Assembly (NCBI RefSeq): GCF_008000775.2
Contig: NZ_CP042905.2
Span: 3,210,001-3,242,000 of the forward strand
Length of the DNA stretch: 32,000 nucleotides
Direction of reading: 5' to 3'
Origin: Promethearchaeum syntrophicum
GTDB taxonomy: Archaea > Asgardarchaeota > Lokiarchaeia > Sigyniarchaeales > Promethearchaeaceae
Shown here: in pieces, positions 1 through 32,000 of the stretch
How the letters are laid out: each line of letters begins with the position of its first letter
Numbering within the stretch: position 1 is the first letter of the stretch
Notes under the pieces: generated by a model
The model's database searches: none
What the model saw: only the letters and a program-made list of their open reading frames with translations
Told to the model about the DNA's origin: nothing
Translations under genes and position numbers: made by a program

Positions 1-33
1 AATATAATAATAATTTCAATTTTTTTTTTCAAA

Positions 34-1779
34 TTATTTAGTTGATTCTTTATTTCTTTCAATATTATAGCGACCGCGTAATTCTATTTGGTTTATTCTT
101 GAAATTATAGCTTGAATTTCATTTTGATCTGAATTTTCGAATTTAGAGTAACCCAGAATAAATTGATCGTAGAGAAATGGAAAATATTTGCCATGAGTAC
201 TACTGATAACTCGCTTGAATAAATGCAAATCCATAGCTTTCTCTTCAATTCCAATATCGCTCTCCGCTAAACCAAAATCTATGAAAAATAATTCACCCTT
301 TTGGGTATAAATTATATTGGATGTAGTCAAATCTCCATGCATACGCATTGTTTGATGGATTTTTGCTAACCAATATCCAATTTCTCGAAATATTTTCTCT
401 AATTCTTTATTTGATAAATCAGGAATCACATCTTTTAATCTAGATCCCTTTATGTATTGCATCACAATTAATCCCTTATTGGGATTGATTTCAAATATCG
501 ATGGAACTGGGATTCCACATTTGAATAATTCAATTAAAGTTCGCCCCTCTTTAATTGTGCGTGAATATCGTAGGTTACTATCAATTTCACTAATTCTGTA
601 TTCTTTTGAAAGTCGATACTTAATTAAAACATCGCGATTAAACCATTTAGAATGAATTAAAACAGCTTCTGCCCCACGTCGTATGATTTCGCCTGTAAAA
701 TTGAACTCTTGTAAAATAGTTTGCTCAGACTTTTTTAGTTCAATTATAGGTTTCTCTTTTTTAGATTCATTAACTTTATCTTTCAGACTATTACGCCAAG
801 GAATAGGTACCTCATCCATTCTCCACTTAGGTAAGATTTTAGTTTCAGAAATTTCGGTTTTTTTTGATGTTTTATATTGTAAGATACCTGTCCAAGCAAT
901 CATTGCTCCATTATCGCCTGCATATTTTAGGGGGACAACATGAAATTCAATCTTATGCTCATCGCTTATATTTGAAATCATTTCCTGTAATCTTTTATTT
1001 GCTGCGACGCCTCCAGTTACTAAAACCGAATTTTTCTCAGTATGCGCGATTGCCCGTTCTGAAACTTCAGCTAACATTGAATATGAAGTCTCTTGAAGAG
1101 AATAGAACAGATCGGCTTGATTTTTTTTACTAGTTTCTTCTTTTGACTTTTTCCAGATTGCAGTATAAAGTCCAGAAAATGACAGATCCATCCCTTTGAC
1201 GATATATGGAAGATTAATATAATTTGTTCCATATTTTGCAATTTCTTCGATTTTTGGACCCCCCGGATGAGGAATGCCATAATCTCGGGCAACCATATCG
1301 ATCATATTGCCAATTGCCAAATCTAAAGTTTCTCCAAAAATCTGATACATACCCGAATCAAAAGCACTTATTATTGTATTTCCTCCTGAAACATAAACCG
1401 TAACAGGATCATATACATTACATAAGAGTCGTCCAATTTCTACATGGGCGATACAATGATTTACTCCAACTATAGGAATGTTTAACTGCAATGATAGAGA
1501 ACGGGAGATTGCTGCTCCAACACGTAGACAAGGTCCTAACCCAGGTCCTTGACTGAAAGCAATGAGGTCTAAATCGGAAAATTCAATATTTGCTTTTGAA
1601 ATGGCTTGTTTTAAAACTGTATCAAAAACCGTGTAATGATGTTCGACAACATCAACCGGTTTTAAGCCTCCCGTTTGGGGTTTAAATGCATCTGAGATGA
1701 GGCTTAAAATTTTCCCCTCATCATTCACTATCCCAACGCTAAATGTATGTGCTGTTGATTCAATTCCCAAACAAAGCAT
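34..1779 (-). CDS. kae1: Kae1-Bud32 fusion protein (tRNA t6A threonylcarbamoyltransferase Kae1 fused to a Bud32/PRPK-type kinase/ATPase)
   Basis: The N-terminal ~330 aa carry Kae1/OSGEP/TsaD hallmarks: LGIESTAHTFSVGIV at the N terminus, the metal-site motif HCIAHVEIG, and GGVAANKRL. The C-terminal ~210 aa form a RIO-like Bud32 kinase: RGAEAVL, catalytic HGDLTTSNII, and IDFGLA. The start is placed at the ATG at 1779, where MLCLGIES matches the usual Kae1 N terminus and GAGGA lies 6 nt upstream. The longest ORF extends to 1809. Confidence 0.95.
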   Translation of the reverse strand: MLCLGIESTAHTFSVGIVNDEGKILSLISDAFKPQTGGLKPVDVVEHHYTVFDTVLKQAISKANIEFSDLDLIAFSQGPGLGPCLRVGAAISRSLSLQLNIPIVGVNHCIAHVEIGRLLCNVYDPVTVYVSGGNTIISAFDSGMYQIFGETLDLAIGNMIDMVARDYGIPHPGGPKIEEIAKYGTNYINLPYIVKGMDLSFSGLYTAIWKKSKEETSKKNQADLFYSLQETSYSMLAEVSERAIAHTEKNSVLVTGGVAANKRLQEMISNISDEHKIEFHVVPLKYAGDNGAMIAWTGILQYKTSKKTEISETKILPKWRMDEVPIPWRNSLKDKVNESKKEKPIIELKKSEQTILQEFNFTGEIIRRGAEAVLIHSKWFNRDVLIKYRLSKEYRISEIDSNLRYSRTIKEGRTLIELFKCGIPVPSIFEINPNKGLIVMQYIKGSRLKDVIPDLSNKELEKIFREIGYWLAKIHQTMRMHGDLTTSNIIYTQKGELFFIDFGLAESDIGIEEKAMDLHLFKRVISSTHGKYFPFLYDQFILGYSKFENSDQNEIQAIISRINQIELRGRYNIERNKESTK

Positions 1780-1832
1780 AAAAAATCCTCTTACTCCCCA
1801 AAATCCCATTTACTTAAATAATTATATCTAAG

Positions 1833-1840
1833 AAAAAAAA
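1833..1840 (-). terminator. Oligo-T (T8) tract downstream of rps27ae
   Basis: A8 on the + strand reads as T8 on the - strand, about 19-26 nt past the rps27ae stop codon. Oligo-T is the established archaeal termination signal. The evidence is weak because the background is AT-rich. Confidence 0.35.
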
Positions 1841-1858
1841 TAGAAATCAATATTAATT

Positions 1859-2107
1859 TTAGCGCGCTTTATGTTTCGCCGGAATTACTTTTCCAGTCTT
1901 TTTGAACATCGTATACCCACATCGGCCACAATGCTGACGATCGTAGTGATCAGCCATAAAATTACCTGGTCCACATTTAGGACAAGTTTCTCGTGATCGA
2001 ACAATTTTTCCTCCCTCAATAACCCACAATGGACCTTTATTTCTATTTCTTGGAGGTTTTTGTTGTTTAGCTTTTGTTTTTACTTTCCGTTTTGCTCCTC
2101 TTGCCAT
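1859..2107 (-). CDS. rps27ae: 30S ribosomal protein S27ae (eS31)
   Basis: Zinc ribbon [25 protein letters not shown] is typical of S27ae. The context TAG-AAGGTG-TAAGAT-ATG places an SD-like box 6 nt upstream, directly after the rps24e stop, so the two genes look operonic. Confidence 0.93.
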
Positions 2108-2119
2108 ATCTTACACCTT

Positions 2120-2473
2120 CTATTTCTTCTTCTTTTTCTTCTTGGATTTCGCTTCTTTCCAAGCATCATCCCTTTTCTCCTTAGGAATATTCCGGATCTG
2201 GGAGTATTTAGGTTCTAATTTTTGAGCAGTTTCTTCATCTTCATAAATAATTGCAAGTCCTATGACAGAAGGTCGACCAAAATGTGTCTTCATTGTTCGT
2301 AAGAACGTAAGTTCCGTTTTTGCAGATTGAAGCGCAGCCAACTTATCTCTTACTTCGATTCTATTTGGAGAGCCCATTCCTAAATGCTCAATCTCAAATT
2401 TAATTTCTGTACGATGTAAAATCGGGTTGTCTTCAACAGAGATTATATTAATATTTACCAATTTTTTATTCAC
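2120..2473 (-). CDS. rps24e: 30S ribosomal protein S24e (eS24)
   Basis: Matches the eS24 family along its full length: NPILHRTEIKFEIEH, RIEVRDKLAAL, THFGRPSVIGLAIIYEDEE, LEPKY. The ORF track uses a GTG start at 2473. An alternative TTG at 2461 sits 8 nt after GGTGA. The protein ends in a run of seven Lys. Confidence 0.92.
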   Translation of the reverse strand: MNKKLVNINIISVEDNPILHRTEIKFEIEHLGMGSPNRIEVRDKLAALQSAKTELTFLRTMKTHFGRPSVIGLAIIYEDEETAQKLEPKYSQIRNIPKEKRDDAWKEAKSKKKKKKK

Positions 2474-2474
2474 C

Positions 2475-2518
2475 AGATCAATCTAGTAACCTCTTGGAGG
2501 CGACCTTCAATTTGATCT
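2475..2518 (-). other. Inverted repeat / GC-rich patch in the rps24e upstream spacer
   Basis: AGATCAA (2475-2481) pairs with TTGATCT (2512-2518). This encloses a nested CCTC-TTG-GAGG hairpin at 2490-2500. On the transcribed strand the patch reads GAAGGTCGCCTCCAAGAGGT, i.e. SD-like and anti-SD-like sequences. Confidence 0.3.
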
Positions 2519-2561
2519 AACTCTATAAAACCTAGGATAATAGAAAAAATTTGTGATTTTA

Positions 2562-3161
2562 TTAATTTATATCTGAAACGCGTCCCATTTGTTCAAAAAG
2601 TTTCTCTACTCTTTGTTTTACTTCATAATTATTATAAATAACGACACATCCCGCTGGAATCGGGGGATTTATGTCAGTGATTGGAGGTTGACCGTAAAAT
2701 ATGAAAGTATTTTTAGATTTAAGAATTGCTGGGATCACAAGTAAATCCTCTTCTCCATCAATAACAACTAAATAATGATTATTATCATCAATGGTTTCTG
2801 AAATAAATTCGAAAATTTCTTCATTAATAAAGCCAGCGGGATTTTTAAAGGTTTTATTTATCAGTGATTCAATTTCAGGAAATAAAAAACGGTTTTTTCC
2901 TCGCTGAGTTTCCCCATCGATAAATAAATATTTCACTAAAGGACTCAGAAAATGATCCTGAACGATTGATTTTGAAACAATATCTCCCACACCTATGACT
3001 AAAAGCGGTTTTTCTAGGCTCGAAACCTTCAACAAGTCACTGAATTGATCTTTCATCCATTTAATCGCTTTTGGGAAGGATTTACCTGGATCTCCCTTAA
3101 ATAATTTACCTAATGGCTTTGAAAATTCTTTTCGCATAGAAGGGTTTAGTTTGTAAAACAT
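2562..3161 (-). CDS. DUF359 family protein (archaeal GTP-dependent dephospho-CoA kinase family)
   Basis: Family motifs are present: VIGVGDIVS, IDGETQRG, DGEEDLLVIPAIL, YGQP. It occupies the conserved position immediately upstream of rps24e-rps27ae seen in many archaea. Confidence 0.8.
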   Translation of the reverse strand: MFYKLNPSMRKEFSKPLGKLFKGDPGKSFPKAIKWMKDQFSDLLKVSSLEKPLLVIGVGDIVSKSIVQDHFLSPLVKYLFIDGETQRGKNRFLFPEIESLINKTFKNPAGFINEEIFEFISETIDDNNHYLVVIDGEEDLLVIPAILKSKNTFIFYGQPPITDINPPIPAGCVVIYNNYEVKQRVEKLFEQMGRVSDIN

Positions 3162-3214
3162 GAGGTATACAAAAAAAAGAAAAAAAATTCACATTTGAAT
3201 TTTTGCTTAAAGTA

Positions 3215-3538
3215 TTAATATAAACGGTACATCGTTTCTAAGCTATTTTCTATTATATTCATTGTCCGGTTTAGTTTTTTCTCTGAAAATATTATAGGTC
3301 TTAGAAAATCTCTAATAGTACTTTCGATTTTTTTTATTTCATTCAATCGCATATTAGGGGATGCTGTAAATAAAGTCAAGACATCGTTTTGTTTATTGTA
3401 ATTTATTAGAGCTTGTTCTGTGTATTTTCTAGCTAATTCTGGGCTTATCCTTCCTTTTTCAGAAATTAATTCAACCATTTTATTGAATTCCTTCAAGCGG
3501 TATTCATGAGAGATAAATTTGTTTACACTACCTTCCAT
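3215..3538 (-). CDS. Hypothetical small helical protein (107 aa)
   Basis: A perfect GGTGAT Shine-Dalgarno box lies 6 nt upstream of the ATG at 3538. The composition is protein-like. I recognise no family. Confidence 0.55.
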   Translation of the reverse strand: MEGSVNKFISHEYRLKEFNKMVELISEKGRISPELARKYTEQALINYNKQNDVLTLFTASPNMRLNEIKKIESTIRDFLRPIIFSEKKLNRTMNIIENSLETMYRLY

Positions 3539-3592
3539 AATAAAATCACCGTTACAATAAGGAAAATTCTATATCAAAAATGTTTCGAATTC

Positions 3593-3601
3593 AAAAAAAA
3601 A
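3593..3601 (-). terminator. Oligo-T (T9) tract downstream of the SBBP-repeat gene
   Basis: A9 on the + strand reads as T9 on the - strand, about 15 nt past the stop at 3616. Confidence 0.4.
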
Positions 3602-3615
3602 TAAGAAAAGTTAAA

Positions 3616-5232
3616 TTAAATTGATTTTCGCTTCTTATTCAATATAAAAGACACAGTTCCTATAATGGGCAACAAGGTAAATTCCCAACTTCCAGAAATT
3701 GTTGGATTTGGATTATTGATTCTTAGTTCTGGATTTAAGAACATTTTCATTATAGCCATATCGTAATCAGTGCTTCCAGTTTTATTTGCCATAAATGCAT
3801 TCGATAAAGGCAAATCAGAGGATGAAGATACCCCTAAAAGTAAAATTTCATTATTAGGTAAAAGACATAATCCACGTCCGATATCATCTCCGGAACCACC
3901 AAAACAATTGGAATAAATTATCTTAAAATTATTGTTAAGAACCATTAAAACCATGTCATTTCCATCAGAAAAATCGCGAAAAGATTTTTCAAGGGGAAAA
4001 TCTTTTGAAGCTTGAGCCACTCCGGCCAGATAAATATAATCTCCCTTTATTTCAATGCCATATGCAATATCGTCTTCAGATCCTCCATAAAAACCCATAA
4101 AAGGCATATTTTGGCCATCTGCAGTGAGTTGAAACACCCATAATTCCTTATTTCCTTTACCTTTATCGATCGTGGTTTGAGATATATCACCATAATTTCT
4201 CTCATTAGATTCCCCACAAACAAATATCTCATCATCTTGATTGACAGCTACTCCATAAGGGCGATCTGCTCCATCAGAGCCAACCATTGTAGAGAAAACT
4301 AAAGTATTGGAATTATCGACTTTCACAACGATAGCGTCTATTCCTATCATTTTACTATCTTGAATGGCATTTTCTGTTGGGAAATTTAAGGACATAGTTC
4401 CACCTGAAATAATAATGCAATCTTCTGAATCATAAACTATATCGACTCCCCAATCATTACTCGTGCTACCCCAGAATGTGCTAAATAGAAGTGTTTGACC
4501 GTCAGGGCTGAATTCTGAGATGTAAGCTGAAACTCCCCCAATATTGCTTGATTGTATCTCATTCATCAAAGGTAAATCAGTAGAATATGTACTACCAGTG
4601 ATAGCAATGTTATTTTCTGAATCAACATCAAGAGCGTAACCCCAATCTGAATAGGATCCACCAAAATAAGTCGAAAATATTATTTCATTTGTTTCCCCAT
4701 CAATTTTTAAGAGCACAATGTCTAGCGTGCCTCCTTTTTTTGATCCTTGATAAGGATTAACTGTAGGAAAATCTAAAGAGCTAGAAGAACCCACAACTAC
4801 TATATCATCATTACTGTCTACCACAACATCGGTAGCCCAATCATCTTGTGAACCTCCAAAATATGTAGAAAATAGTAATGTCTGACCGTCATTCGAAAAT
4901 TTTGAAATGACCATATCAACATTGCCTGCACTTTCATTATACAATGCATTTTCAATCGGGTAATCATCCGATCCAGAACGACCTGCGACTATAATGTTTC
5001 CCGCAGAATCATATGCTACGTTAATTTCTGCAAGATCATTAGTATTCTGGTTTAATTCATCTCCAGAGCCTCCAATATATGTTGAAAAGATTTCAGTTGG
5101 ATTTTCATATACTGGGGTTGTCGCTACCGCTATTGGGGAGAATAATACTAACGAAATAAATAAAGTCATTATACTAAAAAAACGTATTAATCGATTTATT
5201 TCCAGATTTTTTTTATTGACTAACATTTTCAA
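3616..5232 (-). CDS. Secreted/surface protein with seven SBBP-type beta-propeller repeats and a C-terminal membrane anchor
   Basis: Seven repeats of ~55-60 aa are each seeded by FSTY(I/F)GGSxxD. Variants include FSTFWGSTSND, FSTMVGSDGAD, FMGFYGGSEDD and YSNCFGGSGDD. Each is followed by (V/I)D..(N/D)I...G.(S/T).S.(D/N)(F/L)P..N, the SBBP (PF06739-like) pattern. The N terminus has a hydrophobic signal/anchor (FFSIMTLFISLVLFSPIAVA). The C terminus has a hydrophobic helix followed by KKRKS. Confidence 0.8.
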   Translation of the reverse strand: MKMLVNKKNLEINRLIRFFSIMTLFISLVLFSPIAVATTPVYENPTEIFSTYIGGSGDELNQNTNDLAEINVAYDSAGNIIVAGRSGSDDYPIENALYNESAGNVDMVISKFSNDGQTLLFSTYFGGSQDDWATDVVVDSNDDIVVVGSSSSLDFPTVNPYQGSKKGGTLDIVLLKIDGETNEIIFSTYFGGSYSDWGYALDVDSENNIAITGSTYSTDLPLMNEIQSSNIGGVSAYISEFSPDGQTLLFSTFWGSTSNDWGVDIVYDSEDCIIISGGTMSLNFPTENAIQDSKMIGIDAIVVKVDNSNTLVFSTMVGSDGADRPYGVAVNQDDEIFVCGESNERNYGDISQTTIDKGKGNKELWVFQLTADGQNMPFMGFYGGSEDDIAYGIEIKGDYIYLAGVAQASKDFPLEKSFRDFSDGNDMVLMVLNNNFKIIYSNCFGGSGDDIGRGLCLLPNNEILLLGVSSSSDLPLSNAFMANKTGSTDYDMAIMKMFLNPELRINNPNPTISGSWEFTLLPIIGTVSFILNKKRKSI

Positions 5233-5494
5233 ATTTCATCATCTCAAACATTTAATTTATGCAATTAAAATGTATTTAATCGTAATTAATCAAAGTTTAT
5301 AATTATTTTGAAATTAATTTTTTTAAAAAACTATACTAATGGGTTTTATATTATTTTTCATTTTTCTTATGTAAAATCAATTATAATTGGTTTAAAGTTA
5401 GTATTAAGATTTTGGTATTAAAAATTTTTTTTAAAAAAATAATTTATATCATTTCAAAAAATTTAAAAAATAAGACGAAATTAATTAATTAGGT

Positions 5495-6559
5495 ATGATC
5501 CTTTCTTACCAAGAAGAACTTCAAATCAAATATCAGAAAATTAAAAAATTTATAAAAGAACTCTCGAATTTAAATGGAAGAAAAGAAAAATTAATGGAAA
5601 TTTATTTTTGGTTAATTACTTATCCCTATTTGACCCAAGCTGAACTTCAAATTTTAACTGGCTATTCTTTAGGAACGATATCAGAATCTCTTAAATCTTT
5701 ATTAGTTGTGAGTAGCGTTAAATTAAGAACTCGAAAAAACACTTCAGAATCTGAATATTATTTGACGTATACGAAAACCAGCTTAGATTATACATTATCT
5801 TCACGCAGTAAGTCTGTGGTAGTTAACATTTGTGAATTCATGGAGAATCTTTTAACAAGTATGAAAAAACATAATACAACAAAAAATGATTTATTAATGC
5901 TTGAAAATCTTCAAGATTTTAACCATTATTACCTATGGGTTAAACAATCTATTGCAGGTGAGGAAAACTCATATAATCCCTTTTCACTTGAAAAAAAACA
6001 AGAACGGATTTTAAATCCCGATTTTTCACCTCAATATGAACGTTTTGAGAAAAATTTCATCGATTTTTTTGTAAAACAGCAAATATTTGAAGAGATGACA
6101 GAAAAAAATTCAATAGTCTTGGGTTTTTTTATCACAAGGGGAAATTTGACTATTTCAATGATCTCTAAACTAGTCCCTTTTTCTATAGGAACGGTGTCAA
6201 ATTGTGTCCATTACTTAGAATCTCTACATTTTATACAAAAAAATGATGGAAAATATGGCTATAACCTTTATTCTTTTGGTGTGGGTTGGTTGAATTATCG
6301 AAAATACTACTATGAGCGAATGAGGTTTTGGCAGAAAGATTTCTCCAAAATGAAGATGGAACTAGAAAATTCTCTCCAAGATTATCACTTTATACCCCAA
6401 ATCGGACCTTTTCTAATATTTCTAAACAGACTTCTGAAAACATTAGAAAGAGCCCAAATATATTATAATGAAAATGATAAACTGTGGAAGACTGCTCTTG
6501 AATTCTCTATAAAACATTCTCTTTATTATCCTTCGATCTCAAAGAATAATTTGAATTAA
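5495..6559 (+). CDS. Putative transcription regulator with two winged-helix (MarR/GbsR-like) modules
   Basis: Two internally similar segments each show an HTH signature: LTQAELQILTGYSLGTISESLKSLL and LTISMISKLVPFSIGTVSNCVHYLESLHFIQK. A wing-like segment (GKYGYNLY in the second) and a helical region follow each. The gene is divergent from the SBBP gene. Confidence 0.5.
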   Translation: MILSYQEELQIKYQKIKKFIKELSNLNGRKEKLMEIYFWLITYPYLTQAELQILTGYSLGTISESLKSLLVVSSVKLRTRKNTSESEYYLTYTKTSLDYTLSSRSKSVVVNICEFMENLLTSMKKHNTTKNDLLMLENLQDFNHYYLWVKQSIAGEENSYNPFSLEKKQERILNPDFSPQYERFEKNFIDFFVKQQIFEEMTEKNSIVLGFFITRGNLTISMISKLVPFSIGTVSNCVHYLESLHFIQKNDGKYGYNLYSFGVGWLNYRKYYYERMRFWQKDFSKMKMELENSLQDYHFIPQIGPFLIFLNRLLKTLERAQIYYNENDKLWKTALEFSIKHSLYYPSISKNNLN

Positions 6560-6568
6560 AAAAAAAAG

Positions 6569-7672
6569 TTAACTCATATTCTCTAAACAATAATAAATTC
6601 CAGGAAAAAGATGATAACCTATCCCTAAAATATGGGGAGAAAGTTTTTCTGCGATTTTATTCTGATAAATGTCAATATCGACCTTATGTTTAAATTCCAT
6701 CTTAGCTAAAAATGTCTTTAATTTCATAATTTGAGCTGAAAAGCCGTATTCATCTTTAATTTCACAATTTATCATTATTTTTATATTACTAAAAGGTTGA
6801 GGTGTTTTTTTTATGATCTCGATAATATCATATTCCAACCATTTTTTTCTAATAGATTCATCCATTTTAATTATTTTACCCGCAGTATCTCGCTTGATTG
6901 TGGGAATTAGTCGATCATTATCAGTAATGATTAGATCAGCGGTATCCAAAACATCTTCTACATCCTTTTTCCCGTAATATTCTGCTTTTTTCTTTCCAAA
7001 CGCGAGTTGATATAATGGCATGATCTTTTTTAATTCAAGTAAATCCAGAAAAGAAATCAGTGGACTCAATGCAACCCCTACATTAAATTTCTCAGGAGAC
7101 TTTAAACAAGCCAATAATGTTCCGTAACCTCCCATAGATGCCCCCATTAATGCCCGATTTTTCTTATCGGAAAACGTACGATATTTGGAATCAACAAATT
7201 TAATCAAATCATCAAAAATATAATCATAAAAATTACCTGTAAAAGGTGAATTCAAATAAAACGCTCCTTTCATCGCAGGATTTCCATTGATTTTTAATAC
7301 TCCATTCATATCAGGAATATTCAAACTACATTCTGGCTGCACCAAAATAAATGGCTTAATCTCTTGAGAGTTTATTTTTTTATCAAGATCTTCATATTTA
7401 GGAATAATTCTAAGAATTCTACGTGCAATTGAACGATAAATAAAAGGAATTGCGTTTCTTAGATATTTTTTCGAACCTACAATCAAACTCTTGATATCTT
7501 GTCGATATCCGTGTAATAGATAAATAACTGGGTACCTTTTTTCCTCAGAGTCATAATATCCCGGAGGAAGATAAATCATAAATTGCCTATCTGCCGATAT
7601 TTTTAAAGGGTTTCTTTCCAAACTCTGAGAGTGAAAATTTTCGGTGATATATCGAGGATTTGTCATCTTCAT
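6569..7672 (-). CDS. Alpha/beta-hydrolase, putative esterase family (esterase D-like), paralog 1
   Basis: RYPVIYLLHGY is an oxyanion-region motif and GASMGGYG is a GxSxG nucleophile elbow. A conserved SPH...H lies near the C terminus. The protein is colinear with the neighbouring paralog. Confidence 0.8.
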   Translation of the reverse strand: MKMTNPRYITENFHSQSLERNPLKISADRQFMIYLPPGYYDSEEKRYPVIYLLHGYRQDIKSLIVGSKKYLRNAIPFIYRSIARRILRIIPKYEDLDKKINSQEIKPFILVQPECSLNIPDMNGVLKINGNPAMKGAFYLNSPFTGNFYDYIFDDLIKFVDSKYRTFSDKKNRALMGASMGGYGTLLACLKSPEKFNVGVALSPLISFLDLLELKKIMPLYQLAFGKKKAEYYGKKDVEDVLDTADLIITDNDRLIPTIKRDTAGKIIKMDESIRKKWLEYDIIEIIKKTPQPFSNIKIMINCEIKDEYGFSAQIMKLKTFLAKMEFKHKVDIDIYQNKIAEKLSPHILGIGYHLFPGIYYCLENMS

Positions 7673-7740
7673 CTCTTATTTCTTTACTTCGCAAATAAAT
7701 GTTTTAGAAATGAGAAAAAATTTTTCCAATCAAATTATAA

Positions 7741-8838
7741 TCAAGTTATATTCTTTAAACAATATAATATTCCAGGAAAAAGATGGGAAAGAATCCCAAC
7801 TTCATGTGGAGAAATTTTTTCCGAAGATTTATCATAATATATGTCAATATCTACCCCTTGCTCTATTCCTATCTCAGATAAAACTTGCTGGAATGTTTTA
7901 ATTTGAGTCGATAGCCCAAATTCATCAGCTATCTCAGAATTGACCAATAATTTAATATTTTGGAAAGGATTCGGGGCATTCTTAACCATTTCGATTATAT
8001 CATTTTCCATCCACTTCTTTTTTGAAAATTCATTCATTTCAATAATCGATCCATTAGAATTTCGTTTGATTGATGGGATTAATCGATTATCATTACAAAA
8101 AATAAGATCAAAAGTATCCATAATTTCTCCCAAATCTTTGGAACTCAATTTTTCTGCCTTTTTTTTGCCATAAATTCGAATATATAATGGCATTATAAAT
8201 TTTATTTCCAGAATATCTAAAAATGAAAGAACTGGGCTCAATGCAACCCCTACATTGAATTTCTCGGGATATTTCAAACATCCATATAGTGTCCCGTATC
8301 CTCCCATTGATGCCCCCATTAATGCACGATGTTCTTTATTGGGAATTGTGCGGTATTTTATATCAACAAAATTAATCAATTCATCAAAAATATAGTCAGA
8401 ATAATTACCAGTATATGGTGAATTTAAATAAAAAGAGCCTTTCATAAAAGGTAATCCATTTCCTTTTTTACGTCCATATATATCAGGTATTTTCAAACTG
8501 CAATCCGGTTGAACCAATATAAATGGTTGAATTTCCTGATTTATTATCATCGTATCAAAATCTTCATATTTGGGTCTTTTTTTAAATGATTTCCATAATA
8601 ATAACCGATAAAAAAGTGGATATGATTTCTTTAAATACTTTTTTGTTCCTACCAGCAAATCATCGATTTCTTCGCAGTAACCATGTAAAAGATAAATCAC
8701 AGGGTATCTTTTTTCAACAGGTTCATGATATCCAGGAGGAAGATAAATCATAAATTGCCTATCAGCGGGTGAATTTAAAGGATTACCTTCCAAACTTTTT
8801 GAATGGATTTTTTCAGTAATATATCGAAGATTTTTCAT
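7741..8838 (-). CDS. Alpha/beta-hydrolase, putative esterase family (esterase D-like), paralog 2
   Basis: Carries the same motifs (RYPVIYLLHGY, GASMGGYG). The start is trimmed to the ATG at 8838 because MKNLRYITEKIHSKSLEGNPL aligns with the paralog N terminus MKMTNPRYITENFHSQSLERNPL. The longest ORF reaches 8907. Confidence 0.8.
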   Translation of the reverse strand: MKNLRYITEKIHSKSLEGNPLNSPADRQFMIYLPPGYHEPVEKRYPVIYLLHGYCEEIDDLLVGTKKYLKKSYPLFYRLLLWKSFKKRPKYEDFDTMIINQEIQPFILVQPDCSLKIPDIYGRKKGNGLPFMKGSFYLNSPYTGNYSDYIFDELINFVDIKYRTIPNKEHRALMGASMGGYGTLYGCLKYPEKFNVGVALSPVLSFLDILEIKFIMPLYIRIYGKKKAEKLSSKDLGEIMDTFDLIFCNDNRLIPSIKRNSNGSIIEMNEFSKKKWMENDIIEMVKNAPNPFQNIKLLVNSEIADEFGLSTQIKTFQQVLSEIGIEQGVDIDIYYDKSSEKISPHEVGILSHLFPGILYCLKNIT

Positions 8839-8979
8839 ATCTAATATATTGATAACAATGTTAATAAATACACTACAAATTAGTGTACATTCATTCTTCC
8901 TTCTCATATCGACAAAATCAATAAATAAGAAATTTTTTTAGAAATGGACAACTTAAATTCACAAGATTAATTTCTATAT

Positions 8980-9002
8980 TCTTCGTGAGATACTTACGAA
9001 GA
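8980..9002 (+). other. Short hairpin in the rpo7 upstream region
   Basis: TCTTCGT (8980-8986) pairs with ACGAAGA (8996-9002) around a 9-nt loop. GTGAGATA occurs twice (8985-8992 and 9014-9021), and the second copy lies 9 nt upstream of the ATG at 9031. A TATA-like TTTCTATATT lies at 8971-8980. Confidence 0.25.
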
Positions 9003-9030
9003 CAAATACTTCTGTGAGATAAATAATAAA

Positions 9031-9612
9031 ATGTACAAGAAAATTACCCTACAGCACATTGTGCGTATCCCTCCAACCAAATTTGCCAGTAATATTAGAG
9101 AGGCAGCTTTTGAGATTCTTTCTGAGCAATTTAATGGTCAAATTTATGAAAATATCGGTTTTATAATTGCAGTTATTGATGTAATCGGTGATCCAAAAGA
9201 AGGCAAAATATTACACGGTGATGCCTCAACTTTCCATTTAGTTGATTTCTCAGTTCTCGCATATCTACCCAAACTCCATGAAATTGTTGAAGGAACGGTA
9301 GTTGAAGCTGTAGAATTTGGAGCTTTCATTAGGTTAGGTCCATCCGATGGTCTTTGCCATGTTTCTCAAATTTGTGACGATTTCATTTCATTTGAAAACA
9401 TGAATCAACGATTCATTGGAAAAGAGTCTTCAAAAATACTAACTGTTGATGATATGGTTCGAGGTAGAATTATTGCTGTCTCAATGGGAACGGGACGGTC
9501 AGGTAAGTTGGGATTAACAATGCGTCAACCATTTTTAGGCAAGATAGAGTGGATAATTAATGAAATTGAAGCCGAATCTGGTATTGAAGAAACAGAAGAA
9601 TTAGAAGATTAA
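9031..9612 (+). CDS. rpoE1: DNA-directed RNA polymerase subunit E' (Rpo7)
   Basis: N-terminal Rpo7 domain (LQHIVRIPP..F, YENIGFIIAVIDV, EGKILHGDAS) is followed by an S1 fold (EIVEGTVVEAVEFGAFIRLGPSDGLCHVSQI). The protein ends in an acidic tail. Confidence 0.93.
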   Translation: MYKKITLQHIVRIPPTKFASNIREAAFEILSEQFNGQIYENIGFIIAVIDVIGDPKEGKILHGDASTFHLVDFSVLAYLPKLHEIVEGTVVEAVEFGAFIRLGPSDGLCHVSQICDDFISFENMNQRFIGKESSKILTVDDMVRGRIIAVSMGTGRSGKLGLTMRQPFLGKIEWIINEIEAESGIEETEELED

Positions 9613-9635
9613 AAAAAAAAAGGATATGAATACTC

Positions 9636-9824
9636 ATGACTAAAGAACGCGCTTGTAGAACATGTCACCTAATAACACATAAGACTTTTTGCCCGAAATG
9701 TAAAACCCCAACACTCTCGGATGACTTTTCTGGGGCAGTTATTATTCTGGATCCTCAAAATTCGTTGATTGCGAGAAGATTAAACTTTGATGTCCGTGGA
9801 AAATACGCTCTAAGGGTTCGATAA
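9636..9824 (+). CDS. spt4: Transcription elongation factor Spt4 (RpoE'')
   Basis: A 62-aa zinc ribbon (CRTCHLIT...CPKC) is followed by the Spt4 motif DFSGAVIILDPQNS.IA..L. It starts 23 nt after rpo7, which is the canonical pairing. Confidence 0.9.
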   Translation: MTKERACRTCHLITHKTFCPKCKTPTLSDDFSGAVIILDPQNSLIARRLNFDVRGKYALRVR

Positions 9825-9833
9825 TTTAAAAAA

Positions 9834-10163
9834 TTATTTTAACGCTTGTCCACAAGTAGGACATTGGTCGATATTCGGCACAAGTTTTTCACCACAACCT
9901 GGACAAAAAGCAATTTCCTTGGTCTCATCAATTGAGGCCGCTTCTGGGGAAGATAGAGTATTGTTAGGTTCATTTAAGGCTTTCTTTTTTTGAATATATG
10001 CCACTGTTTGTTGGATTGCTCCTGAAATTATGCCTATTAGAGGAAAATATGCCCACCATACACCCCACCAGGAGAACGCAAACATTATAACCATAAATAT
10101 TGCTACACCAGTCCAAGATCCAATTAAACCATCAGCAGTTACTGATTTTTCTTTATTTTTCAT
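9834..10163 (-). CDS. Small membrane protein (2 TM) with a C-terminal zinc ribbon
   Basis: Two hydrophobic helices (WTGVAIFMVIMFAFSWWGVWW and YFPLIGIISGAI) are followed by CPGCG...CPTCG. Confidence 0.6.
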   Translation of the reverse strand: MKNKEKSVTADGLIGSWTGVAIFMVIMFAFSWWGVWWAYFPLIGIISGAIQQTVAYIQKKKALNEPNNTLSSPEAASIDETKEIAFCPGCGEKLVPNIDQCPTCGQALK

Positions 10164-10279
10164 AGAATCACTATTATATATTTACAAAAAGGAATTATAA
10201 AATTTTAGTCTTCAACCAATCAGAGCCTATATCATAAGCTCAGAAAACTTTTTCATATTTACTTCATGATTCAAAAATA

Positions 10280-11032
10280 ATGGACCAACAAGATTCAATT
10301 TTTATTCAAAAATTTCCCGTTCGGTATGGAGATATTGATATTTCAGGATATGCAAGTATTAAGAGTTTTTTTAGTAATTTTCAAGAAATTGGTTTTAATC
10401 ATGCTGATATTTTAGCCCAAAAATATAATGGAAAGAAAGAATTTTCTTTTGCTGTTGTATGGACTAAATTAAATGTAGTTATGAAAAGAATCCCAAAATG
10501 GAAGGAAATGCTTACTTATTCATCTTGGATTTCTCCGCTAATTCAAAATTCTAAAATTGCTACAAGAAATTTCAAAATTGAAGATTCTCAACATAACCAA
10601 ATTGGGTATGGTTATGGTACTATGGTCTTTTTTGATATGGTAAAACGGAAATCTATAGAAATACCTAAAGAATTGCTTATCTATCCAACTCATGATTATT
10701 CTATTGGAAATCATGAATTTTCAAAATTAGATAATCTGAGTACCTATGATTATCAAATAACAATTAAAACACAGTATACAGATTTAGATATATATCGTCA
10801 TGTAAATAATGTACGTTATATTAACTGGGTTATTGATTCCATGCCTCTCGATATACTAAAAAAGAAAAAATGTTATGAAACCGAAATCCATTTTTTAAAT
10901 GAAGCAAAAAATGGAATATTAGTTAAATCAAACACTAAAATACTAACTGAAAATGAAAAAATTTCAGCAAATCATGAAATAATTCGAGAAGATGGAAAAT
11001 CAATTGCGCGAGTTAAAACGATATGGAAATAA
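10280..11032 (+). CDS. Acyl-ACP thioesterase family protein (double hotdog fold)
   Basis: At 250 aa it has the length of the family. The N-terminal half reads FPVRYGDIDISGYASIKSFFSNFQE.GFNHA and the second half reads YTDLDIYRHVNNVRYINWV. This matches the FatA/FatB-type acyl-ACP thioesterase (PF01643-like) pattern. Confidence 0.7.
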   Translation: MDQQDSIFIQKFPVRYGDIDISGYASIKSFFSNFQEIGFNHADILAQKYNGKKEFSFAVVWTKLNVVMKRIPKWKEMLTYSSWISPLIQNSKIATRNFKIEDSQHNQIGYGYGTMVFFDMVKRKSIEIPKELLIYPTHDYSIGNHEFSKLDNLSTYDYQITIKTQYTDLDIYRHVNNVRYINWVIDSMPLDILKKKKCYETEIHFLNEAKNGILVKSNTKILTENEKISANHEIIREDGKSIARVKTIWK

Positions 11033-11065
11033 AAGTTCATCTTATAATTTGAAAAAAATGAATAA

Positions 11066-12583
11066 TTAAAATAAGAACAAGTTTTTTCCAGCATAAACGG
11101 GATCGCTGGTCAATCGAACTCCCAATGTTCTGAGTCCGGCTTCATCTCCGAAGGACGGAATGTGAGTTAAATGCATTTCACAATTTTTAAGTTCCTTTAG
11201 ATGATCCAAAGCCACTTTCGCGGTCGGATTTGTAATGGCACTTATACTCAGTGCAATCATAGTTTCCTCCAAATTCAAACTCACATTTGCAGATTTTCCT
11301 AAGCTTTCTTTCAATTCACCAATGGATTCCATTATATTCGGGGAAAGAAGATAGATTTTTTTAGGAATTTTTGCAATAATTTTGATTGCATTTATGATAA
11401 CCGCGGAGGGTGCATGCATAAGCGGCGAATTTTTTCCGGTTACTATTGTTCCATCGCTCAAAAGGATCGCTGCTCCCGAGAAAATTCCAGAATGACCTTT
11501 TCCTCTTTTTTTTGCTTTTTCTGCAGCTTTACGAGCAGGTTGAACGATTACTCGATCAGTGGGGGAAACACCTACTTCTTCCATTATTAAATTAATTCGA
11601 TCTGTGGTCGATTTTGGTGTTCGCCCCGCAGCATATTCTGAATGATAACTAAAATATCTGCGTATAATTTCTTCTTTTGCAGCTTTTTGCACAGCAATAT
11701 TATCGACGATTGCAAATCCGGCCCTATTTACCCCCATATCTGTAGGAGATTGATACATATTTCCATCCCCCATTATTTTAAATAAAATTTTTTTCAAAAC
11801 GGGAAAAGCGGCAACATCTCTGTTATAGTTTACGGCAGTAATTTTATGAGTTGCCAAGTGAAAGGGATCGATTTCATTGTAATCTCCAAGATCTGCAGTT
11901 GCAGCTTCATAGGCAATGTTAACTGGATGTTTTAGAGGAAGATTCCATATGGGGAAGGTTTCGAATTTTGCATATCCTGCTTTAATTCCTCGCTTGTGTT
12001 CATGGTATACTTGTGATAGGCACGTAGCCATTTTTCCACTACCAGGCCCAGGTCCCGAAACAACGACAATTGGTTTATTAGTCTCAATAAACGGATTTGC
12101 TCCATAACCTTCCTCACTAACAATGTGATCTACGTTAGTGGGATAACCATGGATTGTTTGATGAACATATACAGGAATATTATTCAATTCCAAGACGCGT
12201 TTAAATTGGATAACTGAGGGATGAGATTCATATCGGGTGATTACTACCCCACATATTTCCAATCCCCAATCTCGTAAATCATCAATGAGTTTTAGTGTTG
12301 CTTGATCATAAGAAATTCCAAAATCGGCACGAATTTTGCGACGTTCTATGTCCCCAGCATGAATGCATATGATGATGTCTAATTTATCTTTTAATTGCTG
12401 TAATAATTTCATTTTTACATTTGGATCATAGCCGGGAAGCACACGGGCCGCATGCATATCAAACATTAATTTCCCACCAAATTCTAAGTATAGTTTATTT
12501 CCATACTGTTTGGCCCGTTCAAGAATGAATTTTGTCTGTTCCTCTAGATATTTAAGATTATCAAAGCCCACAGAAATTTCCAT
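11066..12583 (-). CDS. DUF1846 (UPF0371) family protein
   Basis: The pattern GFDNLKYLEEQ...KLYLEFGGKLMFDMHAARVLPGYDPNVK and the ~500-aa length are typical of DUF1846. The start is placed at the ATG at 12583 (MEISVGFD). The upstream 29 codons of the longest ORF look like AT-rich read-through. Confidence 0.85.
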   Translation of the reverse strand: MEISVGFDNLKYLEEQTKFILERAKQYGNKLYLEFGGKLMFDMHAARVLPGYDPNVKMKLLQQLKDKLDIIICIHAGDIERRKIRADFGISYDQATLKLIDDLRDWGLEICGVVITRYESHPSVIQFKRVLELNNIPVYVHQTIHGYPTNVDHIVSEEGYGANPFIETNKPIVVVSGPGPGSGKMATCLSQVYHEHKRGIKAGYAKFETFPIWNLPLKHPVNIAYEAATADLGDYNEIDPFHLATHKITAVNYNRDVAAFPVLKKILFKIMGDGNMYQSPTDMGVNRAGFAIVDNIAVQKAAKEEIIRRYFSYHSEYAAGRTPKSTTDRINLIMEEVGVSPTDRVIVQPARKAAEKAKKRGKGHSGIFSGAAILLSDGTIVTGKNSPLMHAPSAVIINAIKIIAKIPKKIYLLSPNIMESIGELKESLGKSANVSLNLEETMIALSISAITNPTAKVALDHLKELKNCEMHLTHIPSFGDEAGLRTLGVRLTSDPVYAGKNLFLF

Positions 12584-12916
12584 ATCAGAAAATATCTTAT
12601 AAACTATAAAAATCTGCATAAATACGAGATTAACATGAAAATTTCTTGATAAAAACAAACCAGCATACAAGTTTACTAAAAAATTGGATACCTTTGGATT
12701 ATTAAAAAAAAAATCTACAAATTGAATTTAACATTGGGAAATTTATTCTCACATCTAAGCAAGCGTGAAAACGAGGGTTATGTATTCGTCAAAAAGGAAA
12801 TTATTGAAAAAAAGCTAAGGACAACAGTAAAAATTACTGAATTAGGCCCACAACAATTCTTAAGATATCGTAAACAAATGATAACGCTTTTAGAATGATT
12901 GTTTGATATTTTTTTT

Positions 12917-13942
12917 TTATTCTATCTGCCCTATTGCAATTAAATGGGATTTCAATTTTGAGATTCCTTCAATTATAAATGTTGCGGTAGATTCAGTGAA
13001 AAATTTTATCCAATTTTGTGCAGATAATGCCAGATCACGTAATTTTCGTTCAGGTTCTAATTTATATTGCAAATTTGTACTTAATTGGTCAATTCCCCAA
13101 CAGATATTGAAAACAGGGATAACCATTACGTAAAAAGGAGCAATTTTTTCGAGATTTAAACTTGTAGCCGGTGAAAAATGTTTTTGATACTCCGCAAAGA
13201 AATAATCTCGAAATTTTGCTTCCAAATCATTATCAAAGACAAAATTACTTACTTCTTCCAGACAATCCCCATATTCAGAATTTTCCCAATCAATTAACCA
13301 AAGCTTACCGTGATGGTCAAGGATGAAATTATTACTTAAATCTCCATGTAAAATGCTTGTAATTCCGTGAGTAAATATGTCTTGATTATCCTGTAGTAAA
13401 GTATGATATTCAGCAAGGGCAGCAGCAAAGGCAGATTTTATGGAATCATTCATTAAATTTGAATATCGATTTTTTATTGACTGGATGGTATCATTTAGGT
13501 TTTGGAAAAAAGACAAAATATGTTGAAAACCATTAGGAATTATTTTATAATCTAAGTTATGAATCTTTGCCAAATAACGAGCCATTTGACTTATAATTTT
13601 TTTATCCTTGAAAATAGCCATTTCTCCCTCAATATAATCGTAGATTACTGCACCATTAGGGATTATATCTTCGTCAATATAAATTGGATGTGTTAGAAAT
13701 TTCAATCCTTGAAATAAGAAATCCTCCCGAATTTTTGCTTCATTTAGAACCTTCATGGTTCGTTCGGGAAATAAAGCCATTTTCAAACAATAGACCTTAT
13801 TGTCCGTTCTCACTTTATACACAACAGATCCCTCACCTCTTCCTAGAAATGAAATCTCACTTATATGATCTCCAATTTTATTGAATAGGGCGTAAATTGA
13901 TTCAGTTTCTGCCTGTGTTAAATGGTGATTGGTAGATTTCAT
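12917..13942 (-). CDS. Phosphotransferase of the APH/choline-kinase-like family
   Basis: Contains a glycine-rich region with VYKV..., the Brenner-type catalytic motif LHGDLSNNFIL, and the metal-binding motif WLIDWENSEYGD. The first ATG is at 13942. The ORF track begins at a TTG at 13954. Confidence 0.75.
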   Translation of the reverse strand: MKSTNHHLTQAETESIYALFNKIGDHISEISFLGRGEGSVVYKVRTDNKVYCLKMALFPERTMKVLNEAKIREDFLFQGLKFLTHPIYIDEDIIPNGAVIYDYIEGEMAIFKDKKIISQMARYLAKIHNLDYKIIPNGFQHILSFFQNLNDTIQSIKNRYSNLMNDSIKSAFAAALAEYHTLLQDNQDIFTHGITSILHGDLSNNFILDHHGKLWLIDWENSEYGDCLEEVSNFVFDNDLEAKFRDYFFAEYQKHFSPATSLNLEKIAPFYVMVIPVFNICWGIDQLSTNLQYKLEPERKLRDLALSAQNWIKFFTESTATFIIEGISKLKSHLIAIGQIE

Positions 13943-14083
13943 AGGATTGATCAACTTGGGGGGAAAGTTTTTCGATTAGTGCGGGTCGATAAATTAATTT
14001 TAAAAAAAAAATCGATTGTATAATGCAATTCTGTAATTTTTTCTTGCATACCTGATAATAAGAATAATCGCAAAAAAAAGGGA

Positions 14084-14104
14084 TTAGAAATAAATTATTT
14101 CTAA
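14084..14104. repeat. Perfect 10-1-10 palindrome TTAGAAATAA-A-TTATTTCTAA
   Basis: Read directly from the sequence. It lies in the 333-nt divergent intergenic region between the kinase gene and ORF 14288. Confidence 0.5.
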
Positions 14105-14287
14105 AAAGAGATTATGGTATTTTCTTTATCAATAAATGAAGTGACATTTAAGTAAAATATAGTTTATGTTAAAAATAGGGGGTAAAACCCTCCCAACTTC
14201 TTTATATAGCAATTATTTGTTTAATTATTTGAAAGATTATTTTTGTAGAGCAGTGATTGAAACAACTAAAATGATTGGGAAAAAAAT

Positions 14288-14575
14288 ATGGAGAATCAAA
14301 AAAAAAAATATGGATTTGTTCGAACAAGATACGATCCTATAGAGCAAGATCTAATTTATTCAGAAAATGCTGAAGATTATATTCATATTATTTTCTTAGA
14401 GGACCGGAATTTATACTTCCAAACTGGAAAAACACGTTTTTACCAGGAAAAAATCCCAATTCCATACAACTTACATGAATTTACAGAATTTTACAAAGAA
14501 AAACCCCCTAGAATTACAAATAATAACCTTAAAACGATAAATTCATTGAATGAAGTTTTATTTGTTGATGAATAA
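14288..14575 (+). CDS. Hypothetical protein (95 aa)
   Basis: The ORF has a protein-like composition. I see no strong SD box and no recognisable family. Confidence 0.4.
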   Translation: MENQKKKYGFVRTRYDPIEQDLIYSENAEDYIHIIFLEDRNLYFQTGKTRFYQEKIPIPYNLHEFTEFYKEKPPRITNNNLKTINSLNEVLFVDE

Positions 14576-14687
14576 TCTTTTTTAATTACGAAAAAGATTT
14601 TTCAGATCTAAAAGGATGAAAAATCTCCCAATTTCTTTGAATGCTGCTGAACTGTTAATTATTTAAGAAAGTGTTTTCGGTGATAAT

Positions 14688-15716
14688 ATGAAAAAAACAA
14701 ATAAAATAATAAGTATGACCATCATCGGGTTAATTTTTATCTCACTATCATCTTCTTCATTGGATAGTGCTCTTGCAAATAAGATCACGAGTGAAAATGA
14801 AGTACCTGAGTTTGAAATAGATACAGATCCTGATGAAATAGATGAAGATAAAAGAAGAGAGTCGGAACGCGTGGTAACCATTGAGAATAATTCAAACTCT
14901 GCGCAAATCAAATCTATCCTCAAATATTCAGATCAAAAAGATGATATTACCATGGATATTTCAGCTATAAATAGTTTCTTTGTTAAGGGATTATATAAAT
15001 CACATACAATCTTTAATCAGATAAATTTGGAATTCCAGATAACCTTATATTCAATAATCGAGTTTGTAGATCAAAATGGGAATGAAATTTATGAACCAGA
15101 CATAGATCTAGAGATTCAAGAAATGGTTTTAGATTCATGGAAAGATATTTCATATGTTAATTTAAGCGCTCACATATTTACCATAAATACCACAAATGAT
15201 GTCTTTTTAGTTCGAATATTTGCGGTTGAAGGATATACAGATGTGAATGGAACAATAATCACTCCCTCAGAAATTAAAATTGATTTTGAGTTTCATAACT
15301 TTCCCTTTATGAATGAAACATCACTTTTAGCTTTGCGAACGAAATTTCAAAGCAATGCAGTATTCAAATTGAAGGATGAAACTCGAGGTGAAGATGAGGG
15401 ATATGCAGAAAATGAAGACTCTATTGAATTAGAAAGTGAGAGCGCTGTAGGATACTTTGCTTGGGCAGAAAATGCAAGTGCTGATGGGGTTGAAGTTGAA
15501 GTGCTATCCAGTCCAATGAAACTAGGTGCTTTAGAGAAGTTTATGTTTCTAAATTACCCACATGCAACAGATATACTTCATGATCCTAAGATCGGGTTTG
15601 TTTCGGAAATTTCAGCATTTTATATTTCAGGGTTTCCTTTAGTTATGGCGTTTTCTATTATTGGAATTGTATCTTTGATTCTTTTAATTAAGAAACCGAA
15701 ACTAAATAAGAAATAA
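14688..15716 (+). CDS. Hypothetical secreted/surface protein with a C-terminal membrane anchor
   Basis: GGTGAT lies 3 nt upstream of the ATG. The N terminus has a signal-like helix (MTIIGLIFISLSSSSLDSALA), followed by an acidic stretch. The C terminus has a hydrophobic helix (FPLVMAFSIIGIVSLILLI) followed by KKPKLNKK. Confidence 0.65.
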   Translation: MKKTNKIISMTIIGLIFISLSSSSLDSALANKITSENEVPEFEIDTDPDEIDEDKRRESERVVTIENNSNSAQIKSILKYSDQKDDITMDISAINSFFVKGLYKSHTIFNQINLEFQITLYSIIEFVDQNGNEIYEPDIDLEIQEMVLDSWKDISYVNLSAHIFTINTTNDVFLVRIFAVEGYTDVNGTIITPSEIKIDFEFHNFPFMNETSLLALRTKFQSNAVFKLKDETRGEDEGYAENEDSIELESESAVGYFAWAENASADGVEVEVLSSPMKLGALEKFMFLNYPHATDILHDPKIGFVSEISAFYISGFPLVMAFSIIGIVSLILLIKKPKLNKK

Positions 15717-15723
15717 TCTTCAT

Positions 15724-16293
15724 TTAAGAGTTTTTTTTTTGAAATTCTAAATATACCATTCGCTCGGAACAGATAGTTTTATCCGAAACCATTTCGAAAT
15801 TGAAGGAACGTATAGTTAAAATCTGTTGGAATATAGCAAAGAAGATATCCGACCATTTTTTACCCATATCGTGGGTCCCTTTAAAATAAAAGGGAGGATT
15901 CTGCACTTCATTTTCCATTTGCCGAAACCACCGAAGACCTGTTTTTTCTCCAATGAACTTGGACATTGTGGTAATAAATTCTTCCAAATTAGAAGAATTG
16001 GCGTTTTTCTGAATGCTATATTCGTAATATTCAATTATACTTTCGGCAATATTAGAAATAAAAGAGTGCAGCTGATCTTCTTCCAACATTTCTAGAAGTT
16101 TTGCATAAGAAGATCGGTTGACGGTGATCATAGAGGAATTACGGGTCCAATAACTCTCGATCCATTCCAAAATGGCGATTTTTGCCAATTGGTTGGGAGT
16201 CTGGTTTAAATTGTCAGCTATTTTTTCTAATCTCGCTAGAATTTCTTCCGGTAAGCGTATACCAATAAATTTTGAAGGGATTGTTATCACCAA
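15724..16293 (-). CDS. Ribbon-helix-helix (CopG/Arc-like) domain regulator with an uncharacterised C-terminal domain
   Basis: KFIGIRLPEEILARLEKIADNLNQTPNQLAKIAILEWIE reads as a strand-helix-helix RHH motif. The start is moved to TTG 16293 or GTG 16290 for two reasons: RHH strands sit at the N terminus, and a TTATATAA box (16310-16317) lies ~20-25 nt upstream, suggesting a leaderless mRNA. The longest ORF reaches 16383 through low-complexity sequence. Confidence 0.55.
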   Translation of the reverse strand: MVITIPSKFIGIRLPEEILARLEKIADNLNQTPNQLAKIAILEWIESYWTRNSSMITVNRSSYAKLLEMLEEDQLHSFISNIAESIIEYYEYSIQKNANSSNLEEFITTMSKFIGEKTGLRWFRQMENEVQNPPFYFKGTHDMGKKWSDIFFAIFQQILTIRSFNFEMVSDKTICSERMVYLEFQKKNS

Positions 16294-16343
16294 ATTTTGA
16301 AGGATTAAATTATATAAGCATTTGATACATTTAATAATATTTA

Positions 16344-16357
16344 TTATCAATTGATAA
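16344..16357. promoter_or_regulatory. Perfect 14-bp palindrome TTATCAATTGATAA, candidate operator
   Basis: Read directly from the sequence. It lies between the divergent RHH-regulator and flavin-reductase-like genes, downstream of a TATA-like TTTAATAATA (16329-16338) and 25 nt upstream of the ATG at 16382. A second palindrome, ATGATCAT, lies at 16361-16368. Confidence 0.35.
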
Positions 16358-16381
16358 CATATGATCATGTGAATAAAAATC

Positions 16382-17302
16382 ATGGCTAGCAGTTTTGAAA
16401 ATCTTCCGATCTTGGATAATTTTTACCAAACATCCAGTTTTTTTCCAATGCCTATAGTTCTAGTGGGAACTCTCGATGAAACAGGTCAAACCAACTTGGG
16501 GCCCTATTCTTTATGTTTTCCATATTATATTGCCGGGAAAAAGCGATATACAATGGTCCTCATGTGCCGAAATAATAGTAATACTGCGAAAAACATCTTG
16601 CGATCGAAAAAATGTTCCCTTAATTTTATCCCTCATGATAATAAATTTCTTAAAAATACCGTAATGTTGGGATTTCCCGGAGATACGACAGCGGAAAAAA
16701 TGGAGAAATCTATATTTTCTTTAACTGAAGGATTAATGCAAAGTGAAAACTCTGCAGAATTATACCCACAAATAGTGGAGGAATCATTTCAAGTCTTCGA
16801 ATGCACTTGGGACGCAAGTCTGGACGGAGCTGAAAATGATACCGTTCAAGAGGAATATTTACCTCCATTTCATAATTTTAATGGGATTACCAGCCCAATG
16901 GGAGCCCACTTTATTTTATCAATTGATAAGATCTTAATGAAACCTAAATACCGTAAAGCAATTATTGATGGAGTTCAAACGAAATATTTCCCTAACATTC
17001 CTGTAGATTATGGTTATCGAGACAATACGAATTTTTGGTTAGCTAAATTTAAAAAGCCATATGCTGAAAAAATTCCGAAAGGTAAGGGAATAAGTTTGGA
17101 CACCATAACTTACGCTGCAGATCGTACAGATTCGGATGTAAAATTTACGGATGATGCATGTGCTACTCTGATAAAAGTACCTCGAATATTCTTGAAGAAA
17201 ATTTTACAAGATTGCGTAGTTTGGGCTAAAAATCGAGACATTACACTTATTAATGAAGAACATATGCAACAAATTCGTGACAAACGATCAGCTAACAAAT
17301 AA
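16382..17302 (+). CDS. Flavin-reductase-like (FMN-binding split-barrel) domain protein with an extra C-terminal region
   Basis: The N-terminal pattern FFPMPIVLVGTLDETGQTNLGPYS...MVLMCRNNSNTAKNI...KCSLNFIP resembles the flavin reductase-like domain. The C-terminal ~130 aa are unassigned. This is a by-eye call only. Confidence 0.45.
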   Translation: MASSFENLPILDNFYQTSSFFPMPIVLVGTLDETGQTNLGPYSLCFPYYIAGKKRYTMVLMCRNNSNTAKNILRSKKCSLNFIPHDNKFLKNTVMLGFPGDTTAEKMEKSIFSLTEGLMQSENSAELYPQIVEESFQVFECTWDASLDGAENDTVQEEYLPPFHNFNGITSPMGAHFILSIDKILMKPKYRKAIIDGVQTKYFPNIPVDYGYRDNTNFWLAKFKKPYAEKIPKGKGISLDTITYAADRTDSDVKFTDDACATLIKVPRIFLKKILQDCVVWAKNRDITLINEEHMQQIRDKRSANK

Positions 17303-17354
17303 TAAGTATATGAAAAAGAAATGAAAATATATTTAAATTTCATATATGTGGGTC

Positions 17355-17369
17355 TTTTTTCGTTTTTTT
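17355..17369 (+). terminator. Oligo-T terminator (T6 CG T7)
   Basis: TTTTTTCGTTTTTTT lies about 53 nt downstream of the stop at 17302. Confidence 0.45.
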
Positions 17370-17545
17370 CATCATTTTTACCCATCTTTGTGGGAAGTTA
17401 TATAATATTTCACATAAATCATCATAGTAAAATTAGGATTTCCTACTGATCATATTAGTAATATTATGGATTTATTAAATAACCATCTTATTAAATAGAT
17501 ACATATCTAATTATTCATTTTGAGTGAAAAGAGTGAAAATATTAA

Positions 17546-18409
17546 ATGGCTGAATTCGCAGGAAAAGTTGCACTAGTTGCTGGAAATCTTGGAAGATTTA
17601 AAAATGATAAGTTTAAAATGGGTTTAAGTGGAATAATTGCGCAAAATCTCATAAAAAATAATTGTAAAGTTTGCATTGTCGATACTGATTATAAAATCGC
17701 CAAAGCATGTGCAGAAAAAATTAACAATGAAAACGTAAAAGCCTATGAAGCGGATTTGTTCATCGAATGTGAATCAGAAACCGAAAAATTCGTTGATCAT
17801 AAAGGAAGAGATAAAACCAAAGTCATTTGGACAAAAGCGCCTGCTCATGAATTAGTTCAAAGTATAATTAAAGAATTTCAAAAATTGGATATTCTGATAA
17901 CAAATTTTGATAAATTTGAACAAGCGCGCATAGATCAAACTGATGATGAACTTTATGACTATTTACGTGATCAAAACACACTCCCAGTATTTCATTTGAT
18001 AAGTGCAGTAAGGGACGTAATGTCGAATCAGAGAAAAACAGAAGGAACTTATGGAAAAATCGTTTTCATTACCAATATTGTTGGAAAAGCAGGATTATCC
18101 TTTGCTACTATGTATTCGGCATTTAAAGGTTCTTTAGTAGGATTAACAAAATGTTTGGCAAAAGAATTTGGAACTTTTGCAAATGTGAATTCAGTAGCGA
18201 TTGGTCCTCTATCAGAAAGGAAAATGCAAGGACCAAAAGAACGTATCAAGAAAGATTACTTACTAACACAAACCGCAGTGTGCGATAAACCGCTTTCTTT
18301 CCAGGATATTGCACCTCTTGCAACATTTTTAGCATCGGATGATGCAGTTGCAATAAATGGCCAGGTTATGAATGTTGACGGCGGTTTATGGCTCAAATTA
18401 GAAGCTTAA
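17546..18409 (+). CDS. Divergent short-chain dehydrogenase/reductase-fold protein (module A, gene 1)
   Basis: The Rossmann/SDR layout is present but the motifs are degenerate. The glycine loop AGNLG-RFKNDKFKM-GLSGIIA carries an insertion. TNFD replaces NNAG. ITN sits at the catalytic Ser position. YSAFK (YxxxK) is retained, and the protein ends in NGQ...VDGG. It is about 60 percent identical by eye to ORF 22093-22956. Confidence 0.75.
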   Translation: MAEFAGKVALVAGNLGRFKNDKFKMGLSGIIAQNLIKNNCKVCIVDTDYKIAKACAEKINNENVKAYEADLFIECESETEKFVDHKGRDKTKVIWTKAPAHELVQSIIKEFQKLDILITNFDKFEQARIDQTDDELYDYLRDQNTLPVFHLISAVRDVMSNQRKTEGTYGKIVFITNIVGKAGLSFATMYSAFKGSLVGLTKCLAKEFGTFANVNSVAIGPLSERKMQGPKERIKKDYLLTQTAVCDKPLSFQDIAPLATFLASDDAVAINGQVMNVDGGLWLKLEA

Positions 18410-18456
18410 TGTTATCGATATTAAATATTTTGAATAAAAAAAAGAGTTGAAAAATT

Positions 18457-19317
18457 ATGGCAAGTTCGGTTCAAAAAAATAAGACATCTTTAAATGCAGA
18501 AGAAAGTCAAAGTGGAATAAATTTAATGCACGGATTGTTGGTTGGTAAAACTGCAATAATTACTGGAAGTTCTCGTGGAATTGGTAAAGGTTGCGCTCAA
18601 GTTTTCATCGAACAAGGGGCAAAAATTGTTATTAATGGACGAGATGAGGGTGTTTGTCGAGAAACTTATCAAGATATAACAAAAAATGGAGGGGACGCCA
18701 TTATTTGCCCAGCGGATATTACAAAAAAAGATGAGGTTAATAAAATGATTACAAATACTATCGATGCTTTTGGGCATATTGATATTGTTGTGAATAATGC
18801 GGGAACCAGTAGAGACGCATTGATCCATAAAATGTCGGATAGTTTGTTTAAATTCATTTTTGATTTAAACCTGAAAGGGACTCACAATGTCACACAAGCG
18901 ATTCTTCCGGAGTTTAGAAAAGAAAGCAGAAAGGATGAATTTAAAAAAATAATTAATTTTTCATCTGTGGCCGGAATATCGGGTAATCTTGGGCAAACAA
19001 ACTATGCAATGGCTAAAAGCGGAATTATTGCTTATTCAAAAGCATGCGCACGGGAATTGTCGTTAGACCGTATCAATGTTAATGTTATTGCACCAGGATT
19101 CATAGAAACACGAATGACAGCAGCTAAAAAACCGGGAGATACATTAGGAATGCCTCAATCGGTAAGAAATCTGGCAATTTCTTCAATCCCATTTTCCCGT
19201 GGAGGGGGAGGAGGATTACCACTTCATGTAGGAAATGTCGCATTATTTTTAGCGAGTAATTTATCTGATTGGTTAACAGGTCAAACCTTCACTGTTGATG
19301 GAGGTTCTTATATCTGA
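18457..19317 (+). CDS. Classical SDR, FabG-like 3-oxoacyl reductase family (module A, gene 2)
   Basis: All classical motifs are present: GKTAIITGSSRGIGKG, NNAGTSRD, NFSSVAG, YAMAKSG (YxxxK), APGFIETRMT and TGQTFTVDGG. The start context AGAGTTGAAAAATT-ATGGC resembles those of the neighbouring genes. Confidence 0.9.
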   Translation: MASSVQKNKTSLNAEESQSGINLMHGLLVGKTAIITGSSRGIGKGCAQVFIEQGAKIVINGRDEGVCRETYQDITKNGGDAIICPADITKKDEVNKMITNTIDAFGHIDIVVNNAGTSRDALIHKMSDSLFKFIFDLNLKGTHNVTQAILPEFRKESRKDEFKKIINFSSVAGISGNLGQTNYAMAKSGIIAYSKACARELSLDRINVNVIAPGFIETRMTAAKKPGDTLGMPQSVRNLAISSIPFSRGGGGGLPLHVGNVALFLASNLSDWLTGQTFTVDGGSYI

Positions 19318-19422
19318 TCTCATGGGATCGGGTATAATTTTTTAATATAACGATTATTTCTTGCAAAAGAATAATAAATAAAAAAAAAGTAAAAAAATAT
19401 AAACAAAAAAAAGTGAAAAATT

Positions 19423-19695
19423 ATGGCAAACGTAGTAAAAGGAAAATTCAATGTAAAATTGGAAGAAATGGCAGACACAAAGTTTTCACCAAGAGCAACC
19501 AGTTCAGCTTCTGCACGATTAAGAATCTTGAATGAATCTAATTTGGTATGTTTTGGAAATAGTTGTACTGAAGAAGAACTTGCAAAATGGGAAATGCTTT
19601 GCAACGAAGATACCGTAACCGCACAATTAGATCATATGGCGGGTAAAATGTATGCAAATGGTGTGGAATTTAAGAACGGAAAGTTTGAATTCTAA
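19423..19695 (+). CDS. Hypothetical small protein (90 aa) downstream of SDR module A
   Basis: The composition is protein-like. The start context AGTGAAAAATT-ATGGC is nearly identical to those at 17546 and 18457. The ORF is followed by three T6 runs. The overlapping antisense ORF 19320-19604 is low-complexity and was rejected. Confidence 0.5.
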   Translation: MANVVKGKFNVKLEEMADTKFSPRATSSASARLRILNESNLVCFGNSCTEEELAKWEMLCNEDTVTAQLDHMAGKMYANGVEFKNGKFEF

Positions 19696-19717
19696 TTTTT
19701 TATTTTTTCAATTTTTT
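19696..19717 (+). terminator. Triple oligo-T terminator (T6 A T6 CAA T6)
   Basis: It follows the TAA at 19693-19695 directly. The - strand reading shows A runs only, so it does not serve the convergent GDPD gene. Confidence 0.5.
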
Positions 19718-19722
19718 ATCAA

Positions 19723-21219
19723 TTAATTCAGATTCTTTCTATTTCTTAAGATATACATCAAAGTAGCACCAATTAGACTTAGTATTATCGATATTGTCCA
19801 AATTAAGTTATATCCTTGTGAATTAATTGTCCAAACAGGAGTTTCTAATGGGATTAATAGGTGTAAAGCGTTAGTTTTAACAAAATCCACACCCAAAAAC
19901 CAAACTTGAGAAAATCTTTGTACTGTATCTACCGTCCACACCATTACAGTAATATTTGCATCTTGATACTCTTGAAATTGATCATTTGATAAAGTGTGGA
20001 TTGTATTTAGTAGATCTACTTCTTCTTCTAATAAACTAGCAATGTCTTGAGAAGACGATATTTTAGTCATATTTTTGGTTAAATTTGATGATAGTCTGGT
20101 TATTATTTTTTCATTTAATCCTGAATCATATAATTGATTTATGAGAAGTTCATCATACTGGTTATAAAAAGGATGTTCTTTAGGAGGTTTTCCTGAATCA
20201 ATATCGATATAAAGGTTATAATCTCTGGTTAAATTCAAAACTTCATCTAACGTGGGTATTTTTTCTCCCCTAAAATTTTCTGCTGTTTGTAAATCAACAA
20301 ATTCATCTGCAATTGTTTCGTATGGATCATCATCAGAAAACCAAGACCCAGCATCCAATAATCGTAAATCCGTAATGTTAAACATAGTTGCATCATCATT
20401 TATCCTTTCGGGAAAGATATCTTCGACATTAGTAGTTCTTTTCAAAAGACTATCATGCATTAGGAAAAAAATTCCATCGTAGCTAATAGACACATCAACT
20501 TCCCAACCGATCGCGCCAATTTCGGCGGCCATTTGTCCAGCGATTAAAGTGTTTTCTGGAGCTAAATGTGAAGCGCCTCTGTGAGCCATAAGTTTTGGTT
20601 TAGGAGGGATATCTCCTTGAATGACATTAACTGGAATGAATATGAACGGTAGAATAAATCCAAACAATATTATCATGAGAATTCCAGCTATTATTAAAAG
20701 ATCCTTATTAAAAGTGAATTTCCAACGTTCTTGTTCTTTGATTTCTTCCCAAATTTTTATAATATTGAAAATGATTTTTTGTGATGAAAATGTCATTATT
20801 AATATCAAGAAGAAGAAAATTATGGGACTAATATATTCTAATCCAGTCCGCACTATGCCGATCTCATCTCCACCTATCGAAATAAGTAAAAACAACATGA
20901 AATCCCATATTATAAGAACAGGAATAAGAAATATTCTTGGAAATAATGCAATTTTGTTCAAGTTCTTTGTGATTCTTTTTGGAGACAATCGAATAATTAG
21001 AAATAATCCGTAACCAGTTAGAAAAATTGATACTATAAGAAGTAACATCAGCCATTGAAATTTTAAATTTGTGAATTCACTCACAAAATAATTGATATCG
21101 GACCATAAAGGTCTTACTAATAAAATAATTAACGAGAAGATCAAAATATTTACAAAAAATATCCAAAAAACCGTATACCAAAATCTATATCTCCATAAAA
21201 AACTCTTATCAGATTTCAT
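19723..21219 (-). CDS. Polytopic membrane glycerophosphodiester phosphodiesterase (GDPD domain)
   Basis: The first ~200 aa contain about six hydrophobic helices. The GDPD catalytic motifs follow: MAHRGASHLAPENT, GWEVDVSISYDGIFFLMHDSLLKRTTN and GEKIPTLDEVL. A final C-terminal TM helix is present (IWTISIILSLIGATLMYIL). Confidence 0.85.
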   Translation of the reverse strand: MKSDKSFLWRYRFWYTVFWIFFVNILIFSLIILLVRPLWSDINYFVSEFTNLKFQWLMLLLIVSIFLTGYGLFLIIRLSPKRITKNLNKIALFPRIFLIPVLIIWDFMLFLLISIGGDEIGIVRTGLEYISPIIFFFLILIMTFSSQKIIFNIIKIWEEIKEQERWKFTFNKDLLIIAGILMIILFGFILPFIFIPVNVIQGDIPPKPKLMAHRGASHLAPENTLIAGQMAAEIGAIGWEVDVSISYDGIFFLMHDSLLKRTTNVEDIFPERINDDATMFNITDLRLLDAGSWFSDDDPYETIADEFVDLQTAENFRGEKIPTLDEVLNLTRDYNLYIDIDSGKPPKEHPFYNQYDELLINQLYDSGLNEKIITRLSSNLTKNMTKISSSQDIASLLEEEVDLLNTIHTLSNDQFQEYQDANITVMVWTVDTVQRFSQVWFLGVDFVKTNALHLLIPLETPVWTINSQGYNLIWTISIILSLIGATLMYILRNRKNLN

Positions 21220-21261
21220 TAGTTATTGAAAAATCGAATTAAGTATTGAAAAAGATTTCCG

Positions 21262-21271
21262 AAATAATATA
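21262..21271 (-). promoter_or_regulatory. TATA-like box (TTTTATATTA on the - strand) upstream of the GDPD gene
   Basis: It lies between the T10 tract that follows the FabG-like gene and the GDPD ATG at 21219, about 45 nt upstream of that ATG. The AT-rich context makes this uncertain. Confidence 0.3.
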
Positions 21272-21275
21272 AAAG

Positions 21276-21285
21276 AAAAAAAAAA
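21276..21285 (-). terminator. Oligo-T (T10) terminator after SDR module B
   Basis: A10 on the + strand reads as T10 on the - strand, starting 2 nt after the TAA stop at 21288-21290. Confidence 0.5.
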
Positions 21286-21287
21286 GA

Positions 21288-22085
21288 TTAAATCATTGAG
21301 CCGCCGCCACCAACTAAAAGCTGGCCGGTAATCCAATCACTTAATTCACAAGAGAAAAATAACACAATTTTAGCAATATCTGAAGGTAATCCTCCTACCC
21401 CATCGCGTGAAAATGGAATTGCCCCAATCGCAATATCTCGAATGGCTTGAGGAATACCCAATTTATCTCCAGGTTTTTTCAAAGCAGTCATCCGAGTTTC
21501 TGTGAATCCAGGAGCTATTGCATTAACGCAAACGCGGTTCAAAGAAAACTCTCTAGCACAAGACTTTGTATAAGCAATTAATCCACCTTTTGCAATGGCA
21601 TAGTTTGCTTGACCTACATTTCCAGACACACCAGTTGTTGAAGAAAAGTTCACAATCTTTTTGAATTCATTATTTCGTTCAGCTTTTAAGAATTCTGGTA
21701 GAACTGCTTGAGTACATACATGAGTGCCTTTCATATTAACATCGATTATAAAACGTAATAAGCGATCGTCCATTTTCTGTATCATAGCATCGCGAGAGGT
21801 CCCTGCGTTATTTATTAATATATCGATTTTTCCAAAAGCTGCTATAGTGTCCGCGACCATTTTATTAACTTGTTCTACATTGGTAACATCTGCTGGGCAT
21901 GCTATTGCTTCCCCACCCATTGCCTTAATTTCCTCAACAGTTTCATTACATGGTATAGGATCTATATCATTAATCGTCACTTTACACCCTTGCTCAACGA
22001 ATACTTTTGCAATACCTTTTCCAATTCCTCTTCCGCTTCCAGTGATTATGGCAACTTTTCCTTTTAATAATTCTTTCATTTTCAT
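21288..22085 (-). CDS. Classical SDR, FabG-like 3-oxoacyl reductase family (module B, gene 2)
   Basis: Classical motifs are present: GKVAIITGSGRGIGKG, NNAGTSRD, NFSSTTG, YAIAKGG and APGFTETRMT. It is about 60 percent identical by eye to ORF 18457-19317. The start is placed at ATG 22085 or 22079 because TAGGAGGG, an SD box overlapping the upstream stop codon, lies immediately upstream. The longest ORF (to 22145) would overlap the upstream gene by 53 nt. Confidence 0.9.
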   Translation of the reverse strand: MKMKELLKGKVAIITGSGRGIGKGIAKVFVEQGCKVTINDIDPIPCNETVEEIKAMGGEAIACPADVTNVEQVNKMVADTIAAFGKIDILINNAGTSRDAMIQKMDDRLLRFIIDVNMKGTHVCTQAVLPEFLKAERNNEFKKIVNFSSTTGVSGNVGQANYAIAKGGLIAYTKSCAREFSLNRVCVNAIAPGFTETRMTALKKPGDKLGIPQAIRDIAIGAIPFSRDGVGGLPSDIAKIVLFFSCELSDWITGQLLVGGGGSMI

Positions 22086-22092
22086 TTCCCTC

Positions 22093-22956
22093 CTATTGCT
22101 CCAACTTGAGCCAAAGTCCTCCATCCACAGATATACTTTGTCCATTAATTCCTATCGCATCATCAGAAGCTAATAATAATACCATGGGTGAGACTTTTTC
22201 AAATGTCATTGGTTGATTGCTTAAATCAGATGATGTTACTAAATACGCTCCTTTTACCCGATCTTTTGGACCTTGCATTTTTTTTTCAGATAATGGTCCA
22301 ATTGCAACTGCATTTACATTAGCGAAACGACCAAATTCCCGTGCTAAACTCTTTGTTAATCCGATCATTGCTCCTTTAAATGCTGCCCAAATGGCACCGG
22401 CACTCATTCCTGCTTTTCCTAGCATACTTGTCAAAATGACTACTTTTGCATAAGTTCCTTGAGTTTTCCTTTGAGTTGATAATTGATCACGAACAGCACT
22501 TAGTAAATGAAAAGTTGGCCAAACATTTTGATCTCGTAAATAATCGAATAATTCCATATCAGTTTGATCTACCCTTTTCCGTTCAAATTTATCAAAATTA
22601 GTAATCAGAACATCCAATTTACCGAATTCTGCGACTATATCTTCTACCATTTTTAATGCTGGAAAGTTTTTCCAAACAACTTTGGTTTTATTTTTGCCCC
22701 GATCATCAACATATGCTTCAATTTCGTATGTTCTCTCTGTAAAGAAGTCACATTCGTAAGCTTTGACATTTCCGCCTATTAATTCAGCACATGCTTTAGT
22801 GATCGCAAAATCGGTATCAACTAAACACACTTCTTGAGCGCCTTGTTCAATCATCTGTTTAGCAATTATGCCGCCCAATCCGATTTTAAACGCATCTTTT
22901 TTCATTTTGCCGAGATTTCCACCTACAAGGCAAATTTTTCCATCAAATTTTCCCAT
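22093..22956 (-). CDS. Divergent SDR-fold protein (module B, gene 1)
   Basis: It is a paralog of 17546-18409, with the same inserted glycine loop (GGNLG-KMKKDAFKI-GLGGIIA) and TNFD in place of NNAG. Here the YxxxK Tyr position reads W (IWAAFKG). The start is placed at ATG 22956 because MGKFDGK aligns with MAEFAGK and GTGA lies 7 nt upstream. Confidence 0.75.
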   Translation of the reverse strand: MGKFDGKICLVGGNLGKMKKDAFKIGLGGIIAKQMIEQGAQEVCLVDTDFAITKACAELIGGNVKAYECDFFTERTYEIEAYVDDRGKNKTKVVWKNFPALKMVEDIVAEFGKLDVLITNFDKFERKRVDQTDMELFDYLRDQNVWPTFHLLSAVRDQLSTQRKTQGTYAKVVILTSMLGKAGMSAGAIWAAFKGAMIGLTKSLAREFGRFANVNAVAIGPLSEKKMQGPKDRVKGAYLVTSSDLSNQPMTFEKVSPMVLLLASDDAIGINGQSISVDGGLWLKLEQ

Positions 22957-23120
22957 TTTCATTCACTTTTTTTTAAAAATTAACTCGAAAATTATTCGTA
23001 TTTTAAAAATTCTTATTTCAAATTAGGGTTGATCGTTATAAAAAGATATTTTGAGAATTTTAACTGAAAAGCGGAAATTAACAAAAGTAGTGATTTTTGA
23101 AAATTTGGGTAATAATGAGG

Positions 23121-23131
23121 AAAAAAAAAAA
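23121..23131 (-). terminator. Oligo-T (T11) terminator after the Pro-repeat gene
   Basis: A11 on the + strand reads as T11 on the - strand, about 21 nt downstream of the stop at 23152. Confidence 0.45.
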
Positions 23132-23151
23132 CACAAACTTAAATTAATGAT

Positions 23152-23733
23152 TTATTGTAAATCATATTCCAATTTGTTTCCACAAAATTCGCAATAAACG
23201 GATTCTGATTCCGATAATATCCGCATCATTTCATTTGTAAATGTTCCACCACAATTTGGGCAATGGAGTAATTGTTGGAATTTGATAACGTCATTTCTTA
23301 CGCTTGTTTGAGCCATTACCTTAGTAGGTCTTGCTGGTTGTGCTGGTCTTGCTGGTGGTGCTGGTCTTGCTGGTGGTGCAGGTGCTACAGGCGGTGCGGG
23401 CGGGCGAGTATACCTTCGTGCGGGTCTACTAATCTTTCTTGGACGATCATACCTATAATGATAGTGTCTATGATGTTTTCTCGGAACAAACAAAGATCTA
23501 ATGAAATTGAACAGAATTTTGAAAATCTCAAAAACCAATTGAAAGACTGCTTTCACTATATAGAAAACCAATGAAAACGATCCTACAGTCAAAGCAACTA
23601 GACCAACTAAAATCAAAATTTGATATATTAGTGGTAGAGTATGCATCCAATCTCGGGCTGTGATAAAAAAGTCCCAAAAGGAATCGAAGGTAAAATGATA
23701 CCCGAATATATAAACATCAGTATTTATATCCAT
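23152..23733 (-). CDS. Membrane protein with a Pro/Ala/Arg hexapeptide repeat linker and a C-terminal zinc ribbon
   Basis: Two hydrophobic helices (PLIYQILILVGLVALTVGSFSLVFYIV and neighbouring sequence) are followed by the basic stretch RKHHRHYHYRYDRPRK. The repeat PPAPPVAPAPPARPAPPARPAQPARP comes next. The protein ends in CPNCG...CEFCG. Confidence 0.7.
   Translation of the reverse strand: MDINTDVYIFGYHFTFDSFWDFFITARDWMHTLPLIYQILILVGLVALTVGSFSLVFYIVKAVFQLVFEIFKILFNFIRSLFVPRKHHRHYHYRYDRPRKISRPARRYTRPPAPPVAPAPPARPAPPARPAQPARPTKVMAQTSVRNDVIKFQQLLHCPNCGGTFTNEMMRILSESESVYCEFCGNKLEYDLQ
23327..23398. repeat. Coding 18-nt tandem repeat (3 near-perfect units plus 1 degenerate)
   Basis: The units are GGTCTTGCTGGTTGTGCT, GGTCTTGCTGGTGGTGCT, GGTCTTGCTGGTGGTGCA and GGTGCTACAGGCGGTGCG. 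The repeat forms a GC-rich island in an AT-rich window. It encodes the APPARP-type repeats on the - strand. Confidence 0.9.
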
Positions 23734-23845
23734 ATTTTAATCATCGTAAATTTTTTACTAATTATCATAAGATAAGTATAATATATCAAAAATCCAGAGT
23801 CCATTTTCTGGCAAGTTTTTTTATAATATTATACAACGATTAATT

Positions 23846-24703
23846 ATGAATAAAATTTTAGAAGGAAAAACTGCTTTAATAACAGGATCTAGCCAAGGGA
23901 TAGGAAAGGCTTTGGCAATAGGTTTTGCAAAAATGGGTGCAAATATAATAATTACTGGCCGAAATCAAGAAAATATGGAAAAGACACTCCAACAAGTGGA
24001 AGAACAAGGAGGAAAAGGAATTATTGTTCCGGGAAATGTTCAAAATTATGACGAAGTCCAGAATATTATAACCATCGGAAAGGAAAAATTCACTCATATC
24101 GATATTCTGATTAATAACGCAGGTTTTTCTCGCCTGAAACCCATCCATAAGATGAGAGTGGAGCAATTTGAAGACATCCTTAAAACCAATGTGTTAGGAG
24201 TATATAATTGTTCCCATGCAATTGTTCCTCATATGATGGAAATTGGCGGGGGGACTATTGTGAACACGGGGAGTGCAATCATAAGTTCACCGGGTCCTAG
24301 ATGGAGTGCATATTCAATGTCAAAATCAGCTCTTTTAGGATTTACAGAAAGTTTAGGCATTGAATTGAAGGGAAATAGAATTAATGTTAATACGATAATG
24401 CCGGGTCCTGTTAACACTCCATTATTTCGTATGGGTATGACGGAAGATATGATTAAAGCAATAGGTCCCATGGCACCAGAAGATCTTGTTCCTTATTATG
24501 CCTTTTTTGCAACAGATCAAGGAAAAAAAGTGACCGGTTTAAATGTAGATATGAATATTTGCAAGTCAGTAATGGAAATGGGTGATAATTTGAACCAATG
24601 GTCTGAAATAAAAGAAATTGCACAAGAAAAATTAAAACCTGAATCATTTAAAGCAGCGAAAAAATATAGAAAGCTAATTAATTTCATATTGCAAAATAAT
24701 TGA
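23846..24703 (+). CDS. Classical short-chain dehydrogenase/reductase
   Basis: Classical motifs are present: GKTALITGSSQGIGKA, NNAGFS, GSAI (Ser region), YSMSKSAL (YxxxK) and MPGPVNTP. A ~40-aa C-terminal extension follows. Confidence 0.88.
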   Translation: MNKILEGKTALITGSSQGIGKALAIGFAKMGANIIITGRNQENMEKTLQQVEEQGGKGIIVPGNVQNYDEVQNIITIGKEKFTHIDILINNAGFSRLKPIHKMRVEQFEDILKTNVLGVYNCSHAIVPHMMEIGGGTIVNTGSAIISSPGPRWSAYSMSKSALLGFTESLGIELKGNRINVNTIMPGPVNTPLFRMGMTEDMIKAIGPMAPEDLVPYYAFFATDQGKKVTGLNVDMNICKSVMEMGDNLNQWSEIKEIAQEKLKPESFKAAKKYRKLINFILQNN

Positions 24704-24727
24704 TACTCAGAAAAAAATGGTGATAAA

Positions 24728-25246
24728 ATGAAAATTGGTGTGCTAAGCGACAGTCATGACCATCTCGACAACATTAAAAAAGTAATTGATATTTTTCTAC
24801 AACAAAAAGTGGAGAAGATTATCCATTGTGGAGATATTGTAGCGCCCTTTGTAGTAAGAGTAATGGGTGAGTTAGAGGGAAAAGACATTGAAGCTATTGG
24901 AGTATATGGAAATAATGATGGGGAACGTAGGGGTTTAATTAAGATTTTAGGAGAAATCATGAAAATTAAAGGGGATTTTCATGAGGTTAGATGGAATGAC
25001 AAAAAAATTGCCATTTACCATGGTACCGATAAAAGACTACTGGATAGTGTAATCCAATCCCAAAACTATGATTTAGTTTTATGTGGACATACCCATCAAG
25101 TGAGAATTGAACAGCAAGGAAAAACGGTGATTTTAAATCCCGGTGAAACTTGTGGATATCTGTTTGGAAAGGCAACTTGTGCGATTGTTGACTTAGCAAT
25201 TGAACCTTTTGACACAAAATCTATAGAAATTATTAATATACCATAG
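24728..25246 (+). CDS. Metallophosphoesterase, YfcE/MJ0936 family
   Basis: Motifs are present in family order: LSDSHD, HCGDIV, GNNDGE, HGT and CGHTHQ. GGTGAT lies 3 nt upstream of the ATG. The gene starts 24 nt after the preceding SDR, so the two are probably co-transcribed. Confidence 0.88.
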   Translation: MKIGVLSDSHDHLDNIKKVIDIFLQQKVEKIIHCGDIVAPFVVRVMGELEGKDIEAIGVYGNNDGERRGLIKILGEIMKIKGDFHEVRWNDKKIAIYHGTDKRLLDSVIQSQNYDLVLCGHTHQVRIEQQGKTVILNPGETCGYLFGKATCAIVDLAIEPFDTKSIEIINIP

Positions 25247-25249
25247 TAA

Positions 25250-25256
25250 TTTTTTT
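25250..25256 (+). terminator. Oligo-T (T7) tract after the phosphoesterase gene
   Basis: TAG TAA TTTTTTT follows the coding region directly, and more T runs lie at 25302-25308. Confidence 0.4.
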
Positions 25257-25320
25257 CTTGAGTTGTATGTTTTTCTGAACTTGAAATAATCTTTTTTCAC
25301 CTTTTTTTACCTTTTCAGAA

Positions 25321-25393
25321 ACGCAATATATTTTTTCTTATCATTGCGTGAAGTTTTTAGATTCGAATTTCTACAAAAAAGTCTAAAAACTTC
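25321..25393. repeat. Two adjacent intergenic inverted repeats (7-bp and perfect 12-bp stems)
   Basis: ACGCAAT (25321-25327) pairs with ATTGCGT (25343-25349). GAAGTTTTTAGA (25350-25361) pairs with TCTAAAAACTTC (25382-25393) around a 20-nt loop containing TTCGAA. GAAGTTTTTTA recurs at about 25406. Confidence 0.6.
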
Positions 25394-25451
25394 GATAATA
25401 TGGAAGAAGTTTTTTATTTTCATACATCGAATTTGAAATAGGTTAAGAATT

Positions 25452-26543
25452 TTGACATTAAATTGGTCGAGTAATGTAATTGTTGGTTTTGTGGGATTTA
25501 TTCCATCCTTGATGGCAACTATTTTCACATTTATTCAATATTTTAAAAATAAATACACCCATCTAAAATATTATGGAGGGATGTGGTTAATGTTATCAAT
25601 ATGGATACTATTCCAGGCAATATCAGACCTTTTTTTATCTATTCCGCTCCATTTTCTTGTGTTTTATGCTTTAATCATTTTTTCTTATTTTGTAAATCTT
25701 TCAGTTGATACGATTACGCGAGATTCCATTGATCCCTATAAAATGTTCTTTACGACGATAGCATCAAGTTTTGTTGTTATTCTCTCATTTGATTTTAATA
25801 ATTTTCCAACCTTCAACCCTGATGCAATAATTATTGACCCGGAGGCTGTGACTCCTTACCCTACTATGAATGGAAGTTTTAAGATTGCAGTAATGATTGC
25901 AGCAACTTTATTGATTTCAATAGCGCTCTACGGAAATTTCAAAGTATTAATTCATTCTCCAAAAAAACTTAAAAAATACTCACTACTCAATATTTTGGGA
26001 ACATATTTATGGGGTATTCAACCTGTTTGGATACAAGTGACCCATTTGGAAGAAGTTTATCCTGGACTCGCGACAGGTAGCATGGCTCTTGGCTTAGTAA
26101 TAATTGCTATAATCACTTTAAAAGAACCAAAATTAGCATATATACTCCCTTTTAAAGCATATAGAATTTTGATCCAAAGAACTGATAATGGTGACATTTT
26201 ATTTAAACATGATTGGAACAAACTCGAAGCTCCAGGAAGTGAAGAAATTTTTTCCAGAATGATGCAAGCGGTTAATACAATGTTTGATATGACAATTAAT
26301 AAAGGAAATGTCAAAAATATTAAGTTTGATGAAGCTGAAATTACGTTCAAAGTGAGTAAAGTAGCACCCCTTGTGTGTATTTTAATCTCCAGCGATTATT
26401 CTATTACATTAAGAAATTCGTTTGATACATTTGCGAATGAAGTTTATAAAGATTTCATTAATGATAAAAATAATTTTCTCTCAATGAATAAAAATAATAA
26501 AGGAATGATTATTTTAAAGAAAAATTTTCCATATATTCCATAA
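25452..26543 (+). CDS. 7-TM membrane protein with a C-terminal longin/Roadblock-like domain, paralog 1
   Basis: Seven hydrophobic segments are followed by a ~125-aa soluble tail. It is colinear with the next two genes. The TTG start at 25452 gives (M)TLNWS, matching MVLNWS of the paralogs. Confidence 0.7.
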   Translation: MTLNWSSNVIVGFVGFIPSLMATIFTFIQYFKNKYTHLKYYGGMWLMLSIWILFQAISDLFLSIPLHFLVFYALIIFSYFVNLSVDTITRDSIDPYKMFFTTIASSFVVILSFDFNNFPTFNPDAIIIDPEAVTPYPTMNGSFKIAVMIAATLLISIALYGNFKVLIHSPKKLKKYSLLNILGTYLWGIQPVWIQVTHLEEVYPGLATGSMALGLVIIAIITLKEPKLAYILPFKAYRILIQRTDNGDILFKHDWNKLEAPGSEEIFSRMMQAVNTMFDMTINKGNVKNIKFDEAEITFKVSKVAPLVCILISSDYSITLRNSFDTFANEVYKDFINDKNNFLSMNKNNKGMIILKKNFPYIP

Positions 26544-26699
26544 AATCCTCTTTAAAATTTTTACAATATGAGAAAGAGTGAAAAATATAGAATTTTGCGT
26601 AAAATTAATAAAAATTCCCAAAATTGGAATAATCTTAAATAATATTACAACAAATTGTACAATAATCAATCATTCAAAAATTTTAAACTTGTGAAAAAA

Positions 26700-27788
26700 A
26701 TGGTTCTAAATTGGTCAGCAGGAGTAATAATCGCGTTTATTTCATTAATTCCATCAACAGCCGCAACAGTATTAACACTCATTCAATATTCAAAGGATAA
26801 ATATACTCATTTGAAATATTTAATGGGAATGTGGGCTTGCTTAACTATTTGGATTCTTTTTCAAGCTATCGGGGATTTACTTTTAAGTATTCCCCTTCAC
26901 CTTATTTGTTTCTATTCTTTAATTGGAATGGGCTACTTTGCCAATCTATTTGTTGATTCTATTACGCGCGATTCAGTTGATCTTTTTAAAATGATCATAA
27001 TGACGATTGCATCGAGTGCGGTTTTTATTTTTTCATTTGCAGAGGATGCCGTAATCATTGATCCAGATGCTGTGACTCCATATCCAACAATGCATGGAAA
27101 CTTCCGAATTGCTTCGCTAATTCATATGGTTATTTTTATTTTGGTAGTAGTTTATGGAAATCTAAAAGTATTTCTATATACACCTAAGCATTTAAAATTT
27201 TATTCCTTTTTAAATCTCTTTGGGGCATATTTATGGGGAGTACAACCATTATGGATTCAATTCACTGATTTGGAAAAAATATTTCCGGGATTGGCAACGG
27301 GTAGTATGGCAATTGGGACTTTAATAATTGCTCTTGTTCTTATAAGGGAACCTAAATTAGCATATATTTTACCTTTCAAAGCATACAGAATTCTTATTAT
27401 GGATACAAATAGCGGGATCATTCTCTATAAACATGATTGGAATGAACTCAAAGCCAAAAGTAGTGAAAATATATTTTCAGGAATGTTACAAGCAATTAGC
27501 ACTATGTTTGATCACACCATTAACAAAGGAAATGTTCGCGAAATAAATTTTGATGAAGCAGTTTTAAGCTTAAAAATATCGAAAAAAATACCCATTGCGT
27601 GTATTTTAATTTCAAGTAATATAACTAAAACGTTAAGAACCTCTTTTGAAAATTTTGCAGATGAAGTGTTCCAAGATTATGAAAAATTAACAGAGAATGC
27701 TATAATACAAAAGAACTATGAAAAAGGGAAAAATATTATTGAAAATCATTTTCCTTTTGTCCCGCAACTTGGTCAATTAAAACAATAG
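26700..27788 (+). CDS. 7-TM membrane protein with a C-terminal longin/Roadblock-like domain, paralog 2
   Basis: The start is placed at ATG 26700 (MVLNWS) with GTGAAAAAA immediately upstream. The longest ORF starts at a TTG at 26655. The architecture matches that of paralogs 1 and 3. Confidence 0.75.
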   Translation: MVLNWSAGVIIAFISLIPSTAATVLTLIQYSKDKYTHLKYLMGMWACLTIWILFQAIGDLLLSIPLHLICFYSLIGMGYFANLFVDSITRDSVDLFKMIIMTIASSAVFIFSFAEDAVIIDPDAVTPYPTMHGNFRIASLIHMVIFILVVVYGNLKVFLYTPKHLKFYSFLNLFGAYLWGVQPLWIQFTDLEKIFPGLATGSMAIGTLIIALVLIREPKLAYILPFKAYRILIMDTNSGIILYKHDWNELKAKSSENIFSGMLQAISTMFDHTINKGNVREINFDEAVLSLKISKKIPIACILISSNITKTLRTSFENFADEVFQDYEKLTENAIIQKNYEKGKNIIENHFPFVPQLGQLKQ

Positions 27789-27794
27789 GAAGTA

Positions 27795-27813
27795 TTTTTT
27801 TTGGAATTTTTTT
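27795..27813 (+). terminator. Oligo-T terminator (T8 GGAA T7)
   Basis: It starts 7 nt after the TAG at 27786-27788 and is followed by a 250-nt spacer before paralog 3. Confidence 0.45.
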
Positions 27814-28038
27814 CTAGTATATCAGTTAATTTGTAAGAAGTTGCCTCAGATTTCTTGAAATTCTATACACTGATATCCTACTGTATTTCTTTTTTTAGTT
27901 TACAAAATTGAGTGCAAATTCATATGATTTAAACATATTAGTCTATATGTAGAATCAAAAGTGGTATAACTTTAAATTGGATTACGTTAAAGCTAATATG
28001 AAGATTGAGTTAATAAAATTCATAAGAAGATATAATAT

Positions 28039-29115
28039 ATGGTACTGAATTGGTCAATAGGCGTAATAATTACATTTATTTCCTTGATTCCCTCAAGTTT
28101 AGCTAGTGTACTTACGTTAATTCAATATTTTAAAGATAAATATTCTCATTTAAAGTATTTATCAGGGATTTGGATTTGTTTAACGATCTGGATCTTTTTT
28201 CAAGGAATTTCTGATCTATTATTGTCAATTCCACTCCATATTATTGGGTTTTACTCACTAATGGTTGTGAATTACTTTGCAAATCAATTTGTTGACTCAA
28301 TTACGAGGGAATCTACTGACATCATAAAGATGATTATCGTTTCAATTTCATCTACTGCAATATTAATTTTTTCATTATTACCGAATGCGGTTATTATTAA
28401 AGAAGACGCAGCAACTCCTTTTGTTACATTCACCGGAAATTTCCGATACGCTGCAATGGTTCAGGTTTTTTTGTTTATTTTGATTACAACTTATGGAAAT
28501 TTAAAAGTCTTTCTCCATACTCCAAAACAATTAAAATTTTATTCCTTCTTAAATCTCTTTGGGACCTATTTATACGGTATACAACCATTATGGATTCAAT
28601 TTACTCATTTAGAAGATCGCTTTCCAGGTGCAGCAAACGGAAGTATGGCGATCGGAACTTTATTGATTTCAATGGTGATTATACAACATCCAAAATTAGC
28701 ATATGTCATCCCCTTGAAAGTTTATAGAATTCTCATTATGGATACAAAAAGTGGATTAATTCTCTTTAAACATGATTGGAATGAGCTTAAAGCTAAAAGT
28801 AGTGAAAATATTCTTTCTGGAATGCTACAAGCAGTAAATACAATGTTTGATCAAACAATTAATAAGGGAAATGTTCGTGATATAAAATTCGATCAAGCAA
28901 TTTTAACCTATGAAAAATCTAGAAAAACCTCAATCGCCTGTATAATTATTTCAAACAAGATCTCGAAAACATTGAGAACATCCTTTAGTGATTTTGCAGA
29001 TGATGTATTTAAGGATTATGAAAATACTAAGGAAAATTCCTTAATAAAAAAGAATAATGAAAAATGCGAGATATTGCTTGAACAATATTTTCCATTTGTC
29101 CCAAAATTTGATTAA
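28039..29115 (+). CDS. 7-TM membrane protein with a C-terminal longin/Roadblock-like domain, paralog 3
   Basis: The ATG start gives MVLNWS. Similarity to paralogs 1 and 2 runs the full length. Confidence 0.75.
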   Translation: MVLNWSIGVIITFISLIPSSLASVLTLIQYFKDKYSHLKYLSGIWICLTIWIFFQGISDLLLSIPLHIIGFYSLMVVNYFANQFVDSITRESTDIIKMIIVSISSTAILIFSLLPNAVIIKEDAATPFVTFTGNFRYAAMVQVFLFILITTYGNLKVFLHTPKQLKFYSFLNLFGTYLYGIQPLWIQFTHLEDRFPGAANGSMAIGTLLISMVIIQHPKLAYVIPLKVYRILIMDTKSGLILFKHDWNELKAKSSENILSGMLQAVNTMFDQTINKGNVRDIKFDQAILTYEKSRKTSIACIIISNKISKTLRTSFSDFADDVFKDYENTKENSLIKKNNEKCEILLEQYFPFVPKFD

Positions 29116-29121
29116 TTAACC

Positions 29122-30294
29122 CTATAGAATTTTTTTAATTCGGGAAACAGCGTCTTTGATTCTATCAATAGGCTCTGTAAGCGCAAAACGAATATAACCT
29201 TCACCAAATTCCCCAAAACCAATACCTGGTGTTGTGACTACTCCAACATCTATAAGTTTTTTACAAAATTCCATCGAATCTGGTTCAGGAGATTTTGTCC
29301 ATACATAGAAAGTTGCTTTAGGTTTGTTGGTTTGCCATCCAATGCGGTTTAATCCTTCTACTAAAATATCACGTCGCTTTTCATATATATCCATAGTATC
29401 TTGAACTATCGGAGGTTTTTTTTCAGTTTTATATTCCTGGAAACCTTTAATTGCAGCACGTTGAATGAATCTCGGGATACCTGTATCTATTTGAGCTTTA
29501 ATTTTTTTTAATCCACCAATTATTGATTTTTCACCGAGTGCAAAACCAATTCTCCAACCTGTCATGTTAAAAATCTTTGAACATGAATTGATTTCAATAT
29601 GATTTGTTGTAAATTCTAAAATAGAAGGAGCGATATAATCATCGAAGGTAAATTCTGAATATGGATTATCATAAATTATTAGGATATTGTTCTCATCTGC
29701 AAACTCGATTGCTTCTTTTAGGAAATTTTGGGTAATTATTCCACCCGTAGGATTGTTCGGATAATTTAAAAACATCAGTTTGCTTTTTTTTATAATTTCC
29801 ATAGGAATATAACTCAAATCTGGTAAAAAATTATTTTCTTCTTTTAATGGCATCATGTAAGGAACGGCCCCATTAAGAATTGTGGCACCATTCTCATATA
29901 CGGGATAACTAGGATTAGGAATTAAAATTACTTCCCCGGGATTTACGAATGCTCTAGCGACATTTGCAAGTCCTTCTTTTGCCCCTATCAACCCAATTAT
30001 TTGAGAACTCGGCTTTAAATCTACTTTGAACCTTATTTTATACCATTCTGCGATTGCTTCCAGAAAATCTGGCTCTCCTTGCCTTGTCGGATAATTATGA
30101 TTAGTGGGCTTATTAACTTCTTCAATTAGAGCATCAACAATTAATTGTGGAGTTGGGATATCAGGATCTCCCACATCCATAGAAATCAGATCAACGCCCT
30201 CTTTTTTCTTTCTTCGCTTTATTTCTGCGATTTCGGCAAATATGTAAGGAGGGAGTTTGTTTAATCGGTCGGAATATTTTAGATTTAAGGGCAT
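29122..30294 (-). CDS. PLP-dependent aminotransferase, class I/II (AspC/DapL-like)
   Basis: Family motifs are present: LPPYIFAEI, DVGDPDIPTP, NYPNNPTG, and the PLP-lysine motif NSCSKIFNMTGWRIG. Substrate specificity cannot be called by eye. Confidence 0.85.
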   Translation of the reverse strand: MPLNLKYSDRLNKLPPYIFAEIAEIKRRKKKEGVDLISMDVGDPDIPTPQLIVDALIEEVNKPTNHNYPTRQGEPDFLEAIAEWYKIRFKVDLKPSSQIIGLIGAKEGLANVARAFVNPGEVILIPNPSYPVYENGATILNGAVPYMMPLKEENNFLPDLSYIPMEIIKKSKLMFLNYPNNPTGGIITQNFLKEAIEFADENNILIIYDNPYSEFTFDDYIAPSILEFTTNHIEINSCSKIFNMTGWRIGFALGEKSIIGGLKKIKAQIDTGIPRFIQRAAIKGFQEYKTEKKPPIVQDTMDIYEKRRDILVEGLNRIGWQTNKPKATFYVWTKSPEPDSMEFCKKLIDVGVVTTPGIGFGEFGEGYIRFALTEPIDRIKDAVSRIKKIL

Positions 30295-30360
30295 TAAATT
30301 TTCTACTCCAAATTATTGATTAAGTTATTATTATTTAATTCTCAAAATAAAAAAAAAATA

Positions 30361-31554
30361 TTAAACACAAAGAAGATCTTCTTTATTGTTTAACGCTTCA
30401 ATTAGTAAGGGAATTACTTTATGCAGATCTCCAACTATTCCGTAATTGGCTACTGTAAAAATCGGAGCATTGGGATCTGAGTTAATCGCAATAATCACTT
30501 TACTGCTTTTCATTCCCACAAGATGTTGAATTGTGCCAGAAATGCCGCACGCTATATAGATTTTCGGCGATACAGTGGTACCACTTTGCCCTACTTGGTG
30601 ATTTTTCCCAATCCACCCTAACTCTATGGGAACACGACTTGCTCCAACTGTTCCATGAAAAACATCAGCTAAGTCTTGAATCAATTTGAAATTTTCTTTA
30701 CTTCCAACACCTCTACCACCCGAAACAACAATATCCGCTTCGCATAAAGGGATCCCATCTTCACATACAGCGCTGAGAACTTCTTTAACCCACACACGTA
30801 AGCCTTTTTCATCTATTTTTACCAGTACTTCAATTATCTCGGCATTCTCACTATGATCTTCACATAAATTCTTCATTACATTCGGTCGAACAGTTGCCAT
30901 TTGAGGCCGGGTTTCAAAATCTACTATATCTGCCATAATATTTCCTCCGAATGCTGGACGGGTCTGCAGTAATTTATTTTCATAAATAGAAAGCCCAGTA
31001 CAATCTGCTGTTAGACCCAATTTTAAAATAGAAGCTACTCTTGGAGCTAGATCCCTTCCTTTAATTGTTGCGGGAAATAATACTATGTTTGGATTATAAT
31101 TTGAAATAAGTCCAATAACTATGTTCGCATATGTATCGGTGTAATATTGAAGTAGATTTTCATCTTCTGCTATAAATATTTTATCAGCACCATGAATGGC
31201 TAAATCTTTGGCGAATTTTTTAACATCACTACCAATTAAAACAAGCCCAACTTTCTGTTTTAATTCGAAAGCAAGATCTTTCGCCTTGCCAAGCAATTCA
31301 TAGGTGACAGTTCGAATTTTACCGTCCTTTACTTCAGCTACAACCCAGACATCTTGAAATTTAGACAAATCCACATTTTTTGCTTTTCTGCGCTCTAAAT
31401 CGATGGCATTGAAATTACAAACTTGAACACAAGCACCACATAAAGTACATGCTTCATTAATAACCGCTTTTTTATCTATGAGTGTTATTGCACCAAAAGG
31501 ACACGCTTTAACACACAAACCGCACCCAGTACAATTATCATTGACATTTATCAT
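30361..31554 (-). CDS. etfA: Electron transfer flavoprotein alpha subunit with an N-terminal 2x[4Fe-4S] ferredoxin domain
   Basis: Two CxxCxxCxxxCP motifs are present (CTGCGLCVKACP and CTLCGACVQVCN). The EtfA core follows: VVSGGRGVG, GASRVPIELGW, QVGQSGTTVSPKIYIACGISGTIQHLVGM and IIAINSDPNAPIF. Confidence 0.92.
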   Translation of the reverse strand: MINVNDNCTGCGLCVKACPFGAITLIDKKAVINEACTLCGACVQVCNFNAIDLERRKAKNVDLSKFQDVWVVAEVKDGKIRTVTYELLGKAKDLAFELKQKVGLVLIGSDVKKFAKDLAIHGADKIFIAEDENLLQYYTDTYANIVIGLISNYNPNIVLFPATIKGRDLAPRVASILKLGLTADCTGLSIYENKLLQTRPAFGGNIMADIVDFETRPQMATVRPNVMKNLCEDHSENAEIIEVLVKIDEKGLRVWVKEVLSAVCEDGIPLCEADIVVSGGRGVGSKENFKLIQDLADVFHGTVGASRVPIELGWIGKNHQVGQSGTTVSPKIYIACGISGTIQHLVGMKSSKVIIAINSDPNAPIFTVANYGIVGDLHKVIPLLIEALNNKEDLLCV

Positions 31555-31555
31555 T

Positions 31556-32000
31556 CTATATCACCAAGTCCTCCGATAATTTGTCAAATAAGTTTTTCAC
31601 TGCAATTTCTGGCTCATCCGCATATATTACACCCTTTTCATTGATAGGAGGAGGATATACTTTGATTACTTGTGTAAGGGACCCTTCAAGTCCGAAATTT
31701 TCTTTGTCAACATCAAAATCGGCTACGGTCCAAGTTTCTAAAGGTTTCTTTTTAGCCATTAAAATAGCGCGCATAGCGGGATTAGAAGGTTCAAATGATG
31801 AAGGTGTAATTCCCGCAATTAAAACGGGCAATTTTGCTTCCACAATGTTATAACCATCATCTGTAACTGTTTTTGCTTCTAATCGTTTTCCTTCAATTTT
31901 TAGAACCTCTTCAACATAGGTTATTTGAGGTATACCAAGCTGTCCCGCAATTTCAGGACCAACTTGAGCAGTATCTCCATCAATCGCTTGAAGTCCTGCA
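31556..32000 (-). CDS. etfB: Electron transfer flavoprotein beta subunit (partial; N terminus lies outside the window)
   Basis: The frame stays open to the window edge. My translation of 31844-31999 gives AGLQAIDGDTAQVGPEIAGQLGIPQITYVEEV..., the canonical EtfB motif. The M of the track ORF at 31843 is an internal GTG. The stop abuts the etfA start. Confidence 0.9.
   Translation of the reverse strand, partial: AGLQAIDGDTAQVGPEIAGQLGIPQITYVEEVLKIEGKRLEAKTVTDDGYNIVEAKLPVLIAGITPSSFEPSNPAMRAILMAKKKPLETWTVADFDVDKENFGLEGSLTQVIKVYPPPINEKGVIYADEPEIAVKNLFDKLSEDLVI

Follow-up and report, generated by a model that had tools for sequence, protein, structure and literature searches.

Paired SDR genes of Promethearchaeum syntrophicum, duplicated as a unit: putative two-subunit SDRs of Promethearchaeota

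Petunia benzaldehyde synthase is an α2β2 enzyme of a canonical catalytic and an inactive SDR subunit (ca. 30% identity); the tetrad positions of its β subunits vary among orthologues, and with its C-terminus the inactive subunit completes the acyl-CoA pocket (PMC13418739). Further heterotetrameric SDRs cited in that paper are BbsCD and HSD17B8/CBR4. BbsCD, which serves anaerobic toluene degraders as (S,R)-2-(α-hydroxybenzyl)succinyl-CoA dehydrogenase (von Horsten et al. 2022, FEBS J, as cited in PMC13418739), is a bacterial α2β2 tetramer with a pseudoenzyme subunit and a hydroxyacyl-CoA substrate. HSD17B8/CBR4, the human mitochondrial ketoacyl reductase (Venkatesan et al. 2014; PDB 4cqm), is a heterotetramer of NAD-type and NADPH-type SDR paralogues acting on 3-oxoacyl/3R-hydroxyacyl thioesters. 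Bacterial FabG and Sulfolobus acetoacetyl-CoA reductase are single-gene classical ketoreductases; the latter belongs to the archaeal CoA-dependent chemistry of the Sulfolobus fatty-acid synthase complex and binds the thiolase/DUF35 complex, with no second SDR (bioRxiv 10.1101/2024.07.05.601840).

The window, i.e. the whole stretch of 32,000 nucleotides that was analysed, contains two SDR gene pairs, A and B, with the following features in and between them:

17546..18409, + strand: A1, divergent SDR, putative subunit; 287 aa, SDR-like AF2 fold
18457..19317, + strand: A2, canonical FabG-like SDR, A-type partner; 286 aa, called from motifs and profile score
19423..19695, + strand: orf90, small conserved protein; 90 aa, homologues in Promethearchaeota
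19723..21219, − strand: polytopic membrane glycerophosphodiester phosphodiesterase (GDPD); PF03009 match over residues 213–450
21288..22085, − strand: B2, canonical FabG-like SDR, B-type partner; 265 aa, called from motifs and profile score
22086..22092, − strand: B1–B2 spacer; 7 nt, read from the sequence
22093..22956, − strand: B1, divergent SDR, putative subunit; 287 aa, alternative ATG at 22962

An earlier note on this DNA had described a two-gene SDR module present twice in inverted orientation, and all four reading frames were found as it had them, in the same gene order and on opposite strands (A1 and A2 on +; B1 and B2 on −). The start of B2 at 22085 is supported by the length of its homologues (263–265 aa). 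All four products match SDR families of Pfam; A2 and B2 match adh_short with E = 1e-48 to 9e-50, and the matches of A1 and B1 are weak or confined to the C-terminal two thirds. Counterparts, judged by eye to be about 60% identical, gave 59% identity for A1 and B1 (287 aa, E = 3e-135) and 62% for A2 and B2 (263 aa, E = 1e-125); A1 and A2 share only 24%. The two modules had also been said to converge on orf90 and the GDPD gene. Both genes do lie between the modules, but orf90 shares the strand of module A and the GDPD gene that of module B; the arrangement is therefore one of two convergent strings, A1-A2-orf90 and B1-B2-GDPD, with 27 nt between their ends. At the B1–B2 spacer, GGAGG overlaps with the stop region of B1 and suggests translational coupling of B1 and B2; a T10 run follows immediately 3' of the B2 stop codon.

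Partner (A2, B2): TGxxxGxG, NNAG and the N-S-Y-K tetrad of classical SDRs are intact in both proteins. A2 carries an N-terminal extension of ca. 25 aa and 'IN-GRD' at the end of β2; B2 lacks the extension and reads 'IN-DID' at the same place. Over the partner family, Ser, Tyr and Lys are each present in 82 of 82 clusters, as is TGxxxGxG, and the full N-S-Y-K tetrad in 76 of 82. Of the single-domain PDB matches, Bacillus anthracis FabG scores best (182 bits); the higher score of yeast MFE-2 (2et6) is a sum over two domains, each of which scores below FabG. A KxxGDxLGIP insertion is shared with stand-alone deltaproteobacterial relatives. dN/dS: 0.065–0.09 (A2), 0.03–0.04 (B2).

Divergent SDR (A1, B1): in both proteins the classical TGxxxGxG motif is interrupted by an insertion of 9–12 aa between the first Gly and GxG, and an invariant N-F-D replaces NNAG. 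In A1 the Gly-rich loop is extended by a hairpin of 9 aa, NNAG is changed to NFD, the C-terminus forms a GLWLKLE tail and the triad is N-Y-K, with Asn at the position of the catalytic Ser; B1 has the same insertions and tail and an S-W-K triad with Trp for the catalytic Tyr. A complete S-Y-K triad is found in 30 of 80 family members; Ser site (n = 80): S 41, N 31, C 8; Tyr is kept in 75 of 80 (Trp in 5) and Lys in 74 of 80 (Asn or Ser in 6). Invariant or nearly so are G13, G16, G26, D46, D70, F121, D122, K181, W282, K284 and E286. The closest folds to the AF2 model of A1 are FabG. The divergent SDR is under strong purifying selection, with dN/dS of 0.07–0.08 for A1 against its orthologues and 0.10 for B1 against a related B-type pair (locus L004); across all four SDR genes dN/dS is 0.03–0.10. 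A FabI-type enoyl reductase was considered and rejected for the divergent SDR: the spacing is YxxxK and not Tyr-x6-Lys, and instead of GxxxxxSxA the Gly region has G-N-L-G-(insertion)-G-L-G/S.

The pair was present in all relatives examined: the divergent SDR lies 0–47 nt 5' of its FabG-like partner, on the same strand, at 23 of 23 loci, all from Promethearchaeota, and this holds also for the most divergent family member (40% identity). The divergent family comprises ca. 84 clusters, all named members coming from Promethearchaeota (Lokiarchaeota), and its edge is sharp (at least 167 bits inside, next 89 bits outside); the partner family is of about equal size (ca. 82 clusters). No divergent SDR accompanies the closest bacterial relatives of the partner (ca. 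45% identity), which are stand-alone genes. Distance matrices of the two families are strongly correlated (Mantel r = 0.79, 0 of 5000 permutations). Two distinct SDR paralogues are thus encoded and inherited together, one with a strict active site and the other degenerate yet selected, as in a heteromeric SDR; the proposal that the two SDR types belong together is borne out.

Comparison with the known systems: like BbsCD, the Lokiarchaeial pair consists of adjacent SDR paralogue genes, one of them for the (here predicted) catalytic subunit, and an equivalent of the α2β2 tetramer with its pseudoenzyme subunit and hydroxyacyl-CoA substrate may be supposed; unlike BbsCD, it is archaeal. BbsC has lost NAD binding, whereas the cofactor contacts are kept in the divergent subunit, which also differs by its two hairpin insertions and by a tail conserved at the C-terminus. 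BbsD (PDB 7pcs_B) is among the sequence matches of B2 (E = 4e-41); the divergent subunit showed no specific sequence kinship to BbsC, its nearest solved structures being ordinary FabG. The invariant GLWLKLE end parallels the pocket-completing C-terminus of the inactive petunia subunit. The petunia enzyme differs in being eukaryotic and peroxisomal, with genes outside an operon and reductive thioester cleavage as its reaction, and no Gly-loop insertion is reported for it, unlike the divergent subunit. With an Asp (NAD-type) and a Gly-Arg (NADP-type) subunit the A-type pair resembles HSD17B8/CBR4, in which, by contrast, the catalytic residues are intact in both subunits. Among the fold matches of A1, 4cqm_D ranks 43rd, and 4cqm is not among the top 60 sequence matches; no preferential sequence affinity to HSD17B8/CBR4 was seen, and common ancestry of the human and Lokiarchaeial pairings is not indicated. 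The partner is a FabG-like ketoreductase as are FabG and the Sulfolobus enzyme, which unlike it are single-gene SDRs. No biochemical data on a complex of the paired SDRs were found in the literature.

Two classes of pair are distinguished by the partner: A-type partners have the N-terminal extension and IN-G/S-R, B-type partners the short form and IN-D[IV]D, with perfect correlation and no exception among 79 classable clusters (20 A-type, 59 or 60 B-type). The pattern left three of the 82 clusters unclassed, namely a truncated sequence, one in which Asn occupies the signature position and one with SR (A-type by eye). Coenzyme preference would accordingly be NADP-type for A-type partners (Gly-Arg) and NAD-type for B-type partners (Asp); the call is read from single signature residues. 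A2 scores 47 bits higher with the A-type than with the B-type partner profile, B2 82 bits higher with the B-type partner profile and B1 29 bits higher with the B-type divergent-SDR profile; for A1 the A-type profile is ahead by just 3.7 bits. NJ trees of both genes hold a split of B-type from A-type plus outgroup sequences; its bootstrap in the divergent-SDR tree is weak (26%), and an uncorrected NJ tree places A1 beside the B clade with 64% support. The window contains both classes, as do Lokiarchaeum ossiferum and two or three MAGs of Promethearchaeum.

Neighbouring genes: orf90 is predicted to have a disordered N-terminus followed by three helices (AF2 pLDDT 66), and its model gave no fold match; dN/dS 0.13–0.21. 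Its family comprises 17 clusters, all from Promethearchaeota, and homologues lie 3' of A-type pairs in Promethearchaeum (L001–L003), L. ossiferum (L006, two tandem domains) and L025. At L006 and L009 the A-type pair has Rpb7 upstream and orf90 downstream, and by this module A retains the ancestral synteny. The GDPD gene lies 68 nt 3' of B2 on the same strand; the B1-B2-GDPD order recurs in L004 and L016 and not at the B-type pairs of other genera. GDPD is thus a genus-specific neighbour, probably outside the core of the SDR unit. A-type pairs of other Lokiarchaeia stand beside a thiolase (L006, L010, L025), an MFE-2-type hydratase 2 (MaoC; L011) or an acyl-CoA dehydrogenase (ACAD) with ETF (L025). 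No thiolase or hydratase adjoins the SDR pairs in the window or the B-type pairs, so the substrate is assigned from the gene context of relatives.

It is very improbable that the two modules go back to a local inverted duplication of recent date or were acquired independently by horizontal transfer, their shared order being incidental. The copies are inverted and 2 kb apart, and a few inverted DNA matches between A1 and B1 were found (46–105 nt, 71–80%). Synonymous sites between A and B are, however, saturated (pS 0.70–0.73) and third-position identity (0.41–0.48) is at the inter-genus level; both classes occur in many other lineages, and in L. ossiferum they lie more than 1 Mb apart, from which it follows that the pair was duplicated as a unit long ago. 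Composition and codon usage of both modules, which the earlier note had wished to see compared, are native (GC3 0.22–0.25), and no transposase domain, flanking terminal repeat (their absence had been noted before) or plasmid match was found around either module. The claim that the pair and not a single gene was duplicated stands, since the partner-defined classes co-occur in genomes of at least two genera and both trees hold the A|B split; it is amended in that the duplication is ancient and no local inverted one, the inverted adjacency being the only Promethearchaeum-specific part. It is scarcely conceivable that the divergent SDRs are decaying, non-functional remnants of a FabG-like tandem duplication, even with NNAG changed to NFD, the Gly loop interrupted, the Ser site variable and Trp at the Tyr position of B1: the frames are intact in ca. 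84 clusters across the phylum, dN/dS is low, more than 25 columns are invariant, the extreme C-terminus (WLKLE tail) among them, and the AF2 fold of A1 is confident (pLDDT 90).

More serious, though still unlikely, is the explanation that the pair encodes independent enzymes acting at different steps of the same pathway (e.g. a ketoacyl-CoA reductase together with either an enoyl-CoA reductase or an SDR of some other non-canonical activity), adjacent for co-regulation only, the divergent SDR being active through a modified active site. Its best Pfam match is adh_short_C2, named for enoyl-ACP reductase; Tyr and Lys are retained in ca. 93% of divergent subunits and the cofactor contacts (G13, G16, G26, D46, D70) are kept, together with the invariant Lys181 near the active site, so many could still be active enzymes; and the A-type operons of relatives contain thiolase and dehydratase and no obvious enoyl reductase except ACAD/ETF. 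Against it, the Tyr-Lys spacing and Gly motif depart from the FabI type, Tyr (W, as in B1) or Lys (N or S) is missing from entire subclades that are under purifying selection, and the strict 1:1 coupling, very short gaps and correlated evolution exceed what is usual for pathway neighbours.

By analogy with the known heteromeric SDRs, each module most likely encodes a heteromeric SDR of a catalytic and a non-canonical subunit, probably acting on 3-oxo/3-hydroxyacyl-CoA (probability ca. 0.6). Each module would be a co-transcribed two-gene unit, with the downstream gene (A2/B2), whose cofactor and catalytic motifs are all intact, for the catalytic subunit. The upstream gene (A1/B1) would provide a lineage-specific paralogous subunit released from the canonical catalytic requirement, which keeps the dinucleotide contacts, has two extra β-hairpins beside the cofactor site and the WLKLE tail, and may serve as a structural or substrate-pocket-forming, possibly NAD-binding, part of an α2β2-type assembly. 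The pair would have arisen once in Promethearchaeota (Lokiarchaeota) and been duplicated as a unit before the split of Promethearchaeum and Lokiarchaeum, the copies then specialising by coenzyme, NADP-type in A and NAD-type in B, as their signatures suggest; the likely reaction, judged from the gene context of relatives, would be 3-oxoacyl-CoA ⇌ (3R)-hydroxyacyl-CoA.

The two SDR modules of the window (AT-rich, GC content 32%) and the genes between them are as follows; "partner" denotes the FabG-like SDR downstream of a divergent SDR:

17546-18409, + strand: A1, divergent SDR of module A
18457-19317, + strand: A2, FabG-like SDR (partner) of module A
19423-19695, + strand: orf90, ORF of 90 aa
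19723-21219, - strand: GDPD, polytopic membrane glycerophosphodiester phosphodiesterase gene
21288-22085, - strand: B2, FabG-like SDR (partner) of module B
22093-22956, - strand: B1, divergent SDR of module B

The four SDR open reading frames were found where the earlier note had placed them, and its description of the modules (divergent SDR then FabG-like SDR, opposite strands, about 60% identity per gene) was borne out: A1 and B1 are 59% identical over the full length (E=3e-135), A2 and B2 62% (E=1e-125); A1 and A2 are only 24% identical. The modules also converge as described; orf90, being on the + strand, and GDPD, on the - strand, are therefore continuations of modules A and B, respectively, and not a common centre, the stop codons of the convergent strings A1-A2-orf90 and B1-B2-GDPD lying 27 nt apart. 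A purine-rich 'AAAAGTGAA'-like element is located 8-12 nt 5' of the ATG of A1, A2, orf90 and B1 (17520-17545, 18436-18456, 19402-19422 and 22957-22980), and a classical GGAGG 5' of B2 (22086-22098); possibly these are two types of ribosome-binding signal. For orf90 no Pfam match was obtained, its homologues are lineage-restricted hypotheticals only, and its AF2 model was of low confidence and gave no match in a fold search.

Searching with A1 gave a compact family (about 84 clusters at at least 167 bits, then an abrupt fall to ordinary bacterial FabG at no more than 89 bits), all named members of which are Promethearchaeota or an unclassified archaeon. The partner family is discrete as well (about 82 clusters at at least 274 bits) and nearly 1:1 with the divergent family; its next-best relatives are stand-alone bacterial SDRs of about 45% identity with no divergent SDR adjoining, in which the KxxGDxLGIP loop insertion of the partner is also present. 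The pair was surveyed in one genome per species (17 archaeal loci) and in 4 contigs fetched for the most divergent members; a FabG-like SDR was located 3' of the divergent SDR on the same strand in 21/21 complete and 2/2 truncated loci, with a gap of 0-47 nt in the surveyed archaeal loci. Pairwise distances of the two genes correlate tightly (Mantel r=0.79, 0/5000 permutations, 21 pairs). The proposal that the two SDR types belong together, with the pair as a conserved neighbourhood in relatives, is upheld by this constant adjacency, the matching cluster numbers and the correlated distances. No described Asgard paired SDR was found in the literature searched.

The partner belongs with the classical, FabG-like SDRs; none of its 82 clusters departs from TGxxxGxG or lacks Ser, Tyr or Lys. 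Among solved structures it is closest to FabG enzymes, to both SDR domains of yeast MFE-2 and to BbsD. A specific kinship to yeast MFE-2 or HSD17B8/CBR4 was rejected, being unsupported by per-domain scores or ranks. The model of the divergent subunit has the SDR fold (pLDDT 90, pTM 0.90; nearest structures FabG, TM about 0.75-0.9). Two insertions form hairpins in the model: a beta-hairpin of 9-12 aa, which splits the Gly-rich loop, and one of about 17 aa after beta3. An invariant N-F-D stands in place of NNAG. The position of the catalytic Ser is occupied by S (41 clusters), N (31) or C (8); Tyr is replaced by Trp in 5 clusters and Lys by Asn or Ser in 6; the complete triad is present in only 30/80 clusters, and both window copies are incomplete (A1, Asn-Tyr-Lys; B1, Ser-Trp-Lys). 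Invariant or nearly so are the glycines, Asp46 of beta2, Asp70, Lys181 and the extreme C-terminus GLWLKLE-x. As the divergent protein passes neither the classical-SDR nor the FabI motif tests, the proper name for its group is a Lokiarchaeota-specific family of the SDR fold (Lokiarchaeota being the former name of Promethearchaeota).

Because Tyr, Lys or Ser were lost in different subclades while the cofactor-contact residues and the tail were kept, the divergent protein looks more like a non-catalytic or accessory subunit than an independent dehydrogenase. The best-supported mechanism for each module is a heteromeric SDR (probability about 0.6), in which the chemistry would be done by the partner and the divergent subunit, which may bind NAD, would be required to assemble or stabilise the enzyme or to form its substrate pocket. 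The genes have the genomic and sequence features of a catalytic-plus-degenerate SDR heteromer; the complex itself is predicted. In the petunia benzaldehyde synthase the tetrad positions of the beta-subunit vary between orthologues and the CoA pocket is completed by the C-terminus of this subunit (PMC13418739); BbsCD and human HSD17B8/CBR4 are cited as further heteromeric SDR precedents in that paper. The Lokiarchaeial pair would resemble these systems in its working. For the archaeal fatty-acid synthase a preprint describes one SDR as the reductase, attached to thiolase/DUF35, and no second SDR (bioRxiv 10.1101/2024.07.05.601840). The serious rival, that the divergent SDR is itself catalytically active and serves a different step (for example as an enoyl-CoA reductase), is rather unlikely: retention of Tyr and Lys in most members and conservation of the cofactor residues speak for such activity, but the spacing is YxxxK and not of FabI type, and whole subclades are under selection without Tyr or Lys. 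A pseudogene origin of the divergent SDRs is contradicted by their invariant columns and by dN/dS (0.07-0.10; partners, 0.03-0.09), purifying selection being equally strong on both genes.

Two classes of the heteromer candidates were distinguished by their partners: A-type, with an N-terminal extension of about 25 aa and 'IN-G-R' after beta2; B-type, with no extension and 'IN-D-I/V-D'. By pattern, 19 of the 82 partner clusters were GR and 59 or 60 were D-type; one Ser-Arg cluster with the extension was put in A-type by eye (20 A-type), and two clusters, one truncated and one with Asn at the signature position, were not classed. Extension and signature residue co-occur without exception in all classed clusters. 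Both classes are present in one genome in the window, in Lokiarchaeum ossiferum (1.60 and 2.87 Mb) and in Promethearchaeum MAGs. Upstream of the A module Rpb7 is found in L. ossiferum (L006) and a second relative (L009), as in the window, and downstream an orf90 homologue in five relatives' loci (L001-L003, L006, L025); this synteny shows module A to be the one in the older location. The inverted adjacent layout occurs in Promethearchaeum only, e.g., in locus L002 and in a 12.7-kb contig common to proteins P0006 and P0140, and GDPD beside module B is confined to the same genus.

NJ trees of both genes (42 pairs, gamma-corrected distances) share a bipartition with all B-type pairs on one side and the A-type pairs and outgroup on the other, with bootstrap of 67.5% for the partner and only 26% for the divergent gene, so that phylogeny favours co-duplication through a split common to both trees, held with low bootstrap in one of them. 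A1 had been placed beside the B clade (64% support) with 21 pairs and uncorrected BLOSUM distances, a hint of incongruence or gene conversion; with the split recovered in the 42-pair trees, this placement was rejected and is treated as a long-branch or sampling effect, support being still low. Class profiles were built from non-Promethearchaeum sequences and scored against the four SDRs of the window.

Better-scoring class profile and its margin for the four SDRs of the window
A2: A-type partner, +47 bits
B2: B-type partner, +82 bits
B1: B-type divergent, +29 bits
A1: A-type divergent, +3.7 bits

Between the A and B copies synonymous change has reached saturation (pS 0.70-0.73), and third-position identity is not above that between genera; thus there is no sign of recent duplication or gene conversion. 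The A-versus-B dN/dS proposed in the earlier note was uninformative because dS is saturated, and orthologue comparisons were used in its place. GC3 and codon usage, the composition check also proposed there, are in both modules like those of the window's housekeeping genes. Recent local duplication or HGT as the source of the modules is contradicted by the saturated sites, the two classes across the partner clusters and this native composition. Absence of transposases and terminal repeats, as claimed, was confirmed: no transposase domain was found among the proteins neighbouring the modules and no terminal repeats flanking the copies; a plasmid search of the region gave no match, and a mobile-element origin was rejected on these three counts. 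That the pair duplicated as a unit is supported, with the amendment that this happened long ago, that the inverted adjacency is secondary and that GDPD is an incidental neighbour; the window modules are well explained as an ancient paralogous operon pair and are not a recent rearrangement.

Further observations were made around the modules. A Kae1 (TsaD)-Bud32 (RIO-type kinase) fusion (34-1809, -) has ribosomal protein S24e and DUF359 genes as neighbours, an ordinary context of archaeal housekeeping genes, and confirms that the region is chromosomal. The interval from the o342 homologue to A1 contains two genes, one hypothetical (15724-16383, -), with an odd GC3 of 0.356, and one flavin-reductase-like (16382-17302, +); the same interval is only about 220 bp in the Promethearchaeum MAG loci L001 and L003. 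Region 15724-17302, immediately 5' of module A, is a strain-specific indel of some 1.6 kb. Module B is divergently adjoined by a third, unrelated SDR (23846-24703, +; 285 aa; classical, motifs intact, C-terminal extension; 31% identical to B2), an arrangement kept in the relative's locus L004. The ORF at 23152-23733 (-) contains a 9-nt periodic DNA repeat (23318-23398) encoding a Pro/Ala/Arg-rich tract (PAPPARPAPPARPAQPARP); its product is membrane-anchored with a zinc ribbon at the end. Tandem esterases (6569-7672 and 7741-8907, -) are 60% identical and tandem polytopic membrane proteins (25452-26543 and 26655-27788, +) 58%; with the SDR modules, three independent duplicate sets of 58-62% identity lie within 32 kb, which hints at an old duplication burst in the lineage. 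Locus L003 has tandem DUF1846 genes (49-1566 and 3008-4525), 90-91% identical to the single copy of the window (11066-12670).

Elsewhere in the Lokiarchaeia a larger operon begins with the A-type pair (L006 8250-10152; L010 7829-9584; L011 1956-4859; L025 9757-15489); it contains a small orf90-like protein, a thiolase and a conserved protein of about 170 aa, followed by either MFE-2-type hydratase 2 (L011) or acyl-CoA dehydrogenase and ETF-beta/alpha (L025). The 170-aa protein gave no match in Pfam or in a profile search of PDB sequences, and its assignment as SCP2-like, supported by neither, was dropped. The domain set recalls eukaryotic peroxisomal beta-oxidation and suggests 3-oxoacyl-/(3R)-hydroxyacyl-CoA as the substrate class of the A-type pair; the reaction would be 3-oxoacyl-CoA ⇌ (3R)-hydroxyacyl-CoA. 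In the window the thiolase, hydratase and ACAD/ETF genes of these operons do not adjoin the SDR pairs; the surroundings hold two esterases and acyl-ACP-thioesterase-like, GDPD and ETF-alpha genes, a lipid flavour that bears weakly on the substrate. The GC3 of the thioesterase-like gene (10280-11032, +; PF01643 and PF20791), 0.156, is the minimum for the window; archaea are not expected to use ACP. The dependence of coenzyme on the beta2 signature is an established rule for classical SDRs, and the signatures suggest that the A complex would use NADP(H) and the B complex NAD(H).

The two genes currently carry generic labels, either 'SDR family oxidoreductase' or else '3-oxoacyl-ACP reductase', with 'L-rhamnose 1-dehydrogenase' in one case; the last name (NCBI and UniRef, 'L-rhamnose 1-dehydrogenase (NADP(+))') belongs to P0189, the A-type partner of L. 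ossiferum (L006 6873-7721), and given family and operon context is probably a transferred annotation. If the two genes encode one enzyme, Lokiarchaeial annotation should change to two subunits of one enzyme, and this would be the first archaeal catalytic-plus-degenerate SDR heteromer, such heteromers having been found so far in bacteria, plants and human mitochondria. Since the A-type pair occurs with thiolase, MFE-2-type hydratase and ACAD/ETF in relatives, it gives a concrete, testable entry point to the making or burning of fatty acyl-CoAs in Asgard archaea, a question bearing on the 'lipid divide' and eukaryogenesis. A far-reaching version, speculative and improbable as a whole, is that Lokiarchaeia have their own obligate two-subunit acyl-CoA ketoreductase/dehydrogenase, the cofactor-binding, catalytically relaxed subunit of which would form part of the pocket (C-terminal tail and hairpins) or act as a sensor of the NAD(H) pool; of the two ancient versions, the NADP-type (A) and the NAD-type (B) would drive an acyl-CoA cycle, R-specific and independent of ACP, in opposite directions, towards synthesis versus degradation. 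If true, the closest archaeal relatives of eukaryotes would own a fatty-acid cycle of another kind than the archaeal thiolase/DUF35 synthase, and its logic would resemble that of the eukaryotic HSD17B8/CBR4 and MFE-2 systems.

Follow-up and report, generated by a model that had tools for sequence, protein, structure and literature searches.

The conservon CvnA-D of Streptomyces, which Komatsu et al. reportedly described in 2006, consists of a membrane sensor kinase-like protein, a Roadblock protein and a small GTPase. In eukaryotes, membrane sensors act via longin/Roadblock-Rag complexes, e.g., SLC38A9-Ragulator and GPR155/LYCHOS-GATOR1, and GPCRs are exchange factors for G-alpha. Not every longin domain acts on GTPases, exceptions being those of SNAREs and of the sigma subunits of adaptors. 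Asgard archaea are rich in small GTPases as well as in longin and Roadblock proteins; to our knowledge, the Asgard small GTPases lack the lipid anchors used in eukaryotes. For the Mycobacterium counterpart of the conservon, MfpA-E, an Mfp GTPase/GAP is described (PMC9769811). Longin and Roadblock dimers are GTPase platforms and abundant in Asgard archaea (PMC10933270, PMC4917890), the two folds have a common core, and gene order does not pair the Asgard GTPases with their regulators (PMC10933270). According to the main texts of the published accounts (Klinger 2016 via PMC4917890; 10.1101/2020.10.19.343400; PMC10933270), the Asgard longin and Roadblock proteins typically show expansions within single lineages and fusions of unusual kinds, the architectures described being longin or Roadblock alone or fused to GTPases, TRAPPC3 or two-component domains; these main texts make no mention of a fusion to a seven-transmembrane (7TM) module.

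Promethearchaeum syntrophicum MK-D1 appears to encode such a fusion in three tandem genes. These lie in the window, i.e., the whole 32-kb stretch of DNA that was analysed, and are given here with the boundary between 7TM module and tail set at the PKLAY motif:

25452..26543, + strand: paralog 1, DSAG12_03429, ORF of 363 aa with a TTG start (7TM module 25452-26126; longin tail 26127-26540; stop codon 26541-26543)
26700..27788, + strand: paralog 2, DSAG12_03430, 362 aa with an ATG start, 100% identical to P0001/QEE17593.1 (7TM module 26700-27350; longin tail 27351-27785; stop codon 27786-27788)
28039..29115, + strand: paralog 3, DSAG12_03431, ORF of 358 aa with an ATG start, P0019/QEE17594.1 (7TM module 28039-28689; longin tail 28690-29112; stop codon 29113-29115)

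Paralog 1 is an exact match to QEE17592.1 and is found by the family HMM with E 2e-163. A longer ORF for paralog 2, beginning with TTG at 26655, was rejected; the annotated start is the ATG at 26700 (MVLNWS), identical to QEE17593.1. The initial annotation, made from the DNA letters, had described three tandem, same-strand, full-length paralogs, and this was borne out: the ORFs are in place, the proteins can be aligned end to end with pairwise identities of 54-68%, and every shared sequence block quoted there was found. It had also noted that the stretch HDWNELKAKSSENI, common to paralogs 2 and 3 with no residue change, differs at the DNA level by synonymous changes only, which is correct for all 4 of the 4/42 nucleotides that differ. 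Over the whole genes, dS between the paralogs is 1.3-2.2 (saturated) and dN/dS is 0.16-0.19, showing that the paralogs are old duplicates under purifying selection. Thus, the earlier view of purifying selection rather than a very recent copy holds, and it applies to both domains.

The three proteins belong to a family of 1143 clusters (50% identity) at E <= 1e-3, nearly all of which are 350-375 aa long. The named members are from Asgard archaea without exception and are all annotated as "hypothetical"; in agreement with the initial remark that the architecture was not a described one, we found no published description or annotation of a 7TM-longin fusion family. A profile of the 7TM part alone retrieves only the architecture of 7TM plus longin tail. 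The tandem copies arose by duplication within individual lineages and do not represent an obligatory pair of ancient origin; the family grows via repeated local tandem duplication. Taken together, we consider it very probable that this is a large family, with all named members from Asgard archaea, in which a conserved linker connects a 7TM module of N-out/C-in topology to a TRAPP/sybindin-type longin domain on the cytoplasmic side.

The membrane module was examined in an AlphaFold2 model of full-length paralog 2 (pLDDT 83.7, pTM 0.74), in which seven TM helices with pLDDT of about 85-97 precede a tail of ~145 aa; seven hydrophobic helices and a soluble tail, there put at ~125 aa, had been described initially. 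Among 42 family sequences, the K+R content per loop is 2.9/2.2/2.5/2.9 on one side of the membrane and 0/0.1/1.2/0.7 on the other, so that, by the positive-inside rule, the N-terminus is predicted to lie outside and the tail in the cytoplasm, the side on which it had been placed before. The 7TM part matched no known transporter or enzyme in PDB (Foldseek), Pfam or NCBIfam, and the PADLOC anti-phage defence models gave no match at E <= 0.01. Sub-threshold matches to 7TMR-DISM_7TM and HisKA_7TM (best E 2.6e-3 and 4.9e-4, respectively) were seen in 5/157 family members, none of the 157 reached the Pfam gathering threshold of either model, and paralog 2 itself matched neither at E <= 10. These matches hint, if weakly, at a relation of the 7TM part to receptor modules of prokaryotes. 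Paralog 2 is named after HisKA_7TM in UniProt, which suggests a HisKA_7TM match in another pipeline.

The initial annotation had called the arrangement GPCR-like. This stands as a topological analogy, in that seven helices with the N-out/C-in orientation of eukaryotic GPCRs are predicted, and fails as a statement of homology. Foldseek returned GPCRs (mGlu2/5, CCR5, NTSR1) and a cryorhodopsin as weak matches, which might, together with this orientation, be taken to indicate a light- or retinal-based relative of the microbial rhodopsins or a true homolog of the eukaryotic GPCRs. However, these matches have E-values of at least 2e-3, TM scores of at most 0.40 and rmsd of 6-9 Å, no Pfam 7tm, GPCR or rhodopsin family was matched by the three paralogs or the 157 members, and a lysine within helix 7, the retinal-binding position, is absent in all three paralogs, the sole K in the helix 7 stretch (K224 of paralog 1) being located at its cytoplasmic end. 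Such an origin is thus extremely improbable.

The tail has, in the full-length as well as in the tail-only model, the order strand-strand-helix-strand-strand-strand-helix-helix, which reproduces the order proposed from the sequence; strand 1 follows straight after the linker without an N-terminal helix, and two helices are found at the C-terminus. The tail-only model of paralog 2 (pLDDT 77, range 54-92) was compared with PDB by Foldseek, and the best 50 matches were all longin and then Roadblock domains, with the longins ahead in both E-value and TM score. The best matches were sedlin (2j3w_A, E 1.4e-4) and Bet5/Trs23 (TM 0.59-0.62), followed by further longins, i.e., zeta-COP, AP sigma, Sec22b, Ykt6, Mon1-Ccz1 and Fuzzy-Inturned. 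PAS and GAF, which had been named as alternative folds, are not among these 50 matches. A transitive sequence link is provided by a stand-alone 150-aa Asgard protein (L004:3272-3724), which resembles the tail (hmmsearch E 6e-13; hhalign 95%, E 3.5e-8) and matches Pfam Sybindin with E 4e-5 at 24.1 bits, the cut-off being 25. Some family members also have sub-threshold Pfam matches to Fuz_longin_1 (9.6e-4, 4 members), Intu_longin_1 (0.05) and Sybindin (0.11). The gathering threshold of the Pfam longin models was not reached by any of the 157 family members, the three paralogs had no match to these models at E <= 10, and hhalign of the tail against human sedlin, with an approximate sedlin sequence, gave a probability of 1%. 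Since no curated longin profile was reached and this value is low, the fold call rests on a model of moderate confidence and on Foldseek TM scores of 0.55-0.62.

That the tail is instead a Roadblock/LC7 (MglB-like) domain or another profilin-like fold is suggested by matches to LAMTOR2/3, the Rag C-terminal domains and 3kye (E 5e-3 to 8e-3, TM 0.46-0.52) and by the core that both folds share. However, the longins come first with better scores, the missing N-terminal helix and the two C-terminal helices argue against Roadblock, and the Pfam hints are all longin families, with no Robl_LC7 match in the 157 members, leaving this alternative very unlikely. The structural matches and the Sybindin-linked homolog thus show that, as modelled, the tail is a longin domain of the TRAPP/sybindin type. 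Of the longin, sigma-adaptin and Roadblock likeness originally proposed, the longin part is retained and the Roadblock/LC7 part is dropped.

Conservation was counted in 132 diverse family members and peaks at the cytoplasmic loops, the linker after helix 7, the longin core and a C-terminal FPFxP motif, whereas the membrane core and the outer loops are variable. The following motifs were located:

26709..26717 (paralog 2), 25461-25469 (paralog 1), 28048-28056 (paralog 3), + strand: N-W-S sequon, residues 4-6
26955..26990 (paralog 2), 25707-25742 (paralog 1), 28294-28329 (paralog 3), + strand: TM3-TM4 cytoplasmic loop, D-x-I-T-R-D/E-x-x-D-x-x-K, residues 86-97
27183..27197 (paralog 2), 25959-25973 (paralog 1), 28522-28536 (paralog 3), + strand: TM5-TM6 cytoplasmic loop, P-K-x-L-K, residues 162-166
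27351..27380 (paralog 2), + strand: linker after TM7, P-K-L-A-Y-I-L-P-F-K, residues 218-227, joining helix 7 to longin strand 1
27750..27764 (paralog 2), 26526-26540 (paralog 1), 29089-29103 (paralog 3), + strand: C-terminal F-P-F-V-P, residues 351-355

The TM3-TM4 loop is the best conserved part of the membrane module (D86 in 123/132, R90 in 95/132, E/D91 in 122/132, D94 in 94/132 and K97 in 122/132), and P162 of the TM5-TM6 loop is the top residue in 95% of the 132 sequences. The linker, which forms a short helix at residues 218-222 in the paralog 2 model, has a mean top-residue frequency of 0.72, the highest of the multi-residue segments scored (the two-residue TM5-TM6 turn has 0.78), with P218 at 0.95, L224 at 0.95, P225 at 0.93 and F226 at 0.89. 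The C-terminal motif is nearly invariant across the family (F351 1.00, F353 0.91, P355 0.92). N4 and S/T6 of the sequon are found in 75/132 and 85/132 members, respectively, making N-W-S a candidate N-glycosylation site that the positive-inside rule would place on the outside face.

The polar residues within the helices, from which a ligand or ion site in the membrane had been argued, behave differently. Q55, D59, H67, W179, Q182, W185 and Q187 are kept in the close Promethearchaeum subgroup, whereas in the family each is the majority residue in at most 23/132 members, so that the proposed intramembrane site is not supported. This bears on the possibility that the 7TM part is a transporter or channel that moves an ion or small molecule and is gated by the longin tail through binding of a metabolite or protein, as is the case for other profilin-like folds (PAS, GAF). 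Longin, PAS and GAF fall into one broad fold class (PMC4917890), polar residues are present within helices 2, 3 and 6 of the close subgroup, and a Zip-like transporter gene adjoins one family context, in two syntenic loci. However, these residues are not kept across the family, no transporter family was matched, and a conserved permeation path would give the reverse of the pattern seen, in which the inside face is conserved and the core varies. We therefore regard a transporter or channel as quite unlikely.

A neighbourhood link to small GTPases, which the initial annotation had named as a check, was not borne out. No small GTPase gene is present in the window, and a GTPase gene is nearby in 3 of ~16 independent contexts (binomial P about 0.3), which is about what chance would give; it lies within three genes of a family member at L030, where the distance is 28 bp, at L013, where it encodes a Roadblock-Ras fusion, and at L007. 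GTPases account for 2/83 neighbour ORFs (2.4%), which is no enrichment over the genome baseline of about 2% (PMC4917890). In the contexts compared, no neighbour gene family recurs beside the 7TM-longin genes, nor was a conserved small GTPase gene found beside them, as in MglA-MglB, the conservon or the Asgard LAMTOR1-Rab-DENN operon. This test has little power, since Asgard GTPase genes generally lie outside operons with longin or Roadblock genes (PMC10933270).

The lack of enrichment, the lack of a family-wide polar site inside the membrane and the SNARE and adaptor longins among the tail matches, which do not regulate GTPases, are all consistent with a membrane scaffold that neither senses nor involves GTPases, in which the helices only anchor the protein or shape the membrane and the longin binds other proteins, like the longins of SNAREs or adaptor sigma subunits, e.g., tethers cytoskeletal or ESCRT-type machinery. 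However, a passive anchor would rarely require as many as seven helices whose cytoplasmic loops carry strongly conserved motifs, the 7TM module is always accompanied by the tail and by no other domain, an argument for a functional unit, and the best structural and Pfam hints are GEF-type longins (TRAPP, Fuz/Mon1, Intu/Ccz1). We consider a pure scaffold rather unlikely.

We tentatively propose, as a possible mechanism, that the protein is a membrane-embedded receptor or anchor with the longin domain as its output. In solved structures, longin and Roadblock domains function as dimeric platforms, and thus two tails would probably pair, as homodimers or as heterodimers of co-located paralogs. If the 7TM part senses, the loops (D86..R90..K97 and P162-K-x-L-K) and the linker may couple the state of the helix bundle to the longin platform. 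A soluble partner, most likely one of the many Asgard small GTPases, or else a further longin, Roadblock or V4R protein, would in turn be recruited to the membrane or regulated there by the platform. A receptor-to-GTPase reading is plausible as a hypothesis. For the architecture and the mechanism taken together, the probability is roughly 0.4. A stronger version, which we hold to be unlikely, is a single-chain receptor, in the archaeal lineage nearest to the eukaryotes, in which a seven-helix sensor directly drives the longin platform to recruit, or exchange nucleotide on, a Ras-superfamily GTPase, i.e., a pre-eukaryotic analogue of GPCR-to-G-protein signalling with the outer halves as a ligand repertoire; if it were true, the eukaryotic membrane-to-longin-to-Rab/Rag logic would already have been present before eukaryotes.

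The 7TM-longin family is a concrete candidate for the missing membrane link of the eukaryote-like Asgard GTPase regulators, and the cultured organism supplies a defined protein set for testing partners. Should the tails prove to bind GTPases, small GTPases would have come under receptor-like control before eukaryotes arose; if they do not, the family, unannotated and comprising over a thousand sequence clusters, still merits a name.

Compared with the known systems, we note five relationships. First, the TRAPP longins (Bet5/TRAPPC1 and Trs23/TRAPPC4, i.e., Pfam Sybindin, and sedlin/TRAPPC2) are the top structural matches with the same tail topology, but they are soluble subunits of a multi-protein Rab GEF, whereas here the longin is covalently joined to a seven-helix module, with no Bet3/V4R partner or Rab-like GTPase consistently nearby. 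Second, the soluble Asgard longin and Roadblock proteins share lineage and domain superfamily with the 7TM-longin family. Third, in the prokaryotic receptor modules HisKA_7TM (PF16927) and 7TMR-DISM_7TM (PF07695), too, seven helices lead into a cytoplasmic domain at the position of a signalling output; their output is a kinase, cyclase or phosphodiesterase, whereas here it is a longin, and this 7TM module never occurs with those domains. Fourth, SLC38A9-Ragulator, GPR155/LYCHOS-GATOR1 and the GPCRs represent the same concept, proposed here, of a multi-pass sensor that controls a GTPase through a cytoplasmic platform, but they have no detectable homology to the 7TM-longin proteins and their longin/Roadblock parts are separate proteins. 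Fifth, of the known working systems the one most closely analogous to the mechanism proposed here is the conservon, in which prokaryotes tie a membrane sensor to a Ras-like GTPase and a protein of the Roadblock superfamily; the conservon is a multi-gene operon of separate proteins with a Roadblock domain, whereas here, with no GTPase at a fixed position, module and longin are combined in one polypeptide.

Three consecutive same-strand genes of Promethearchaeum syntrophicum MK-D1, an Asgard archaeon of the Lokiarchaeia, encode full-length paralogs (residue numbers in this text follow paralog 2):

25452-26543, plus strand: paralog 1 (DSAG12_03429), TTG start, 363 aa
26700-27788, plus strand: paralog 2 (DSAG12_03430), ATG start, 362 aa, 100% identical to QEE17593.1
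28039-29115, plus strand: paralog 3 (DSAG12_03431), ATG start, 358 aa

The paralogy claimed in the initial annotation was confirmed, as the proteins align end to end with 54-68% identity and all the shared motifs that it had named were found. The spacers between the genes (156 and 250 bp) are AT-rich and contain T-runs, suggesting that each gene is probably transcribed on its own. Synonymous sites are saturated among the paralogs (dS 1.3-2.2), with an overall dN/dS of 0.16-0.19 (0.14-0.17 in the membrane part and 0.16-0.27 in the tail). In the stretch HDWNELKAKSSENI, where only synonymous changes had been noted before, there are four DNA differences, every one synonymous. Orthologs specific to each paralog are present in related metagenome-assembled genomes, and the triplication is therefore older than those lineages.

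A full-length AlphaFold2 model, built from a 42-sequence alignment, reached a mean pLDDT of 83.7 and a pTM of 0.74. It contains seven long helices (7-33, 36-61, 64-89, 95-111, 133-160, 163-188 and 198-216; pLDDT mostly 85-97), a small hairpin in the TM4-TM5 loop and a short helix after TM7 (218-222), from which the tail continues in the order strand, strand, helix, strand, strand, strand, helix, helix. The model thus bears out the seven transmembrane (TM) helices and soluble tail first read from the sequence. In 42 family members, the mean number of lysines plus arginines is 2.9, 2.2, 2.5 and 2.9 in the loops after TM1, TM3, TM5 and TM7, respectively, and 0, 0.1, 1.2 and 0.7 at the N-terminus and in the remaining loops. 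By the positive-inside rule, this charge bias places the N-terminus outside and the tail in the cytoplasm, where it had been presumed to lie. An outside N-terminus also fits the conserved N-W-S/T sequon at residues 4-6.

The tail had been proposed to be of the longin, sigma-adaptin or Roadblock type. A tail-only model (pLDDT 77, pTM 0.76) was compared with the PDB by Foldseek, and the best 50 matches were inspected. The best matches are longin proteins without exception, namely sedlin (2j3w_A, E 1.4e-4), Bet5 and Trs23 (TM up to 0.62), TRAPPC2L, zeta-COP, adaptor sigma subunits, Sec22b, Ykt6, Fuzzy-Inturned and Mon1-Ccz1. Neither a PAS nor a GAF domain is among these top 50. Roadblock proteins (LAMTOR, Rag C-terminal domains and a Streptomyces LC7 protein) do appear, ranking after the longins with weaker scores. 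The tail has no N-terminal helix and two C-terminal helices, which is the longin arrangement as the longin and Roadblock topologies are set out in PMC10933270, and it is therefore called longin, not Roadblock. The longin part of the proposal accordingly stands and the Roadblock part does not; that the tail has a Roadblock or other fold is very unlikely, given the weaker scores of Roadblock structures and the longin-type topology. Confidence that the predicted tail is a longin domain is good, though short of full, its model being only moderately confident and the TM scores about 0.6. For the architecture as a whole, a seven-helix membrane (7TM) module with a cytoplasmic longin tail, we estimate a probability of roughly 0.9.

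The longin relationship is barely visible to sequence methods alone. Scanning the three proteins against Pfam, NCBIfam and PADLOC returned no significant match, and PDB sequence-profile searches with the tail and the whole family as queries returned none. Sub-threshold Pfam matches among 157 family members fall mostly on longin families, namely Fuz_longin_1 (4 of 157, best 9.6e-4), Intu_longin_1 and Sybindin. An hhalign comparison of the tail profile with an approximate human sedlin sequence gave a probability of 1%. A stand-alone 150-aa protein from a Helarchaeota locus (L004:3272-3724, minus strand) matches the tail profile at E 6e-13 and the tail by hhalign at 95% (E 3.5e-8), and it matches Pfam Sybindin at E 4e-5 with 24.1 bits against a cut-off of 25. 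Two family members in tandem are located 6 kb from this soluble tail homolog, and a second such homolog of 150 aa was found at L027:330-782. A 161-aa tail-only call (P0220, L029:1558-3666) has a 281-aa ORF and a 0.8-kb gap upstream on the same strand, and could represent a family member that is split or frameshifted, not a genuinely soluble protein.

An exhaustive profile search gave 1143 cluster representatives of the family at E <= 1e-3, of which 447 also reach E <= 1e-30; almost all have 350-375 aa and match end to end. Every named member is a "hypothetical protein" from an Asgard lineage (Promethearchaeum, Lokiarchaeia, Helarchaeota, Hodarchaeota, Thorarchaeota, Sigynarchaeum). In a word-indexed search, a 7TM-only profile retrieved only the 7TM and longin-tail architecture, and no 7TM module with another output domain was found within its reach. 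A few members carry added C-terminal domains, either an alpha/beta hydrolase (P0174) or, in the longer members P0182, P0205 and P0195, two CxxC pairs (likely a zinc ribbon) followed by about 170 aa that match no Pfam family. Tandem pairs recur in the window and at four other loci (L014, L002, L004 and L030), and one Helarchaeota genome holds at least four full-length copies and a contig-end fragment at three loci. An ancient obligatory pair was considered and rejected, since the pairs in different lineages duplicated independently. Beside the family member P0059 lie two genes, both on the minus strand and reported as divergently oriented (L013:7633-9832 and L013:12257-13213; 358 and 365 aa), whose products are multi-TM proteins with a longin tail, very distantly paralogous to the family (hhalign about 80%, E 1e-5; Sybindin E 0.015), with a Roadblock-Ras fusion GTPase two genes downstream. 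The membrane-anchored longin superfamily is therefore broader than the family HMM picks up.

The full model gave weak Foldseek matches to seven-helix receptors, i.e., mGlu2/5, CCR5, NTSR1 and a cryorhodopsin (E 2e-3 to 3e-2, TM <=0.40, rmsd 6-9 A), which reflect a generic seven-helix bundle, not homology. Helix 7 contains no lysine, which led us to reject a retinal rhodopsin; with this and the poor superposition, kinship with rhodopsins or true GPCRs is most improbable. In UniProt, paralog 2 is entered as 'Histidine kinase N-terminal 7TM region domain-containing protein', and its sisters as 'Uncharacterized'. HisKA_7TM did not match paralog 2 even at E <= 10 in the Pfam-A copy searched, and this or another prokaryotic receptor module, 7TMR-DISM_7TM, matched 5 of 157 members below threshold. 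The 7TM part matched no transporter or enzyme family, and a transporter gated by the tail is unlikely.

Conservation, scored over 132 diverse family sequences, is concentrated where TM3 ends on the cytoplasmic side and TM4 begins (D86, R90, E/D91, D94, K97), at the TM5-TM6 turn (P162), in the linker after TM7 (P218, L224, P225, F226), and in the longin core and terminal F-x-F-x-P motif. Helices and outer loops are least conserved (mean top-residue frequency 0.31-0.38). At the polar helix positions that the initial annotation had read as a ligand or ion site, the residues in question are the majority residue in no more than 23 of the 132 sequences, so that this site is not borne out family-wide. 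A conserved inside and a variable outside would be the pattern expected of a receptor family with a common output. We tentatively propose a membrane-embedded receptor or anchor whose output is the longin platform. The tails would pair in the manner usual for longin domains, the conserved cytoplasmic loops and the linker would couple the helix bundle to the platform, and the platform would recruit or regulate a soluble partner. That partner would most likely be either a small GTPase or a further longin, Roadblock or V4R protein.

GTPase, Roadblock and longin partners were sought in the neighbourhoods of 10 loci from genomes and 13 from metagenomes, the latter mostly short, and in 9 contig look-ups, which showed no recurrent neighbour and no GTPase enrichment. 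The 32-kb window contains no small GTPase gene, and one lies within three genes of a family member in 3 of about 16 independent genomic contexts:

L030: Ras/Arf/RagA-like gene, opposite strand, 28 bp from the family member
L013: Roadblock-Ras fusion, within three genes of a family member
L007: Ras-like gene, within three genes of a family member

In the census of neighbour ORFs, 2 of 83 are Ras-like and no family recurs. With about 109 small GTPases among 5381 genes in Lokiarchaeum (PMC4917890) as the baseline, these counts are at chance level (P ~0.3), and the suggested neighbourhood link to GTPases did not emerge. However, GTPase genes of MK-D1 generally lie outside operons of longin or Roadblock genes (PMC10933270), and this test is therefore weak and speaks neither for nor against the link. 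A scaffold with no relation to GTPases would agree with the chance-level counts and is possible, if doubtful.

The window block around the paralogs (17546-24703 and 29122-31843) contains five short-chain dehydrogenase/reductase genes and genes for a glycerophosphodiester phosphodiesterase, a metallophosphoesterase, an aminotransferase and electron-transfer flavoprotein subunits. A related metagenome contig (L014) preserves this order and has an acyl-CoA dehydrogenase in addition. The block looks like lipid or fatty-acid metabolism, and nothing in it points to a functional connection with the 7TM-longin genes. At two syntenic loci (L031:9104-10066 and L033:1802-2764), a 320-aa gene with a faint Zip (zinc/iron permease) match lies directly downstream on the opposite strand. 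Elsewhere in the window, 23152-23733 (minus strand) encodes a protein of 193 aa. Its N-terminal part is hydrophobic, and it also has a basic stretch rich in His, Arg and Tyr, the proline-rich repeat PAPPARPAPPARPAQPARP and a zinc ribbon at the C-terminus (weak match to the TFIIB zinc ribbon); the small TM and zinc-ribbon protein of 9834-10163 is similar. A 591-aa fusion of a Kae1 (TsaD) domain to a Bud32/RIO-type kinase domain (34-1809, minus strand) adjoins a ribosomal protein S24e gene and a DUF359 gene.

Prokaryotic 7TM modules with cytoplasmic outputs are already known. So are, in Asgard archaea, longin and Roadblock proteins and the fusion proteins that join them to GTPases, TRAPPC3 or two-component domains (PMC4917890, PMC10933270 and 10.1101/2020.10.19.343400). 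Neither the locus tags nor the Asgard, longin, 7TM and GPCR topics led to a published account of a 7TM module fused to a longin, a scope that ends short of the asCOG supplementary tables, in which it may already be listed. The new part would be the abundant combination of two known modules, 7TM and longin, with a putative function. The closest working analogues are the actinobacterial conservon, which joins a membrane sensor, Roadblock and GTPase (in part PMC9769811), and, in eukaryotes, membrane sensors whose action on Rag GTPases runs through longin and Roadblock complexes.
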